A stretch of DNA of 64,000 nucleotides. Source: Phycisphaerae bacterium (GTDB lineage Bacteria > Planctomycetota > Phycisphaerae > SM23-33). Under the pieces are notes generated by a model that worked only from the letters and a program-made list of their open reading frames with translations, did no database searches and had not been told where the DNA came from. Position 1 is the first letter of the stretch. Every line of letters begins with the position of its first letter. The position numbers and the translations under genes were made by a program. Of this stretch, positions 1 to 64,000 are shown in pieces. Location: contig JAWLCQ010000002.1 of NCBI GenBank assembly GCA_041687095.1, positions 28,671 to 92,670 on the forward strand, in the 5' to 3' direction.

Positions 1-1167
1 GGTATCGGAGGACCGCCAGGAGGCGTCGGGCTCGTAGGGGTAGCGGGTCTCGAGGATGGCGGGCGGGTCGAGTGTGAGCGGCTCATCGGCGGTGCGGACG
101 GAGAGCAGCACGTACCGCCCGCTCCGCCACCAGAGGCTGCGGAAGGTGCGGGGCTTCCCGTCGGTGACGAAGCGGTCCCCGAACCCGAAGAATACCTTCC
201 CCACCACCTCGTCCCGCTGGCCCTTGTGGGTGGGCTGCTGGGCGTCGTCGAGGTGGTACAGCGCTTCGGCCCACTGGACCTCCGCGGACGCCCCCCGCCC
301 GCCGGACAGCGTCAGCAGCGGGAACCCGCAGTAGTACTCGTCGAGGTCCCACACGACGTGGACCGTCGTGCGGGGCGCGACGGTGAGCGGGGTCCCGTCC
401 AGCAGCGCCTGCCAGGCGGGCGCCTGCGGGTCGCGCATGTCGGCCTCGGTCACCGCAGCAAGCTCATCGCGGTGGGCGACGGCGCGGACGGTCCCGGTGC
501 GGACGGGGCGGCGGATCATGTCGGGCAGCGGGCTGGGCCACAGGCCCCACAGGGGTGCAACGATCCCGGTGACGGACTTGCCGACCGGCCCGCGGACGAC
601 GACGGGTTCGACGGGCTCGTCGACAGGCTCGAAGAACCCGCTGGCGTCGAGGGTGAAGGAGGGCCCGATGACGTGGTAGGCCCGCATTGGGACGGTCTGG
701 AACCCCAGCCCGCCGAGCTTCTGGACCCGCCAGGGGCCCACGCCCGTGTCGAGCTGCTCGTCGAGCCCCTCGGACTTGAGGATGAAGGCGGGGCGGAGGG
801 AGACCTGCGCGTGGGGGGCGAAGTGGGCGAGGCGCTGGACGGTGGCCTCGATGCGGTGCTCGCCGGCCTCCAGTTCGACGTCGTAGGACGCGAAGGACCA
901 GTGGTTGGCGTCGCAGCGGTCGGGGCCCATCGACACCCACTGCCCATCGATGCACAGCTCGTAGCGCTCGTCGGCGGAGACGTGCAGGCGAACGGTCCTC
1001 GCCTCGTCGAGCGTGAAGGTGTTGCTGAAGCGGACGACCGCCACGTCGTCGCTGCCGAGCCCCGGATGCCAGATCCAGCTCGCGGACTCGATGGCGTACT
1101 GCGGGCGAATGTTCCGATCGGCCCAGCGACCGCTGGGCGGGAGGTGGATGCGGGTGCAGGAGATCAT
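1..1167 (-). CDS. Alpha-L-rhamnosidase-like (GH78) glycoside hydrolase, N-terminal part; runs off the window start
   Basis: Absent from the ORF track. Manual minus-strand translation from ATG 1167: MISCTRIHLPPSGRW...ASWIWHPG...VRFSNTFTLDEARTVRLHVSADERYELCIDGQWVSMGPDRCDANHWSFASYDVEL...AILETRYPYEPDASWRSSDT. The SAD.RY.L.I.G...GP motif is typical of rhamnosidase N-terminal domains. GGAGG lies upstream. Confidence 0.75.
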   Translation of the reverse strand, partial: MISCTRIHLPPSGRWADRNIRPQYAIESASWIWHPGLGSDDVAVVRFSNTFTLDEARTVRLHVSADERYELCIDGQWVSMGPDRCDANHWSFASYDVELEAGEHRIEATVQRLAHFAPHAQVSLRPAFILKSEGLDEQLDTGVGPWRVQKLGGLGFQTVPMRAYHVIGPSFTLDASGFFEPVDEPVEPVVVRGPVGKSVTGIVAPLWGLWPSPLPDMIRRPVRTGTVRAVAHRDELAAVTEADMRDPQAPAWQALLDGTPLTVAPRTTVHVVWDLDEYYCGFPLLTLSGGRGASAEVQWAEALYHLDDAQQPTHKGQRDEVVGKVFFGFGDRFVTDGKPRTFRSLWWRSGRYVLLSVRTADEPLTLDPPAILETRYPYEPDASWRSSDT

Positions 1168-1304
1168 GATGTATGTGTCCTCCGCATCGGCCCCGCCGCC
1201 AAGCGGCCGATCCGATGCGGAGGAAAGCTTACCGGCACCGAATGGGAGAGGGGAAGAGAAATTTAATATTGAATATTTGGAGGTAGCCTCCGAAAATAGA
1301 AGGT

Positions 1305-2480
1305 ATGATCCGTCGCAAGATACAGTCGGACGTAGAGCGGTCCTTGGGTTCGTTCCCGGCGGTTGGGCTGGTTGGGCCCCGGCAGGTGGGGAAGACCACG
1401 CTGGCGCGGATGGTCGAGGCGGGTTGGAAGGGGCTGGTGCTGCACCTGGACCTGGAGAGCCCGACCGACCTGGCCAAGCTGGCGAACCCCGAGCTGTTCC
1501 TGGAGCGGTATCACGAGGCACTCGTGGTCATCGACGAAGCGCAGCAGAAGCCGGACCTGTTTCCAGTCCTGCGGGTGCTGATCGACCGCGACCGCCGCCC
1601 GGGGCGGTTCCTGATCCTGGGATCAGCGTCACCGCACCTCAAGCGGCAGGCGTCAGAGACCCTCGCGGGGCGGATCGTTTACCACGAGCTGTCGCCGCTG
1701 TCCCTGGGGGAGCTTGGCGATCCGGGCGGGAACGCGGACACTGCGAATCGGCTGTGGGTCCGCGGAGGGTACCCAGAGAGCTACCTGGCGGGCGACGACG
1801 CCCTGTCGCGTCAGTGGCGGGATAACTTCGTGCAGACTCATCTGGAGCGCGACATGCCGGTGTTCGGGATCCGCGTACCGGCGACGACGCTGCGGCGGTT
1901 CTGGATGATGCTCGCGCACTGTCACGGGCAGACGTGGAATGCCTCCCGCATCGCCGAGAGCATGGGCGTGGACTCCAAGACCACGAGGCACTACCTGGAT
2001 ATCCTGTCGGACACGTTCATGCTTCGCCAGCTTCCGCCCTGGCGGACGAACGTGGGAAAGCAGCTTGTCAAGTCGCCGAAGGTGTACCTCCGCGACAGTG
2101 GGCTGCTGCACGCCCTGCTGGGAATCGGCGACTGGGCGACGCTCCAGGGGCACCCGATCCTCGGAGAGTCTTGGGAGGGGTTCTGCATCGAGCAGATCCT
2201 CGCAGCCATTCCTCCGCAGTGGGATGTGAGCTTCTATCGCACCCAGTCCGGTGCTGAGATGGATCTGGTGATCCACCCTTTAGCGATGAAGCCCCCCATC
2301 GCGGTGGAGATCAAGGCGGCTGCCACCCCCAAGCTCACGCGGGGCAACTGGAATGCGCGGGAGATCCTGGCGGCGCGGATGACGTACGTTGTCTACCCCG
2401 GAGAGCACCGCTACCCGATCGCCGAAGGCGTGGAGGCGCTGCCCGTGACGCAGGTCCAGGTAATCGCGGAGACAGTGTAG
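1305..2480 (+). CDS. AAA+ ATPase with DUF4143 C-terminal domain (COG1373-like)
   Basis: Walker A GPRQVGKTT, Walker B VVIDEAQ, FLILGSAS, RGGYP, KSPKVYLRDSGL, FYRTQSGAEMDLV, AVEIK. Confidence 0.9.
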   Translation: MIRRKIQSDVERSLGSFPAVGLVGPRQVGKTTLARMVEAGWKGLVLHLDLESPTDLAKLANPELFLERYHEALVVIDEAQQKPDLFPVLRVLIDRDRRPGRFLILGSASPHLKRQASETLAGRIVYHELSPLSLGELGDPGGNADTANRLWVRGGYPESYLAGDDALSRQWRDNFVQTHLERDMPVFGIRVPATTLRRFWMMLAHCHGQTWNASRIAESMGVDSKTTRHYLDILSDTFMLRQLPPWRTNVGKQLVKSPKVYLRDSGLLHALLGIGDWATLQGHPILGESWEGFCIEQILAAIPPQWDVSFYRTQSGAEMDLVIHPLAMKPPIAVEIKAAATPKLTRGNWNAREILAARMTYVVYPGEHRYPIAEGVEALPVTQVQVIAETV

Positions 2481-2485
2481 GCCCT

Positions 2486-3796
2486 TTACGGCTGCAGGAG
2501 AGGGGCGGCGGCGGCGAAGGCGGCGTGGGCGGCGGCGGCGGTGCGGGCGATGTCCTGCTCGGAGTGGGCGGCGGAGACGAACATGGCCTCGTACTGGGAG
2601 GGGGCGAGGAACACGCCCTGTTCGAGCAGGGCGCGGAAGTAGACCGCGAAGGCGTCGGTGTTGCTGCGCTTGGCGGCGGCGTAGTCGGTGACCGGTCCGG
2701 GCGTGAAGAAGCAGCACAGCATCGAGCCCACGCGGTTGAAGCAGACGCGGTCGGACACGCCCGCCCGCTCGGCCGCGTCGCGCAGGCCCGCCTCCAGCGC
2801 CGCCGCTCGCTCCTCCAGGTGCGCGTAGAAGCCGTCGGCGAGCAGTTCGCGGAGCGTCGCCAGGCCCGCGGCGGTCGCGGCGGGGTTGCCCGAGAGCGTC
2901 CCCGCCTGGTACACCGGGCCCTCGGGCGCCAGGTGGTCCATGAGGGCGGAAGGCCCCCCGAACGCCCCGATGGGCATGCCCCCCCCGATGATCTTGCCCA
3001 GCGTGGTAAGGTCCGCCCGCACGCCGTAGCGTTCCTGCGCCCCCCCGTAGGCCACGCGGAAGCCCGTCATCACCTCGTCGAGGATCAGCAGGGCCCCGTG
3101 GCGGTCGCACAGGTCCCGCAGGTGCGCCAGGTAGCCCTCGGCGGGGGGGATCACGCCCATGTTGCCAGCGACGGGTTCGACGAGGACGGCGGCGACGTCG
3201 GTCCCGGAGGCGGCGAAGGCGCGGTCGGCGGCGGCGGGGTCGTTGTAGGGCACCAGGAGCGTGTCCCCGATGGCCCCCTTGGGCACCCCGGCCGAACTGG
3301 GCATGCTGAGGGTGGTGGCCCCGGACCCGGCGGCGACGAGGAGGGCGTCGCAGTGCCCGTGGTAGCAGCCGGAGCATTTGATAATGCTGGACCGCCCGGT
3401 GGCGCCGCGGGCGAGGCGGACGGCGGACATGACTGCCTCCGTGCCGCTGTTGACGAGGCGGATCTTGCCGACGGAGGGCATGGCGGCGACGACGGCCTCG
3501 GCGAGAAGGGTTTCGCTCTCGGTCGGGGCCCCATAGCACGTGCCGCGCAGAATGGCCTTTTGGATGGCGGTGGTGACGGCTTCGTGGGCATGGCCGAGGA
3601 TGGCGGGCCCATAGCCCCCGACGTAGTCGATGTAGGTGTTGCCGTCGATGTCGGTGACAGTGCTGCCCTTGGCGGAGGCGATGAAGACGGGGCTGCCGCC
3701 GACGGCGGCGAAGGCGCGGACGGGGGAGTTGACGCCCCCGACGAGGACCCGTTTCGCCCGTTCCCACGCCGCCTGCGATTTCGCCGCTGGTTCCAT
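2486..3796 (-). CDS. hemL: Glutamate-1-semialdehyde 2,1-aminomutase
   Basis: GGVNSPVRAF, YIDYVGGYGPAILGH, RLVNSGTEAVMSAVRLARG, DEVMTGFR, PLP-lysine region TLGKIIGGGMP, YQAGTLSGNP. Confidence 0.97.
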   Translation of the reverse strand: MEPAAKSQAAWERAKRVLVGGVNSPVRAFAAVGGSPVFIASAKGSTVTDIDGNTYIDYVGGYGPAILGHAHEAVTTAIQKAILRGTCYGAPTESETLLAEAVVAAMPSVGKIRLVNSGTEAVMSAVRLARGATGRSSIIKCSGCYHGHCDALLVAAGSGATTLSMPSSAGVPKGAIGDTLLVPYNDPAAADRAFAASGTDVAAVLVEPVAGNMGVIPPAEGYLAHLRDLCDRHGALLILDEVMTGFRVAYGGAQERYGVRADLTTLGKIIGGGMPIGAFGGPSALMDHLAPEGPVYQAGTLSGNPAATAAGLATLRELLADGFYAHLEERAAALEAGLRDAAERAGVSDRVCFNRVGSMLCCFFTPGPVTDYAAAKRSNTDAFAVYFRALLEQGVFLAPSQYEAMFVSAAHSEQDIARTAAAAHAAFAAAAPLLQP

Positions 3797-3802
3797 GCTG
3801 GA

Positions 3803-4423
3803 CTACTGCTCCTGTAGCAGGGCCTCGAGCAGTGCGCCGAGGCCCGCGTCTCCTTTTTCGTCGAACGCCCGCGCGCCCTCCGCACCGGCGAGGCGGCGGA
3901 GGAGGGCGGAGCGGCGGTGCGGGTCGCGCACGCGCCCCTGAATGGTATCGCGCAGGGATCCCAAGGCCCCCGCGAAATCCCCGACGTTTGCGGGCAGGGC
4001 ATCGGCCAGGCGGTCCCGGATCGCCGCCGCCAGCGGGGGGGCGGTTCCGCCCGTCCCCACCGCGACGACCACCTCGCCCCTCCGCTCGACCGCCGGGGCG
4101 TAGAAGTCGCAGTCCTCGGGCTGATCGACGGCGTTGACGAGCGCCCCGGCGGTTCGCGCATCGGCGGCGATGCGGGCGTTGGTGGCCCGCTCGCCCGTGC
4201 AGGCGAAGACGAGGGCGGCCCCTGCGACGTCGTGGGGCTCGTACGGTCGGTGATGCACCTCCACCCCCGCGAGTTCCGCGTCAGGGGGGAGGCGATCGGC
4301 GACGAGCGTCACCTTCGCCCCCGCGTCCAGCAGGGAGCGGACCTTGCGCATCCCCACCCTCCCCGCCCCCACGACGAGGACGCGGCGGTGCTGGAGCTTC
4401 AACATGATCGGGTAGACCTGCAT
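3803..4423 (-). CDS. Precorrin-2 dehydrogenase / sirohydrochlorin ferrochelatase (SirC/Met8p/CysG-N type)
   Basis: Likely start ATG 4423 (MQVYPIMLKLQHRRVLVVGAGRVGMRKVRSLL); Rossmann motif, LVNAVDQPEDCDFYAPA, VAVGTGGTAP. The longer ORF in the track is an upstream extension. Confidence 0.88.
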   Translation of the reverse strand: MQVYPIMLKLQHRRVLVVGAGRVGMRKVRSLLDAGAKVTLVADRLPPDAELAGVEVHHRPYEPHDVAGAALVFACTGERATNARIAADARTAGALVNAVDQPEDCDFYAPAVERRGEVVVAVGTGGTAPPLAAAIRDRLADALPANVGDFAGALGSLRDTIQGRVRDPHRRSALLRRLAGAEGARAFDEKGDAGLGALLEALLQEQ

Positions 4424-4546
4424 GGGCTCGATCTCCGAGCGGACAGTAGAACGCAAGGCGAAGCATTTTCCCAATTCGAAAATCGAAGCCCCTGCCCTCG
4501 CCCCCGCTCTGGTCGCTCGCGGCTGGGAATGATACGATGGTGCTCG

Positions 4547-5548
4547 ATGGAACCCACCAACGGACATCCCATGCGTCGGCCGCGGCGGTGGCGGAGGAGC
4601 GAGGCGATGCGCGAGATGCTCGCGGCCGTCCGCGTGCCGCGCCAGTGCCTCGTTGCCCCGCTGTTCGTTCGGGGGGGGCAGGGGGTGCAGCGGGAGATCC
4701 CGTCCATGCCCGGGCAGTACCAGCTCTCCCCCGACACCGCCGTCGCCACCGCCCGCCGCCTCGCCGACAAGGGCCTCGGGGCGGTGTTGCTGTTCGGCAT
4801 TCCCGAGCGCAAGGACGCCATCGGATCCTCCGCCTGGGACCCCGGGGAGTCCCTCCAGCGGGCGGTGGGGGAGATCAAACGCTCCGTCCCGGGCCTGCTG
4901 GTGGTCACCGACGTGTGCCTCTGCGAGTACACCGACCACGGGCACTGCGGGACGCTGTGCACCCGCCCCGACGGATCGCCCGACGTGGACAACGACGCCA
5001 CGCTCGAATCCCTCGCCCGCACCGCCCTGTCGCACGCGGAGGCCGGGGCGGACGTCGTCGCCCCCTCGGCGATGATGGACGGGCAGGTCGCCGCCATCCG
5101 CTCCGCCCTCGATGCGGCCGACCACGCGGACACCGCCATCCTCGCCTATGCCGTCAAGTTCGCCTCCGCCCTGTACGGGCCCTTCCGCGACGCCGCCGAG
5201 AGCCCCCCGCAGTTCGGCGACCGGCGGACGTACCAGATGGACTACCGCACCCCCCGCCAGGCCGGGATCGAGGCCGCCCTCGACGCCGACGAGGGCGCGG
5301 ATATCCTCATGGTCAAGCCCGCCCTCGCCTACCTCGACGTCCTCGCCGACCTCCGCCGCCGCACCGACCTCCCCCTCGCCGCCTACGCCGTCAGCGGGGA
5401 GTACGCCATGCTCAAAGCCGCCGCCGCGAACGGATGGCTCGACGAGAAGGCGGCCGTGCTGGAGACCACCACCGCCCTCCGCCGCGCCGGGGCGGACCTG
5501 ATCATCACCTACTACAGCGAACTGCTCACCGACTGGCTGCCAACCTGA
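4547..5548 (+). CDS. hemB: Porphobilinogen synthase (ALA dehydratase)
   Basis: RPRRWRR, DVCLCEYTDHGHCG (Zn site), VAPSAMMDGQV, YGPFRDAA, GADILMVKPA, AYAVSGEYAM. Confidence 0.97.
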   Translation: MEPTNGHPMRRPRRWRRSEAMREMLAAVRVPRQCLVAPLFVRGGQGVQREIPSMPGQYQLSPDTAVATARRLADKGLGAVLLFGIPERKDAIGSSAWDPGESLQRAVGEIKRSVPGLLVVTDVCLCEYTDHGHCGTLCTRPDGSPDVDNDATLESLARTALSHAEAGADVVAPSAMMDGQVAAIRSALDAADHADTAILAYAVKFASALYGPFRDAAESPPQFGDRRTYQMDYRTPRQAGIEAALDADEGADILMVKPALAYLDVLADLRRRTDLPLAAYAVSGEYAMLKAAAANGWLDEKAAVLETTTALRRAGADLIITYYSELLTDWLPT

Positions 5549-7254
5549 ACATCTTCGTCCTGGGACTTTCGCACCACACCGCTCCCGTGGCGGTGCGGCA
5601 GCGGTTCGCGCTGTCCGACGACCGCGCCCGCACCCTTCTCCGCGCCATCCACCACGACACCGTCCTGGAGGAGGCCCTCGTCCTGCAGACGTGCAACCGC
5701 ACGGAGATCTACTTCGTCGCCCCCGACCCCGCCCCGGCCGTGCCGTATCTGCTGGGCCTCGTCGCCCGCACGACGGGCGCGGAATCGCCCCTCGATGCGG
5801 CCCTCCTGTACCGCCATGATCGCGAGGAGGCGGTGGGGCACCTGTTCCGCGTGGCGGGGGGGCTGGACTCGCAGGTCGTGGGCGAACCGCAGATCCTCGC
5901 TCAGCTCAAGACGGCCTACCGGGTGGCGTTGGAGGAGCGGACGGCCCGGTTCTTCCTCAACAAGCTCCTGCACGCCGCCTTCCGCGCCGGGAAGCGGGTG
6001 CGGACGGAGACGGAACTCAGCGGGGCCCTCAGCGTCCCCCGCGCCGCCGCCGCCCTCGTCCGCGAAACGCTGGGCGACCCGGCCTCGCGGTCGGTCCTGC
6101 TGATCGGTGCGGGCCCAACCGCCGAACTCACCGCCCGAGCCCTGCTGCAGGCGGGCGTGCGGAAGCTCACCGTCGCCAACCGCTCCCTCCCCAACGCCCG
6201 CCTGCTGGCCGATCGGCTCCTGAACGAACCCCGCCCGGGGGAGAGCGCGACCGTCAGCCAGACGAGCGGCGCCCAACCCTTCTCCCCCGGGGGAGCGGAG
6301 CGTGAACCCTTCTCCCCTGGGGGAGAAGATGTCGCGCAGCGACAGATGAGGGGGCGCTCGGAGGACGAGCAGGCGCCGGACACGGGCGACGGCTCTTCCT
6401 CTGGTGCGAGCCCACAGGCTTCCGCACCGCCGCCGACCTCCGGGCGCCCCCTCACCGCCCTCGCTGCGCTCGGGCACCTCTCCCCGAGGGGAGAGGGGTC
6501 AGATCCCCTGCCGGACCTCGACTCCTGCCCCGCGCTGTCCCGCCACCGCCGCGCCTCTCATCGCTGCGAAGCGGAGACCGGGGAGGGTATCACGGGATCC
6601 GCCAACGAAATCCCCGCCCCAATCCGCAATCCGCAATCCGCCATCCGCCATTCCGTTCTCGCCGTTTCCCTCGACAGCCTTCCCGACGCCCTGCGGTCCG
6701 TGGATGCGGTGCTGTCCGCGACGGGGTCGCCGACGGAGGTGCTGCGCTATGACGCTCTCGCCGCTCCGCTCCGCCGCCGCCGCCGTCCGCTGCTGCTCGT
6801 GGACCTCGCCGTCCCCCGTGACATCGACCCCCGCCTCGCCAAGCTGCCCTGCGTCACGCTCCGCACGCTCGACGACCTGAACGCCATCCTCGCCGACCAC
6901 CGCCGGCGACAGGACCGCCACCTCCCCCTCGCCGAGGCCATCCTCGCCGAGGAAACCGGCGACTTCGCCCGCTGGATCGACACGCTCCAGGTCACCCCGG
7001 CCATCAAGCTCCTCAAACGCCGCTTCGCCGAACTGCACCAGCGCGAGACCCGCCGCTACGCCTCCCGCTTCGTCGCCAACCATGCCTCCGAGGAACTCGA
7101 ACGCTTCGCCCGCTCCCTCGCCAACAAGATCCTCCACCACCCCATCGCCTACCTCCGCGACACCGCCCGCACCGGGACGCTCAGCGATCAGCTCTCCGCC
7201 GTCGAGACCGTGCGGCGGATGTTCGACCTCGACGAGCCGGAGCCCGACGCATGA
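5545..7254 (+). CDS. hemA: Glutamyl-tRNA reductase with a large repeat-derived in-frame insertion; probable CTG start
   Basis: NIFVLGLSHHTAPVAVR, catalytic TCNRTEIY, GLDSQVVGEPQILAQLK, LIGAG, DLAVPRDIDP. About 569 aa versus about 420-440 typical; extra sequence at roughly 6225-6660. Confidence 0.92.
   Translation: MNIFVLGLSHHTAPVAVRQRFALSDDRARTLLRAIHHDTVLEEALVLQTCNRTEIYFVAPDPAPAVPYLLGLVARTTGAESPLDAALLYRHDREEAVGHLFRVAGGLDSQVVGEPQILAQLKTAYRVALEERTARFFLNKLLHAAFRAGKRVRTETELSGALSVPRAAAALVRETLGDPASRSVLLIGAGPTAELTARALLQAGVRKLTVANRSLPNARLLADRLLNEPRPGESATVSQTSGAQPFSPGGAEREPFSPGGEDVAQRQMRGRSEDEQAPDTGDGSSSGASPQASAPPPTSGRPLTALAALGHLSPRGEGSDPLPDLDSCPALSRHRRASHRCEAETGEGITGSANEIPAPIRNPQSAIRHSVLAVSLDSLPDALRSVDAVLSATGSPTEVLRYDALAAPLRRRRRPLLLVDLAVPRDIDPRLAKLPCVTLRTLDDLNAILADHRRRQDRHLPLAEAILAEETGDFARWIDTLQVTPAIKLLKRRFAELHQRETRRYASRFVANHASEELERFARSLANKILHHPIAYLRDTARTGTLSDQLSAVETVRRMFDLDEPEPDA
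6277..6503 (+). repeat. Multi-hairpin palindromic element (CCTTCTCCCC..GGGGGAG family), copy 1, in-frame in hemA
   Basis: Terminal hairpins CCCTTCTCCCCTGGGGGAGAAG and CTCTCCCCGAGGGGAGAG; inner IR GATGAGGGGGCG...CGCCCCCTCACC; clear homolog at 12793-13063. Confidence 0.85.
6621..6655 (+). repeat. Heptamer tandem repeat (AATCCGC)n inside hemA
   Basis: AATCCGC x3, CATCCGC, CATTCCG; encodes IRNPQSAIRHS. Confidence 0.85.
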
Positions 7255-8555
7255 GCCCGCTGGTCATCGGCACGCGGGGATCCGAACTCGCCCTCTGGCA
7301 GGCGGGGTTCGTCCGCGACGCGCTGCAGCGGGCGCACCCCGGGCTCGACGTCCGCCTGCAGATCATCGCCACCCGCGGGGACATCGCCCTGGAGCAGCCC
7401 ACCCATGCTTCGCTCGACAAGGGCCTGTTCACCACGGAGATCCAGGACGCCCTGCGCGGGGGCGAGATCGACCTGGCGGTCCACTCCCACAAGGACCTGC
7501 CCACCCGCAGCCCCGAGGGGCTGGTGGTGGCGGCGATCCCGCAGCGCGAGGATCCTTCCGATGCGCTCGTGCTCCGGGAGGGACTTGCAGGGGGCGATTT
7601 CGGATTTGGGATTTGGGATTTCGGATCTGCGGAGGTGACGGATTCGAATCCCCGGGCGAGTTCGGGACCGGATGGAGAGGGGACGCAACAGACGCCAAAT
7701 GGCAAGCCCCTGCAGGATCGCGAGCAAGGTCCGACACGCGCTTGCGATCTGGCGTCTGTTCCTCCGAACAAGAGCAACCCCCATCGCGCAGCGGAACCTT
7801 CGGAAGGAGCGCCTGTTCAAATCCGAAATCCGAAATCCGAAATCCGAGATTTCCCCCTTGTTCCCGAGGGGGCAGAGATCCTCACGGGTTCGCTCCGTCG
7901 CGGGGCGCAGTTGCTACACCTGCGCCCGGACCTGAAGGTCCTGCCCGTCCGGGGCAACGTCCCGACGCGCCTGCGGAAGCTCGACGAGGGCGGGGCGTGC
8001 GGGATCGTCCTCGCCCTGGCGGGGCTGCGGAGGCTGGGCCTGGAGCACCGCGTCTCGCTCCGCCTGGACCCGGGGCATTTCGTCCCCGCCTGCGGGCAGG
8101 GGGCGCTGGCCATCGAGGTCCGCCGCGACGACGCTCGGGTACGGGACCTGATCGAAGCCATCGATGACCGATCCTCCCACCTCGCCGTCCTCTGCGAGCG
8201 GTCCTTCCTCGCCCTCCTCCACGCCGGCTGCCGCGCCCCCGTCGGTGCCTACGCGCGGTTCGGGAACGCCTCCCCGTGCGCCTCCCCCAAGCCCACCGAC
8301 TGCGTCGGTGGGATCCCGTCGACCCCGGTCAATCCCCCGGACACGCGAAATGCTTCCCTCACCGTCACGGGCGTCATCGCGTCGCCCGATGGTTCGCGAC
8401 TCTTCCGCGACACGCTCACCGCTCCTGTCACCGGCCGCGACTCCGCCATCGCCCTGGGCGAGTCCCTCGCGGAACGCCTGCTGTCGGCCGGTGCGGGGGC
8501 CGTGCTCGACGAGGCGGGCGTGCGGGCCCCGCGGGGCAACGGGGGCGGATCGTGA
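7251..8555 (+). CDS. hemC: Hydroxymethylbilane synthase with two in-frame insertions
   Basis: IGTRGSELALWQA, KGLFTTEIQDAL, DLAVHSHKDLP, REDPSDAL, SLRR, RGNVPTRLRKL, cofactor Cys in AGCRAPVG. 434 aa versus about 310 typical. Confidence 0.95.
   Translation: MSPLVIGTRGSELALWQAGFVRDALQRAHPGLDVRLQIIATRGDIALEQPTHASLDKGLFTTEIQDALRGGEIDLAVHSHKDLPTRSPEGLVVAAIPQREDPSDALVLREGLAGGDFGFGIWDFGSAEVTDSNPRASSGPDGEGTQQTPNGKPLQDREQGPTRACDLASVPPNKSNPHRAAEPSEGAPVQIRNPKSEIRDFPLVPEGAEILTGSLRRGAQLLHLRPDLKVLPVRGNVPTRLRKLDEGGACGIVLALAGLRRLGLEHRVSLRLDPGHFVPACGQGALAIEVRRDDARVRDLIEAIDDRSSHLAVLCERSFLALLHAGCRAPVGAYARFGNASPCASPKPTDCVGGIPSTPVNPPDTRNASLTVTGVIASPDGSRLFRDTLTAPVTGRDSAIALGESLAERLLSAGAGAVLDEAGVRAPRGNGGGS
7596..7846. 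repeat. About 250-bp element with inverted heptamer-array arms, in-frame in hemC
   Basis: Left arm GATTTCG GATTTGG GATTTGG GATTTCG GAT (7596-7626); right arm AAATCCG x4 (7819-7846). Confidence 0.85.
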
Positions 8556-10195
8556 GCGTTGGGCGCGTCTATCTCGTCGGTGCGGGCCCGGGGGATCCGG
8601 GCCTGTTCACCCTTCGCGGGGCGCAGTTGCTCGCCCTCGCCGACGCCGTCGTCTACGATCGCCTCGTCCCGCCCTCGCTGCTCGATCTCTGCCGCCCCGA
8701 CGCCCAGCGGATCTACGTCGGGAAGCGCCCCGACGCGCACACGCTCCCGCAGGAGCGGATCAACGCCCTGCTCGTCGAACTCGCCCGCGAGGGCAAATGC
8801 GTCGTGCGGCTCAAGGGGGGGGATCCGTTCGTGTTCGGGCGCGGAGGGGAGGAGGCCGCCGAACTCGCCGATGCGGGCATCCCCTTCGAGGTCGTCCCCG
8901 GGGTGACGGCCGGCATCGCGGCGCCGGCGTATGCGGGCATCCCCGTTACTGATCGCCGCTGCGCGGGGGCTTTCGCCCTCATCACCGGGCACGAGACGCC
9001 CGATCGCGAGGGCTCGCTGCTGGACTGGGGCGCCTTGGCGAAGTTCCCGGGGACGCTGGCGTTCTACATGGGCGTGGGGCGCCTGGCGGAGATCTGCGAG
9101 CGGCTGATCACGGCGGGCAGGTCGCCCGACACGCCCGCGGGCGTCATTGAGCAGGGCACGACGGTGCGGCAGCGGACGGTGACGGGCACGTTGGTCACGC
9201 TGCCCGACGCGGTGCGGGAGGCAAGCATTGCCCCCCCCGCCATGATCGTCGTCGGGGAGGTCGTCGGCCTGCGCGAGCACCTGGCGTGGTTCGAGAAGCG
9301 CCCGCTCTTCGGGCAGTGCATCGCCGTCACCCGCGCCCGCCAGCAGGCCGGGCCCATGATCGACCAGCTCCGCGAGTTGGGGGCGGAGGTTCTCGAAACC
9401 CCCGCCATCCGCATCGCACCGCCCGAAGACCCCGCCCCCCTCGCCGCCGCCGTGCACACGGCGTGCGAGGGCGGGTTCGACTGGATCGTCTTCACCAGCG
9501 TCAACGCGGTGGATGCGTTCTTCACAGCGCTGGCGGAGCCGGATGCAAGCGAAGCCCGCGAGCCCTGTAAGGCCATCTCCCCGACGCAGTCGGGGGGCGT
9601 TGCAGACGCGCGGGATCGCGAACCCCGGTGCGGGGCGAGATCGACTCCGCCCCTCGACGCCCGCGCCCTGCACAGGGTCCGCCTGTGCGCAATCGGGCCC
9701 GTCACCGCTGATCGCCTGCGGGCGTACGGCCTGCGGGCCGATGCGGTCCCCGCCCGCTTCGTCTCCACGGAGATCGCCCCGCTGCTGGTGACGACGGGGG
9801 AGCTACGGAACCAGCGGGTGCTGCTCCCGCGGAGCGATCTCGCCCCGCCCGACCTCGCCCGCGCCCTCACCGCCCGCGGGGCCCGTGTCACCGATGTCAT
9901 CGCCTACCGCACCCTCTCCGATCCGGGTGCGTGCGCCCCGCTCGTCGAGCGCCTCGCGGAGGGGACGGTGGACTGGATCACCTTCACCAGTTCGTCCACC
10001 GTCACCCACCTCCTCGCCGCCGTCGGACCCGACGCCGTCGCCCGCTCCCGCGCCCGCCTCGCCAGCATCGGGCCCACCACCTCCCAGACGCTCCGCGAAA
10101 ATGGCCTCTGCCCGGCCGTAGAGGCCGATCCGCATACCGGCGCGGCCCTCGTAACCGCTATACTGGAGGCACGAATGCGGGAGGCGACGGAGTGA
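8552..10195 (+). CDS. cobA-hemD: Bifunctional uroporphyrinogen-III C-methyltransferase / uroporphyrinogen-III synthase
   Basis: GTG start overlapping the hemC stop (GTGA). GRVYLVGAGPGDPGL, VRLKGGDPFVFGRGGEE, VVPGVTA; HemD half IAVTRA, DWIVFTSVNAV, WITFTSSSTV, ASIGPTTS. Confidence 0.94.
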   Translation: MSVGRVYLVGAGPGDPGLFTLRGAQLLALADAVVYDRLVPPSLLDLCRPDAQRIYVGKRPDAHTLPQERINALLVELAREGKCVVRLKGGDPFVFGRGGEEAAELADAGIPFEVVPGVTAGIAAPAYAGIPVTDRRCAGAFALITGHETPDREGSLLDWGALAKFPGTLAFYMGVGRLAEICERLITAGRSPDTPAGVIEQGTTVRQRTVTGTLVTLPDAVREASIAPPAMIVVGEVVGLREHLAWFEKRPLFGQCIAVTRARQQAGPMIDQLRELGAEVLETPAIRIAPPEDPAPLAAAVHTACEGGFDWIVFTSVNAVDAFFTALAEPDASEAREPCKAISPTQSGGVADARDREPRCGARSTPPLDARALHRVRLCAIGPVTADRLRAYGLRADAVPARFVSTEIAPLLVTTGELRNQRVLLPRSDLAPPDLARALTARGARVTDVIAYRTLSDPGACAPLVERLAEGTVDWITFTSSSTVTHLLAAVGPDAVARSRARLASIGPTTSQTLRENGLCPAVEADPHTGAALVTAILEARMREATE

Positions 10196-11475
10196 TCGGA
10201 ATCTCAAAACTCTACTGCGGCAGCATCGAGCCCTCCGACGCCCTGCGCTATGGGAGCGCAGAGGAGGTCCGCGGCGGCGCTTCCAACGGACGGACTGCGC
10301 ATCCCACCGACGCCGTCGGTGGGCTTGCCGCCGATCCCCACGGACGGTCGGAGCACGGGGCTCGCCACCATCGTCCCCCGCGCGAGCGCAAGCCCGTTGT
10401 CGTCTGGAACTGCACCCCCCGCTGCAACCTCCGCTGCGTACACTGCTACTCCCACAGCGACCCGGCCCGCACGGCGGCCGAACTGTCCACCACCCAGGCC
10501 GAGGCCATGTTCTCCGACCTCGCCGCCTTCGGGGCCCCCGTGATCCTCTTCTCCGGCGGCGAGCCGCTCCTCCGCCCCGACCTGCTGCCCCTCATCGAGC
10601 GGGCGTCGCGGCTGGGCTTGCGGACGGTCGTGTCCACCAACGGAACGCTGCTGACCCCCGACCTCGCCGCCCGCCTCCGCGACGCGGGCATTGCCTACGT
10701 GGGCGTTTCGCTCGACGGGGTGGGGGCGGCCAATGACCGCTTCCGCGGCGTGGACGGAGCGTTCGAGCGGGCGCTTGCGGGCATCCGCCACTGCCGATCC
10801 GCCGGGGTCCGCACCGGCCTGCGCTTCACCGTCACCCGCCGCAACCTCCCCGAGGTGCCCGGTGTGCTGGACCTGCTCGCCCGCGAGGGCATTCCCCGCG
10901 CGTGCTTCTACCACCTGGTCTATGCGGGGCGGGGTTCGGACCTCGTCGGTGAGGACCTCGACGGGGCTCAGACGCGCGCCCTGCTGGATCTGCTCATCGA
11001 TCGCACGGCCGCCATGCACCGCAGCGGGCACCCCGTCGAGGTCCTCACCGTCAACAACGCCGCCGACGGGCCCTACGTCTACCTCCGCATGCTCCGCGAG
11101 GGGCACGCGCGGGCGGGGGAGGCGCTGTCGCTGCTGCGGCGAAGCGGGGGGGATGCGACGGGCAGCGGGATCGCGTGCGTGTCGTGGGACGGGACGGTCC
11201 ACCCCAGCCAGTTCTGGCGGGGCGTGTCGCTGGGCAACGTCACCGAGCGCCCGCTGTCGCAGATCTGGACGGACCCGTCCATCGAGCTGTTGGCGAAGCT
11301 GCGGGACAAGCCCGCCCACGTGCACGGGCGCTGCGAGCGCTGCCGCTTCCTGCCCGTGTGCGGCGGCAACTCCCGCATCCGCGCCGAGGCGGTGACGGGC
11401 GACCTGTGGGCGTGCGACCCGGCATGCTACCTCACCGACGACGAGATCGCCGGCGACCTCCCGGCGGATCGCTAG
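10192..11475 (+). CDS. ahbC: Radical SAM/SPASM protein, Fe-coproporphyrin III synthase AhbC/NirJ1 type
   Basis: GTG start; N-terminus IGISKLYCGSIEPSDALRYG characteristic of AhbC; KPVVVWNCTPRCNLRCVHCY (CxxxCxxC), SGGEPLLR, C-terminal GRCERCRFLPVCGGNSRIRAEAVTGDLWACDPACY. Confidence 0.9.
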   Translation: MIGISKLYCGSIEPSDALRYGSAEEVRGGASNGRTAHPTDAVGGLAADPHGRSEHGARHHRPPRERKPVVVWNCTPRCNLRCVHCYSHSDPARTAAELSTTQAEAMFSDLAAFGAPVILFSGGEPLLRPDLLPLIERASRLGLRTVVSTNGTLLTPDLAARLRDAGIAYVGVSLDGVGAANDRFRGVDGAFERALAGIRHCRSAGVRTGLRFTVTRRNLPEVPGVLDLLAREGIPRACFYHLVYAGRGSDLVGEDLDGAQTRALLDLLIDRTAAMHRSGHPVEVLTVNNAADGPYVYLRMLREGHARAGEALSLLRRSGGDATGSGIACVSWDGTVHPSQFWRGVSLGNVTERPLSQIWTDPSIELLAKLRDKPAHVHGRCERCRFLPVCGGNSRIRAEAVTGDLWACDPACYLTDDEIAGDLPADR

Positions 11476-11480
11476 CGCCT

Positions 11481-14258
11481 GTAAGCGAGCAATCGAAAAT
11501 CGACAATCGAAACTCGAAAACCTCCCCCCCTCGCCTGGTCGCCTGGGAACTCACGCAGGCCTGCCCCCTGCACTGCCGCCACTGCCGCGCCGCCGCGTCG
11601 GCGGCGCCCGGTCCGGGCGAACTCACCACCGCCGAGGGCTTCGCCCTGCTGGAGAACCTCGCCTCCCTCACCGTCGGGGCCCCGAGCATGGCCGAGACGG
11701 CCATGCGACACACGGGCGAGACGCCCGTGCCACGAACAGCGCCGCCACACACGGGCGAGACCCCCGTGCCACAAGCGCACGCCGCCCAACCGCCCCCGCT
11801 GATCCTCATCCTCACCGGCGGCGAACCGCTCCTCCGCCCCGACGTCTACGAACTCGCCGCCCGCGGAACCCAACTGGGCCTGCGGGTGGTGCTCGCGACG
11901 TGCGGGTCGCTGCTGGACGACGCGACGGTCTCGCGGCTGTTGGCGGCGGGCGTGCGGCGGGTGTCGATCTCGCTTGACGGAGCGTCGGCCGAGACGCACG
12001 ATGCCTTCCGCGGGGTCCCCGGGGCGTTCGACGGGGCGATGCGGGGCATCGCGGCCGCCCGGCGCGGCGGGCTGGAGTTCCAGGTCAACACCACCGTCAC
12101 CCGCGACAACCGCGACGAACTCCCCGCCATCCTCGACCTCGCCCGGCGGCTGGGCGCGGTCACGTTCAACCCGTTCCTGCTCGTTCCCACCGGCCGGGGG
12201 CGGGAGATGGCCGACCGCGAGCTGTCCCCCACGGACTACGAGCGCACGCTCGCGTGGCTGTCCGACCGCGAGGACGACGCGGGCCTCCCCATCCGTGTCA
12301 CGTGCGCTCCGCACTACCAGCGGATCCGTGCGCGTCGCAGGCAGGGGAAAAGGGGACAGGCACCTGCGGGGCCAACAACGCCCCCCTCCGGAGCCAGTCC
12401 CCTTTTTCCCGACGCAGTCCGGGACCGTTCGGAAGGCGCGTGCGGTGGATACCCGCACGCGCGAGGCGGACCGCACGCGGTGTCGGGCGGGTGCCTGGGC
12501 GGGAAGTCCTTTGCGTTCGTTTCGCACGACGGGAAGGTCCGCATCTGCGGGTTCCTGGACGTGGACGCGGGGGACCTGCGGGAGGTGGGGATGGACTTTG
12601 GTTCCATCTGGGAGACCGCCGAACTCTTCCGCCGCGTCCGCGACGTGAGCGGGTACGGTGGGAAGTGCGGGGCGTGCGAGTACGTCCGCACCTGCGGCGG
12701 TTGCCGCGCGCGGGCGTACGCGATGACCGGCGATTACCTCGCGGAGGAGCCCTTCTGCCTCTACCGCCCGGCCGCAATGCGGACCTCCGAGCGCTTCTCC
12801 CCCGGGGGAGACGAGGTCGCGCAGCGCGCGCCCCAGCTCTGCTCCCCCGGGGAGGGTGAACCCTTCTCCCCTGGGGGAGAAGATGTCCCGAGCGAAGTCG
12901 AGGGACAGATGAGGGGGCGCCTGGAGGACCAGCTGGCGCTGGATACGGGCAACGCCCCTTCCACTGGTGCGGGCCGGGGGGCTTGCGGGCCGTCTCAGAC
13001 CTCCGGGCGCCCCCTCACCCCCCTCGCTGCGCTCGGGGACCTCTCCCCGGGGGGAGAGGGGTTAGAACCGCTCTCCTCTAAGGGAGAGGGGTCAGAACCG
13101 TTCCCCTCTAAGGGCGAGGGGGCAGAACCGTCCCCGTCTACGGGAGAGGGGTTGGACGCCGCCGATCGCGCCATGCTGACCGCTGCCCAGGAGGGCCTGG
13201 CGATCGTCGAGCGCCCGTTCGAGGAACTCGCTCGTCGCGTGGGCCTCGCCGAGTCGCAGGTGCTGGATCGCCTGCGATCGCTGCAGGGCCGGGGGCTCGT
13301 CCGCCGGATCGGGGCCGTCTTCGACTCCCGCCGCCTCGGGTACGCCACCGCCCTCGTCGCCGCCCGCGTCCCGACCGAACGCCTCGATCGCGTCGCCGCC
13401 GTCGTCAGTGAGCACCCGGGCGTGACGCACAACTACGCCCGCGACCACGCGTACCGCCTCTGGTTCACCCTCGCCGCCCCCTCGCCCGAGGCGCTGCGGG
13501 AGACCCTGGGCGACCTCCGCGAACGAACCGGGGTCGCCGAGATGTACCTCCTGCCTGCCACGCGAACCTACAAGATCCGCGTCGCCCTGGCACCGACGGG
13601 GAACGGTGAGGGCGATCCACGGCAGTCGAGCGAGGAGCCAGCGGATGCAAGGGATGGGGGATCGGAGCGGGCGGCAGAGCGGAAGACGCCTCAACACCGA
13701 AGCGATCCTCACCACGCCCGGTGTCCGGTAACGCCCTCCGACTGCGTCGAGAGGGCCGCGCGGACGCAGCCCGTGACCGAGAGCGACAAGCGCCTCGTCC
13801 GTGCGATGGAGGAACTCCCGCTCATCGAGCGTCCCTTCGCGGAGGCCGCGTCGCGGGGGGGGCTGTCCGAGGCGGAGGTGCTGGAGCGCCTGCGGGCGTG
13901 GCAGCGGTCGGGCGTGCTCCGCCGCCTCGCCGCCCTCGTCGCCCATCGCCGCATCGGGTATTCCGCCAACGGCATGGCCGTGCTGCGCGTGCCCCCCGCC
14001 CACCGCGACGCCGCCGGGGCCCTCCTCGCCGCCCGCCCCCAGGTGACGCACTGCTTCGCCCGCCCCTCGCCCCCGGGCATGGACTTCAACCTCTACGCCA
14101 TGTTCCACGGGGCGGCGCCGGAGGAGGTCCGCGCAGCCGTGGCGGACGCCATCGCGGACATCGCCCGCGTCGTGGGCGAACCGGTCCCGCACGAACTGCT
14201 GTTCTCGACCCGCGAGTTCAAGAAGACGTCCATGCGCTACTTCACCGAGCCCCCGTAG
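11481..14258 (+). CDS. ahbD-ahbA-ahbB: Single ORF encoding AhbD (radical SAM heme synthase) plus AhbA and AhbB (siroheme decarboxylase, Lrp/AsnC-like halves); start uncertain
   Basis: PRLVAWELTQACPLHCRHC, TGGEPLLR, VTCAPHY, CLGGKSFAFVSHDGKVRICGF, CGACEYVRTCGGCRARAY..EEPFCLY. No stop follows before LDAADRAML...ERPFEELARRVG...RRIGAVFDSRRLG...HNYARDH (AhbA) and SDKRLV...ERPFAEA...RRLAALVAHRRIGYSANGM...LFSTREFKKTSMRYF (AhbB). The nearest in-frame ATG is 11424, inside ahbC. Confidence 0.85.
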   Translation, partial: VSEQSKIDNRNSKTSPPRLVAWELTQACPLHCRHCRAAASAAPGPGELTTAEGFALLENLASLTVGAPSMAETAMRHTGETPVPRTAPPHTGETPVPQAHAAQPPPLILILTGGEPLLRPDVYELAARGTQLGLRVVLATCGSLLDDATVSRLLAAGVRRVSISLDGASAETHDAFRGVPGAFDGAMRGIAAARRGGLEFQVNTTVTRDNRDELPAILDLARRLGAVTFNPFLLVPTGRGREMADRELSPTDYERTLAWLSDREDDAGLPIRVTCAPHYQRIRARRRQGKRGQAPAGPTTPPSGASPLFPDAVRDRSEGACGGYPHARGGPHAVSGGCLGGKSFAFVSHDGKVRICGFLDVDAGDLREVGMDFGSIWETAELFRRVRDVSGYGGKCGACEYVRTCGGCRARAYAMTGDYLAEEPFCLYRPAAMRTSERFSPGGDEVAQRAPQLCSPGEGEPFSPGGEDVPSEVEGQMRGRLEDQLALDTGNAPSTGAGRGACGPSQTSGRPLTPLAALGDLSPGGEGLEPLSSKGEGSEPFPSKGEGAEPSPSTGEGLDAADRAMLTAAQEGLAIVERPFEELARRVGLAESQVLDRLRSLQGRGLVRRIGAVFDSRRLGYATALVAARVPTERLDRVAAVVSEHPGVTHNYARDHAYRLWFTLAAPSPEALRETLGDLRERTGVAEMYLLPATRTYKIRVALAPTGNGEGDPRQSSEEPADARDGGSERAAERKTPQHRSDPHHARCPVTPSDCVERAARTQPVTESDKRLVRAMEELPLIERPFAEAASRGGLSEAEVLERLRAWQRSGVLRRLAALVAHRRIGYSANGMAVLRVPPAHRDAAGALLAARPQVTHCFARPSPPGMDFNLYAMFHGAAPEEVRAAVADAIADIARVVGEPVPHELLFSTREFKKTSMRYFTEPP
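11491..11518 (+). repeat. Heptamer tandem repeat (AATCGA[A/C])n at the 5' end of ahbD
   Basis: AATCGAA AATCGAC AATCGAA ACTCGAA. Confidence 0.8.
11686..11772 (+). repeat. Three REP-like hairpins in-frame in ahbD
   Basis: GCATGGCCGAGACGGCCATGC (11686-11706), CACACGGGCGAGACGCCCGTGCCAC (11709-11733), CACACGGGCGAGACCCCCGTGCCAC (11748-11772). Confidence 0.85.
12344..12410. repeat. Inverted-repeat element in-frame in ahbD
   Basis: GGGAAAAGGGGACAGGCACC ... GGAGCCAGTCCCCTTTTTCCC; encodes GKRGQAP...GASPLFP. Confidence 0.8.
12793..13063 (+). repeat. Same palindromic element, copy 2, in the AhbD-AhbA linker
   Basis: Shares GAACCCTTCTCCCCTGGGGGAGAAGATGTC, GACAGATGAGGGGGCGC, GACCTCCGGGCGCCCCCTCACC.CCCTCGCTGCGCTCGGG.ACCTCTCCCCG with the hemA copy. 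Confidence 0.85.
13064..13153 (+). repeat. 3 x 30-bp tandem hairpin repeat
   Basis: AGAACCGCTCTCCTCTAAGGGAGAGGGGTC / AGAACCGTTCCCCTCTAAGGGCGAGGGGGC / AGAACCGTCCCCGTCTACGGGAGAGGGGTT. Confidence 0.9.
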
Positions 14259-14347
14259 CGTTCAGGGTTGAACGGAGCGAAGGCCAGCGGAACGGGACTG
14301 GGCGCGGCGGATTGAAGGACGCTGGGAGCCCCGTTCCTCGGCGGGCG

Positions 14348-14509
14348 CTACTGCAGGTCAGCCTTCTTGACCTTCGTGGACTTCGCGAGCACGTCCACGA
14401 GTTCGGACTTCTTCATGGACTTCTTCGCCCCTGCGATGTTGTTCTTGTCGGCGAGGGAGAGAAGGACGTCCTTGGACTTCTGTTCGAGCATCTCCGCTTT
14501 GGTCGGCAT
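14348..14509 (-). CDS. 53-aa Lys-rich small protein, Rho_N/HeH-like
   Basis: Below the track cutoff. MPTKAEMLEQKSKDVLLSLADKNNIAGAKKSMKKSELVDVLAKSTKVKKADLQ*. Strong SD AAAGGAG 8 nt upstream; the L..LA....I.G...MKK.ELV..L pattern resembles Rho termination factor N-terminal domains. Confidence 0.7.
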   Translation of the reverse strand: MPTKAEMLEQKSKDVLLSLADKNNIAGAKKSMKKSELVDVLAKSTKVKKADLQ

Positions 14510-14705
14510 GGGTGGCTCCTTTCGTCACCGTGGCGTGTGTGGAGGACCCGCTCCGTGCGGGCCTCGAAGGATGCACTTGCGTCACTCTATGGGGCTTGTC
14601 TGCGGAATTCAGGGAAAACGCCGAGGGATGCTGCATCTGGTGTAGGAATCGTGCGCGGATCCCACCGATGGCACGGGGGGGGGGGCGCCGAAGGGCGCAT
14701 CAGCG

Positions 14706-15383
14706 TCAGTGTGCGCCAAGGGCGGCGCCGGCGGCGTCGAGGAGGAACTTGCCGCCGAACCCCACCATCGCCAGCCCGCACACCGCCAGAAGGACTGTCT
14801 GCACGCGGCCCTTGAGCAGCCGCGCTCCGTAGTGGCTGGACACGCTGAGCACCTCCAGCCAGAGCAGGTCCAGCGTCCAGTGCAGGGCGGCGAAGATCAC
14901 GAACGCCGCCAGTCCCAGCCGCGCCGCCTCCGTCACCAGCGCCAGCCCGGCCGTCACCCACCACACGAGGAAGTACGGGTTCGCCGCCGTCAGCGCCACG
15001 CCCGTCACGAGAGGGTGGCGGCGGAGGGGGGGAGGGTTCCCCGGCGCGGCGGCGGGGGTTGCCCGTCGCAGGCCCCACAGCATCGACGCGCCCAGGAACA
15101 GCAGCACCAGCCCCCCCACGAGCCCGATCCCCACCCGCACGTCCGTCCGCCGCAGCACCTCCTGCACGCCCAGGTCCATCGCCCCCGCGACCCCGCGGAC
15201 GGTGAGCAGGATGAGGACCATGAGGGGCAGTTCAATGAGGGCGTGCCCGACGGCGAGGTGCAGCCCGGCGTGACGGCGGCGGAGGCCGTGCTCGACCGTG
15301 GCGGCCGTCATCGGCCCCGGGGCCAGCACGCCCGACAGCGAGATCCCAACCGCCTGGATGAGGAACGCGAGCGTAGGGGACAT
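14706..15383 (-). CDS. LysE/RhtB family translocator
   Basis: ISLSGVLAPGPMTAAT, GHALIELP, LTAANPYFLVWW; hydrophobic segments. Confidence 0.88.
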   Translation of the reverse strand: MSPTLAFLIQAVGISLSGVLAPGPMTAATVEHGLRRRHAGLHLAVGHALIELPLMVLILLTVRGVAGAMDLGVQEVLRRTDVRVGIGLVGGLVLLFLGASMLWGLRRATPAAAPGNPPPLRRHPLVTGVALTAANPYFLVWWVTAGLALVTEAARLGLAAFVIFAALHWTLDLLWLEVLSVSSHYGARLLKGRVQTVLLAVCGLAMVGFGGKFLLDAAGAALGAH

Positions 15384-15606
15384 GGCGGGATTGTACCGGA
15401 GGACGGGGATCGGAATGACGGAAAGTCTGGAATCCACTGGCCTTTGGACGCCATAATCGGGGACATTCAAGAGCGTCTGGAACCGCAGTACCTCGCCACA
15501 CGTTTGGAGGAATCCAGGCGCGGACCGGACCGGGACCGTGGGTGATTTCGCCGTCGCCCGCGGTTGGTGCTGCGCGCACCGAAGGCCACCACAGCAGGGA
15601 CCCCCA

Positions 15607-18600
15607 GTGTCCGAACGCTTCGACACCATCTGCCGCAATGAGCGCCTCGTCGAGGCGGGCAGACGTGTTGCGCGCGGTGAGGGCGTGGTGCTCACGGGGC
15701 TGTGGGGGTCGGCGGGGGCGATGGTGGCGGCGGCGATGGGGCGCATCACGAAGCGCACCATGCTGCTCGTCGTCCCCCACCTCGACGACGCCGACGAAGC
15801 CGCCGACGACATCGAGGTCCTCACGGGCAGGGCGGCGGAGCAGTTCCCGGCGTGGGAGGTGGACCTGGGGACCGAGCACATCAACGACGAGGTCGCCGGG
15901 GAGCGCGTCCGCATCTGCACGCTGCTGAGCGGACCGCCCGAGCCGCGCTCGGAGGGCACGAGCGTCCTGGTGGCCCCGGTGATGGCGCTGCTGCAGCCGG
16001 TCCCGTCTCTCCAGGCCCTGGAGGAGGGCCGGCTGACACTTCATCGCGGGATGGAACTGGGCATCGAGGCGCTGACGGGGTGGCTGGTCGACGCGGGTTA
16101 CGAGCATGTCGAGCAGGTGGACCAGCAGGGAGAATTCGCCCAGCGCGGGGGGATCGTGGACGTGTTCCCCCCCGGGGTGTCGGCCGCGGTGCGGGTGGAG
16201 TTCTTCGGGGACGAGATCGACAGCGTCCGCCGCTTCGACCTCGACACGCAGCGCTCCAGCGAGGAACTCGAGCGGTACGACCTCACGGGCGTCCTGGTGG
16301 GGCGGGAGCACGGGAGCGGGCGGACGACGATGTTCCTGGACTACCTGCCCCCCGACACGCTGGTCTGCCTCCAGCACCCGCAGGAGACGATGGACCTCGC
16401 CCGCACCCTCGCCGCCCGCATCCGCGACGTCTCGTCGGCCCTGCCCGCCCGCGAACTGCTCGAACCCGACGAGGTCTTCCTTCGCCTGGCGAGCTTCGCG
16501 CAGGTGGAGCTGCACACCTTCCCGCCCGCCGACGCCCGCGACGCGGTGAACCTGGGCGTGCGCTCCATCGAGCGCCTCAGCGTCAACACCCGCGAGGCCC
16601 TCGACGAACTCCAGCAACTCGCCCACGCCGCCGCCATCACCGTCTTCTGCGAAAACCCCGCCGAACGCCACCGCTTCCACGAGGTCCTCGAAACCTCCCA
16701 CCCCAAGCTCGCCTCCCGCGTCGTCGAGGAGATCGGCCACCTGCACCAGGGCTTCTACTGGCCGACGGAGCAGTGGGCGGCCGTCGGGTCCCACGAGATC
16801 CTCCACCGCTACGCCAAGGTCCGCCGCATCCGCCGCGTCCGCACGGGCCGGCCCATCGAGAGCATGCTGGACCTGCAGGCGTCGGATTACGTGGTGCACG
16901 TGGCGCACGGGATCGCGAAGTTCGAGGGCCTCCGCAAGCTCGACCGCGAGGGCAAGAGCGAGGAGTACCTCACCCTCCAATTCGCCGACAGCGCCCGCCT
17001 GCACGTGCCCGTCTCGCAGATCCACCTGGTGCAGAAGTACGTGGGCTCCCGGGGCAAGCGGCCGACGCTGAGCAAGCTGGGGGGCGCGATGTGGTCCCGG
17101 CAGAAGGAGCGCGTCGCCTCCGCCGTCCACGACCTCGCCGCCGAGATGCTCCGTATCCAGGCGATGCGCTGGGCGAGCCCCGGAACCGCCTACCCCCGCG
17201 CCACCGAGTGGTCCCGGCAGTTCGAGGACGAGTTCCTCTACACCGAGACCGAGGACCAGCTCACCTCCATGGAGCAGATCACCGAGGACCTCGCGACGAT
17301 GCGGCCCATGGACCGCCTGCTGTGCGGGGACGTGGGGTACGGCAAGACCGAGCTGGCGATGCGGGCGGCGTTTCGGGTGGTGGAGGGGGGCAAGCAGGTG
17401 GCGGTGCTCGTGCCCACCACCGTCCTCGCCGCCCAGCACCTCCGCACCTTCCGCGAACGCTTCGCCGAGTACCCCTTCGCCATCGACGTGCTCGCCCGCT
17501 TCCGCACCGACCGCGAGCAGGCGGGCATCATCGAGCGCGCCCGCGAGGGCGGGGTGGACATCCTCATCGGCACGCACCGCCTCCTGAGCAAGGATGTGCA
17601 CTTCAAGGACCTGGGGCTGGTGGTCATCGACGAGGAGCAGCGGTTCGGGGTCGAGCACAAGGAGCGGTTCAAACGCATGCGGGCCGAGGTCGAGGTCCTG
17701 ACCATGACCGCCACCCCCATCCCCCGGACGCTGCACATGGCCCTGCTGGGCCTGCGGGACATCAGCGCCCTGACCACGCCCCCCCTCGACCGCCGCGCCA
17801 TCCACACCGAGGTGACCCACCTGGACGAGGACCTCCTCCGCGCCATCCTCCTCCGCGAACTCAACCGCGAGGGGCAGGCGTTCTTCGTCCACAACCGCGT
17901 GATGGACATCCAGTCCCTCGCCGACCGCCTCCGCGCCCTCGTGCCCGAGGCCCGCATCGACGTCGGCCATGGCCAGATGGCCGAGGGCGAACTCGAGGAC
18001 GTCATGCTCCGCTTCCTCCAGCGCCAGACCGACGTGCTGGTGTGCACCACGATCATCGAGAGCGGCCTGGACATCCCGACGGCCAACACCATGATCGTCC
18101 ACAACGCCGACCGCTTCGGCCTGTCGGAGCTGCACCAACTCCGCGGGCGCGTCGGGCGCAGCGATCGCCGGGCCTTCTGCTACCTCCTGCTGCCCGAGGA
18201 CCGCTCCATGAACGCCACCGCCGCCAAGCGCCTCAAGGCCATCGAGGAGTTCTCCGACCTGGGGGCGGGGTTCCAGATCGCCATGCGCGACCTGGAGATC
18301 CGCGGGGCGGGCAACATCCTGGGGGCCGAGCAGTCCGGGCACATCGCGACGGTGGGCTACGAACTGTACTGCCAGCTCCTGGAACGCAGCGTCCACGAAC
18401 TCCGCGGGGAAACGCCGCCGATGCGGATCGACGTGCACGCCGAACTCGGCATTAGCAGCTACATCCCCCGCACCTATATCCCCTCCGATCGCCAGCGGAT
18501 GGAGATCTACCGCCGCATGACCCAGTGCACCACCAGCGAGGACCTCGAACAGCTCGCCGCCGACCTCGACGACGCCTACGGGACGCTCCCGAGCGAGGTC

Positions 18601-18861
18601 CGCGTGCTCCTGGACGTCGCGGAGATCCGCGTGCACCTGGCGCACCTGGGCGTGCGGTCCGTCATCCGCATGGACCCGGACCTCGTGTTCGCTGTCGAGA
18701 AGGGCTCGCCCGTCGCGGATGCGTTCGACGGAGCGGCCGGAACCGTGCGGTGGCCGGACGACACGACCATGCACTGGCGGCCGCCCAGGGCATACCTGGA
18801 GGACCACACGCTCGTGACGGTCCTGTTGAAACGGTTGAGAGACCACGCGGAGGCGGTATAA
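15607..18861 (+). CDS. mfd: Transcription-repair coupling factor
   Basis: GEFAQRGGIVDVF, RVEFFGDEIDSVRRFD, DYVVHVAHGIAKF, MDRLLCGDVGYGKTE, VIDEEQRFGV, QLRGRVGRS, RDLEIRGAGNILG. GTG start proposed. Confidence 0.97.
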   Translation: MSERFDTICRNERLVEAGRRVARGEGVVLTGLWGSAGAMVAAAMGRITKRTMLLVVPHLDDADEAADDIEVLTGRAAEQFPAWEVDLGTEHINDEVAGERVRICTLLSGPPEPRSEGTSVLVAPVMALLQPVPSLQALEEGRLTLHRGMELGIEALTGWLVDAGYEHVEQVDQQGEFAQRGGIVDVFPPGVSAAVRVEFFGDEIDSVRRFDLDTQRSSEELERYDLTGVLVGREHGSGRTTMFLDYLPPDTLVCLQHPQETMDLARTLAARIRDVSSALPARELLEPDEVFLRLASFAQVELHTFPPADARDAVNLGVRSIERLSVNTREALDELQQLAHAAAITVFCENPAERHRFHEVLETSHPKLASRVVEEIGHLHQGFYWPTEQWAAVGSHEILHRYAKVRRIRRVRTGRPIESMLDLQASDYVVHVAHGIAKFEGLRKLDREGKSEEYLTLQFADSARLHVPVSQIHLVQKYVGSRGKRPTLSKLGGAMWSRQKERVASAVHDLAAEMLRIQAMRWASPGTAYPRATEWSRQFEDEFLYTETEDQLTSMEQITEDLATMRPMDRLLCGDVGYGKTELAMRAAFRVVEGGKQVAVLVPTTVLAAQHLRTFRERFAEYPFAIDVLARFRTDREQAGIIERAREGGVDILIGTHRLLSKDVHFKDLGLVVIDEEQRFGVEHKERFKRMRAEVEVLTMTATPIPRTLHMALLGLRDISALTTPPLDRRAIHTEVTHLDEDLLRAILLRELNREGQAFFVHNRVMDIQSLADRLRALVPEARIDVGHGQMAEGELEDVMLRFLQRQTDVLVCTTIIESGLDIPTANTMIVHNADRFGLSELHQLRGRVGRSDRRAFCYLLLPEDRSMNATAAKRLKAIEEFSDLGAGFQIAMRDLEIRGAGNILGAEQSGHIATVGYELYCQLLERSVHELRGETPPMRIDVHAELGISSYIPRTYIPSDRQRMEIYRRMTQCTTSEDLEQLAADLDDAYGTLPSEVRVLLDVAEIRVHLAHLGVRSVIRMDPDLVFAVEKGSPVADAFDGAAGTVRWPDDTTMHWRPPRAYLEDHTLVTVLLKRLRDHAEAV

Positions 18862-18862
18862 T
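18835..18862 (+). promoter_or_regulatory. Sigma70-like internal promoter TTGAGA-N16-TATAAT overlapping the mfd stop
   Basis: Perfect -10 ends 7 nt before the GTG of the PPIase gene. Confidence 0.5.
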
Positions 18863-18869
18863 CATCGCT

Positions 18870-20240
18870 GTGAAAAACCTCCTGCTGATCATCGTTCTGT
18901 GCGGCCTGCAGGCAGGCTGCTCGTGGGTCAAGGACCGTTGGCCGTGGCGCGAGGAGCAGGTGCCGGTGACCGCTCCGGCCGTCGAGGCCCCTCCCGAGCC
19001 CGAGTCTCCCTCCTCGCCCCCTCTCGCCGCCGCGCCCCTCCCGGGAACGCAGGGCGACACCGCCTCCCGCCCGCCGCGCAGCCCCCTGGCGGCGGGGGAT
19101 CCGAACGCGGTCCTGGCGACGCAGGCGCTGGGGAGCGGTGCGGCGCCCGTTTCGCCCCCGGACGGCTCGGGGGCAGGTGTGCCGACGGCGCCCGTCGGGG
19201 TTCCGGCCCCCGCGCCCGCCCCGGCCGAGCCCGATCCCAACGCCCAGATCGTCGCCGCCCAAGGCCTTATGATCAATGACCGCTTCGTGTCGGTGGAGGA
19301 CATGGTCCGCGCGGTCGCCCCGCTGCTGGCGGCCATCCCCGCTGACGTGAGCGAAGCGGAGTTCCGCGTCCGCGCCGCCGAGATCCTCCAGCAGGAGGTG
19401 CAGCGGCAGGTGGACCTGGGCCTCGTCCTCCCCGAGGCCAAGACCCACCTCACCGACCAGCACATCGCCTTCATCGACGCCCAGGTCATCGAGCGCCAGC
19501 GGATGCTGATCGCCGGGTTCGACGGGTCCCGCAAGGCCACCGAGGACCACTACCGCGCCCAGGGCACCACCTTTGCGGACGTCCTGCGGCAGTACCGCGA
19601 CTACATGACGGTGCAGATCTACCTCCGTACCGTCTTCGAGCCCGCCGTCTCCGTCAACCGCCGCATGCTCTGGAACTACTACCAGGAGCACCTGCAGGAC
19701 AAGTACAGCACACCCCGGACCGTGCAGATGCAGATCATCGAGGCCCCGCTGTCCGAGCACCTCAAGGGGTCCCGCCCGACGGAGGACCAGCGCAGTGAGG
19801 CCCGCGCGAAGGCCCGGGCGAAGATCGACGAGGCCCGGGCGGCGCTGAAGGCGGGCAAGGATTTCGGGGACGTCGCCAAGCAGTACTCCGCGGGCCCCTT
19901 CGCCGCCGAAGGCGGGCTCTGGCCAGCCCTGCCGGCGGGGTCCTTCCGCGAGGCCGCCGTCGAGCAGGCCGCCTTCGCCCTCGAACCCGGGGAGCACAGC
20001 GAGATCATCGAGACCGAAAGCGGGTTCTTCCTTGTCCGCGCCGCTAAGGTCACCCCCGGCGAAACCACCCGCTTCGAGGACGCCCAGGCCGACATCGAGA
20101 AGGAACTCCGCGAGCAGCAGTACCGCCGGCTCCGCACGCAGTTCTACGAACGCCTCTTCCAACGCGCCCGCCTCCAGCAGCCCCGCCAACTCGTCGAGCA
20201 GGGCGTCGAGAGGGCGGTGCAGAAGTACCGCGGGACGTAG
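18870..20240 (+). CDS. PpiC/SurA-type peptidyl-prolyl isomerase, probable lipoprotein
   Basis: GTG start, signal peptide with lipobox LQAGC, Pro-rich linker, rotamase motifs DFGDVAKQYS, GGLW, EHSEIIETESGFFLV. Confidence 0.8.
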   Translation: MKNLLLIIVLCGLQAGCSWVKDRWPWREEQVPVTAPAVEAPPEPESPSSPPLAAAPLPGTQGDTASRPPRSPLAAGDPNAVLATQALGSGAAPVSPPDGSGAGVPTAPVGVPAPAPAPAEPDPNAQIVAAQGLMINDRFVSVEDMVRAVAPLLAAIPADVSEAEFRVRAAEILQQEVQRQVDLGLVLPEAKTHLTDQHIAFIDAQVIERQRMLIAGFDGSRKATEDHYRAQGTTFADVLRQYRDYMTVQIYLRTVFEPAVSVNRRMLWNYYQEHLQDKYSTPRTVQMQIIEAPLSEHLKGSRPTEDQRSEARAKARAKIDEARAALKAGKDFGDVAKQYSAGPFAAEGGLWPALPAGSFREAAVEQAAFALEPGEHSEIIETESGFFLVRAAKVTPGETTRFEDAQADIEKELREQQYRRLRTQFYERLFQRARLQQPRQLVEQGVERAVQKYRGT

Positions 20241-20479
20241 CGGAAGGCGGGGCGTTCTGGATCAGGAGCGCCAGGGAAGGGTTCCGGGCGCACGGGCGAT
20301 GAGGGATCGCCGGGGCCGACTGGCGCGGGGGCGGGCTGTCCTTGCTCGCGAGGTCACCGGACCGTTCGTGCCGCGCAATACGCCCAGGTAGCTCTCGGGC
20401 GGGTGCCGTGGGTTGCGGAGCACGGCGGAGCAACCACGTCCAACCGACACTGCCTGCGCATTACCTTCTACGCGCGTAG

Positions 20480-21496
20480 CTACTCCGCGCTCCCGTCCCA
20501 CCGGTACTTCTTGACGTGCTCGACGATCTGGGTGGCCAGTTCGACGGCCGCCAGGCCCTCGGCGGCGGTGACGACGGGCGGGGCGCCGTGGACGACGGAG
20601 GCGCGGAAGGCTTCGGCCTGCTTGCGGAGGGGCTCGGAGTTCTCCTCGACGACGAGTTCCTCGACCTTGAGGAGCTTGGCGTAGTCGACGGTCCCGGCGA
20701 GTTCGGCGAGGTCGGAGACGTCCAGGTCCCGCGCCATCTGGATCAGGTCCAGGTTCTGCGCCTTGTTCACCACCAGGCCCACCTTGCGGACGTAGTCCAC
20801 CGAGAGGTACGCCTCCTCGGAGAAGATCCGCATCTTCCGCTCGACCTTGATCGCCAGGCGTGAGGCCGTCACGTTCGCCACGCACCCGTTGTCGAACAAC
20901 AGGCGGGCGTTGCAGATGTCCTCGTGGGGGCCCAGGACGTTGATGCCCACGGCGTGCAGGTCACGGACGCGGCCGCCGGCGAGCTTCAGGATCAGGTCCA
21001 GGTCGTGGATCATCACGTCGAGGACCACGCCCACGTCGGCGGAGCGGAAGGTGAAGGGGCTGATGCGGTGGGCCTCGATGAACTTGGGGCGGATGTCGTA
21101 CTTCTCGAGGGCCAGGACCGCCGGGTTGAACCGCTCGGTGTGGCCCACCTGCACGACCGTGCCGGTCCGGGAGGCGAGGTCGATGAGCTTACGGGCGTCG
21201 GGGACGCTGTTGCTGATGGGCTTTTCGATGAGGACGGGGATGCCGGCCTCGACGAAGGGGGTGGCGGCAGCGACGTGGGCGACGGTGGGGACGGCGATGA
21301 TGGCGGCGTCGACGAGGGGGACGACGTCGCGGGGGTCGCCGAAGGCCTGGCAGTCGCGCTGGCGGGCGACGCTTTGGGCGGTGGCGAGGTTGCTATCGAC
21401 CACGGCGACCAGTTGGGTGTCGTCCATCTCGCTCAGGACGCGGGCGTGCAGCTTGCCCATGCGCCCCGCGCCCACCACCGCCACTCGAAATGCCAT
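20480..21496 (-). CDS. Gfo/Idh/MocA oxidoreductase (possible GnnA-like UDP-GlcNAc 3-dehydrogenase)
   Basis: VAVVGAGRMG, PVLIEKPI, QVGHTERFNPA, FIEAHR, VVLDVMIHDLD, CVANVTASR; last gene of the lpx operon. Confidence 0.85.
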   Translation of the reverse strand: MAFRVAVVGAGRMGKLHARVLSEMDDTQLVAVVDSNLATAQSVARQRDCQAFGDPRDVVPLVDAAIIAVPTVAHVAAATPFVEAGIPVLIEKPISNSVPDARKLIDLASRTGTVVQVGHTERFNPAVLALEKYDIRPKFIEAHRISPFTFRSADVGVVLDVMIHDLDLILKLAGGRVRDLHAVGINVLGPHEDICNARLLFDNGCVANVTASRLAIKVERKMRIFSEEAYLSVDYVRKVGLVVNKAQNLDLIQMARDLDVSDLAELAGTVDYAKLLKVEELVVEENSEPLRKQAEAFRASVVHGAPPVVTAAEGLAAVELATQIVEHVKKYRWDGSAE

Positions 21497-21614
21497 CGTT
21501 GCCTCCTCTGTCCTCTCGGGGTGCCGGCCTTGGGTGCTGCCCGCGACACGCCCAGGCCCCGGGAAAAGGGGGCTTGGGGGGGCACCCCGGTCATGTTCGC
21601 TCGTGCGGAATCTC

Positions 21615-22475
21615 TCAGCCCCAGTACTCGGGGGGCAGGTACTGCTTGGCCTCGGGGGGGATGCGGCCGCGGAACGTCTCGCGGTGCCGCCCGTACACGC
21701 CCTGGAGGGAGCGTTGGCAGAACTCGCAGAGGTTCGAGACCTCGCCCTCGACGCCCATGTTGACGAGTTGCTCGATCTTGGTCTGCAGGGCGGCCTCGTC
21801 GTCGAAGAGTTCGCGGAGGGCGCGGCGGAGTTCGGCCTCCTCGCCCGCGGGCAGGTTCGCCCGGGCGATGCCCGCCTGGTGTACGCCACGCACGCCGGGC
21901 CCGGCGAGGTCCAGGTCCTCGCTGAAGAAGACGGTGTAGGGGGGCACGTCGCGGCGGACGGGCGTCCGCGGGCCCACGCGGGCGAAGCGCCCGACGGTGG
22001 CGAAGTGATGCACGCCCGCCATGTCGCCGATCACCGCCCCCGTCTCCACCCGGATGTGCCCCGCCAGCAGCACGTGCCTCCCCAGGTGCGTGCGGTCGTC
22101 CACGTAGCAGTCGTGGGCCACGTGCGCTCCGTCGAGGAGCAGGTTGTCGTCCCCGACGCGGGTGAGCCAGCCGCCGACGGCCGTGCCGATGTGGGCGGTG
22201 ACGTTGCGCCCAAAGTGGTTGCGGTGGCCGACCTGGAGGAGGGCGGCCTCGCCGGTGTACTTGAGGTCCTGGGGCAGCGCGCCGAAGACGCAGCCCTCCT
22301 CGAGGGTGTTGTCGGACCCGATGGAGGTGTGCCCGGTGATGGAGACGCGGCGGACGAGGCGGGTGCGGGGCCCGATGGTCACGTGGGGCCCGATCACGCA
22401 GTAGGGCCCGACCTCCGCATCGGGGGCGATGCGGGCGGCGGGGTCGATCTCGCGAAGGACGATGACCTCGGGCAT
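21615..22475 (-). CDS. lpxA: Acyl-ACP--UDP-GlcNAc O-acyltransferase with catalytic motifs intact
   Basis: Hexapeptide repeats; PQDLKY, TAHIGT, AHVAHDC, LAGHI, GVHHF, RDVPPY. ATG 22475 overlaps the upstream gene's stop. Confidence 0.88.
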   Translation of the reverse strand: MPEVIVLREIDPAARIAPDAEVGPYCVIGPHVTIGPRTRLVRRVSITGHTSIGSDNTLEEGCVFGALPQDLKYTGEAALLQVGHRNHFGRNVTAHIGTAVGGWLTRVGDDNLLLDGAHVAHDCYVDDRTHLGRHVLLAGHIRVETGAVIGDMAGVHHFATVGRFARVGPRTPVRRDVPPYTVFFSEDLDLAGPGVRGVHQAGIARANLPAGEEAELRRALRELFDDEAALQTKIEQLVNMGVEGEVSNLCEFCQRSLQGVYGRHRETFRGRIPPEAKQYLPPEYWG

Positions 22476-23227
22476 CACGCGCCCCTCTCCGCGCCCTCGA
22501 TCGATTCGAGGAGGCGGCGGATGTGCGGGTTGCCGGGCCTCGTCTCGCGGAGGCGCTTCAGGGCGTCGGGGTCGACCCGCCCGGTGGAGTTGAACAGCTC
22601 GCGGAAGACGTCCTTGAGGATGCGGATGTCGTCGTCGCCGAACCCGCACTTGCGGAGCTTGTGGGTGTTGACCCCGCGAACGCGGAAGGGGCAGCCCTGG
22701 ACCATGGCGAACGGCGGCGTGTCGCGGTCGATGCCGGTGTAGGCGGCGATGAACGTGTAGGTTCCGACGGTGACTCCGGGGTCGACGGTGGAGAACCCGC
22801 TGGTGTGGGTGTAGTCCTGGAGGATGGCCCCGGGTCCGACGTGGGTGACGTTGGCGAGGATGCAGTGGTCGGCGACGATGGCGGAGACGCCCACGGAGCT
22901 GTCGATCATCAGGAGGTTGTCGTTGCCCACGCGGGTGGGCTCCCCGACCCCGCCGTAGACGGTGACGTGCTCGCGGAAGGCGTTGGCGTCGCCGATGCGG
23001 ACGGATCCGTCCTCCCCGCTCGCCCCGGCGATGCCGATGACGGCCATCGGGAACACGTGGTTCCGCTCCCCGAGGACGGTGTCCCCGACGATGGTGACGT
23101 TGTTCTCGATGATGCAGCCCGTCCCGAGGCGGACGCGGGGCCCGATGTAGCTGAAGGGCCCGACGACGACGTCGGCGGCGAGTTGGGCTCCGGGTTCGAC
23201 AATAGCCTGCGGAGAGATACGCGACAT
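22475..23227 (-). CDS. LpxA-like hexapeptide-repeat protein lacking the catalytic His motifs
   Basis: SRISPQAIVEPGAQL, IGDANAFREHVTV, TRVGNDNLLM, RDTPPFAMVQG, GVNTHKLRKCGF; HVAHDC is replaced by SVGVSA. Confidence 0.8.
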   Translation of the reverse strand: MSRISPQAIVEPGAQLAADVVVGPFSYIGPRVRLGTGCIIENNVTIVGDTVLGERNHVFPMAVIGIAGASGEDGSVRIGDANAFREHVTVYGGVGEPTRVGNDNLLMIDSSVGVSAIVADHCILANVTHVGPGAILQDYTHTSGFSTVDPGVTVGTYTFIAAYTGIDRDTPPFAMVQGCPFRVRGVNTHKLRKCGFGDDDIRILKDVFRELFNSTGRVDPDALKRLRETRPGNPHIRRLLESIEGAERGA

Positions 23228-23249
23228 GGAGGCTCCCGAGGGACGAGGG

Positions 23250-24560
23250 TCAGACCGGCTCGTCGTCCACCAGCATGAACTTGATTTCGGCCTCGGCGGC
23301 GAGGTCCTTCCCGACGTAGGCGCAGCACTTGCAGTGCCCGGTCCGCGTGCGGACGTGCAGGGCCTCGGCCTCGAGGATCAACTGGTCCCCGGGCCGCACC
23401 GGCCGGCGCATCTTCACGCGGTCCATGGACAGCAGGACGGCGATCTTGCCCGTGTGCTCCAGCCGCCGCGACAGCAGGATTCCCGACAGTTGCGCCAGGG
23501 CCTCCAGGATCATCACGCCCGGCATGATGGGCTGGCCGGGGTAGTGGCCCTGGAAGAAGGGCTCGTTGATCGAGACGTTCTTGACCCCGACGGCCCGGCG
23601 GTCGCCGTCGATCTCCAGCACGCGGTCCACCATCAGCACCGGGTAGCGGTGCTTGAGGATCCGCATGACCCGGCGGATGTCCATGACGGGCTCGCCCGTC
23701 AGGATGCGTTCCTTGGTTCGCGCGTCGATGGCCTCCTGGAGCTTGCGGACGAGCTGGTGGTTCAGCTCGTGCCCGCTCTTGTAGGCGACGATGCGCCCGC
23801 AGAGGCGGCGGCCCAGCAGGGCGATGTCGCCCACCAGGTCGCACACCTTGTGCCGCGCGTGTTCGTCAGGGAACCGCAGCGGGTCCCCGAGCGGTCCCGT
23901 CTCGCCCATGACGACGATCTCGGAGGGCGTGAGGTGGGCGCCCATCCCGCGGGCCTGGAACTCCTTGGCCTCGGCCTCGAGGAGGAAGGTGCGGGCGGGG
24001 GCGATCCGCGTCGCGAAGTCGTCCTTGCCCAGGCGGAACCCCAGGACCTGCCGCCCGATCGACGGGACCGACCCGTAGTCCAGATCGTACAGGATGTCCA
24101 GGTGGTCGCTGGGGCCCGGGAGGGCGGCGAGCATGGCCTCGCCCTCGCTGACGGCGACGGGGCGGTCGATCACGTGGACCTTCCGCTCGGCCTTTTGCTC
24201 GACGATCCCCGCCTGCTGCAGGGCCTCGACGAACGGCAGGGGCGACCCGTCGGTGGAGGGGGTCTCCTCGGCGGATACCTCGATGGTCAGGTTGTCCAGG
24301 TCCAGCCCCCACACGGCCGCCATCACGTGCTCGATCGTCTCCACCGACACCGTGCCGTTCTTGATGCTGGTGCGGCGGGCGCGTTTGGCGAGGTTGCCGA
24401 TGTGGACCCCGATCCGGACCGGGGTGGGCAGGTCGGAGCGGACGAACGCCACGCCCGCGTCCTCGGGCGCAGGGAGGAACCGCAGGCGGCAGTTCTCGCC
24501 GCCGAAGAGGCCCCGGCCCTGCACGAGAGCAGGCTCACGAATGGTCTTTTGCAGACTCAA
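23250..24560 (-). CDS. lpxC-fabZ: Bifunctional UDP-3-O-acyl-GlcNAc deacetylase / 3-hydroxyacyl-ACP dehydratase
   Basis: LQKTI, TIEHVMAA, APARTF, HKVCDLVGD, KSGHELN; then HRYPVLMVDRV, GVKNVSINEPFFQGHYPGQPIMPGV. Confidence 0.94.
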   Translation of the reverse strand: MSLQKTIREPALVQGRGLFGGENCRLRFLPAPEDAGVAFVRSDLPTPVRIGVHIGNLAKRARRTSIKNGTVSVETIEHVMAAVWGLDLDNLTIEVSAEETPSTDGSPLPFVEALQQAGIVEQKAERKVHVIDRPVAVSEGEAMLAALPGPSDHLDILYDLDYGSVPSIGRQVLGFRLGKDDFATRIAPARTFLLEAEAKEFQARGMGAHLTPSEIVVMGETGPLGDPLRFPDEHARHKVCDLVGDIALLGRRLCGRIVAYKSGHELNHQLVRKLQEAIDARTKERILTGEPVMDIRRVMRILKHRYPVLMVDRVLEIDGDRRAVGVKNVSINEPFFQGHYPGQPIMPGVMILEALAQLSGILLSRRLEHTGKIAVLLSMDRVKMRRPVRPGDQLILEAEALHVRTRTGHCKCCAYVGKDLAAEAEIKFMLVDDEPV

Positions 24561-25590
24561 GCGACTGTACCTTCGCTTCCAGTTCCTTCACCCGCTTGAT
24601 CAGGTCGGGCAGCTTGGGCAGGGCGAGCACCACACGCATCTCGTCCTTCGCCGGCCGCGCCGGGATGCCGCCCATGATCTCGCCCGACGGGACGTCCTGG
24701 GCGATGGCCCCGAAGGCCGTCACCTGTACGCCCGATCCCAACGTGGTGTTGTCCCGGATCCCGGCGTGCCCGCCCAGGACCACGTAGTCCCCGAGCTTGG
24801 CGCTGCCCGCGATGCCCACGAGGCCCGCGATGAGGCAGCCGCGGCCCATCTCGACGTTGTGGGCCACCTGCACCAGGTTGTCGATCTTCGTCCCCGTCCC
24901 CACCCGCGTGACCCCGAACTTCGCACGGTCCACGCAGGCGCAGGCGCCGATCTCCACGTCATCCTCGACCACCACCGTCCCCACGTGGGGGACCTTGTGG
25001 TGCACGCCCCCGCGGGTGTAGTACCCGAACCCGTCCTGGCCGATGACGCTGTTGGCCCCCAGGCGCACGCGGTCGCCCAGGGTGCAGTCGGCCTTGACGA
25101 CGACGCCCTCATGCAGGACGCAGGCGGCCCCGACGCGGACGTTGCGGCCGATCCGCACCCCCGCGCACAGGGCTGTCCCGGGGCCGATGACGGCCCCGGC
25201 GGCGATGCTCACGTGGGGTCCGACCGCCACGCCCTCCCCAAGCTGGGCCTGGTGGTGGACGTCGGCGGTGGAGTGCACGCCCAGGGGCGGGAGGTCCTCG
25301 GGGGGGGCGATCATCGCCAGGAAGCGTGCGAGGCCCTCCTGCACGTCGTCCACGCGGATGAGGGGCATGGGCAGGGCGGCCCCGGCGGGGGGGTGCTTGC
25401 CGACGAGGGCGGCGGCGGCGCGGCTGTGGGGGAGGCGGGCGGCGCGCTTCTCATCGGCGGCGAACGTCAGATCGGTCGGTCCGGCGAGGTCGAGGGCGGC
25501 GATGCCCTCGACGCGAACGGACGGATCGCCCTCGACGCGGCCGGCGAGGGCGGTGGCGATCTCGGCAACAGTGAGTGTGAATTGCGGCAT
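24535..25590 (-). CDS. lpxD: UDP-3-O-(3-hydroxyacyl)glucosamine N-acyltransferase
   Basis: VIGQDGFGY, KVPHVGTVVVEDDVEIGACACVDRAKFG, TKIDNLVQVAHNV, GIAGS. Confidence 0.95.
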   Translation of the reverse strand: MPQFTLTVAEIATALAGRVEGDPSVRVEGIAALDLAGPTDLTFAADEKRAARLPHSRAAAALVGKHPPAGAALPMPLIRVDDVQEGLARFLAMIAPPEDLPPLGVHSTADVHHQAQLGEGVAVGPHVSIAAGAVIGPGTALCAGVRIGRNVRVGAACVLHEGVVVKADCTLGDRVRLGANSVIGQDGFGYYTRGGVHHKVPHVGTVVVEDDVEIGACACVDRAKFGVTRVGTGTKIDNLVQVAHNVEMGRGCLIAGLVGIAGSAKLGDYVVLGGHAGIRDNTTLGSGVQVTAFGAIAQDVPSGEIMGGIPARPAKDEMRVVLALPKLPDLIKRVKELEAKVQSLESAKDHS

Positions 25591-25629
25591 GGCGGGTCTG
25601 GCCACCTCCGGGTGCAAGCGTCCGCGGGG

Positions 25630-26247
25630 TCAGGGCGCCTTGCTGTATGAGGTGTTCAGATAGGACAGGACGTCTTCGGTGATGTCCAGCCGCTCGTCAT
25701 GCCACAGCACGTGCTTGGAGGAGATCACCCGGGCGAGTTCGGGCGAGGAGCGGGTGGGCGGATCCTTGCGGTCGAAGTAGAGTACCAGGTCCAGCCCACG
25801 GGTGCGGGCGACGGTGCCCACGCCCTGGAGGATCTCGCGGTAGAGCTGGTTGGTCAGGCGGTGGTGCTCGCGGAGCATCTTGGCCTGCTGGAGTTCCTTC
25901 CAGCCCTTGAGTTCGAAGGCGGCCTGCTCGGCGTCGTCGAGGCGCTTGGTGTACTCGGGGCTGTCGGGCTGGAGGCCCTGGAGGACCTGCTGCATCCGTT
26001 CGAGGTTCTGCTCGCGGGCGGCGCCTTCGGCCTGGACGGCCTCACGCTGCTTCTCCAGGTTGCTCATCATGTCGCGAGCCTTCTGGAAGTTGTCGAGCAG
26101 GTCCATGACGTCGCAGACGGCGAGGCGGGTGGGGCTGGCCGCCGCCGGGGCCTGGGCCGGGGCCGGCTGCCCCGCCAGTTCGCTCACCAGCAGCGTCGCC
26201 GCCGCCATCAACGCCAGTACGATCACCAGGGAACGGATTCGGTTCAT
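25630..26247 (-). CDS. skp: OmpH/Skp periplasmic chaperone
   Basis: Signal peptide, LAVCDV, long coiled coil, LDLVL...DITEDVL; located between bamA and lpxD. Confidence 0.85.
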   Translation of the reverse strand: MNRIRSLVIVLALMAAATLLVSELAGQPAPAQAPAAASPTRLAVCDVMDLLDNFQKARDMMSNLEKQREAVQAEGAAREQNLERMQQVLQGLQPDSPEYTKRLDDAEQAAFELKGWKELQQAKMLREHHRLTNQLYREILQGVGTVARTRGLDLVLYFDRKDPPTRSSPELARVISSKHVLWHDERLDITEDVLSYLNTSYSKAP

Positions 26248-26359
26248 GTCCTCACACCTCTCTGCACGCCGCCGGACCGGCGGACTCCATGCGCGACCCG
26301 CCGGGGCCCCAGCATCGGCGGCCCGGCGGCGATCCTGCGGGGAGGGTAGCAGGTCGGGA

Positions 26360-28654
26360 TCAGAAAGTCCAGCCGAACGTAAAGCTGAAGACCTGCGTGT
26401 CGTCCTCGTCGTCCTGGCTCAGCGGCCAGGCGAAGTCGAACGTGAAGGGCACGGGCCCGAAGAACGGGATGATCCAGCGGATCCCGAACCCGACCGCCGC
26501 CCGGTACGTCGTGACCTCGAAGTCGCTCTCCACCGTGCCGGTGTCGAGGAAGACGGCCCCGCGGATGATGTCCTGGATGAGCGGGAACGAGTACTCCGTG
26601 CCCGCGAACACCATGAACTCCCCGCCGATCGGGTCATCGTTGCCCACGGCGGCCGATCGGGGGCTGATCCCGCGGTAGTCGAACCCGCGGACGCTCCCCA
26701 GCCCCCCGCCGTAGAACCGCTCGAACACGGGGGCATCCCCGAAGATGTAGCCGACGCTCGCCCGCGACGCCAGGATGTGCTTGCGGTCCAGCACGTCCGT
26801 GTACAGCGTGTGGTACAGTCGGTAGTCCGCCTTCGCGGTGGTGAACGTGAAGTCGCCCACCGTCTGCTCCACCGACAGGCGGAGCATGTCGCCCCGCGAG
26901 GGGTTCCAGCGGCTGTCGGTGCGACTGCGGATCAGCGCGCCCTCGACGCTCGCCAGCAGGTGCGAGCCCTCCAGTTCCAGAATCTCGGGGGCCGCATCGG
27001 ACTCCAGGTCGTCGAGCTTCACGCCCTGGACCCGTCCCGACACCTGCCCATGCCAGCGGTTCTTGAAGGTGTGGCCCACCGAGACGCTCGTCCCGTACCG
27101 CGATTCGAGGTACTTCTCGCGGTCGCGGGTGAACAGGAACAACTGCGTCCCCAGCGAGTAGGGCTTGTCGAACAGGTAGGGGTTCTCCCAGTCCAGGTGG
27201 AACCGCATCATCTCGGTCCCGGGCTCGGCGACGATGCGGAAGGTCTCCCCCGCGCCCTTCCAGGCACGGCCCTCCAGCACGTCCCGCAGCGAGCCCGGCC
27301 AGGCGAGGATGTCGAAGTTCCGCTGCTCAAAGGAGATATTGCCCAGCAGCCCCTGCTGCGAACTCACCCCCACGCCGATCATGAAATTGGCCGTGCGGCC
27401 CTCGCTGACCTCCACCAGCAGCTCCCGCATCCCGGGGGCCTGCCCGATCGGGGTCAGGTTCACCGTCTCGAACAGCCGTGAGTCCTTCAGTCGCCGCTCC
27501 GCCTCCCGGACGGCCGCGAGGTTGAAGAGCTGCTCGGGGTAGACGGTGATTTCGCGGCGGATGACGCGGTCCTGCGTCAGGGGGTTGCCCCGGATGATCA
27601 CCTGTCCCAGGCGGTACTGGTCGGACTCGCGGACGGTGATGACGAGGTCCACGACCCCGGGCTCGTCCTGGAAGCGGCGGGCGGCATCGATGTCGGCGTA
27701 GATGTACCCCAGTTCGCCGTAGGTGTTCCGCAGGGCCTCCAGGTCCCGCTGGACCGCCATCGCCGTGTAGAACTCCCCGGGGTGCAGCTCCATCCGCCGC
27801 ACCAGCTCCGCGTCGCTGAACAGGGTGTTGCCTTGGAAGACGACCTCGTCGATGCGGTAGCGGGGGCCCTCGCGGATGACGAAGGTGAGTTCGACGTCCT
27901 TCTTGTCGGGGCTGAACTCCAGCCGCCGGCCGACCTCGGCGTCGAGGAAGCCCTCGCGGATGTAGAGGTTGCGGAGGGTGTGGACGTCGCGTTCGAGCTG
28001 CTCGGCGTCGAGGAACCCGGCGATGATCGGCCAGAGGCGCTCGCGCGTGGCGATCTCGCTCTTGAGCTTGAAGTTTCCGAAGTACTCGTTGCCCTCGATC
28101 TCCAGGTCACGGATGCGGACGCGGGGACCCTCGACGATGCGGTAGACGACGCGGCCCTCGTCGAGCAGGCGGGGATCGTAGGTGATCTCGGCGAAGTAGT
28201 AGCCCTTCTCGCGGTAGGTCTGGAGGAGGTCGGTGCGGCCCTTCTCGACGCTGTAGGGCTCCAGGGGGGAGCCCTCGCGGAAGCCCAGGACCTTCCGCAG
28301 ATCTCCGGTCTCCAGGGCCTTGTTCCCCTCGAAGGTCAGCTCGCCCAGGACGGGGCGCTCCTCGACGAAGAACGTCACGAGGACGCCCTGCTCGGTAGGA
28401 GTCTTGGCGGCGCGGACGCGATGGAACTGCCCCGTCCCCAGCAGCCGCTGCTGGTCGGCCTGCACGATGGCGTCGTTGTACAGGTCGCCCGGGCGCGTGC
28501 GGACGTTCACGAGGACCGCGTTGTCGCTCAGTCGCTCGTTGCCCACGATGCGGACCTCGCGGACCACGTCCGGGCCCGTAGGCAGCTCCTGGGCCGCCAG
28601 CGTTCCCGCCAGCAGCAGCACCGCCGCCAGTGTCATCCGTCCTCGTGCTCTCAC
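26360..28654 (-). CDS. bamA: Outer-membrane protein assembly factor BamA (Omp85)
   Basis: POTRA repeats (VREVRIVGN, LTFEGNK, IEGNEYF, VVFQGNT, VIIRGN), barrel FYGGGLGSVRGFDY, C-terminal FTFGWTF. Start either GTG 28654 or ATG 28636. Confidence 0.93.
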   Translation of the reverse strand: MRARGRMTLAAVLLLAGTLAAQELPTGPDVVREVRIVGNERLSDNAVLVNVRTRPGDLYNDAIVQADQQRLLGTGQFHRVRAAKTPTEQGVLVTFFVEERPVLGELTFEGNKALETGDLRKVLGFREGSPLEPYSVEKGRTDLLQTYREKGYYFAEITYDPRLLDEGRVVYRIVEGPRVRIRDLEIEGNEYFGNFKLKSEIATRERLWPIIAGFLDAEQLERDVHTLRNLYIREGFLDAEVGRRLEFSPDKKDVELTFVIREGPRYRIDEVVFQGNTLFSDAELVRRMELHPGEFYTAMAVQRDLEALRNTYGELGYIYADIDAARRFQDEPGVVDLVITVRESDQYRLGQVIIRGNPLTQDRVIRREITVYPEQLFNLAAVREAERRLKDSRLFETVNLTPIGQAPGMRELLVEVSEGRTANFMIGVGVSSQQGLLGNISFEQRNFDILAWPGSLRDVLEGRAWKGAGETFRIVAEPGTEMMRFHLDWENPYLFDKPYSLGTQLFLFTRDREKYLESRYGTSVSVGHTFKNRWHGQVSGRVQGVKLDDLESDAAPEILELEGSHLLASVEGALIRSRTDSRWNPSRGDMLRLSVEQTVGDFTFTTAKADYRLYHTLYTDVLDRKHILASRASVGYIFGDAPVFERFYGGGLGSVRGFDYRGISPRSAAVGNDDPIGGEFMVFAGTEYSFPLIQDIIRGAVFLDTGTVESDFEVTTYRAAVGFGIRWIIPFFGPVPFTFDFAWPLSQDDEDDTQVFSFTFGWTF

Positions 28655-28863
28655 GTCGTGCTCCACCTTTCCCGGCGGTGCGGTGGCGCGCGGAGCGGCC
28701 GCGCGCAAACCCACCCCCGACCGGCTGCGGAACGTACCCCCCCGAGACCCGGAAGTCAAGCAATCCGCCGTCCTCGATCTGCGGTGCTTGATTTTTCGGT
28801 TCGCCCCGGATACTACTCCGCGCACACCCAACACAGGCTTGCCCGTTTAGAAGGAGAGTCCGC

Positions 28864-30528
28864 ATGCACCGTTTCGGCGCTGACCTGTCCCGCCTGCGTA
28901 ACGCCCGTACGCTCCGCGCGTCGTCCTGGGACCCCACCGGCCGCAACCGCGATAACTGGATCATCCCCCCCGGGGAGTCCCGCGTGCTCGCGGACCTCTC
29001 GGGCCCCGGGTGCATCACGCACATCTGGACCGCCCAGCCCGCCCGCTTCCGCCGCTGCGTCCTCCGCTTCACCTGGGACGACGGCCCCTCCCCCAGCGTC
29101 CTGGCGCCCGTGGGCGACTTCTTCTGCCTGGGCCACGAGTTGGTCAACTCCTTCCAGAACGCCCTGTTCTCGGGCTCGACCAACCGCCCCAACCAGTTCA
29201 ACGTCGGGGTGGGGCTCAACTGCTACGTCCCCATGCCCTTCCGCCGCCGCGCCCTGCTCGAGATCGTCAACGAGAGCGACGAGCCCCATCCGATGTGGTT
29301 CTACGTCGACTACGAGCGCCACGACGAGCCCCCCGCGGAGGACGTCGGCTACTTCCACGCCGAGTTCCGCCGCACCTGCCCCTTCGGGGGGTGGGGCCCG
29401 GAGATCCTCGTCAACACCCCCCAGGCCGACGCCCCCAACGAGAAGGAGATCGCCTGGAGGAACAACTACGTCATCCTCGACACCCAGGGCCGCGGGCACT
29501 ACATCGGGTGCAACCTCTCCGTCACCAACTTCCAGGGCACCTGGTGGGGCGAGGGCGATGACATGATCTGGGTGGACGGCTACCACTGGCCGCCCGACCT
29601 CCACGGGACCGGCAGCGAGGACTACCTCGGGCACGCCTGGGGCATGCAGGCCAACGCCTTCCTCCGCAACGGCACGTCCCTGCACGAGGCCCACACCGGG
29701 GGCTACCAGACGAGCTACGTCCTGCACCTGGAGAACCCGGTGCACTTCCGCGAGCAGATCAAGGTCACGATCGAGCACGGCCATGCCAACCACCTCGCCA
29801 ACGAGATGAGTTCCACCGCCTACTGGTACGCCGCCGCCCCCACCCGCGTCGCCCCGCTGCCCCCCGTCGCGAAGCGCCTCCCCGTCCCGCGAGACAACCA
29901 GGGCCGCTGGCTGCACGACCGTAAGCGGCAGTGCCCGGGCGCCCCCGTCGAGGTGACCCCCGAGATGGAGGCGATGAAGGCCTCCTGGGCCAAGCTGCAC
30001 CCCACGCTCCCCCCCGTCGAGGCCAAGTGGTTCTCCCCCTTCCTCCGCTGCTGGCGGATCTCCGAGCTGCGCCCTCGCCCCCGCGGGGGCGTACGAAACG
30101 CCCCGCCCGTGGGGCTCGGGGACGCGACGCTCGGCTGGCAGCCCCTGCCGGCCGACACCGCGGGCTTCGTCAACGTGCACGACGCCGTGGCCCTGCAGGA
30201 CGGAGTGGTGTACCTCGCGACGCGGGTGCGGGTGGACCGGGCGGGGACCTGGAACCTCCACGTCGGGCACGACGGGGGCGTCCGCGCCTTCCTCGATGGC
30301 CGCGAGGTCCTGTGTACGGAGGGAACGGTGAACCCCGCGCCCACGCTGCGGTCCCAGGCGCCGATGGACCTGCACCCCGGGGAGCACGAGATCGTCATTG
30401 CCCTCGACACCGATCAGGGCCGCGGCTGGGGCGTCTTCGCCCGCCTGGAGATCCCGCCCGGGCACCGCAAAGGCAAGGCCGCCTTCCCCGCCGAACCGCT
30501 CTGCGACACCCGGGCGGGCAAAGAGTAG
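28864..30528 (+). CDS. DUF2961 (GH172-like) protein with an extra C-terminal beta-sandwich domain
   Basis: RASSWDPTGRNRD, GPGCITHIW, LRFTWD, APVGDFFCLGH, NCYVPMPF, GRGHYIG, WWGEGDDMIWVDG, GTGSEDY; SD GAAGGAG. Confidence 0.85.
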   Translation: MHRFGADLSRLRNARTLRASSWDPTGRNRDNWIIPPGESRVLADLSGPGCITHIWTAQPARFRRCVLRFTWDDGPSPSVLAPVGDFFCLGHELVNSFQNALFSGSTNRPNQFNVGVGLNCYVPMPFRRRALLEIVNESDEPHPMWFYVDYERHDEPPAEDVGYFHAEFRRTCPFGGWGPEILVNTPQADAPNEKEIAWRNNYVILDTQGRGHYIGCNLSVTNFQGTWWGEGDDMIWVDGYHWPPDLHGTGSEDYLGHAWGMQANAFLRNGTSLHEAHTGGYQTSYVLHLENPVHFREQIKVTIEHGHANHLANEMSSTAYWYAAAPTRVAPLPPVAKRLPVPRDNQGRWLHDRKRQCPGAPVEVTPEMEAMKASWAKLHPTLPPVEAKWFSPFLRCWRISELRPRPRGGVRNAPPVGLGDATLGWQPLPADTAGFVNVHDAVALQDGVVYLATRVRVDRAGTWNLHVGHDGGVRAFLDGREVLCTEGTVNPAPTLRSQAPMDLHPGEHEIVIALDTDQGRGWGVFARLEIPPGHRKGKAAFPAEPLCDTRAGKE

Positions 30529-30553
30529 TCCCAGGGCCATCGTGTCTTGACGC

Positions 30554-30582
30554 TTGTGAAGGGCGGGGCGGGAGCGTAAAGT
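30554..30582 (+). promoter_or_regulatory. Sigma70-like promoter TTGTGA-N17-TAAAGT
   Basis: -35 at 30554-30559, -10 at 30577-30582, upstream of SD AAGGAG and ATG 30634. Confidence 0.4.
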
Positions 30583-30633
30583 GACTCACAAACCACGTCA
30601 GTCGGCATCATGTCGGCTAGAAGGAGTGACGGT

Positions 30634-30972
30634 ATGGCGAATCTGAGTTTTGACGCATCGATCGGGGCCATTCTGCTGGTGTTCTACCTCTATCTGTTGG
30701 TCCGCCCGCAGTACGTCCGCCGGCAGTTCCCGTTCCTCATCGGGGCCGGGGCCATCGTCCTGAACCTGCTGCTCATCGGGATTCTCGTTGCCGCCGGGGC
30801 CAATCGCACCGTGATCGGGATCTTCGCCATCCTGCTGAACACGATCGCCCTGCTGGGTGGCCTGCTGGCGTGCTACGGCGGCACGTTGCCGGGCGGCGTG
30901 GAGCAGATGGTCAACCGGACGAGCCCGCCCCCGATGGGCCCCCCGCCCACGGGCGGCACACCGCAGGCATGA
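30634..30972 (+). CDS. Small membrane protein (about 3 TM helices), Pro-rich tail
   Basis: SD AAGGAG at 30621-30626; hydrophobic segments. Confidence 0.7.
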   Translation: MANLSFDASIGAILLVFYLYLLVRPQYVRRQFPFLIGAGAIVLNLLLIGILVAAGANRTVIGIFAILLNTIALLGGLLACYGGTLPGGVEQMVNRTSPPPMGPPPTGGTPQA

Positions 30973-31055
30973 TGAGCGAACGGAACGATCCCACGCGCTC
31001 GTCGCCCCGCGTCTCATCCGCTCCGTAGCACCCCTCGATCCCCAGGTGCAAGGCA

Positions 31056-31425
31056 GGGTGTCACCCGCAAGCGGCGCTGTCGGCTGCTTGCGGGTGACAA
31101 CCCGCGGACGGTTACGAGGTCTCGTAACCGTTCCTGCGGTGCCATCGCAAAGCGTCTTCTCTTCGTGGCGTGGGCACAAGCGCCCATGCGTCCCACGGAC
31201 CTCTTGCGCGTGGCGGAAGACCCAGAGCAGGGGGAGCCGCCCCTTGTGATGCACCGGCGGGATGCCCCTCGACCTGCCGATGGCCGTGACCGTTCTTCAC
31301 AACCCGCACCCGAATCCGGCGCTCCCCCCCGCTGCGTCACCCCAATAAAACGAGCAGGGATGCAGCGGACGCACGGAATGGAGGTCGTCCATCTTGATCC
31401 CGTGCATCCCCTGCATCCCTGCTCG
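31056..31425. repeat. Intergenic mosaic of at least four palindromic elements
   Basis: 14-bp stem 31059-31099; 11-bp stem 31108-31131; GCCAC-tagged hairpin 31165-31189 (minus orientation); 75-bp GGATGCAG-armed IR 31351-31425. Confidence 0.8.
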
Positions 31426-31462
31426 CGTTTGCGGGAGGTGTAGTTGGGGGGGGGGCGGAGAG

Positions 31463-32266
31463 CTACCGCCTCCGCCGCAGGAGGCCAACCGCCCCAAGGC
31501 CCAGGATCGCCAGCGTCGCGGGCTCGGGGACGATGAGCTTGTCCTTGCGAACCTCCGCCTTCTGGAACCCGGGGATCACGAAGTCCCACTGGAACGCCCA
31601 CTCCACGTCGCCCGGGCCCACGGGCCCGGCCGTGTCGCTCAGCGTCGTCGCCGACCCGTCATTGAGCGAGTCGAGGATCGTCGAGGAGATGCCAACGGCG
31701 TAATGGCTGGGAGCGGCGAGGGTCACCGTCTCGCTCGCCCACGAGCTGCCCCCGTCGGTCTGGTACACGCGGTTGCTGCCGATCTGGATCTCCCCGCTGT
31801 CGTCATCGGCCGTCCCGCCCACGTCCAGGTTGCAGTACTGGAAGAGGTGGAACTCCATCGGGGTGGCGGTATCGTTCCAGATCTCGACGATCTCGGCGAT
31901 GTCGGAGCTGCCGCTGCCGATCGCCCCTCCGTCGAGGCTCACCGTGAGCATCATCGTGAAGCTCGGGCCCGCGTACTCCAGGTACACGTAGTCGCTGCCC
32001 ACCGGCAGGATGAACGGGGTCCCGAGCGAGTCGATCGACTGCTCCGGGCCCGTGGGACCCACGCGATACCAGAACCACTGGCGGAAGAGGTGCTGGACCC
32101 CATCCACAACCCAGTCGTACATGCCCGCGTTGGACGTGGGGTCGATCCGTACCGTCGAGTTGTCGTTGCTGAGGACGATCTCCGCCGAGGAGATCCCGGC
32201 TGGGAGGACCAGGGCGGCCACCAGGACCAGCCCGGCCCACCCTGCGATTCTGCGATGTGCGTTCAT
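31463..32266 (-). CDS. PEP-CTERM surface protein, paralog 1
   Basis: Signal peptide; C-terminus VPEPATLAILGLGAVGLLRRRR. Confidence 0.9.
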   Translation of the reverse strand: MNAHRRIAGWAGLVLVAALVLPAGISSAEIVLSNDNSTVRIDPTSNAGMYDWVVDGVQHLFRQWFWYRVGPTGPEQSIDSLGTPFILPVGSDYVYLEYAGPSFTMMLTVSLDGGAIGSGSSDIAEIVEIWNDTATPMEFHLFQYCNLDVGGTADDDSGEIQIGSNRVYQTDGGSSWASETVTLAAPSHYAVGISSTILDSLNDGSATTLSDTAGPVGPGDVEWAFQWDFVIPGFQKAEVRKDKLIVPEPATLAILGLGAVGLLRRRR

Positions 32267-32522
32267 TGCCTCTTCCTTTTTAATGCCATGCCGGTTGCCG
32301 CCTGCGGTGCGACCCGCCGCCAACCTGCAGGTTCCCTCGCTCTGCGACTCCACATACCGCCCCGCAAACCGGGACGATGTTCCGAAATGCCGTTCTCCAC
32401 GCCTCGCGGGGCTCCTCTGGATGGCCCCACGCGCTTCCGCCAAACCACGCGGATCGCCGAGCAAAGCACGCCCCTGTGATGGGCAGGCGCTTTGTTCCGC
32501 GCGTTCTCCGCGGCAGGACGGA

Positions 32523-33368
32523 TTAGTTCAACCGGCGGCCGCGACGACGCAGCAGGGCGGCGAATCCGACCGCCAGCAGCGACAGCGTCGCGGGCTCGGG
32601 GACGTTGAACATGTCCGGGCTGATCGTCTTGGCCTTGCTGATCGAGAGCGTCTCGCCCGGGGCCAGCGTGTGGTCCCACTGGAAGGCCCAGGTCACGTTG
32701 CCCTGCCCCAGCGGGCCGGCGAAGTCGTTCAGCGTCGTCGGGGACGCGTCGTTCAGCGAATCGACGATCTCGGGGAAGTAGGCGACCTGGAAGTGGTTCG
32801 GGAAACTGCTCACCACCGACTCGCTCGCCGAATAGAGGCTCCCATCCTGCTGGGCGCGGTTGCCCCCGACGATCTGCCCGTAGTCCCCGGCAATCACGTT
32901 GTCGAGGTTCAGGTCCACGTACTGGAAGAAATGCAGGTCCATCACGGATCCCGACACGTTCGTCAGCTCGATCTGCTCCGTCACGCTCGCCCGGTTGGAC
33001 CCCGGTGCGTTGCCGCGGAGGATGAACCGCAGGTTCACCAGCAGGTCCGCCCCGGCGTACTGGATGTCCATGATGTCGGGGTTCGGATCGCCATTTCCGT
33101 TCTGTGTGCTGAATGTCGGGGTCGCGAGGGTGTCGATGGACTGCTCCCCGCCCGTGCTCCCGATGCGATACCAGAACCACTGCTGCACCAAGTGGTCCGT
33201 GCCGTCCACGTACCAGTCGAACATGCCCGCATCGGAGGCCGGGTCAAAGTAGGCCTGGGAATTGCGGTCCTGGAGCAGAATCGGTTCCGCGACGGCCGCC
33301 CCGGTCAATACCAGCAGGGCCGCCGCGCCCACGAGTCCGTACACTGTGTTTCTCACGTTGCGCCCCAT
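32523..33368 (-). CDS. PEP-CTERM surface protein, paralog 2
   Basis: Signal peptide; C-terminus VPEPATLSLLAVGFAALLRRRGRR; shares the AGM.DW.VDG..HL..QWFWYR.G.TG.EQSID.L core with paralog 1. Confidence 0.9.
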   Translation of the reverse strand: MGRNVRNTVYGLVGAAALLVLTGAAVAEPILLQDRNSQAYFDPASDAGMFDWYVDGTDHLVQQWFWYRIGSTGGEQSIDTLATPTFSTQNGNGDPNPDIMDIQYAGADLLVNLRFILRGNAPGSNRASVTEQIELTNVSGSVMDLHFFQYVDLNLDNVIAGDYGQIVGGNRAQQDGSLYSASESVVSSFPNHFQVAYFPEIVDSLNDASPTTLNDFAGPLGQGNVTWAFQWDHTLAPGETLSISKAKTISPDMFNVPEPATLSLLAVGFAALLRRRGRRLN

Positions 33369-33877
33369 GAAGCTCTCCGTCCTTTCCTTCCGTCGAATGC
33401 CGATGCGTGGTCCCACGACCTGCGCGCAAACCAACACAATAACCGCGTTACGTTGATCGAATGGAGCGCGAGCGGGTCGGATCCTCGCACACCACGTCTT
33501 CCAGGCACATCTGCCGCCTGGCCGGCGAGCGTCGCGACGCCCGAGATGGGCGAAGCGGCAATGAGTACAGCCTCCTCCCCGACGGCTTGGGCAAAACGAG
33601 CGAGCATCCAAGCGAGCTCCAGGCTCAGGAGCCGCGCGCCGGTTCGTCATTACACCTCCTACTCTATGTGCGACAGTCTTTTTGTCAAGTCTCAATCCGC
33701 AGGAAACCGTGTAAAGATTGGAATAATCCACGGATCTACGGGAGTTACCGTACGTCCCGGGCCCTTATCCCGCCGTCCGTTACGCAGGGGCTTCCCCCGT
33801 GGGGGCGATGCGGTACAATGCCTCCAGCCCGGCCGAGGCGATCGCGGCCGGCACACACCCCAGCAAGGAGTCCGCCC

Positions 33878-35356
33878 ATGAAGGCCGTCATGGTGATGTT
33901 CGACACGCTCAACCGCCGCATGCTGCCCCCCTACGGGTGCGACTGGACGAAGATGCCCAATTTCCAGCGCCTCGCGCAGCGAAGCGTCACCTTCGACAAC
34001 GCCTACGTGGGCTCCATGCCCTGCATGCCCGCCCGCCGCGAGCTGCACACCGGGCGGTACAACTTCCTCCACCGCTCCTGGGGCCCCCTGGAGCCCTTCG
34101 ACGATTCCACCCCCGAACTCCTGTGGCGACACGGGGTCTACACGCACCTGTCCACCGACCACTACCACTACTTCGAGGACGGAGGCGCCACCTACCAGTC
34201 CCGCTACCGCACGTGGGACTTCTCCCGCGGGCACGAGGGCGACCCGTGGATCGGCCAGGTCGCCGAGCCCGAGAGGGTCCCCTGCCTCGCCGACCGCGGA
34301 ACCTCCGAGCGGTGGCGGCAGGACTTCGTCAACCGCCCGTTCATGGCCCGCGAGGAACTCCAGCCCCAGGCGAAGACCTTCGCCGCCGGGCTCGACTTCC
34401 TCCGCCGCAACCACGACCAGGACTCGTGGTTCCTCCACATCGAGACCTTCGACCCCCACGAGCCGTTCTTCACCCAGCAGCACTACAAGGACCTCTACCC
34501 CCACGACTACGAGGGCCCCCGCTTCGACTGGCCGACCTACGGGCCCGTCACCGAGACGCCCGAGCAGGTCGCCCACTGCCGCTACGAGTACGCCGCCCTC
34601 CTGAGCATGTGCGACGCGTACCTCGGCAAGGTCCTGGACCTCTTCGACGAGTACGGCCTGTGGGAGGACACGATGCTCATCGTGAACACCGACCACGGGT
34701 TCCTCCTGGGCGAGCACGACTGTTGGGCCAAGTGCTGGGCGCCGTTCTACCAGGAGGTCGCCCACATGCCGCTGTTCGTCTGGGACCCGCGGACGCGCGT
34801 CCACGACGTCCACCGCCAGGCCCTCGTGCAGACCATCGACCTGCCCGCGACGCTGCTGGACTTCTTCAACGTCGCTCTCCCCCCCGACATGCAGGGCGTG
34901 CCCCTGCGGCAGACGATCCTCGACGACACTCCGGTCCGCTCGGCCGCCCTGTTCGGGCTCTACGGGGCGCAGGTGAACGTCACCGACGGGCGGTACGTCT
35001 ACATGCGCGGGCCCGCGGACCGGGCGAGCAATGGCCCGCTGTACCAGTACACCCACATGCCCACGCACATGACCTCCCGCTTCAGCGTGGAGGAGATGCG
35101 GACGCTGGAGAAGGGCCCGGCGTTCTCGTTCACCAAGGGCTGCCCGACGATGCGCCTCAACGGGGGCTGCTGGGTCCGCGACCCGAACATGCCCGCCCTG
35201 CAGACGTACCTCTTCGACCTCGAAAGCGACTACGAGCAGCGGACGCCCATCGACGACCCGGCCATCGAGCAGCGGATGATCGACCACCTCGTCCGCCTCA
35301 TGAAATGGAACGACGCCCCCCGCGAGCAGTTCCAGCGCCTGGGCCTTCCCTTCTGA
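33878..35356 (+). CDS. Sulfatase (Cys-type, cytoplasmic)
   Basis: MKAVMVMFDTL, CMPARRELHTGR (CxPxR), FDPHEPF, NTDHGFLLGEH; SD AAGGAG. Confidence 0.92.
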   Translation: MKAVMVMFDTLNRRMLPPYGCDWTKMPNFQRLAQRSVTFDNAYVGSMPCMPARRELHTGRYNFLHRSWGPLEPFDDSTPELLWRHGVYTHLSTDHYHYFEDGGATYQSRYRTWDFSRGHEGDPWIGQVAEPERVPCLADRGTSERWRQDFVNRPFMAREELQPQAKTFAAGLDFLRRNHDQDSWFLHIETFDPHEPFFTQQHYKDLYPHDYEGPRFDWPTYGPVTETPEQVAHCRYEYAALLSMCDAYLGKVLDLFDEYGLWEDTMLIVNTDHGFLLGEHDCWAKCWAPFYQEVAHMPLFVWDPRTRVHDVHRQALVQTIDLPATLLDFFNVALPPDMQGVPLRQTILDDTPVRSAALFGLYGAQVNVTDGRYVYMRGPADRASNGPLYQYTHMPTHMTSRFSVEEMRTLEKGPAFSFTKGCPTMRLNGGCWVRDPNMPALQTYLFDLESDYEQRTPIDDPAIEQRMIDHLVRLMKWNDAPREQFQRLGLPF

Positions 35357-35478
35357 TCGGGGATGAACGCGGATGACACCGAGTCCCCATTGCGCGACAC
35401 CGCGCGGCAGCGGGCAATGCCCACGGGGCGCTGTCCAGCCCCGTGGGACGGGGTCGGGCGCCCGAGGGCGTTGATGGT

Positions 35479-35751
35479 TCAGTAGGTGACGGAGAACCCG
35501 CAGTACCGCCCCGACGCCGGGGCCTTCTGCGCGTGTTCCCCGCGGATGTGGCTCCCCAGGCGGGCGCGGAGGGCGTCGAGGAACGCGTCGATCTCATCGC
35601 ACTCGCCCTCGACGACGACCTCGACGGTCCCGTCGGGCCGGTTGCGGACCGTGCCCGCCACGTCGAACCCCCCCGCGGTTCGCACGGTGGTGTAGCGAAA
35701 GCCCACCCCCTGCACGTCGCCTCGGAATGTCACGATCCGTTGCTCGGCCAT
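35479..35751 (-). CDS. acyP: Acylphosphatase
   Basis: GDVQGVGFRY, GTVRNRPDGTVEV. Confidence 0.93.
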   Translation of the reverse strand: MAEQRIVTFRGDVQGVGFRYTTVRTAGGFDVAGTVRNRPDGTVEVVVEGECDEIDAFLDALRARLGSHIRGEHAQKAPASGRYCGFSVTY

Positions 35752-35881
35752 GCCGGCGCTCTCCTCGGTCTGCGGGGATTATAGCGGAAGGGGCGGAGGG
35801 CCTCACGCTTCTAGGCGCTCAATGCCCCTCCCCAAACCGTTCCTCGTCGCGTATGATGGGAGGCCCTGTAAGGAGCATGCG

Positions 35882-36754
35882 ATGAAGGTCTGGTTGAACG
35901 GCGAGATCCTGGAGAAGGATGAGGCGAAGATCAGCGTCTACGATCACGGGACGCTGTACGGCGACGGGGTGTTCGAGGGCATCCGCATCTACAACGGGCG
36001 GATCTTCCAGTCCGAGGCGCACCTCGACCGGCTGTTTACCTCCGCGAGGTACATCCGCCTGTCGATCCCCTACTCCAAGCAGGAACTGCACGAGGCGACG
36101 CTGGAGGCCATGCGGGCGGACAACCGCACGGACGGGTACGTTCGGCTGGTGGTGACCCGCGGGGCGGGTACGCTGGGCCTGAGCCCCTTCCGCTGCCCGG
36201 TCCCCAACGTCTTCATCATCGTCGACGACATCGCCATGTACCCGCGGGAGATGTACGACAACGGCATGGCCGTCATCATCGCCAAGACCGTCCGCGTCTC
36301 GGCGAGCATGCTCAACCCGCAGGTCAAGAGCCTCAACTACCTCAACAGCATCCTCGCCAAGATCGAGGCCGACGACGCCGGAACCCCCGAGGCCCTGATG
36401 GTCAACGAGCACGGCAACATCGCCGAGGCCACCGCCGACAACGTCTTCATGGTCGCCGACGGCACGCTCGTGACGCCCCCGCCCCAGGATGGCATGCTCA
36501 TCGGGATCACCCGCAACGTCGTCAAGCATCTCGCCCGCCAGGAGGGCATCCCCCTCGCTGAGGAGTCCATCCCCCCCCAGCGCCTCTACGCCGGCGAGGA
36601 GTGCTTCCTCACCGGCACGGCTGCCGAGGTCATCCCGGTCACCCGCGTCGATGGCCGTGCGATCGGCAAGGGCGAGGTGGGGCCCATCACCCGCAGGCTC
36701 ATGAAGGCGTTCCGGGCGTTCATCGACAGCGGCGTCGATATTCCCTACCCCTGA
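35882..36754 (+). CDS. ilvE: Branched-chain amino acid aminotransferase
   Basis: YGDGVFEGIR, KSLNYLNSIL, IAEATADNVF, LIGITR, ECFLTGTAAEVIPV; SD AAGGAG. Confidence 0.93.
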   Translation: MKVWLNGEILEKDEAKISVYDHGTLYGDGVFEGIRIYNGRIFQSEAHLDRLFTSARYIRLSIPYSKQELHEATLEAMRADNRTDGYVRLVVTRGAGTLGLSPFRCPVPNVFIIVDDIAMYPREMYDNGMAVIIAKTVRVSASMLNPQVKSLNYLNSILAKIEADDAGTPEALMVNEHGNIAEATADNVFMVADGTLVTPPPQDGMLIGITRNVVKHLARQEGIPLAEESIPPQRLYAGEECFLTGTAAEVIPVTRVDGRAIGKGEVGPITRRLMKAFRAFIDSGVDIPYP

Positions 36755-38128
36755 TCACTCGTACACCCATTCGCCCTTGCCCGTGTTCTTGATGTCCAGC
36801 TCGTTGAGCACCAGCCGCGTGGCGTCGCGGGTGCGGGCGTAGTGTTCGAGCATGCAGCGGGCGGAGACGGGAATCTCGCCCTTCCACGTGCCCGACATGA
36901 AGCGGACGGTGAGCGGGCGGGACACGTCGAGCATCCCGTCGAGGATCTGGACCTTCAGGCGGCGGACGCGCTTGCCGCGGAGCTTCAGGGCGTTGGCCTC
37001 GCGATCGAGTTCGCCGCTGAACTCGAAGAGGTTCCGCAGAATCTCCTTACGAATGGCCGCCTTCGCCTCCTCGGGCGTCGGGGGGGCCTCGGAGAGGATC
37101 TCGACCCGCAGCCCCTGGGAGAAGTCGATGGGTTTGGCCGTCAGCTCCAGGGCCCCCAGCCAGTAGCTCCGTCCGTGGTGCTCCAGGTGGAAGCGGTGCG
37201 TGATGCTCTGGGGGATGGTCGCGCGGGTGTGCTTGGCGAGGTAGGCCGCGAACTCGCGCGGGGCGGGTTCGCAGCCCTTGTGCCCGACGCCCACCAACTC
37301 GGTTCCGCGGAAGTGTTCGTTCTGCAGCTCCCCCAGGCGGGCGGCGGCTTGGCGACAGAAGTCGCGGTTGCCCAGGTCGCGTGCGTTCTGCCCCGCGTCC
37401 TTCTCGCCCCAGATCGCCCACACGGGCAGGTGGGCGAGGTTCTCCAGGTACATGTCCCCGGTGTGCGGGCTGCCCTCGAACCACGGCACGCCCGCCATCG
37501 GCACGGCCGACGCGAACAGGTCCGGGAACAGCACCGCCAGGTGCCAGCTCACGTGCCCGCCCTGGGAGTACCCGCTGACGTACACGCGGTCGTCGTCGAC
37601 GTTGAGGTTCCGCTTTGCCCACTGCAGGGGCAGGAGGAACGTCTGCTCCTGGTAGGGGCGGGCGTTGAAGCGGGCCTCGCCCGGCAGGGTGGGGGCGACG
37701 AGGAGATACCGCTCGACGTTCTCGCCCAGCAGGCGTTCCATGGCCCGTCCGATCCCCATCCCCCCGCCCTGGTGCTGCCCGTGGGCGGCGAGCAGGAGCG
37801 GGTACGACTTGGCGGGGTCGTAGTCGCGGGGGATGCGGATATGGACCTCCAGGGGCAGCTCCGTCTCGCCGTCACGGACGCGGCTGGTGATGGACGTCCA
37901 GCCCGCGGGGTAGGGGATGTAGTAGACGTCGGAGGCGATGAGGGCGCGGACCTTCTCCGGGTCGTTGTCGCAGGCGGTGAGGACCGCGTCGAGGCGGGCG
38001 GGGATCTGCGACTCGTCGGTCGCCTCCATCAGCTCGTGGAAGGCGTCCTCGGGCGAGGCGGAGGGGGCGAGGGACGGGAGCACGACGATGGACAGGAAGA
38101 CGCAGAGGATGGGATGGATCGTCTTCAT
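36755..38128 (-). CDS. Secreted alpha/beta-hydrolase (esterase/peptidase-like)
   Basis: Signal peptide, YPLLLAAHG, nucleophile elbow SGYSQGG, WAIWGEKD, GVGH. Confidence 0.75.
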   Translation of the reverse strand: MKTIHPILCVFLSIVVLPSLAPSASPEDAFHELMEATDESQIPARLDAVLTACDNDPEKVRALIASDVYYIPYPAGWTSITSRVRDGETELPLEVHIRIPRDYDPAKSYPLLLAAHGQHQGGGMGIGRAMERLLGENVERYLLVAPTLPGEARFNARPYQEQTFLLPLQWAKRNLNVDDDRVYVSGYSQGGHVSWHLAVLFPDLFASAVPMAGVPWFEGSPHTGDMYLENLAHLPVWAIWGEKDAGQNARDLGNRDFCRQAAARLGELQNEHFRGTELVGVGHKGCEPAPREFAAYLAKHTRATIPQSITHRFHLEHHGRSYWLGALELTAKPIDFSQGLRVEILSEAPPTPEEAKAAIRKEILRNLFEFSGELDREANALKLRGKRVRRLKVQILDGMLDVSRPLTVRFMSGTWKGEIPVSARCMLEHYARTRDATRLVLNELDIKNTGKGEWVYE

Positions 38129-38186
38129 CTCCTACATGGTACGGAATCCGCGAGCGAAAAACAGCACGGAGCGGTGAGCTGGATGC

Positions 38187-39155
38187 TCACTCCCCGAGAA
38201 TCGCCTTTCCCCACCGGTCCCAGACTCCGATCCCGATCAGCGATCCATCGCTGTGGTAGGGGGTCCAGGCGTCGTGGAGGGTGGTGCGGAGGGAGTGGGC
38301 CAGGGCGGGCGCATCGTCCAGGGGCAGGGCGAAGAGCGTCGCCGCGGTCATTTGCGCCACGTAGTCCGCGGGGAGCGTGGCCTCCAGGACGTTCTGGCGG
38401 AAGAAGGCCTCGTGGTCGGCGGAGGCGGAATCGCTGCGCAGGACGGCCGCCTGCATCGCGCCCACCAGTCCCCCGTGCGAGAAGTGCGACAGGGAGGCGT
38501 AGTGGGGGTAGAGGGTTTCGGCGAGGGCGCGGAGGGCGGGGTCGGTCAGGAGCGGGAGGGCCTTGGCGGGGGTGGGCATGTCGGCGATGTGGCGGGGGGG
38601 GAAGCGGGGGTCGGGCTCGTCGTTGGTGACGGCGATGCGGAGGGTCTGCAGTTCGTCCTCCCACACGCCCATCTCGCGGGCGAACTCGCGGAGCATCCGC
38701 ACGCCCGGCCCGTCGGAGGCGAAGTGCTCGCCGTACCCGGGCAGGTGCCCCACGCTCACGCGCTCGCGGAAGAACTTCTCGGCGAAGGCCTTCCAGGCGT
38801 TCTTGCGGTAGCGTTTGAACCAGCGGGTGGGCTCGTCGCACAGCAGGACGGCCAGGAAGCATCGTTCGAGTTGCACGCGGGTGAGCGGGAGTGCGTCGAG
38901 GGCCAGGTCCCGCTCCTCGCTGTCCAGCAGGCGGCGGATGGAGCGGTGCGTCCCGCCCATCGCCTGCAGGAGCTGCGCCTCGGTCATGCGGAGATGGATC
39001 TCCTCCAGCGACTGCGACTGGTCCACCCGCATTCGCAGCGTCTCCGTGACGGCCGTCAAGGCCTGCAGCAGCGACGCGTCGAGATCGGCGAGGCTGACGG
39101 CGAGGTCCGTGCGGGGGGGGCGCTGCAGGGGTTGGGGCGCGGGGGGGCGCTCCAT
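38187..39155 (-). CDS. Hypothetical helical protein (weak DUF5677-like)
   Basis: Coding-like codon use; LTRVQLE and Y..LSHFSHGG resemble DUF5677/HEPN-like motifs. Start could be 39155 or 39224. Confidence 0.5.
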   Translation of the reverse strand: MERPPAPQPLQRPPRTDLAVSLADLDASLLQALTAVTETLRMRVDQSQSLEEIHLRMTEAQLLQAMGGTHRSIRRLLDSEERDLALDALPLTRVQLERCFLAVLLCDEPTRWFKRYRKNAWKAFAEKFFRERVSVGHLPGYGEHFASDGPGVRMLREFAREMGVWEDELQTLRIAVTNDEPDPRFPPRHIADMPTPAKALPLLTDPALRALAETLYPHYASLSHFSHGGLVGAMQAAVLRSDSASADHEAFFRQNVLEATLPADYVAQMTAATLFALPLDDAPALAHSLRTTLHDAWTPYHSDGSLIGIGVWDRWGKAILGE

Positions 39156-39379
39156 GTCGCCCGCCTGATTCCGGCCGCGTCCGTGCCCCCGTCCCGATCG
39201 CTCTCGTTTGCCTCGTTGCTCCATGCGTTCATAGATACACGCCCCGCTTGCGGGGGAGAAGTCAAAAGCGCTCGCCGCGGTCGATACTGCGCGAACGACC
39301 GCGAGAAGTGACAGAAGAAGCACCACCAGGTGTGATGCGATGCTCGTCCTGCGGGGCATCCTGGGGCCCCGCAAAACGT

Positions 39380-39418
39380 TTCCCAACGCCCCCGGACGCC
39401 GTCCGGGGGCGTTGGGAA
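39380..39418. repeat. Perfect 18-bp-stem hairpin of the GAC-NNN-GTC family
   Basis: TTCCCAACGCCCCCGGAC GCC GTCCGGGGGCGTTGGGAA, between same-strand genes; may also act as a terminator. Confidence 0.8.
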
Positions 39419-39474
39419 GGGCGTTTCCGCGGTTCGCGCAAGACCCGTCGTGAGACGTCAGTCCTGGTGCGGGA

Positions 39475-40617
39475 TCAGATCGCCCGGTGGCCCGGTCTGC
39501 GCCGCAGGACACCCAGCGCACCCAGCAGGAGCAGGCCCAGCGTGGCGGGCTCGGGGGTGGGGACGGCGAAGAAGGTGCCCCGGCCCTGTCCGCCCATGAA
39601 CGGTTCCTCGTCGAACGTCGCCAGCGAGATCACGTCCCCGTCGAGGCTGATCACGCCCTGCAGCACGTCATCCTGCCCGTCGAAGAGCGTCAGGATCCCG
39701 TTGGGACTCATCACCACGCTGCCGTCGAGCGACACAGTCCCACCGGCACTGGTGTCGAGGCGGAGCGAGTAGGTGCCCGTGAGGGCATCAATCGCCAGTG
39801 TGCCCCACGAGGTCTCGGGGGACCCGGCGGGATCGGTCAGGAGGCCCTGGATCAGCCACGTTCCCGCCGCCTCCGCGAGCCCCCGCCCGGCGGGGGACAT
39901 CCGCGTCAGGACCTCCATTTCGGCCGCGCCGGTTTCGCTGCTGAACCGCCCGGCCATCAGCCCCTCGCCCATGCTGATCACGATCGACTCGGGCGAGCCG
40001 GTGGGCATGACGGTGACCTCGGCCGCCGCGGCGTTCCACGACCACGTGCCGACGCTTACCTCATTGCTGTCCGTCTCCAGGTCCCAGAAGTCGGCCGCGA
40101 ACGTGCCATCCCCGTTGAGCATCACCGAGCCGCTGCTCATGCTCGTCCCCCCGCCGAACTCGATGCTATGGCGGACGTACCCATACGCGCCCATCAGGTC
40201 GGCGGCCGTGTACGCCGTCACCGGCTTGCGGGCGAGCAGATTGATCGCCAGGTGCGACCCGTCCTCGGGCGTGCGGTGGACGTTGACGAGGAAGTTGCTG
40301 GATGCGGCCCCCGTCCAGTTTTCGCCGCTCTGGGTCTCGATGTGGGTCCAGCCCCCGGGCAGTTGCGAGATGCCCACGATGGACTCGATCTCCGGGGGGT
40401 CGCCCCCGCTGTCGGTGAAGGTCGCCGTGCCCGTGGTGGGCGAGGTCATGGCGAACTCGACCGTCCCGGTGTAGACGGCCCCCATCCCGTCCGCATCGGA
40501 TCCCAACTCCCCGTCCCACCACTCCCCATCGAGGCTGAACGTTCCCGCAAGAGCGGGCAGGGCCGCCAGTGCGAGTACCACTCCCACCGTGGCGTACCGG
40601 GCGAAATGAATGCGCAT
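39475..40617 (-). CDS. PEP-CTERM-type surface protein (PTPEP variant)
   Basis: Signal peptide; C-terminus AVPTPEPATLGLLLLGALGVLRRR. Confidence 0.85.
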   Translation of the reverse strand: MRIHFARYATVGVVLALAALPALAGTFSLDGEWWDGELGSDADGMGAVYTGTVEFAMTSPTTGTATFTDSGGDPPEIESIVGISQLPGGWTHIETQSGENWTGAASSNFLVNVHRTPEDGSHLAINLLARKPVTAYTAADLMGAYGYVRHSIEFGGGTSMSSGSVMLNGDGTFAADFWDLETDSNEVSVGTWSWNAAAAEVTVMPTGSPESIVISMGEGLMAGRFSSETGAAEMEVLTRMSPAGRGLAEAAGTWLIQGLLTDPAGSPETSWGTLAIDALTGTYSLRLDTSAGGTVSLDGSVVMSPNGILTLFDGQDDVLQGVISLDGDVISLATFDEEPFMGGQGRGTFFAVPTPEPATLGLLLLGALGVLRRRPGHRAI

Positions 40618-40763
40618 GAGCCGTCCTCCAGTTCCAAAACCTGGGGCGCCCCGAGTGGCCACGCGGCCGCGAGCTTGAGCAATGGGACGCCTGCGAGCTG
40701 CGGGATATTATCCACGGAAATCAGGATTTGTCAAGGTTCGATTCGGCTCGGATTCGATTCCGT

Positions 40764-41792
40764 TCAACCCAGCTCCTCAAGCGTTCGCAGGACGACGGGG
40801 ATGGAGGTTCGCCAGTTGGCGGGCATGTCCTCGGAGACCTCGAAGGCCAGGGCGCGCTTGCCCGCCCGCTCGCGGAGGGCGGCGACGGCGGCGGCGAGGT
40901 CCGCTTCGGGTTTGGTGTAGTGGGCGACGTTGATGTTCGCCCAGAAGGCTTTCTCCGGCCAGCGGCGGCGGGCCTCGTCGTAGGTCAGGTCGCCCTCGGG
41001 CGGTTCGGTGAGGCTCTCGACGATGTGGAATGGGGCGCGGGCGATGTGGTCGGAGATCACGTCGAGCTGTCCGTCGTAGTGCACCATCACCCGCTTGCCC
41101 GCCGCCGTCAGCAGCGGGGCGGCCTGCTCGTAGACGCTCAGCAGGTACTTCGCGTAACGGTCGGGCCCGATCATCCCGATGGTGAGGTTCTCCAGCCACT
41201 TCACGAACTCCCCCGGGCCGGCGGCGACGAGGCGATTGGTCTCCAGGAAGAGCTTCACCATGGACTCGTAGAGGGCGAAGAGTTCAGGGACCTCCATGGC
41301 GACGTCGAGGCAGAACTGCTCCGTGCCCGCGATGTCGATGTTGATGACCATGAAGGGCGTGCGCCCGGGCAGGACGACGGGCAGCCCGCGGTCGCCCAAC
41401 TCCTCGGCCGCCTGCTCGAAGGCGTCGTAGGTGGGGACGGGCTCGGTGTGCTCGGCGGCCCAGCGGAAGACGTCGTAGTCCGCGGGGCTCTTGATCCAGT
41501 CCTCGTAGTGCCACCCGTTCCGCGAGCACTTCCACACGTGCCCGGCGGGGTTCTTCAGGTGGAAGTAACGGTAGCTGTACCCGCCCTCCTGCTTGTCCTC
41601 GGTCCACCGCTCGGTCCCGTGCTCGACGTGCTTGACGGTCCCGAGGTGGCGGATGATGCCCAGTCCCGCATCGACGAGCGGCTCCCACTCGCTACGGTTG
41701 GACGGGTGGAGGAAGAAGTCGTAGATCCCCAGCGGGGTCCGATCGGGCGTCCCGCCACGCAGGGCGACGCTCAGGGCTTCGCGAACGTTCAT
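40764..41792 (-). CDS. Uroporphyrinogen decarboxylase (URO-D/MtaA-CmuA) fold protein
   Basis: DRTPLGIY, WIKSPADY, ENLTIGMIGPDRYAKY, VMVHYDG, VESLTEPPEGD, FWANIN. Confidence 0.75.
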   Translation of the reverse strand: MNVREALSVALRGGTPDRTPLGIYDFFLHPSNRSEWEPLVDAGLGIIRHLGTVKHVEHGTERWTEDKQEGGYSYRYFHLKNPAGHVWKCSRNGWHYEDWIKSPADYDVFRWAAEHTEPVPTYDAFEQAAEELGDRGLPVVLPGRTPFMVINIDIAGTEQFCLDVAMEVPELFALYESMVKLFLETNRLVAAGPGEFVKWLENLTIGMIGPDRYAKYLLSVYEQAAPLLTAAGKRVMVHYDGQLDVISDHIARAPFHIVESLTEPPEGDLTYDEARRRWPEKAFWANINVAHYTKPEADLAAAVAALRERAGKRALAFEVSEDMPANWRTSIPVVLRTLEELG

Positions 41793-41906
41793 CTCTCGGT
41801 CCTTTTTAACGGCCCGCACTGTGAGGGGGCGCATATTCGACAGATCCGGAAGGAAGCAGGGATACAGGGGATGCAGGGGATCGGCAAGGGGGTACTGCGG
41901 CGAGGG

Positions 41907-42698
41907 CTACTTCCGGAAGATCGTCCGGTCCAGGATTCCATGGGCGTTGAAACTGCCGCGGGCGGTCAGCCAGATGGCGAGGAAGACCGTTACGCTGGTC
42001 CCGCTGAAGATCGCGATCATGATGGCGATCTGGTACTTGACGGCGGTAAAGGGCGGGGCGCCGGCGAGGATGGTCCCGGTCATCATTCCCGGGAGCGCGA
42101 CGAGCCCGATCGTCGCCATCGACGCCACGGTCGGGAGGAGGGCGGCTTCCAGGGCGTCACGGAAGTAGGGGCGGATGGCCTCGTGCAGGCGGGCCCCCTG
42201 CGCGAGGCTCTGGGAGTAGGCCTTCTCACCCTTGGCGATCGATTCGTAGAACGTCCGCAGCCCGATGATGTCCGCCCGCAGGCAGTTGCCCAGGATCATG
42301 CCCCCGATGGGGATCACGTACTGGGCGTCGAGCCAGTTGGGGCGGTGGAGTATGGGCCCGATGAAGACCAGCACCGGGATGGCCGTCCCGGCGAGCAGGG
42401 CGAGGGCGACGGGCGCCGCGAACCGCCGCGCCCGCAGCTTGCACCCGCGGACGATGGACCCGTCGGCGACGGAGATCATCACCAGCAGCCACGCGAGGTT
42501 GAGCCACGGGTTGTTCCAGCGGAACACCACCTGCAGGTAGAGCCCCACGAACAGCAGTTGGACGGTCATGCGGACGACCGCGAGGGCGGACTGGCGGAGG
42601 ATGGGCACCCGCTGGTGCAGCAGGATGGCGAGCGGGAGCAGCAGCAGCAGGTATCCGGCCGCCAGGCCCCAGGGAGTGATGGGAACGATGTCGTTCAT
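41907..42698 (-). CDS. ABC permease, UPF0014/FetB(YbbM)-like
   Basis: RMTVQLLFVG, QYVIPIGGMILGN, GLVALPGMMTGTILAGAPPFTAVKYQIAIM. Confidence 0.88.
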   Translation of the reverse strand: MNDIVPITPWGLAAGYLLLLLPLAILLHQRVPILRQSALAVVRMTVQLLFVGLYLQVVFRWNNPWLNLAWLLVMISVADGSIVRGCKLRARRFAAPVALALLAGTAIPVLVFIGPILHRPNWLDAQYVIPIGGMILGNCLRADIIGLRTFYESIAKGEKAYSQSLAQGARLHEAIRPYFRDALEAALLPTVASMATIGLVALPGMMTGTILAGAPPFTAVKYQIAIMIAIFSGTSVTVFLAIWLTARGSFNAHGILDRTIFRK

Positions 42699-43360
42699 GC
42701 CTCGTTCTCCGGGGTTCTCGCGGTGGGGGCGAGTTCGATGGTGCGGTTCGACAGCGCCCGCCACTCGACGTCGTGCGAGACGGACAGGACGGTGAGGTCT
42801 CGCGCGGAGCGGAGGGCGTCGGTGACGGTCTGCTTGTTGGCGGGGTCGAGGGCGCTGGAGGCTTCGTCGAGCAGGAGGATGGGGCGGTCCAGCAGCATGA
42901 CCGACACCAGCGCCACCCGCTGCTTCTCCCCGCCCGAGAGCGTCCCCATGTCCTTGTCGAGCAGGTCGGGGGGCAGGCGGAATCGCTCGAACCATTCGCC
43001 GATCCGCTCGATGTTTGCGCGGAGGTGGGCGTTGGCGCGGTAGGAGAAGGGGCGTTCGATTACCTCGCGTGCCGTCCCCGGGCCCAGGTCCGGCTCCTGG
43101 GCGACATACGCCAGGTCCTTCCGCACCTCCCACACGCTCCGCCCGTCCACCGTCCGCCCCAGTACCCGCACCTCGCCCTCCTGCGGGACCACGAGCCCCA
43201 GCACGCAGCGGAGCACGGTGGACTTGCCCACCCCCGAGGGCCCCGTGAGCGTGACCTTCTCCCCGCGGGCGACCCGCAGCGAGAAGCCCCGCAGCACCCA
43301 TCGCCCGTCATAGGCGACGCCCAGGTTCTCGATGTCGATGGCGGGGTTATTCTCGCTCAT
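42695..43360 (-). CDS. ABC ATP-binding subunit, FetA(YbbL)-like
   Basis: GPSGVGKST, LSGGEKQR, LLDEASSALD, VSHD. Confidence 0.9.
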   Translation of the reverse strand: MSENNPAIDIENLGVAYDGRWVLRGFSLRVARGEKVTLTGPSGVGKSTVLRCVLGLVVPQEGEVRVLGRTVDGRSVWEVRKDLAYVAQEPDLGPGTAREVIERPFSYRANAHLRANIERIGEWFERFRLPPDLLDKDMGTLSGGEKQRVALVSVMLLDRPILLLDEASSALDPANKQTVTDALRSARDLTVLSVSHDVEWRALSNRTIELAPTARTPENEA

Positions 43361-43440
43361 GCGGCCAGTGTAGCGTCCGCGTGCGGTTCCGCAACGTCCT
43401 CGCTTCGTCGGCGAAATTCACCGCGGAGGACGCACGGGCC

Positions 43441-43558
43441 AGGTGAGAGGTTAGAGGTGAGAGGTTAGAGTGCAGGCGCTGCGGCGCCGTCGGCGGCTTG
43501 GGCGCACAGTCACGCTTCACGGCTTGCACTCTCACCTCTAACCTCTCACCTCTAACCT
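43441..43558. repeat. Intergenic element with inverted heptamer-array arms
   Basis: AGGTGAGAGGTTAGAGGTGAGAGGTTAGAG ... CTCTCACCTCTAACCTCTCACCTCTAACCT. Confidence 0.85.
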
Positions 43559-43563
43559 TTCTT

Positions 43564-45129
43564 TCATTCCACCGCGTCGGTGAAGGGGGCGTGTTCGTAG
43601 CGGCAGTCCTGTTCGCAGACGCGGGGGTCGTTCTGCTCGCGGAGGACGGTGAGGAGCTGGTCGCGGAGGCGTTGGAGGTCGGCGGCGTAGGCGTCGTCGC
43701 CGGCGAGGTTGCGGAGGCAGTCGGGGTCGGTGCGGAGGTCGTAGAGTTCCTCCGCGGGGTACTTGCCGAAGCCCATCGCGAACTGCTCGCGGACGGACTC
43801 CTCGGTGCGGTGGTGGACCATCCACGCCTTGGTGGGGCTCGCGTCGAGGTCGGGGTAGGCGGCGAAGGTGTTCCACTGCAGGTCGGCGAAGGGGGGGGGC
43901 GGGGTGTTGGGGTCGTCGAGGCCCTTGGGGTCGCCCATCGGCCAACGGTCGGGGGTGAAGTTGCGGATGTAGAGGAAGTCCCGCGTGCGGATCGCCCGCT
44001 GCGGATACGGCAGGTTGCCCTCGCGGGCGGCGGCGACGTGGCGCTCGCGGCCCATCACCACGAACGTCCGCGCAGGGTCCACCTGCCCGGACTCGCGGGA
44101 CTCCAGCACGTCCAGCAGCGAGCGGGCGCTCATGCCTTCGGGGGGCGTTTCCCCGGCGGACTCCAGGAACGTGGGGGCGAGGTCCATGACGTTCACGAAG
44201 TCCTCGACGATCCGCCCCGCGGGGATCCGCGAGGGCCAGCGGGCGGCCAGCGCGACCTCGCAGCCGATGTCGTGCAGGTTGCACTTCGCCCGGGGGAACC
44301 CGGGGATCCCGTGGTCCCCGCTGACGACGACGAGCGTGTTGTCCAGCTCGCCCAGTTCCTCCAGGCGGCGCATGAGCACACCGAGTCCGGCGTCGACGGC
44401 CATGCACTCCCCGAGGTAGTCGCACACGTCCTCGCGGACCTCGTGCACGTCGGGCCAGAAGGCGGGGAGGCGGCCCTTGAGGTCGTCGGGCTCGATGCCC
44501 CAGAGTTTCTTTCCGCTCCCCCGCTGCCAGTGGCGGTGGGTGTTGGTGGGGCCCCACCAGTAGGCAAAGGGCGTGTCGCGGTCCCAGTCGTCGAGGAAGG
44601 CGTCGAAGTTCCCGCGGACCTCGTCGAGCAGGGCCTGCTTGGCTCCTTCGACCCCTAGTTCGGGGCCGTGCTTGGTCGCCCACTGGGAGAACTGTCCGAA
44701 GTTGGACCCGCACGGGGCGTACCGCGTCCGGTCGGCCCCGTAGGGGGCGTCGATGGGCGTGCCCGGGGACCAGACCTTGTACGTGAACCCGATGTGGTAG
44801 CCCGCCTCCTCCAGCAGCAGCGGGTAGCTCGGGATGGAGGGGTCCCAGACGGCGCCCTGGAGAATGGCGCCCTGCCCGGTCTGCCAGAAGTACCGCCCGC
44901 TGAGGAGGGAGCTGCGGCAGGGGGTGCAGGAGGGGGCGGGGACGTAGGCATTGGTGAACAGGACGCCCTCTCGCGCGACGCGGTCGAAGTTGGGCGTGTC
45001 CAGCACGGCGTTGGGGGAGCGATCGCCCTCGACGGGGGCGTAGGCGGAAGCGTAGCGGCCCCAGTCGTCGGCGAACACGAAGAGGATGTTGGGGCGCTTG
45101 GCGGGTTGGGCGGGCGGTTGGGATGGCAT
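43564..45129 (-). CDS. Sulfatase (Cys-type)
   Basis: RPNILFVFADDWG, APSCTPCRSSLLSGRY, VSGDHGIPGFPRAK, EELYDL. Confidence 0.92.
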   Translation of the reverse strand: MPSQPPAQPAKRPNILFVFADDWGRYASAYAPVEGDRSPNAVLDTPNFDRVAREGVLFTNAYVPAPSCTPCRSSLLSGRYFWQTGQGAILQGAVWDPSIPSYPLLLEEAGYHIGFTYKVWSPGTPIDAPYGADRTRYAPCGSNFGQFSQWATKHGPELGVEGAKQALLDEVRGNFDAFLDDWDRDTPFAYWWGPTNTHRHWQRGSGKKLWGIEPDDLKGRLPAFWPDVHEVREDVCDYLGECMAVDAGLGVLMRRLEELGELDNTLVVVSGDHGIPGFPRAKCNLHDIGCEVALAARWPSRIPAGRIVEDFVNVMDLAPTFLESAGETPPEGMSARSLLDVLESRESGQVDPARTFVVMGRERHVAAAREGNLPYPQRAIRTRDFLYIRNFTPDRWPMGDPKGLDDPNTPPPPFADLQWNTFAAYPDLDASPTKAWMVHHRTEESVREQFAMGFGKYPAEELYDLRTDPDCLRNLAGDDAYAADLQRLRDQLLTVLREQNDPRVCEQDCRYEHAPFTDAVE

Positions 45130-45340
45130 GGTGTGGGCTCCTGGTCTCGATGTCGAGGGGAGCGTAGCGGGTGCGCAGAGCGGGTGCAAGGTGTGGGGTG
45201 GAAAACGGGCGAACTCGCGAGCCGGTCGTATTCCAACGCCGTCCCACGGGACGGACAGCGTCCCGTGGGCATTGGGAGCGAGTTGATTTTCCCGCCGGGC
45301 GATGCAGAATGGCTTGGGCCCACCGGCGGCGGGAGCGCAC

Positions 45341-46693
45341 ATGATCCAGAGCGAGCGCATCATCACGATGAATGACCGCGACGTGGGGCGCGGGGCGTAC
45401 GTCCTGTACTGGATGCAGGCCGCCCAGCGCGAGGAGTGCAACCACGCCTTGGAGTACGCCCTCCAGCAGGCCAATGCGCTCGACCTGCCCCTGGTGGCGG
45501 CGTTCGGGATCACCGACCGCTACCCCGAGGCCAGTGAGCGCCACTACGCCTTCATGCTCCAGGGGCTCTCTGAGACCCAGCGGGCGCTGGCGGAGCGGGG
45601 CGTGCGGCTGGTGGTGCGGCGGGGCGAGCCGTCGGCCGTCGCACTCGACCTCGCAGCCGACGCGGTGCTGCTGGTGACGGACCGCGGATACCTCCGCGTG
45701 CAGAAGCAGTGGCGGGAGCACGTGGCCGTCCACGCCCCCGTCCGCGTCGTGCAGGTCGAGGGCGAGGTCGTCGTGCCCGTCGAGGAGGCGTCGACGAAGG
45801 AGGAGTTCGCAGCCCGTACGCTCCGCCCGAAGATCCTCCGCCTCCGCGACGCCTACCTCCGCCCGCTGCGGCGGACGCGGGCGAAGCACGACTCGATGCG
45901 CCTGGGCCTCGACGGGCTGGACCTCTCCGACCCCCAAGCGGTCCTCGACTCGCTCGCCATCGACCGCAGCGTTCCCCCCGTGTCGAGCTACCGCGGGGGC
46001 ACCAGCGAGGCCAAGCGCCTCCTCCGCGAGTTCCTCCGCGACAAGCTCGCACGCTACCACACGCTCCGCAACGACCCTTCGCTCGACATCCAGTCCCAGA
46101 TGTCGCCCTACCTGCACTTCGGGCAGATCTCGCCCGTGTACGTTGCCCTCCAGGTCGCCTCCGCCGACGCGCCCGACGAGGCGAAGGCGGCCTACCTCGA
46201 GGAGCTGATCGTGCGAAGGGAACTGGCGATGAACTTCGTGCACTACAACCCGCGCTACGACGCCTACGCCCACGCCGTCCCCCCCTGGGCGCAGCGGACG
46301 CTGGCGAAGCACCGGGCGGATCGGCGCCCCGAGCGATACAGCTACGAGCAGATGGAGCACGCCCGGACCAACGATCCGTACTGGAACGCCGCCCAGCGCG
46401 AACTGGTGCGGACGGGCAAGATGCACAATTACATGCGGATGTACTGGGGCAAGCGGATCCTGGAGTGGACCCGCGAACCCGCCGACGCCTACCGTCTCGC
46501 TCTGGAACTCAACAACCGCTACGAACTCGACGGGCGGGACGCCTGCTCGTTCTCCAACGTCGCGTGGTGCTTCGGGAAGCACGACCGCCCGTGGGGCGAA
46601 CGGCCGATCTTCGGGACCGTCCGCTACATGAACGCCGCCGGCCTGCGGCGCAAGTTCGACATGGAGACCTACGTCGCCCGTTTCCCCGGGTAG
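45341..46693 (+). CDS. phr: Class II CPD photolyase
   Basis: YVLYWMQAAQR..CNHALEYA, SQMSPYLHFGQIS, EELIVRRELAMNF, GKMHNYMRMYWGKRILEW, LNNRYELDGRD, HDRPWGERPIFGTVRYM. Confidence 0.93.
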   Translation: MIQSERIITMNDRDVGRGAYVLYWMQAAQREECNHALEYALQQANALDLPLVAAFGITDRYPEASERHYAFMLQGLSETQRALAERGVRLVVRRGEPSAVALDLAADAVLLVTDRGYLRVQKQWREHVAVHAPVRVVQVEGEVVVPVEEASTKEEFAARTLRPKILRLRDAYLRPLRRTRAKHDSMRLGLDGLDLSDPQAVLDSLAIDRSVPPVSSYRGGTSEAKRLLREFLRDKLARYHTLRNDPSLDIQSQMSPYLHFGQISPVYVALQVASADAPDEAKAAYLEELIVRRELAMNFVHYNPRYDAYAHAVPPWAQRTLAKHRADRRPERYSYEQMEHARTNDPYWNAAQRELVRTGKMHNYMRMYWGKRILEWTREPADAYRLALELNNRYELDGRDACSFSNVAWCFGKHDRPWGERPIFGTVRYMNAAGLRRKFDMETYVARFPG

Positions 46694-46806
46694 GGTGCGT
46701 CGGCGGAGCGAGACCGGCAGAAAACGCTCGCACCCACTGTCCGCCCGCCGTACGCTTCCCCGAACCGGGCCCGGGCCCGCGCAGCGAGCACAGAAGGAGA
46801 GATACC

Positions 46807-47538
46807 GTGAGCAATGAACTGCAGGATCGTGTCGCCATCGTCACCGGCGGATCGAAGGGCTATGGGGCGGGGATCGCCGAGGTGCTCCGCGAGGCGGGGG
46901 CGAAGGTCTGGATCACCGGCCGCGACCAGGCCGCCCTCGACGCGACGGCTGGACGAATCGGGGTGCAGGCCATCGCGGCCGACGTGACCAGCCCCGCCGA
47001 CTGGGATCGGGTGTTCGCGGAGGTGCTGGATAAGGCGCACCGGGTGGACATCCTCGTCAACAACGCCGGGGCCGGGGTCCGCATCGCCCCCCTCGCCGAG
47101 CAGAGCGACGAGGACATCGCCCAGGGCATCGCCGTCAACCTCACCGGGGCCATTTACGGCTGCAAGCGCGCCGCCACCGTCATGAAGGAGCAGCGCTCGG
47201 GCACGATCATCAACGTCTCGAGCGTCTGCGCCCGCCAGGCCTGGCCGGGCTTTGCCGTCTACGCCGCCGCCAAGGCGGGCATGGGCCTGCTGACGGACAG
47301 CCTGTACGTCGAACTCCGTCCCTTCGGGGTGCGGGTGACGACGCTCATCCCCTCGTGGGGCGCCACGGAGTTCGCCAAGGCCGCCGGGCTGCCCGCCAAG
47401 AGCCCCGAGGACGCCGCCCGCTGCATCCAGCCGCGGGACCTGGGCAACATCGTCCGCGACCTGTGCACGCTGCCCGCCCACCTGAGCGTGCAGGACATGA
47501 CCGTCTGGCCGCTGATCCAGGAGATCATGCCGCTGTAG
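46807..47538 (+). CDS. Short-chain dehydrogenase/reductase
   Basis: GTG start; TGGSKGYG, LVNNAG, NVSS, YAAAK. Confidence 0.92.
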   Translation: MSNELQDRVAIVTGGSKGYGAGIAEVLREAGAKVWITGRDQAALDATAGRIGVQAIAADVTSPADWDRVFAEVLDKAHRVDILVNNAGAGVRIAPLAEQSDEDIAQGIAVNLTGAIYGCKRAATVMKEQRSGTIINVSSVCARQAWPGFAVYAAAKAGMGLLTDSLYVELRPFGVRVTTLIPSWGATEFAKAAGLPAKSPEDAARCIQPRDLGNIVRDLCTLPAHLSVQDMTVWPLIQEIMPL

Positions 47539-47616
47539 CGGCGGCGGGGGAACGCAACCGAGCGCGGGAGCGGGATGGGTGAAGAGCTGTCATCTGATCG
47601 CTGACAGCTCCCCCTG

Positions 47617-48264
47617 CTACCGAGAGCCCCCGCCCGTGAAGACCCGCTTGAGCACGTCCGCCACTCCGATGTCGGCGAGCGCGTCCCGGATCTGCTTGCG
47701 GACCTGCTCGTAGTCCCGCACCGGCGGGGGGCCGGACAACTCGACCCGGGCGTCGTCGTCCACCTTCGCCAGGCCCAACGACCCGTCGCCGGTGACGGTG
47801 ACGATCCAGCGGCCCTCGCTGAGCGAACGGTACACCGCATTGCCGTACCGCGCCCGCGGGTCGTTCCAGTCCACGTGCTCGAGGTGGTTGTCGATCACCA
47901 GCCCGTCGCGCGGGGGCGTGTGACTGTCGTAGACGCGGCGGATCCACAGCCGCCCGTCCAGCAGCACGTAGTCGCAGTAGATCTCGTGTGCGGGGTTGTA
48001 GGGGGTTTCGATGACGCGGTCGAAGCCCTCGACGGTGCGGACGGCGACGGCGAGGCGGGCGTTCTGGACGATGAGTTCGGTGACGGCGGTCTTGCGGACG
48101 GCCTGGTTGTACTGGGAGCGGAGCGACTCGTACTCCCCGCTGAGGCCCGCCAGGCGGTCGCGGTAGACGTCGACCTCGACCTGCGACGACGCGAGGCGGT
48201 AGCCCACCACCGCCACCGCGCCCAGCAGGGCAAGCCCCATCACCGCTCCGATCCACTTCACCAT
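47617..48264 (-). CDS. Hypothetical single-pass membrane protein
   Basis: N-terminal TM helix (VKWIGAVMGLALLGAVAVVGY), short coiled coil, beta-rich remainder. Confidence 0.65.
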   Translation of the reverse strand: MVKWIGAVMGLALLGAVAVVGYRLASSQVEVDVYRDRLAGLSGEYESLRSQYNQAVRKTAVTELIVQNARLAVAVRTVEGFDRVIETPYNPAHEIYCDYVLLDGRLWIRRVYDSHTPPRDGLVIDNHLEHVDWNDPRARYGNAVYRSLSEGRWIVTVTGDGSLGLAKVDDDARVELSGPPPVRDYEQVRKQIRDALADIGVADVLKRVFTGGGSR

Positions 48265-48353
48265 GGGCGCAGACCTCTCCTGTATCGATCCCTTCCCTCT
48301 ATCGGTTTCATTCGCCGCCCGCTTGAGGAAAGTTCGGAGACTGCTCCGCAGTC

Positions 48354-48441
48354 CACCGCAGAGATCGCGGAGAACGCAGAGGGGATCGGAGTTCAGCGGA
48401 TACCCTGTCCTTCCTCTGCGGTCTCTGCGTTCTCCGCGGTG
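48354..48441. repeat. Intergenic IR element with 9-mer (CGCAGAG/CGCGGAG) arms
   Basis: CACCGCAGAGATCGCGGAGAACGCAGAGG ... CCTCTGCGGTCTCTGCGTTCTCCGCGGTG. Confidence 0.85.
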
Positions 48442-48452
48442 CAGATCGATTC

Positions 48453-49541
48453 TCACTCCGTTCCCTGGCGGGAGCGGACCGCCCAGCGGAACTTGGCGGG
48501 GCGGGCGCGGGGGTTGGCGTGGACCTCGGGGGGCGCGGGGCGGATGACCTCGTCGGAGATCGCCTCGTACGTCCCGTCGCGCAGCCCATCGCGGAAGGCG
48601 TGCTTCACCAGCCGGTCCTCCCCGCTCTGGAACGTCAGGATCCCCGCCCGCCCCCCGGGGCGGAGGCACCAGGGCAGCGTCCGCAGCAGCGCCCGCAGCG
48701 CGCCCAGTTCGTCGTTCACCAGGATCCGCAGCGTCTGGAAGGTCCGGGCGGCGGGGTGGAGTTCCCCGGGGTTCTCGGTCTTGATCTTCCGCCACTGCTG
48801 GGGCGAGATGCCCTTGGCGGCGAGGACGGCGTCGGCGAGTTCGAGCGTGCGGGTGAGGGGCGTGCGGCGGGTGACGAGGGCGCGGGCGACCCGCTCCGCA
48901 TCGGGCTCGTCGGACAGCTCGGTGAGGGCGGCGGCGAGTTCGCCCTCGTCGATCGTCGCCAGCACGTCGGCGGCCGTGCGCTGGAGGCGGTCGTCCATCC
49001 GCATGTCGAGCGGCCCGTCGTGCTTATAGCTGAAGCCCCGTTGCGGATCGTCGAGTTGCATGCTGGAGACGCCCAGGTCGGCGAAGACGATGTCGTACCC
49101 GTCGAGCCCCTCCTCCCCCAGCGCCTTGCCGATCCCCGCAAAGTTCCCGCGGTGCAGCGAGACGTTGCCTCCCAGTCTCGCCAATCGCTCGCCCGTGCGC
49201 TGGAGCTGCTCGGCGTCGACGTCGAACCCGATCAGCCGCCCGGTGGACCCGATCGCCCCCAGGAACGCCTCCGCATGTCCCCCGTAGCCCAGCGTGGCGT
49301 CGGCGACGACGTCCCCGGGTCGGGGAGCCAGATGCTCCAAAACCTCCCGCAGCAGGATGGGCACGTGCGTCCCGGCGGGGGTCCGCCCCTGCGCCCGCAG
49401 GTGCTCCTGCATCTCGGGGTAGGCGTCGGGGGCCAGCTCCTTGTACCGCTCCTCAAACCGCCGCGGATGCGTCCCCGCATACCGAGGCCGCCTCCGCTTC
49501 CGCGGTCCCTCCTCCGCCGCCGGTGATCCGTTCTCCGCCAT
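48453..49541 (-). CDS. rsmH: 16S rRNA m4C1402 methyltransferase RsmH/MraW family, stand-alone with N-terminal extension
   Basis: HVPILLREV, DATLGYGGHA, ADLGVSSMQLD, GFSY..DGPLDMRM, HPAARTFQTLRILVNDEL, TFQSGEDRLVK. Confidence 0.88.
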   Translation of the reverse strand: MAENGSPAAEEGPRKRRRPRYAGTHPRRFEERYKELAPDAYPEMQEHLRAQGRTPAGTHVPILLREVLEHLAPRPGDVVADATLGYGGHAEAFLGAIGSTGRLIGFDVDAEQLQRTGERLARLGGNVSLHRGNFAGIGKALGEEGLDGYDIVFADLGVSSMQLDDPQRGFSYKHDGPLDMRMDDRLQRTAADVLATIDEGELAAALTELSDEPDAERVARALVTRRTPLTRTLELADAVLAAKGISPQQWRKIKTENPGELHPAARTFQTLRILVNDELGALRALLRTLPWCLRPGGRAGILTFQSGEDRLVKHAFRDGLRDGTYEAISDEVIRPAPPEVHANPRARPAKFRWAVRSRQGTE

Positions 49542-49586
49542 AAGGCGTCAGTATACGGGCGGAGGGTGAGGGACGGAAACGCTCGT

Positions 49587-51809
49587 TCAGGCCGGGGTGG
49601 TCTCGACGGGGTCGGGGACCCGCCAGCGGGAGTCGCTCTCCATCTCCTCTTCGGGGATGACCATCATCCGCTCGCCCAATCGCAGGGCCACGCTGAGGAA
49701 GGCGTCGACGACGCTGGGGTCGAGCTGCGTTCCGGCCCCGCGCTGGATCTCCCCGACCGCCTGGTCGCGGGTCAGGGCGGGGCGGTGGATGCGGGAACTC
49801 GTCAGGGCGTCGAAGGTGTCGGCGACGGCGAGGATGCGGGCCGTCAGCGGAATCCGCGCCCCCGAGATGCCCTCCGGATACCCCTTGCCGTCGAACCGCT
49901 CGTGGTGGTAGCGCACGGCGGGGATCTCCTGCTCGAAGAACTCCATGCGTTCCATGATGCGGACCGAGAGCAGGGGGTGGCGGCGCATGGCCTGGAGTTC
50001 CTCGCCTTCGAGGTTCTCGGGGCACAGGAGGACGGAGTCGGGCAGGGCGAGCATGCCGACGTCGTGCAGCATGGCCGCCACCTCGATGCGCTGGATGACG
50101 CGTTGGGGCAGCTCCATCTCCTGGGCGATGAGGACGGCGTAGTGTTGGACCTTGCGGGCGTGGGTGGCCATGTTGGGGTCGCGGTGCTCGAGCACCTCCA
50201 CGACCTCGCGGACGGCCTGGAGGAACACGTCGCGGTAGCGGCTGTCGAGCCCTTCGAGCTTGCGGCAGAGGGTATCGAGCTTGCGGGACTCGGAGCCCGA
50301 GGGCTGGATGGTGGAGATGTTGTGGGCGAGGACGATGCGGTTGCGTCCGGCCTCCTTGGCGGCGTAGAGGGCGCGGTCGGCGAAGGCGACCATGGCCTCG
50401 GGGCCGTCGATCTCCCCGGCGTTGAGGTCGGTGATGCCGATGGAGACGCTGATGGCCATCTCGAAGTTGCGGGAGCGGAAGGGGGTGGCGGAGACGGCGG
50501 AGCGGATGCGCTCGGCGACGCGTTCGGCGTCGGCGGCGGGGGTTTCGGGCAGCAGGACGGAGAACTCATCGCCCCCCAGGCGGGCGGGCAGATCGGCCTT
50601 GCGGCAGGCGTCCTCGATGGCGGCGGCGATGCGGCGGAGCAGTTGGTCGCCCGCCTGATGGCCCGCGGAGTCGTTGACGGCCTTGAAGAAGTCCACGTCC
50701 AGCGCGATCAGGGACATCGGGCGGTTGTACCGCCGCGACTGGTGGTAGAAGCAGGACAGGACCTCCTCGAAGTGCCTTCGGTTCGCCAACCCGGTGAGCT
50801 GGTCGGTCTTGGACATGTGGGCGAGGCGTTCGAAGGCACACTCCAGGCGCCGGGCGATGATGAGCGGCTCCCCGTGCAGGTCGCGGGTGAGGTCGGGAGG
50901 GGCATGGTCGTCGGTGGCGTCGATCTTCTGCAGCCGCCGCAGCAGCCGGTAGACCGGGCCCGTGACCAGCATGTGGATGCCCAGGATGATCAGGACGACC
51001 AGGCCCAGCGAGAGGGACAGGACGATGAGGACCATGCGGCGGGCGAAGAGGGCCTGGGCCTCGATCTGGACGACCGGAGCGCGGGCGCGGAAGTAGCCCA
51101 GGGGCGCCCCGCCGGGGTCGGCCGCCATCCAGGCGACGACGAGAATCCCGTCGGACCCGACCCAGCGGCCTTGGGAGGCGGCGGCCTGGTCACGGACGGC
51201 GGGGGGAATGGACGAGCCCCCCACGATGGTGAGTTCCGCCCCGATGCCCTCTCCGATCCAGCCCAGCAGTTCCGGATCCAGCGGCCGGGCGAGCCAGAGA
51301 GTATGCGCCTCGGGCAAGGCGCCCGGGCGCTCCAGGGGCATGCGGACGTACAGGCCATTGCAGTCCCCCATGCGGATCAGCCCATCCCGGGCGGCCGATG
51401 CGGGGTTCAGCAGGGGGAGGGGGGCGTCGGTCCGCTCCCCGCCCTTGCGCGTCCACGACGCCAGGACCGTGCCAGTGCCATCGCTCACCCACGCCATCGC
51501 CACTGGCGAGGCGCTCAGCACCGCGTCGGCGGCACGGTGGAAGGCGGTCTGGGCGGGCTCCTCGGCCGAGGCCCCCGACGGACAGGGCTGCGCCAGCCGC
51601 TCCGCCAGACCTCGCAGGGATCGCGCCTCGCCCGCCAGCGCCGTCCGGACCGCCCGTTCGACGGTCACCGCCCGGTCGCGAAGGGCGGCGTCCTTGTGCT
51701 CGGACACCTGGGGCTGCAGATAGAAGGTGTCCAGCAGGACGATCCCCCCGGCCATGACGGTCGCGAGGATGAGAAGGATCCCAGGGGACGTCAACTTCAA
51801 GCGGTTCAT
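49587..51809 (-). CDS. Membrane sensor with GGDEF and HD-GYP domains
   Basis: Two TM segments around a periplasmic domain, HAMP-like segment, TDQLTGLANRR, RLGGDEF, HDVG, HHERFDGKGYP. Confidence 0.9.
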   Translation of the reverse strand: MNRLKLTSPGILLILATVMAGGIVLLDTFYLQPQVSEHKDAALRDRAVTVERAVRTALAGEARSLRGLAERLAQPCPSGASAEEPAQTAFHRAADAVLSASPVAMAWVSDGTGTVLASWTRKGGERTDAPLPLLNPASAARDGLIRMGDCNGLYVRMPLERPGALPEAHTLWLARPLDPELLGWIGEGIGAELTIVGGSSIPPAVRDQAAASQGRWVGSDGILVVAWMAADPGGAPLGYFRARAPVVQIEAQALFARRMVLIVLSLSLGLVVLIILGIHMLVTGPVYRLLRRLQKIDATDDHAPPDLTRDLHGEPLIIARRLECAFERLAHMSKTDQLTGLANRRHFEEVLSCFYHQSRRYNRPMSLIALDVDFFKAVNDSAGHQAGDQLLRRIAAAIEDACRKADLPARLGGDEFSVLLPETPAADAERVAERIRSAVSATPFRSRNFEMAISVSIGITDLNAGEIDGPEAMVAFADRALYAAKEAGRNRIVLAHNISTIQPSGSESRKLDTLCRKLEGLDSRYRDVFLQAVREVVEVLEHRDPNMATHARKVQHYAVLIAQEMELPQRVIQRIEVAAMLHDVGMLALPDSVLLCPENLEGEELQAMRRHPLLSVRIMERMEFFEQEIPAVRYHHERFDGKGYPEGISGARIPLTARILAVADTFDALTSSRIHRPALTRDQAVGEIQRGAGTQLDPSVVDAFLSVALRLGERMMVIPEEEMESDSRWRVPDPVETTPA

Positions 51810-52031
51810 TGGCGTCTCAACTCTCCATATCCAGTGTCAAGGCTCCGTCCCTGTGGAGCGGTCCCGCGGCTCGGGCCTGTCTACTCTTCGGCAGGTGGCG
51901 GGGCGGCTTTAGGAAAAAGCCTTGGGCCCCACCGTGCTCGTGTTCATCGGAGACGTACGTTCTGGATGGGGCGGAGGCGAGGGGAAATGGGGTTTTTCCG
52001 AGAACGGCGGATGAAAAGGCCCCAGGGGCCG

Positions 52032-52772
52032 CTACCGCAGCCCGATGATGCCGCGCTTGATCGCGTAGAGGATCAGGCCCTGCTGGTCGTGGATGTTGAG
52101 CTTCTTCATCAGCCGCGTGCGGTGGGTGTCCACGGTCCGCATGGCGATGCCCAGGATTTCGGCGGCCTCGCGGTTGGTGCGGCCTTCGGCGATGAGTTGG
52201 AGGACCTGCTTCTCGCGGGGGGTGAGCGAGTCGTACGGGTCCCCCCGGCGCGCCCCGAAGCTGTGCAGCACGCTCGACGGAATGCCCGGGCCCAGGTACG
52301 TCTCGCCCTGCGCGACGGTGCGGATCGCCTGGGGGAGTTGATCGGCGGCGGCATCCTTCTGGAGGTATCCACTCGCCCCGTTCTCCAGGGCGCGGCGGAT
52401 GAACTCCTCGTCCCCGTACATCGTCAGGATGAGGATGGCGACGTCGCGGAAGCGGCGGGTCAGTTCGCGGCAGGTGTCCAAACCGTTGAGGCCGGGCATG
52501 TGGATGTCGAGCACCGCCACGGCCGGACGCAGGCGCTTCACCGCCTCCAGCGTCTCCAGCCCGGTTCCGCACTCGGCGACGACGGCGATGTCGCTCTCGC
52601 GGGACACGACGGCCGACAGGGCCTGGCGCACCATGGTGTGATCGTCGGCGAGAAGGACGGTGATGGCCTGCCCGGGACGGGCGGTGGGACGGCGGAAGGC
52701 CGGAACGGGTACAGGCGCAACGTCACCTGATGCCTTCGTCCCTGATGCCACCGTCGCGTCCGTGCTATCCAT
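52032..52772 (-). CDS. NarL/LuxR-family response regulator
   Basis: VLLADDH, VLDIHMP, ILTMY, GYLQK, LTPREKQVLQLIAEG HTH. The true start may be downstream of 52772. Confidence 0.92.
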   Translation of the reverse strand: MDSTDATVASGTKASGDVAPVPVPAFRRPTARPGQAITVLLADDHTMVRQALSAVVSRESDIAVVAECGTGLETLEAVKRLRPAVAVLDIHMPGLNGLDTCRELTRRFRDVAILILTMYGDEEFIRRALENGASGYLQKDAAADQLPQAIRTVAQGETYLGPGIPSSVLHSFGARRGDPYDSLTPREKQVLQLIAEGRTNREAAEILGIAMRTVDTHRTRLMKKLNIHDQQGLILYAIKRGIIGLR

Positions 52773-52918
52773 GGCTCACCTTTTACTCCCGATGGAGGAG
52801 ACTACGATAATTCGGACTGTACTGGGGCGGGCGGATGAAAGCAACCGGGAGCAGAACGGATTGCGAAATTCCTATATCCAACTGTCCGTAGCCTTTGCGC
52901 GCCCGGAAGACGGGGCAC

Positions 52919-54352
52919 CTACCCGCCCGTCCGGTCGGCCGCGAGGGTGTCTTCGGTGTCGATCAGCCACTCGAGGAGCGCCTGGCGGTGCTCGTCGACC
53001 ACGGGGCGGAGGGCGGGGTCGGCGGCGAGGTTGCGCAGTTCGTGGGGGTCGGTGTGCAGGTCGTACAGTTCGTCCACGTCCCCGGCGTTGTACACGTACT
53101 TCCACCGATCGCTCCGCACGCCCTTGACGGGCCCGCGGGAGACCGTGGGGCACAGGTGGTGGCCGGTGTCGTGGCGGAGGCGCTCGCACTCCTCGGGCGA
53201 CAGCTCACCCGGCTGCAGGGGCCGGCCCGGGTCGCCGTGCTCCAGGAAGACCCGCTGGTGGTGCGCATCGGCATGGCCGCGGAGGACGGGGGCGAAGGAG
53301 CGGCCCTGGACGCCCTCGGGGGGCGCGATGCCCACAAGGTCGCAGATCGTGGGGCAGATGTCGATGTTGGTGACCATGGCGTCGGTGGGGCGGGGGGGGA
53401 ACTGGCCCGGGAAGCGGGCGAGCAGGGGCACGTGCACGAGGGCCTCGTAGACGTGGGGGCCCTTGCGGATCATGCGGTGGTCGCCCATGTAGTCCCCGTG
53501 ATCGGCGGTGAAGAGGACCACGGTGTTCTCGTCGAGCCCGACGTCGCGGAGGTGGTCCACGAACCGGCCCATCTCGTCGTCGATGTAGCTGACCATGCCC
53601 GCGTAGATCCGGCGCAGCGTGTCGATGCGGTCCCCCGAATACTCCACGCCGTAGCGGTCCCACTCCACGACCTGGCGCTGGCGGTGGGGCTTGGCGTCCA
53701 TCTCGCCCTCGACCCACGCGGGCGGGGGCAGTTCGACGGCGTCGTACATGCTGCGGTAGGGCTCGGGGACCATGTAGGGCGGGTGCGGGTCGGGGATGGA
53801 CAGCCAGAGGAAGAACGGCTGCTCCTGTCCGTTGCGCTCGCTGACGTACTCGCGGGCGGAGCGGAACAGGCCCCCGGTGACGTCGTCGGCGGGGTCGAGG
53901 GGGTTGTCGGCGAAGGGGACCTGCATCTGGTGTTGGCGGACGGCGTTGACGCGCTGTTCGGCGGCGTTGAGGGGCGGGGCGAACCCGCAGTGGTGCGCCT
54001 CACGGACGAAGTCGAACGCCTGCGGGAGGCGATGGGCGCCGAAGCAGTGGTCCTTCCCGATCAGCGCGGTGGCGTACCCCGCCTGCCGCTTGAGCCACTC
54101 GGCCAGGTCGTATTCGCGGGGGCGGAGGAGGCGGCTGTTGTTGTAGCTGCCGTTGGTGTGGTTGTACCGCCCGGTGAACAGGCCCACCCGGGAGGGAACG
54201 CAGACGGGGCAGGTGGCGTACCCGCGGGTGAACTGCACGCCCTCGGCGGCGAAGCGGTCGAGGCTGGGCGTACGGATCCAGGGGTTCCCGCTGGACCCGA
54301 GCATGTCGTAGCGGTGCTGGTCGGTGTAGACGATGACGACGTTGGGGCGCAT
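52919..54352 (-). CDS. Sulfatase (choline-sulfatase-like)
   Basis: MRPNVVIVYTDQHRYD, CVPSRVGLFTGRY, DPHPPY, TADHGDYMGDH, ELYDLHTDPHE; SD AAGGAG. Confidence 0.92.
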   Translation of the reverse strand: MRPNVVIVYTDQHRYDMLGSSGNPWIRTPSLDRFAAEGVQFTRGYATCPVCVPSRVGLFTGRYNHTNGSYNNSRLLRPREYDLAEWLKRQAGYATALIGKDHCFGAHRLPQAFDFVREAHHCGFAPPLNAAEQRVNAVRQHQMQVPFADNPLDPADDVTGGLFRSAREYVSERNGQEQPFFLWLSIPDPHPPYMVPEPYRSMYDAVELPPPAWVEGEMDAKPHRQRQVVEWDRYGVEYSGDRIDTLRRIYAGMVSYIDDEMGRFVDHLRDVGLDENTVVLFTADHGDYMGDHRMIRKGPHVYEALVHVPLLARFPGQFPPRPTDAMVTNIDICPTICDLVGIAPPEGVQGRSFAPVLRGHADAHHQRVFLEHGDPGRPLQPGELSPEECERLRHDTGHHLCPTVSRGPVKGVRSDRWKYVYNAGDVDELYDLHTDPHELRNLAADPALRPVVDEHRQALLEWLIDTEDTLAADRTGG

Positions 54353-54386
54353 GGGCCGGTTCTCCTTCCGTACGGGGACCTCGGAA

Positions 54387-54466
54387 TCACCGCGGAGAGC
54401 GCAGAGGACGCGGAGGGGCACGGGGCAGATGGCGTCTCGCTGCGGCCTCTGCGCTCTCCGCGGTGA
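54387..54466. repeat. Second copy of the 9-mer-armed IR element
   Basis: TCACCGCGGAGAGCGCAGAGGACGCGGAGG ... CCTCTGCGCTCTCCGCGGTGA. Confidence 0.85.
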
Positions 54467-54557
54467 CTTCTTCCGAGGGCGCTGCTGCACTGCGCGGACC
54501 CGCATTATGCGCGCTTCGGCGGCGGAGGGACAGACGGGGAGGGATCTTTTCGACTTC

Positions 54558-56108
54558 TCAGATGCTCCCGAGGACCGGCAACTCCAGCGTGGAGTTCGCC
54601 GTGTCGATCGTCACCGCCCCGGGGTGGGGGGCATTCTCGAAGAACGGGTAGTCGCTCAGGGACAGGCACAGCCCCATGCGGTCGCCCGGGGCGAAGGCGT
54701 GGCTGATCGTCCACAGATCGACCACCACATCCATCCATGGCCCGGCGGGGACGGGCTCGGGGCGGGAGAGGTCGTCGCGGAGGGAGAGCTTGCGGGCCCC
54801 GAAGTTCAGGCGGCGAGTGGAACCGTCGGGGCGGACGGCGAGGAACCAGGCGATGAGGTTGGCGTCGGGGGCATCCGTTCGCACCCGCAGGCGCAGGCGC
54901 GGATGGCCGAGGACGACGGTCTCCGCGTCGAGGGGGGGGCTGGTGAAGGCGGCGACGCCCGGTTGGGTGCAGAACGTGCGGAAGTCGCCCCCGCCCTCGG
55001 CCGACAGGGCCGGTCGAGCGGGGTCGTGGGTCAGGACGATCTCCCCAACGGCGGCGTTCGCGGCGTCGGGGGGCTGGAGTCCGCCATCGCCCGTGAGGCG
55101 GAGGGTGTGCTCGCGGGTGCGGGGCAGCTCGTCGAATTCCAGCCATCGGCCGCGACCGGTGCAGTAGAACATCACGCGGGGGTTGACGGCGTCGACGTCG
55201 CGGCCCTTGAGGAACCGCTCGAACCACTGGACCTCCAGGGGCTCGGGGAAGTCGCGCTGCTCGCCCTCGAACCCCAGCGACCCGGGGAGCATGACGAGGC
55301 GCTTCTCGCCGGGGTGGAGTTCGAACCCGCGGATGGTTCCGATCCCGAAGTGGTCGAAGAGGATCCCGGCATGCAGGACGGGGACCTCGATGCGGCGGAT
55401 GTGGGGGGTGAGGTCGATGGCGTCCCAGGCGGGGGAGCGGACGGGGGAGTCGAGGTACTCGCTCGCCCAGGTCATGCCCGGAAGGCGGGCGGTGCGGAGT
55501 TCGCGCTCGCGGGAGGCGTAGCGGGTCGCGCGGAGGCGGCGGAGGCGGTCCACGGTGGGGGGGGCGGCCCCGTCGGGGATGCGGACCGCCCCGTGGGAGG
55601 TGCGCCCGGCAATGCCGGCGACCCATCCCAGGCGGTTGTCGCTACGGAACACGCCCCCGGGATACCACTGGTCGGTGTAGAAGTCCATCGGATAGGAACT
55701 GATGCACTGCGCCCGCAGGTGCGGGGGGCGCGTGGAGCCCGTGAGGATCTGGTAGATCCCCAACGCCGATCCGCCCGTCGTGCCCACGTTCCCGTCACAG
55801 AACTCGCGGTGGGCGAGCCACTCGACCAGATCGTATCCGTCGTACAGGCCGTCGGCGATGTTGTAGTAGGTGTACGTCCCCTCCGAGCTGCCCGTCCCGC
55901 GCGCGTCGGCGACGAGGACGGCGTACCCGCGGGCGGCCCAGGTTTCGGCGGAGGACTGGACGCCCTCGCGGCCATAGGGGGTGCGGATGACGATCCCGGG
56001 GCACGGCCCGCCCGCCCGGGGGCGGTAGAGGTCGCACGCGAGGTGGACCCCGTCGCGCAGGGGGACGAAGAGGCAGGCGGAGGATTCGATCTGGAGCAGT
56101 GCTTTCAT
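54558..56108 (-). CDS. CocE/NonD (X-Pro dipeptidyl-peptidase-like) hydrolase
   Basis: LRDGVHLACDLYRP, RTPYG, DARGTGSSEG, GTTGGSALG, C-terminal jelly-roll TSPPL. Confidence 0.88.
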   Translation of the reverse strand: MKALLQIESSACLFVPLRDGVHLACDLYRPRAGGPCPGIVIRTPYGREGVQSSAETWAARGYAVLVADARGTGSSEGTYTYYNIADGLYDGYDLVEWLAHREFCDGNVGTTGGSALGIYQILTGSTRPPHLRAQCISSYPMDFYTDQWYPGGVFRSDNRLGWVAGIAGRTSHGAVRIPDGAAPPTVDRLRRLRATRYASRERELRTARLPGMTWASEYLDSPVRSPAWDAIDLTPHIRRIEVPVLHAGILFDHFGIGTIRGFELHPGEKRLVMLPGSLGFEGEQRDFPEPLEVQWFERFLKGRDVDAVNPRVMFYCTGRGRWLEFDELPRTREHTLRLTGDGGLQPPDAANAAVGEIVLTHDPARPALSAEGGGDFRTFCTQPGVAAFTSPPLDAETVVLGHPRLRLRVRTDAPDANLIAWFLAVRPDGSTRRLNFGARKLSLRDDLSRPEPVPAGPWMDVVVDLWTISHAFAPGDRMGLCLSLSDYPFFENAPHPGAVTIDTANSTLELPVLGSI

Positions 56109-56130
56109 GGTGGCTCTCACGTGGGCACGC

Positions 56131-56165
56131 CGCGGCCCGCGGAGGGGACGCCTCCGCGGGCCGCG
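56131..56165. other. Perfect 15-bp GC stem-loop upstream of the CocE gene
   Basis: CGCGGCCCGCGGAGG GGACG CCTCCGCGGGCCGCG; no U-tract. Confidence 0.7.
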
Positions 56166-56247
56166 ATGTGCGTAACTATACTACTGCGGTCGACGGGCGG
56201 GTCGGGAAACCGGCCGATCGCTCGCCCCCGGGGGACGACGACGTCCG

Positions 56248-56730
56248 TTACTTGATGGCGTAGACTCCGCGGGCGATCTTCTTGAAGCGGTCCCCGCGAA
56301 GGGTGGTGGCCACGATGTTGTAGAAGTCCTTGCTCTCGGACTTGTAGCCGGTCTTGCTCACGGCCTCCATGACCTCCTTGACCCGCATGGGCTCACCGGA
56401 GGCGCGGAGGACGTCCTCCACGTAGTCCACCAGGGTCTTGCCGCCCTCGCCCCGGCCCGGACGCGTGCGGGGCGTCTTGGCGACCTTGGCGGCCTTGGTG
56501 GCCTTGGGAACCTTGGCGGCTTTGCGGGCGCGGCGGCCGGCGGCCATCCCCGTCGCCATCGCCTTGGGCGCCGCCGGGACCGACTCGCCGCCCTCGATGG
56601 CGGCGATCCGCCGCTGGATCGCGTCCAGATCGGTGACGAGCTGGTTCCGCTTCGCCTTCAGTTGGTCCAGTTCCTTCTGCCGCGACGCCAGTTCCGCCTC
56701 AATTTCCCGAATCGACCTCTGCCGTGCCAT
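56248..56730 (-). CDS. Basic coiled-coil plus winged-HTH protein (candidate nucleoid-associated protein)
   Basis: N-terminal heptads EIEAELASRQKELDQLKAKRNQLVTDLDAIQRRIAAIE, K/A-rich linker, C-terminal TLVDYVEDVL..SGEPMRVKEV...RFKKIARGVY. Confidence 0.75.
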   Translation of the reverse strand: MARQRSIREIEAELASRQKELDQLKAKRNQLVTDLDAIQRRIAAIEGGESVPAAPKAMATGMAAGRRARKAAKVPKATKAAKVAKTPRTRPGRGEGGKTLVDYVEDVLRASGEPMRVKEVMEAVSKTGYKSESKDFYNIVATTLRGDRFKKIARGVYAIK

Positions 56731-57127
56731 GCACAACTCCTTAACCGAAAGACTCGAACAACTACACGCAAGTGTAGACGAACGGGGGATTATAGGAGTG
56801 CCGGAACGGCAAAGTCACACTCTTTTTCACCGCAGGCACTGTTGGTGCATACTTCGCGAACTGTGGATGAACCGCTCCGCCCATGCTCCGATGAGGCGTA
56901 GGCGGAGGAGTGAAACACAGCCGCCTGCGCTCGGGAGAGAACGCGGGAAAGCCAAGGGAGTCGGATGGGGCAGTCCCGTGTGTCAGGCCGCCCTCCCGCG
57001 CGCCGCCCCGCCCTCCGCCTTTCGCTCCGGGCGGGCCTGCACGCCCGGCGGACTGGGAAAAGGCTGCTGGGACCTGTAGAATCTCCTGGAACCAAAGACG
57101 CCCTCCAGGAGAGGATAGAAATCGCCA

Positions 57128-59530
57128 ATGCCCAGTACCGCCGCCACCGACACGCCGTCCGTCGCCTTTCTCAGCGACTACCTGCCCCGCCGCTGCGGGA
57201 TCGCCACCTTCACGTATGACCTCTGCGAGTCCGTCGCCCACCAGGCCGCGGGCAAGCATGACGTCTTCACCGTCGCCGTCAATGACGTCCCCGAGGGCTA
57301 CCCCTACCCCGATCGCGTGCGGTTCGAGATCCGCCACAACGTGACGGCTGACTACCGCCTGGCAGCCGAGTTCCTCAACATCAACCAGGTGTCCGTGGTC
57401 TGCCTGCAGCACGAGTACGGCATCTACGGGGGCCCGTCGGGCTCGCACCTGCTGGGCCTGCTCCGCCGCCTCCGCCGTCCGTTGGTGACGACGCTGCACA
57501 CGATCCTCCGCAACCCCTCCGACGAGCAGCGCGCCGTCCTCAAGGAGGTCATCCGCCTCTCCACCCGCCTGGTGGTGATGAGCGAGACGGCCATGGACAT
57601 CCTGACGGACGTCTACGACTTCCCGGGGGACAAGGCGGTCCTGATCCCCCACGGGATCCCCGACGTGCCCTTCGTGGACCCCAACTTCTACAAGGACCAG
57701 TTCAATGTCGAGGGCAAGCGGGTCCTGCTGACGTTTGGGCTGCTGAGCCCGGGCAAGGGGATCGAGACCGCCATCGACGCCCTCCCCCGCGTCGTCGCCA
57801 AGCACCCCGAGGTCGTCTACGTCGTCCTGGGCGAGACGCACCCGCACATCAAGCGCGAGACCGGGGAGGAGTACCGCAACAGCCTCTTCCGCCGCGTGAC
57901 CGACCTGGGCATGGACGAGCACGTCCTGTTCGTCAACCGCTTCGTCGATATCAGCGAACTGTGCGAGTACCTCGGGACCGCGGACATCTACGTCACCCCC
58001 TACCTCAACGAGGACCAGATCGTCTCGGGCACGCTGGCGTACGCGCTGGGAACGGGCAAGGCCACCGTCTCCACGCCCTATTGGTACGCCCGCGAGATGC
58101 TCCGCGACGGACGGGGGCGGATCGTCCCCTTCCGCGACCCCACCGCCCTCGCCGACCAGGTCATCGACCTGCTGGACAACGAGATCGAACTCAACGCCAC
58201 CCGCAAGCGTGCCTATACCTTCTGCCGTAAGATGGTCTGGAAACGCGTCGCCCAGGACTACCTGGACCTGTTCGCCGAGGCCCGCGAGGCGTGGGTGGAG
58301 AACCGCCTGATCGTCCCGGCCGCCCGGGTCGAGCGCCAGGAGAAGCCCCACGAGCTGCCGGAGGTGGACCTGCGGCACCTGCGGACGCTGACGGACGACA
58401 CGGGCGTTCTGCGGGGGTGCCTGTTCTCCACGCCCGACCGCTCGCAGGGCTACTGCACGGACGACAACGCCCGCGCGCTGCTGGTCACCAGCCTGCTGTG
58501 GGAGCAGAACCAGGACGAGTCCGTCCTGCCGCTCATGCAGACGTACCTGGCGTTCCTGGCGCACGCGATGGACGACGAGACCGGGCGGTTCCACGCGTTC
58601 CTGAACTACGACCGTACGTGGTCGGAGGTGATCGGGAGCGAGGAGTCGCACGCGCGGGCGCTGTGGGCGCTGGGGGTGGCGACGGCGCTGTGCCCGCACG
58701 AGTCGCAGATCGCCCTGGCGACGCGGCTGTTCAAGCGGGCGCTGAGCGTGGCGGACGACTTCACCAGCGCCCGCGCGTGGGCCCTGACGGTGGTGGGGAT
58801 CCACGGGTACTTGCGGCGGTTCGGGGGCGACAGCGAGGTCCGCCGCTCCCGCGCCGACCTCACCTCCCGCCTCGCCAAGGCCTTCACCGACCATGCCTCC
58901 GACGACTGGTTCTGGTGCGAGGACGTCGTCACCTACGTCAACGGAAAGCTGCCCCACGCCCTGCTGATGAGCGGCAAGTGGATGAACAAGGGCGAGTGGA
59001 TCGACTTGGGCAAGCGGGCGCTGCGCTGGCTGCTGCAGCACCAGACCTCCGAAACGGGCATGCTCTCGCTGGTCGGGACCGACGGGTGGTATCGCCGCGG
59101 GGGCGAACGCGCCCGCTTCGATCAGCTCCCCATCGAGGCCCACGCCCTCGTCGACGCCTGCGTCGAGGCCTACCACGTCACCCGCGAGCGCGAGTGGGTC
59201 GACCACGCCCGCCGGGCCTTCCACTGGTTCCTCGGCGATAACGACCTGCGGACCCCCCTGTACGACTTCACCACCGGGGGCTGCCGCGACGGCCTGCACG
59301 CCGACCGCGTCAACGAGAACCAGTCCGCCGAGTCCACCCTGGCGTGGCTCATGAGCCTCCTGCTCATGCAGGACCTCGAAATGGAGCAAAACTTGGGCAC
59401 CCTGCCCGCCGATAAGACTCTGGAGCGCCGGGCGGCCGCAAAACAGGCGATCAAACCGACCGGTCCCGTCGTAGGAAAGACGGACAGGAAGGACAGGAGG
59501 CCCGATGCCCTCACCGATAGTCATGGTTAG
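57128..59530 (+). CDS. GT4 glycosyltransferase fused to a six-hairpin glycosidase-like domain
   Basis: YLPRRCGIATF, LQHEYGIYGG, TFGLLSPGKG, YLNEDQIVSGTL; C-terminal YCTDDNARAL, EESHARALWALG, FDQLPIEA, GCRDGL..RVNENQSAESTL. Confidence 0.88.
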   Translation: MPSTAATDTPSVAFLSDYLPRRCGIATFTYDLCESVAHQAAGKHDVFTVAVNDVPEGYPYPDRVRFEIRHNVTADYRLAAEFLNINQVSVVCLQHEYGIYGGPSGSHLLGLLRRLRRPLVTTLHTILRNPSDEQRAVLKEVIRLSTRLVVMSETAMDILTDVYDFPGDKAVLIPHGIPDVPFVDPNFYKDQFNVEGKRVLLTFGLLSPGKGIETAIDALPRVVAKHPEVVYVVLGETHPHIKRETGEEYRNSLFRRVTDLGMDEHVLFVNRFVDISELCEYLGTADIYVTPYLNEDQIVSGTLAYALGTGKATVSTPYWYAREMLRDGRGRIVPFRDPTALADQVIDLLDNEIELNATRKRAYTFCRKMVWKRVAQDYLDLFAEAREAWVENRLIVPAARVERQEKPHELPEVDLRHLRTLTDDTGVLRGCLFSTPDRSQGYCTDDNARALLVTSLLWEQNQDESVLPLMQTYLAFLAHAMDDETGRFHAFLNYDRTWSEVIGSEESHARALWALGVATALCPHESQIALATRLFKRALSVADDFTSARAWALTVVGIHGYLRRFGGDSEVRRSRADLTSRLAKAFTDHASDDWFWCEDVVTYVNGKLPHALLMSGKWMNKGEWIDLGKRALRWLLQHQTSETGMLSLVGTDGWYRRGGERARFDQLPIEAHALVDACVEAYHVTREREWVDHARRAFHWFLGDNDLRTPLYDFTTGGCRDGLHADRVNENQSAESTLAWLMSLLLMQDLEMEQNLGTLPADKTLERRAAAKQAIKPTGPVVGKTDRKDRRPDALTDSHG

Positions 59531-60731
59531 CAGCTACCCGCCCCGCCTGTGCGGGATTGGGACGTTCGCCGAAGAGGCGCGCGAATTCATCCAGAAGCAC
59601 AACCCCACGCGCGACGTCCTCGTCGTCAGCCACACCGATGGGCGCGGGGAGGGCGTGTTCCCCGTGATCGACATCACCCGCGGGGACTGGTGGGTCGAAA
59701 CCGCCGAGAAGATCCGCGCCCTCCACCCCCACGCCGTCCACCTCGAGCACGAGTACGGCCTGTACGAGCACCGCGACGAGCGCGGGCAGGGCGACGGGAA
59801 CGAGGGGTTCCTCAAGCTCCTCGAAGCCCTCAGCGACTTCCCCACGATCATCGAGCCCCACACCGTGCACGGCCGCCTCACCGACTTCGAGGCCGACTTC
59901 ATCTTCAAGATGTGCCGCCGCGCCAGCCTGGTCCTCTTCAAGTGTCACTACCAGAAGTGGCGCCTGGACTGGAACTTCACCGGGCGCGGGTGGCCCACGC
60001 CCCGCAACGTCATGGTCGTGCCCCACGGGGCGCGGGCGGACCGGCGGTACTCGCTGCAGGAGGTCGTGGACCTCCGCACCGAGTTGGGGCTCGACAAGCG
60101 CCCCCACCTCGCCGAGCACCTCGTCGGGCTCATCGGCTGGATCCAGTCCAACAAGCGCTGGGACATCCTCACCTCCATGTGGGAGGAGATCGCCGAGGAG
60201 ATCCGCCAACGCACCGGGGAGGACTGGGACCTGCTCGCCGCCGGGACCATGCGCGACCCCCACCACAAGGCCGACTACGAGAAGTACAAGGACGAACTCA
60301 AACTCCTGGAGAAAAAGGGCCTCGCCCACTACTACGAGTTCGTGCCCCGCGGGGACGTGTACTACAAGATGATGGCCGTCTGCGACTTCATCGTCCTGCC
60401 CAGCACCGACGAGACGCAGTCGGGGACGCTCGCGCGGATCATCGCGCTGAACAAGCCCTACATCACCACCGCCCCCATGGAGGGCCTCACCGCCCAGACC
60501 CTCGAGAGCAGCGGGGGGCTGCTGTTCACCACCAAGGACATGCTCAAGCGCCACGTGATCGAACTCGCCTGCAACGAACCCGCCCGCCTCCGCATGGGCG
60601 AGAGCCTCAAACGCTACCTCGACACCGTCGTCTCCTGGGACGTCGTCGCCGAGCAGTACAACGAAGCCTACTCCCTCGCCCGCCAGGCCATCCAGACCCG
60701 AAAACCCATCATCCTGCCCCTGGAGTTCTGA
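59505..60731 (+). CDS. GT4 glycosyltransferase
   Basis: SSYPPRLCGIGTF, HLEHEYGLY, GWIQSNK, VLPSTDETQSGTL. Confidence 0.88.
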   Translation: MPSPIVMVSSYPPRLCGIGTFAEEAREFIQKHNPTRDVLVVSHTDGRGEGVFPVIDITRGDWWVETAEKIRALHPHAVHLEHEYGLYEHRDERGQGDGNEGFLKLLEALSDFPTIIEPHTVHGRLTDFEADFIFKMCRRASLVLFKCHYQKWRLDWNFTGRGWPTPRNVMVVPHGARADRRYSLQEVVDLRTELGLDKRPHLAEHLVGLIGWIQSNKRWDILTSMWEEIAEEIRQRTGEDWDLLAAGTMRDPHHKADYEKYKDELKLLEKKGLAHYYEFVPRGDVYYKMMAVCDFIVLPSTDETQSGTLARIIALNKPYITTAPMEGLTAQTLESSGGLLFTTKDMLKRHVIELACNEPARLRMGESLKRYLDTVVSWDVVAEQYNEAYSLARQAIQTRKPIILPLEF

Positions 60732-60973
60732 CGGTTTCGCCGGCCACCCACGTCTGGACTCGGCGCAGGATCGCGCGCTGGGTCTGAGCGGGGCTTGCCC
60801 TTTGGCGGCCGGGGGGTGCGGGAGGGACGGGTCGGGTGCGATCGGGACCCCCGCCAAGGCGTCAGCTCCCCAAGTGGAGACTGCCCGTTGGGGTCCTCTC
60901 CTCCTCCACCGCAACATTCCACGCCCCGAGGGGTTGAAGGAACATATCGACAAACCCCAAGGAGCTTCCCGCG

Positions 60974-63900
60974 ATGGTGTGTTTCCCCCGACGACTGCTG
61001 GTCCTCCCCATCCTGCTCGCCCTGGCCTCGCTGACGGTTCCCGTTAGCGCGGGGGAGATCTGGTGGCGGGAGTACGGGGCGCAGATCGATGACGCCCTCC
61101 TGCTGCACTTCGGCCCGCCCGCCCCCTCGCTGGGCAAGCTCGTCGCCCAGACCGTCCAGCAGCAGCAGGCCGCCGACCCCCTCGCGGCGGCCGACGCCCT
61201 GAGCGAACTCGACCTCGAGGAGGACGACGGGCTGGGGGGGCTCGAACTGCCCGACAAGATCACCCGCGAAGAGGTCGCCGCCTCCCGCCGCCCCGCCCCC
61301 ATTGACGACCGTAACGTCCCCCCGGGCGTGGTCCTCGACTACAGCGACGCCCGCCGACGGGCCCAACTCGCCCCCGACGGGCCGCGCCTCACCCCCGACG
61401 GCAAGTTCGGTGGGGGCCTGCAGTGCGTGGGCAGGGGGGGGCTCGCCTTCGACATCCGCGAGTATCCCGGGGAGCGCGTGCGGGCGGGGACGGCGGTGGA
61501 GTTCTGGGTCCGCGTGGAGGACTACCCCATGGCGCCGGCATGCATGGCCTCCTACCGCAGCGAGGGCGGCGGTGCGGGCGTGCGGCTGCTGCTGCACCCC
61601 GACGGCCGCGTCGAACTCCTCGCCGACCATCCCTTGGGCAACCCCACGCTGCCCGAGCGCATCGCGGTCCTCAAGGAGTTGCTCGCGAAGCGCAACACCC
61701 GCGTCCTCTCGCCCGATCCGCTTCCCAAGGGCCAGTGGGTGCACGTCGCGGCGATGAACGGGGAGGTCATCGTGCAGGGGTACGGCAGCCCGTCGTCGTT
61801 CGAGCTGCACCTCAATGGCCGCAAGGTCGCCGAGTACATCACCGAGCCCAACAACGGCTATAGCCTGTTGAGCGGGCCGGGGAAGCTGGTCGTGGGCAAC
61901 TCGCAGGACGGGACTCAGCCCTTCACGGGGACGCTGGACGAGGTCCGCATCACCTGCCGCCGCCCGTCGTACTACCCTGCACCCGAGCTGCCGTGGCGGA
62001 CGGAGGGGATGGCCCGGAGTGTGCAGTTCGGCCCTCCGGCCTTCCGCGCCGACCGCCTCCTCCGCTACGCCTCCCTGGACGGGGAGGCGAAGTACGACAT
62101 CGATCGCTCTGGTGCGGGCGCCATCGAGCTGCCCGCGAAGGGGCAGGCCCCCGCGTCCCTCCGCGTCGAGGGCGTCCGCGGGGCGGGGTGGCGGATGGAC
62201 CCCACGGGCGCGTTCCCGCGCTTCGACCTCCGCGGGCTCGACCCGCGGCAGGGGGCCCTGGAGTTCTGGGCCTGCGCCCCCAACTGGGACCGCTCGCTCC
62301 TGCAGCTCGCCGACTACACCCTCCCCGAGGATGAGGCCAAGAAAGCCTGGGCCGCCCTGAACCTCAGCGGTGTGCGGCTGTGGGGACGGGACAAGCGGGA
62401 CGGGGCCGTCAAGATCTTCGCCGAACTCGACCTCAAGGCCGTCCCGCTCACGCCCGGGCAGTGGACGCACCTGGTGCTTCAGTGGCTGCCCCCCCTCGAG
62501 CCCCCCAAGGAGCGGCCCCGGGGCTACAAGCCTCCGCAGACGGAGTTCGTCTACCTCGACGGGGCGACCCGCGGGGCGGGGAGGTTCCGGCGGCTCGACG
62601 CGGCCGAACTCGCCCACATCGAGCCGCTGTACGCGGAGTTCGGAATCCCCCCGACGGTGCAGACCGTCACGGGCGAGGTGCCCCTGCTGGCGATCGATGA
62701 GGTCGCCTTCTACTCCGCTCCGTTCCCCCCCGACGAGATCGCCCGCGCCCGCGACCGCTGGGTGGGCGAACTCAAACCCATGGCGTCGATGAAGACCTCG
62801 ACGAGCGTGGGCTACAAGTACTCGATCGGGGAACTCACGTTCCGCGTCCGCACCGAGGATCTGCCCGAGGCGAAGCGGGTCTCCCTGACGCTCCACCGCG
62901 TGGACGGGCCCCCGCAGCAACTCGCCGGCCCCCTCGCCCAGGACCTCGACCCCCAGGGCCAGGCCGAACTCCGCGTGCTCGACCGCTCCCCGCTCCCGCA
63001 CGGCCGCTATGAGTTCCGCTACGCCCTGCAGGACGCCGGCGGGCAGACGCTCGTCGAGGAGACGTCCGCCTGGAGCTTCGAGAAGGAGCCCTGGCGGAAC
63101 AACCGCCTGGGGATCCTCACCAAGACCCCGCCCCCCTGGACGCCCGTGCAGGTCGAGGGCCGGACCGTCTCGACGCGGATGACCCGCTACGTCCTGGGCG
63201 ACGGCGGATTGCCCGTCGAACTCCACGCCGACGGGGTGAACCTGCTGGCGGGCCCGGTCCGGCTGCTGGAGGACGGGACGCCGATGCGGGGCGAGGGGCT
63301 GAGGATCTCCGATTCCAACGACGTGGACGCGACGTGGACGGGCCGGTTCCGCGGGACCACCTGCGACGTGACGCTCCAGTGCACGATCGAGTATGACGGC
63401 ATGGTCCGGCACGAGCTGCGGGTCGAGCCCAAGAGCCCCGACCGCCCGGTGGCCCGCCTCACGCTGGACGTGCCCCTCCGGAGCGAGCACGCCACCCGCT
63501 ACGCCTACTGCATGGCGGGGGCGGTGGGCATGACGGCCGACGTGCTCGATACGGCGCAGGGGACGCTCTTCCAGTCCCGCCGCCCCTCCCACGCCGCCGC
63601 CGTTCAGCAGGCGAAGCGCAAGAAGGAGGCCCCGCCCGCCTGGGAGACCTATGAGGCGTGGGCCTTCTGCAACCAACTCGACGTGAGCGACCGCAACCGG
63701 GGCATCTACTGGTTCGCCGACAACGCCGCCGGGTGGGCGCAGTCCAAGTCCGCCGACGCGCAGGAGATCGTCCGCGAGGGCGACGCGGTTCACCTCCGCC
63801 TGCACCTCGTGGCGGCCCCTGCCGCCTACGAGAGCGACCGCCCGATCGTGTTCGGGGTGCTCCCACACCCCGCCCGCCCGCTGCCCGAGTGGCACCGCAA

Positions 63901-64000
63901 GCTGCAGCGCTGCCGCCCCGAGGACGACAAACGCCTGTGCAACGTCTACGGGACGGTGTTCATGCCCTACGTGATGGACCCCCGCGGGGGCGAGGGCATG
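60974..64000 (+). CDS. Large secreted protein with two LamG-like domains and a DUF6067-like glycoside hydrolase region; runs off the window end
   Basis: Absent from the ORF track. Manual translation MVCFPRRLLVLPILLALASLTVPVSA (signal)...GKFGGGL...VEFWVR...WVHVAA...FTGTLDEVRIT...ALEFW...WTHLVLQW...AIDEV...WRNNRLG...PPPWTPVQV...LLAGPVRL...IEYDGM; open to 64000. Confidence 0.75.
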   Translation, partial: MVCFPRRLLVLPILLALASLTVPVSAGEIWWREYGAQIDDALLLHFGPPAPSLGKLVAQTVQQQQAADPLAAADALSELDLEEDDGLGGLELPDKITREEVAASRRPAPIDDRNVPPGVVLDYSDARRRAQLAPDGPRLTPDGKFGGGLQCVGRGGLAFDIREYPGERVRAGTAVEFWVRVEDYPMAPACMASYRSEGGGAGVRLLLHPDGRVELLADHPLGNPTLPERIAVLKELLAKRNTRVLSPDPLPKGQWVHVAAMNGEVIVQGYGSPSSFELHLNGRKVAEYITEPNNGYSLLSGPGKLVVGNSQDGTQPFTGTLDEVRITCRRPSYYPAPELPWRTEGMARSVQFGPPAFRADRLLRYASLDGEAKYDIDRSGAGAIELPAKGQAPASLRVEGVRGAGWRMDPTGAFPRFDLRGLDPRQGALEFWACAPNWDRSLLQLADYTLPEDEAKKAWAALNLSGVRLWGRDKRDGAVKIFAELDLKAVPLTPGQWTHLVLQWLPPLEPPKERPRGYKPPQTEFVYLDGATRGAGRFRRLDAAELAHIEPLYAEFGIPPTVQTVTGEVPLLAIDEVAFYSAPFPPDEIARARDRWVGELKPMASMKTSTSVGYKYSIGELTFRVRTEDLPEAKRVSLTLHRVDGPPQQLAGPLAQDLDPQGQAELRVLDRSPLPHGRYEFRYALQDAGGQTLVEETSAWSFEKEPWRNNRLGILTKTPPPWTPVQVEGRTVSTRMTRYVLGDGGLPVELHADGVNLLAGPVRLLEDGTPMRGEGLRISDSNDVDATWTGRFRGTTCDVTLQCTIEYDGMVRHELRVEPKSPDRPVARLTLDVPLRSEHATRYAYCMAGAVGMTADVLDTAQGTLFQSRRPSHAAAVQQAKRKKEAPPAWETYEAWAFCNQLDVSDRNRGIYWFADNAAGWAQSKSADAQEIVREGDAVHLRLHLVAAPAAYESDRPIVFGVLPHPARPLPEWHRKLQRCRPEDDKRLCNVYGTVFMPYVMDPRGGEGM

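Follow-up and report, generated by a model that had tools for sequence, protein, structure and literature searches.

Hairpin and 7-base repeat DNA of the type described here is usually located between genes. The locus analyzed in this study, a 64,000-nt window from a 70% GC genome of the Planctomycetota (Phycisphaerae-like), raises the question of how an operon encoding the siroheme-dependent (Ahb) pathway of heme synthesis came to carry such DNA inside its reading frames. The first-pass annotation of the window had described the operon as a multi-family hotspot for the domestication of coding repeats, reflecting targeting, loop tolerance or relaxed selection.

All of the Ahb operon genes named in that annotation were identified by TIGRFAM, NCBIfam and Pfam profiles. 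The cluster, which lies on the + strand, begins with hemB (ALA dehydratase; 4571..5548), which was assigned because its place in the gene order matches that of ALAD in the relative L082 and which contains no insert (GC content at third codon positions [GC3] of 0.95, no local drops). It continues with hemA (glutamyl-tRNA reductase; 5551..7254; TIGR01035, 340 bits, match split into two stretches), hemC (hydroxymethylbilane synthase; 7251..8555; TIGR00212, 273 bits), a cobA-hemD fusion (uroporphyrinogen-III methyltransferase and synthase; 8552..10195; TP_methylase; NF004790, 304 bits; Pfam HEM4, 193 bits), ahbC (12,18-didecarboxysiroheme deacetylase, radical SAM; 10192..11475) and a triple ahbD-ahbA-ahbB fusion in one ORF (11472..14258; TIGR04545, NF040708 and NF040707). 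For the triple fusion, the start codon is uncertain; one candidate is the in-frame ATG at 11424. The best profile match of AhbC was TIGR04546 at 560 bits, under the curated cut-off of 650, and AhbD was likewise under its curated NCBIfam cut-off. The operon genes overlap by 4 nt, leaving no intergenic room. No stop codons or frameshifts were found in the heme genes from 5551 to 14258, and the catalytic motifs TCNRTE, AGC and CxxxCxxC (twice) are present, as had been annotated.

The window's heme proteins are 13-236 aa longer than their counterparts in the closest relatives. L082 and L084, which share an identical gene order and 55-64% identity, are insert-free and show no internal GC3 drops in their heme genes; their proteins have 477/475, 321, 510, 400-414 and 692 aa, versus 567, 434, 547, 427 and 928 aa in the window. 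The HemA product likewise exceeds the 448-483 aa of its closest relatives, the HemC product the 301-376 aa of its 119 best homologues, and the AhbD-AhbA-AhbB product, in the called frame, the typical 664-720 aa of a fusion that is common among relatives. Alignment with L082, L084 and the P-series genomes revealed 11 sites of extra sequence across five consecutive genes, placing in-frame repeat inserts in hemA, hemC (two), cobA-hemD, ahbC, ahbD and both linkers, as claimed. The closest relatives lack the extensions.

The inserts comprise at least five kinds, in agreement with the number first proposed: a composite element (famA), hairpins with a GAC-NNN-GTC tip (famB), heptamer arrays (AAATCCG/CAATCCG; TRF scores of 46-58), AGA-loop hairpins (CACGGGCG) and a long hairpin (GGGGAAAAGGGGAC). 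In hemA, site A1 (6262..6516, +) holds copy 1 of the multi-hairpin famA element and consists of two CTTCTCCCC-N-GGGGAGAAG hairpins, a long GATGAGGGGGCGC...GCGCCCCCTCAC hairpin and one CTCTCCCCGAGGGGAGAG hairpin; its DNA fold reaches -88 kcal/mol (z -5.6), and it was not found in any of 12 aligned relatives. Site A2 (6620..6648, +) is a (CAATCCG)x4.1 array (TRF score 51) that encodes IRNPQSAIRH and sits within a clade-specific HemA loop (6517-6670). In hemC, site C1 (7584..7868, +) is a palindrome of approximately 270 nt that adds approximately 90 aa; its arms are inverted heptamer arrays, (GATTTCG/GATTTGG)x4.4 and (AAATCCG)x4.1 by TRF, with an inverted match of 7589-7626 to 7858-7821, a fold z-score of -3.6 and a GC3 of 0.58. 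Site C2 (8259..8336, +; 26 aa) consists of flanks and the famB hairpin CAAG-CCCACCGAC-TGC-GTCGGTGGG-AT at 8288-8314, which has a perfect 9-bp stem. Site D1, in the HemD domain of cobA-hemD (9536..9655, +; approximately 36 aa), is a nested palindrome around CCCCGAC-GCA-GTCGGGG (fold z -2.4).

Site E1, near the AhbC N-terminus (10279..10362, +; 28 aa), carries a famB hairpin in reverse orientation (10301-10327), which is a 96% inverted match to 8288-8314. The fusion gene holds the other five sites. Site F0, in the AhbD N-terminal tail (11491..11520, +), is an (AATCGAA)x4.3 array by TRF that gives approximately 5 residues more than in relatives and is probably translated. Within ahbD, F1 (11673..11790, +; approximately 35 aa; fold z -3.5) comprises three AGA-loop hairpins, GCATGGCCG-AGA-CGGCCATGC once and CACGGGCG-AGA-CGCCCGTG twice, and F2 (12336..12489, +; approximately 39 aa; fold z -2.6) occupies the loop between APHYQRI and GC.GGK.FAF with a 14-bp-stem hairpin, GGGGAAAAGGGGAC...GTCCCCTTTTTCCC, and a 10-bp hairpin. 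The AhbD/AhbA linker contains F3 (12789..13160, +), which consists of famA copy 2 and a 30-nt unit repeated 3.4 times and adds approximately 100-110 aa. The AhbA/AhbB linker contains F4 (13590..13776, +), a stretch of low GC3 (0.68) with the hairpin GCCCTCCGAC-TGC-GTCGAGAGGGC and approximately 35 extra aa, whose fold z-score was not significant.

An unbiased scan of all window genes for local drops in GC3 flagged approximately 15 segments in the heme genes and no genuine internal insert in approximately 40 other genes, a zero count that follows the correction of two mis-called starts and the setting aside of one low-GC3 stretch in a DUF4143 domain. The mfd, bamA and lpx genes were thereby confirmed to be insert-free. 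Expressed per length, there were 11 inserts in 8.7 kb of heme genes versus 0 in the remaining 48 kb of coding sequence (chance p ~1e-9), and the operon's density of 1.3 per kb is the same as in the intergenic DNA of the window. Within the window, the multi-family cluster of in-frame repeat insertions is therefore real and strong. Perfect hairpins with 9-10 bp stems numbered 12 in the window versus 4.6 expected, with 5 of the 12 inside the operon, and DNA folding gave z-scores of -2.4 to -5.6 in 5 of the 9 inserts folded.

The 216-nt famA element occurs twice (6297-6503 versus 12851-13066; 82% identity, E 1e-48) at a distance of 6.5 kb, and no copy is known outside the operon; famA could be an intra-operon duplication and not a dispersed family. 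The two copies share a reading frame because only one or two frames are free of stops (2 of 6 in A1 and 1 of 6 in F3). Their stems are alike and the loop region has diverged; the copies differ by 15, 12 and 10 changes at codon positions 1, 2 and 3, respectively, that is, by 25 non-synonymous versus 3 synonymous codon changes. The famB hairpins of the window lie 2 kb apart, and the famB consensus AAG-CCCACCGAC-NNN-GTCGGTGGG-AT was found on at least 120 metagenome contigs, with essentially all copies extragenic. Consensus loops (GGC, GCC, GCA or TGC) together with AAG/CTT flanks were seen in 79 of 125 metagenome copies, none of which was convincingly intragenic.

The frame is preserved by all 11 inserts, whose GC3 is 0.72 versus 0.915 for the cores, the latter being near that of neighboring genes. 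The peptides they encode have a high content of Pro, Gly, Ala and Ser, and disorder is predicted for them. In AlphaFold models, the inserts of HemC and HemA form disordered loops upon intact folds: the HemC model has a core pLDDT above 90 and a target-normalized TM-score of 0.93 to PDB 1pda, with C1 (residues 118-196) at a pLDDT of approximately 33 and C2 at approximately 48-50, and the HemA core likewise exceeds a pLDDT of 90, residues 233-356 falling below 50.

Inserts at the same loops were also found in other Planctomycetota. In L205 and L208, one hairpin family lies in frame at five heme-gene sites, namely, the HemA loop, the HemC loop, the AhbD N-terminus, the F2 loop and the AhbD/AhbA linker; in L208, all five copies are inside the operon and none was detected in the 14 kb flanking it (at most 4 mismatches). 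Both the F2 loop and the AhbD/AhbA linker of L209 carry in-frame (CAATCCG)n arrays, with the same unit as A2. In L207/P0303, a REP-associated tyrosine transposase (NF047646, 87 bits versus a cut-off of 80) lies in frame inside ahbD at the F2 loop, bordered by AGA-loop hairpins (CGCGGGCA-AGA-TGCCCGCG) that are two compensatory stem changes away from the CACGGGCG-AGA-CGCCCGTG hairpins of F1; the L207 AhbD/AhbA linker holds a palindrome with 30-nt arms. Altogether, the F2 loop is occupied by inserts in six other lineages. These lineages acquired their inserts independently. Such inserts are not strictly confined to the heme genes; in L208, a neighboring menaquinone-synthesis fusion gene also has an insert.

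We consider it likely that the inserts are selfish repeats of the REP/STRR type, tolerated in permissive loops and linkers of a functional operon. The operon would have been inherited vertically, and some 11 pieces of non-coding-type repeat would have been fixed after the split from known relatives. The survivors would be those that were multiples of three, free of stops, and located in surface loops, linkers between domains or terminal tails; because the inserts are in frame, stop-free and so located, they would be read as disordered Pro/Gly/Ala/Ser-rich loops, sparing the fold and the catalytic residues. The inserts are presumably translated and the enzymes active. Of the causes first proposed, loop tolerance gains support from the two AlphaFold models and from the independent inserts at the same loops elsewhere. 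Tolerance alone, however, does not explain the approximately 40 insert-free neighboring genes, and the density may reflect permissive proteins (fusions, long linkers and loops) combined with raised local insertion or copying in the operon. The hairpins may owe their spread to a REP-associated tyrosine (Y1) transposase.

A less probable reading is that the operon was seeded in cis by such a transposase once located in or beside it and acting on nearby DNA, or, in a variant, that hairpins were copied among nearby sites via recombination or template switching; the cluster would then reflect a higher local insertion rate and not special tolerance. The in-frame L207 transposase at the same AhbD loop, with hairpins on its flanks so close to those of F1, points in this direction, as do the confinement of the famA and famB twins in the window to the operon and the restriction of the L208 family to its heme operon. 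However, the window contains no transposase gene or remnant, a single transposase is unlikely to have mobilized at least five unrelated families, and such transposases are not known to prefer acting in cis; moreover, a distant lineage carries the shared heptamer unit in frame as well, a sharing for which the stop-free filter can account. That the inserts are useful, as mRNA or DNA structures tuning stability, supercoiling or translation rate or as flexible linkers aiding enzyme assembly, is improbable. The independent acquisitions in the same operon by several lineages, the lack of spacers in a 10-kb operon and the conserved famA stems beside a divergent loop region would fit such a role, but the sense and antisense strands give RNA folds of equal stability, with no enrichment of G-U pairs on the sense strand (32 versus 50), the famA peptide shows no purifying selection, disorder is predicted for the inserts, the closest relatives manage without them, and the sequences are unrelated between lineages. 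The famA codon changes, the disordered peptides and the equal folds likewise speak against domestication; the inserts would be passengers let through by selection, not domesticated modules.

Relaxed selection or early decay, for example where a further heme pathway or gene copy makes the operon redundant, would account for an insert density equal to that of intergenic DNA and for AhbC and AhbD scores below the curated cut-offs. As the sole cause it is very doubtful: all 11 inserts are in frame, for which the chance without selection is ~1e-6 to 1e-7 if each insert has a probability of 1/3-1/4 of being in frame and stop-free, stops and frameshifts are absent, the catalytic motifs are intact, the GC3 of the cores is near that of the neighbors, and the folds are predicted at high confidence. 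The source contig appears to be of the metagenome type, yet an assembly artefact is scarcely credible, since it would not yield inserts that are all multiples of three and exactly in loops and linkers, other studies provide four independent assemblies with the same phenomenon, and repeats tend to break short-read assemblies rather than create insertions.

Our preferred reading, that of tolerated selfish repeats, can be compared with the window's own intergenic DNA and with known systems. The same families had been annotated intergenically, which holds only in a loose sense; the intergenic elements at 31-48 kb do resemble the inserts in design (hairpins and inverted short-unit arrays), with tip or stem motifs in common at 39380-39418, 35422-35445 and 45245-45267, but none of them is a BLAST-level copy of any insert, and nothing notable was found at 54.4 kb. 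In-frame palindromes are known from the Rickettsia RPEs (reviewed in PMC10969869), and intragenic REPs are known, including in one bacterium of the same superphylum (PMC3733652). The operon hairpins are REP-like, although famB is without the terminal GTAG or CGTC tags that catalogued REP superfamilies carry, and the heptamer arrays resemble the short tandemly repeated repetitive sequences (STRRs) of cyanobacteria.

In a window with a GC content of approximately 70%, hemB, hemA, hemC, cobA-hemD, ahbC, and a single long ahbD-ahbA-ahbB ORF lie in this order on the plus strand between 4.5 and 14.3 kb, with 4-nt overlaps between neighboring genes from hemA onward. Gene identities were assigned using NCBIfam and Pfam models with curated cut-offs: hemA matched TIGR01035 (340 bits; cut-off, 210), hemC matched TIGR00212 (273 bits; cut-off, 164), cobA matched NF004790 (304 bits; cut-off, 198), hemD matched Pfam HEM4 (193 bits; cut-off, 27.5), ahbA matched NF040708 (210 bits; cut-off, 140), and ahbB matched NF040707 (222 bits; cut-off, 125). 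The best matches of ahbC and ahbD were TIGR04546 (560 bits) and TIGR04545 (421 bits over three stretches), which are under the cut-offs of 650 and 500 bits, respectively; both low scores, and the split of the AhbD match into three, are due to the inserts described below. The operon encodes the siroheme decarboxylase subunits AhbA and AhbB and the radical-SAM proteins AhbC and AhbD, and the tetrapyrrole genes that precede them (hemA, hemC, and cobA-hemD) are all intact, as in an Ahb (siroheme-dependent) heme operon. Retention of the catalytic motifs, proposed in the first-pass annotation, was confirmed for TCNRTE, for AGC with the cysteine to which the dipyrromethane cofactor is attached, and for the two radical-SAM CxxxCxxC motifs (CNLRCVHC and CPLHCRHC).

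The nearest relatives found in a search of 5.8 billion proteins were 55-64% identical and belonged to Phycisphaerae-like metagenome bins, and a scan of genome contigs yielded relatives at 57% identity or less; in two of the nearest relatives, L082 and L084, the gene order was the same as in the window. The ortholog alignment called for by the first-pass annotation assigned the extra length of the window's heme proteins to 11 sites. HemA has 567 aa (477 and 475 aa in the relatives), HemC 434 aa (321 aa), CobA-HemD 547 aa (510 aa), AhbC 427 aa (400-414 aa), and AhbD-A-B 928 aa (692 aa). HemC ranged from 301 to 376 aa among its 119 best homologues, and the AhbDAB fusion is frequent in relatives, with a usual length of 664-720 aa. 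The net excess of approximately 490 aa corresponds to 17% of the operon; the regions designated as inserts, which range in size from 30 to 370 nt, amount to 1,871 nt, or 21% of the operon. All 11 inserts keep the conserved blocks downstream of them in frame, and palindromic repeats that are in frame in conserved genes and absent from orthologues are also what is seen with the RPEs of Rickettsia. Judged from these alignments, the inserts are real and lineage-specific.

For the 5' part of the ahbD fusion (window positions 11472-11790), the public call and the open frame disagree: the call (P0241) is 830 aa long, versus 928 aa in frame for the whole fusion. The query coverage of 89% suggests that the 98 residues absent from the call are N-terminal; in that case, the called start would lie downstream of F1, an insert within AhbD, and the product would be devoid of the radical-SAM CxxxCxxC motif. 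Inserts of this type mislead gene callers. Candidate ahbD starts are an in-frame ATG at 11424, which gives a 52-nt overlap with ahbC, and a GTG at 11412, which also overlaps ahbC.

The inserts are built of several kinds of repeats. TRF detected four heptamer arrays, namely, a CAATCCG array in hemA (6620-6648), two mutually inverted arrays in hemC (7596-7626 and 7819-7847) that form the arms of a 270-nt palindrome, and one array at the N-terminal site of AhbD (11491-11520). The units in the window heme genes are AAATCCG, CAATCCG, and AATCGAA, and this arrangement of tandem 7-nt units, with an inverted pair in hemC, resembles that of short tandemly repeated repetitive sequences (STRRs). The hemC element (7584-7868) was also considered as a MITE, with the heptamer arrays as its inverted arms; this reading was dropped because visual inspection of the borders showed no direct repeat (target-site duplication); a parent IS is not known either. 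A composite multi-hairpin element of 216 nt, termed famA, occurs in hemA (6297-6503) and in the AhbD/AhbA linker, site F3 (12851-13066), with 82% identity between the copies (E = 1e-48) and a predicted fold of -88 kcal/mol (z = -5.6). A short hairpin, famB, occurs in hemC (8288-8314) and, inverted, in ahbC (10301-10327) with 96% identity, and a famB-like GAC-[TGC/GCA/GCC]-GTC tip is found in the inserts of cobA-hemD, ahbD, and the AhbA/AhbB linker (site F4). F1 comprises three AGA-loop hairpins, and the AhbD insert F2 comprises one hairpin with a 14-bp stem and one with a 10-bp stem. The third-codon-position GC (GC3) was 0.72 in the inserts versus 0.915 in the cores of the genes that carry them and 0.92-0.97 in neighboring genes; therefore, the inserted DNA has not acquired coding character. 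A search of Rfam returned only chance matches to microRNA hairpins.

Only one or two of the six frames of famA are stop-free, which explains why the two copies share a reading frame. Since 7 is not divisible by 3, all frames of a heptamer array give the same 7-aa peptide (e.g., QSAIRNP), and the CAATCCG unit is stop-free on either strand; the absence of stop codons, with QSAIRNP in every frame, may account for the recurrence of this unit inside genes. Mapping of the inserts onto alignment-based AlphaFold models of HemC and HemA, as the first-pass annotation had advised, gave cores with pLDDT values above 90 and inserts in low-confidence regions. In the HemC model, insert 1 (residues 118-196) had a pLDDT of approximately 33 and insert 2 (residues ~338-368) of approximately 48; both are placed between beta-strands, and superposition of the core on PDB 1pda, the porphobilinogen deaminase of E. 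coli, gave a target-normalised TM-score of 0.93. The HemA model had pLDDT values below 50 for residues 233-356. HemA homologues of the clade have in common an extra loop of approximately 45 aa containing the conserved motif (R)CPAL.R, which is absent from Acidithiobacillus HemA, and their alignment placed the window HemA repeats within this pre-existing loop (6517-6620).

Domestication of the inserts, the interpretation originally offered, was not supported. The famA twins differ by 25 non-synonymous versus 3 synonymous codon changes, with 15, 12, and 10 differences at codon positions 1, 2, and 3, respectively, and the portion conserved between them is the hairpin stems. The insert peptides consist of Pro, Gly, Ala, Ser, Arg, and Glu to 64%. 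Unlike RPEs, the families show neither a conserved peptide each nor dispersal over unrelated genes; every gene that carries inserts is part of a single pathway. In RNA folding, the sense strand was as stable as the antisense strand, and this lack of asymmetry provides no support for a role at the mRNA level. Function-driven selection on the inserts found no support in the tests run.

Every gene in the window was scanned for local drops in GC3, and approximately 15 segments were flagged within the five heme genes. The 8.7 kb of heme coding sequence contains 11 inserts, versus none in the remaining 48 kb of coding sequence (p ~ 1e-9), and within the window the operon is indeed the cluster of inserts that it had been claimed to be; its insert density equals the intergenic density, and hemB is insert-free. 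The GC3 flags outside the heme genes corresponded to gene ends, the DUF4143 gene, and two intergenic stretches above mis-called starts. Accordingly, positions 2199-2288, a hairpin-free low-GC3 stretch within the DUF4143 domain, and positions 15387-15641 and 45094-45336, which are intergenic DNA upstream of mis-called starts, were rejected as inserts. The AAA_14/DUF4143 ATPase gene (1344-2480) looks foreign, with a local GC of 0.65 and a GC3 of 0.86, both below those of its neighbors, and was probably acquired recently. The longest ORFs of the LysE-family gene (14706-15959) and the sulfatase gene (43564-45513) overstate these genes, which most likely start near 15335 and at 45129, respectively; a hairpin (45243-45269) is located in one of the intergenic stretches above a mis-called start.

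The same repeat families had also been said to occur between genes of the window. This held for design, which is common to both settings, and for some motifs, but no homologous copies were found. The intergenic repeats (31397-31422, 39380-39418, 41859-41881, 43441-43558, and 48330-48450) include a perfect hairpin with an 18-bp stem and a GAC-GCC-GTC-type tip and a palindrome with heptamer arms (AGGTGAG/AGGTTAG), and further classes are a nonamer-armed palindrome and nonamer arrays; the design classes are those of the coding inserts, and the sequences are different.

A scan of metagenome contigs with the famB pattern CCCACCGAC-NNN-GTCGGTGGG detected it on at least 120 contigs, almost always outside genes. 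REP-type sequences are short imperfect palindromes in many, mainly extragenic, copies, and famB may be of this type. The consensus was AAG-CCCACCGAC-NNN-GTCGGTGGG-A(T), which reads CTT on the opposite strand; the terminal GTAG and CGTC tags of two REP superfamilies (PMC3733652) were absent. Among the 125 copies listed, 79 had GGC, GCC, GCA, or TGC loops and asymmetric AAG/CTT flanks, like both window copies. Placement was determined by a loose screen and inspection by eye: none of these 79 was convincingly intragenic, and the few ORFs spanning a copy were spurious 5' extensions. A tandem array of 7-9-mers lay within 80 nt of 14 of the 125 listed copies. The contigs bearing famB were not significantly enriched in heme genes, since cobA-hemD was present on 2 of the 120 listed; in the locus L167, famB hairpins directly follow the cobA-hemD stop codon. 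In these metagenome loci (L085-L204), many of which derive from the single sample series Ga0180429-Ga0180432, famB often occurs in tandem or inverted groups, reminiscent of the BIMEs (clustered REP arrays) of E. coli, or beside a second hairpin, AT-CCCCCGG...CCGGGGG-CTTTGG, and also beside heptamer arrays such as CCACTAT/CCACTAA. For famA, a phmmer search of 1.8 billion cluster representatives with the peptide matched only HemA itself, and the long hairpin had no match in the metagenome scan. Because no other copy was found, famA may be a duplication within the operon.

Comparison with other planctomycete loci revealed repeats at the same sites. The loci L208 (4099-11624) and L205 (67% GC), from separate assemblies (NCBI GCA_964625865.1 and an ENA scaffold), share a hairpin family, GGGACAGTCACCCTTTTTCC (stem length, approximately 30 bp), that interrupts the heme genes in frame five times: in the loop of HemA, in the HemC loop where the window has its large insert, at the N-terminus of AhbD, in the F2 loop, and in the linker between AhbD and AhbA. 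Their AhbA/AhbB linker contains a related hairpin, and another is present in a linker of the adjacent gene for a 1,042-aa menaquinone (futalosine-pathway) fusion protein (L208, 11858-14986); no GGGACAGTCACCCTTTTTCC copy was found in 14 kb of flanking sequence with up to 4 mismatches allowed. The arm of the window F2 hairpin, GGGGAAAAGGGGAC, is similar to this family. In L209 (58% GC), two (CAATCCG)x4.6-4.7 arrays are in frame in the F2 loop and the AhbD/AhbA linker (10839-10870 and 11268-11300), with a unit identical to that in the window hemA, and the other six heptamer or octamer arrays of this 22-kb locus are intergenic and have different units. The shared unit had been considered as a sign of local spread and was discarded as such, since CAATCCG is also in frame in this distant lineage.

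In L207 (JGI metagenome contig Ga0494705_0004077; 4264-7188), the F2 loop of AhbD contains, in frame, a REP-associated tyrosine transposase (RAYT), the whole AhbD-A-B fusion forming a 974-aa ORF. The transposase matched NF047646 with 87 bits (cut-off, 80), contains an HUH motif (NHVHVIV) and a WQEEYYDH motif, and is bordered by CGCGGGCA-ACT/AGA-TGCCCGCG hairpins; the AhbD/AhbA linker of this locus contains a palindrome with 30-nt arms. Among the 119 AhbDAB homologues listed, eight exceed 735 aa, and in the seven that were aligned the excess falls at the N-terminal, F2, F3, and F4 sites of the window. The same loops have been hit independently in at least four other planctomycete lineages.

That the inserts represent repeats of the REP/STRR type, which functional enzymes tolerate in their permissive loops and linkers, is well supported. 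A permissive architecture, consisting of two fusion proteins (CobA-HemD and AhbD-AhbA-AhbB), long linkers, and the clade-specific HemA loop, clearly contributes to their accumulation; tolerance alone leaves unexplained why approximately 40 neighboring genes contain no insert. Local spread or seeding in cis within the operon is plausible. A stronger proposal goes beyond tolerance and regards the Ahb operons of Planctomycetota as a preferred, recurrent landing or breeding ground for hairpin repeats, where a RAYT in ahbD seeds its neighbors in cis; we consider this unlikely. Under such a scheme, a RAYT would reside in frame inside ahbD, as it does in L207, REP-type hairpins and their associated heptamer arrays would be seeded into the adjacent genes, and the transposase would then be lost, leaving an operon that is one-fifth repeat DNA, as in the window lineage. 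The L207 transposase had no tblastn match in the window, and the window contains no transposase gene. If this scheme were true, it would provide the first evidence of locally biased REP spread and of a transposase hosted in the reading frame of an essential enzyme. The inserts, read as tolerated repeats, form a natural map of insertion-tolerant sites in HemA, HemC, HemD, AhbC, and AhbD/A/B that could be used in protein engineering, and the operon offers a test case for separating insertion bias from tolerance in REP/transposase biology.

In-frame selfish palindromes are textbook knowledge in Rickettsia, where they are viewed as an oddity of reduced genomes. In the window, about eleven inserts of at least five families occupy five adjacent heme-pathway genes of a GC-rich genome whose phylum is assumed to be largely free-living. 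RPEs are palindromes of approximately 150 bp, each with one conserved peptide, that occur in unrelated genes of a small, AT-rich, intracellular genome (Ogata et al. 2000 and 2002, reviewed in PMC10969869). Both systems have selfish palindrome families in frame in metabolic genes, with extra peptides compatible with the fold and several families per genome. The window differs from RPEs in that its genome is large and GC-rich, its inserts vary in length (30-370 nt) and include heptamer arrays, its insert peptides are not conserved, and its inserts are concentrated in one operon rather than scattered over unrelated genes.

Intragenic REPs of the GTAG/CGTC superfamilies (Di Nocera et al. 2013) are also comparable: they are short, mostly extragenic hairpins with occasional ORF inserts of 20-30 aa and clusters of up to 43-82 aa, some genes have two inserts, they are known in Opitutus terrae, of the same superphylum, and their position in flexible loops has been suggested as the reason for their neutrality (PMC3733652). 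A gene class is over-represented in both cases, DNA repair for intragenic REPs (PMC3733652) and heme synthesis in the window; however, the window famB is tag-free with AAG/CTT flanks, several unrelated families are mixed, and 11 sites lie in 5 adjacent genes, in contrast to one or two inserts per gene (PMC3733652). REPs and REPINs are hairpins of 20-40 nt with conserved arms and variable loops, and REPINs are extragenic by definition (Bertels and Rainey 2011, PMC3116915). The window hairpins are likewise arranged singly, in tandem, or as inverted pairs. The hairpin-flanked RAYT in ahbD of the relative L207 recalls the REP/REPIN-RAYT association, although the window has no transposase gene. To our knowledge, no other transposase ORF is known to lie in frame within an enzyme gene.

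Cyanobacterial STRRs, reportedly described by Elhai et al. in 2008, are heptamer arrays with small dispersed repeats nested in them. Like these, the arrays described here have approximately 4-5 tandem 7-nt copies, often form inverted pairs that make long hairpins, and are associated with small GC-rich hairpins, as is the case for the 14 famB copies in metagenomes that have an array nearby. The window units (AAATCCG, CAATCCG, and AATCGAA) differ from those of cyanobacterial STRRs. The window also differs from STRRs in its phylum and in having four arrays within coding sequence. The kind of phenomenon is already known, from in-frame palindromes (PMC10969869) and from intragenic REPs with a gene-class bias in several species (PMC3733652); the present case differs in the density of inserts, in combining at least five families, heptamer arrays among them, in the repeated hits on the same loops across lineages, and in its link to an ahbD-embedded transposase.
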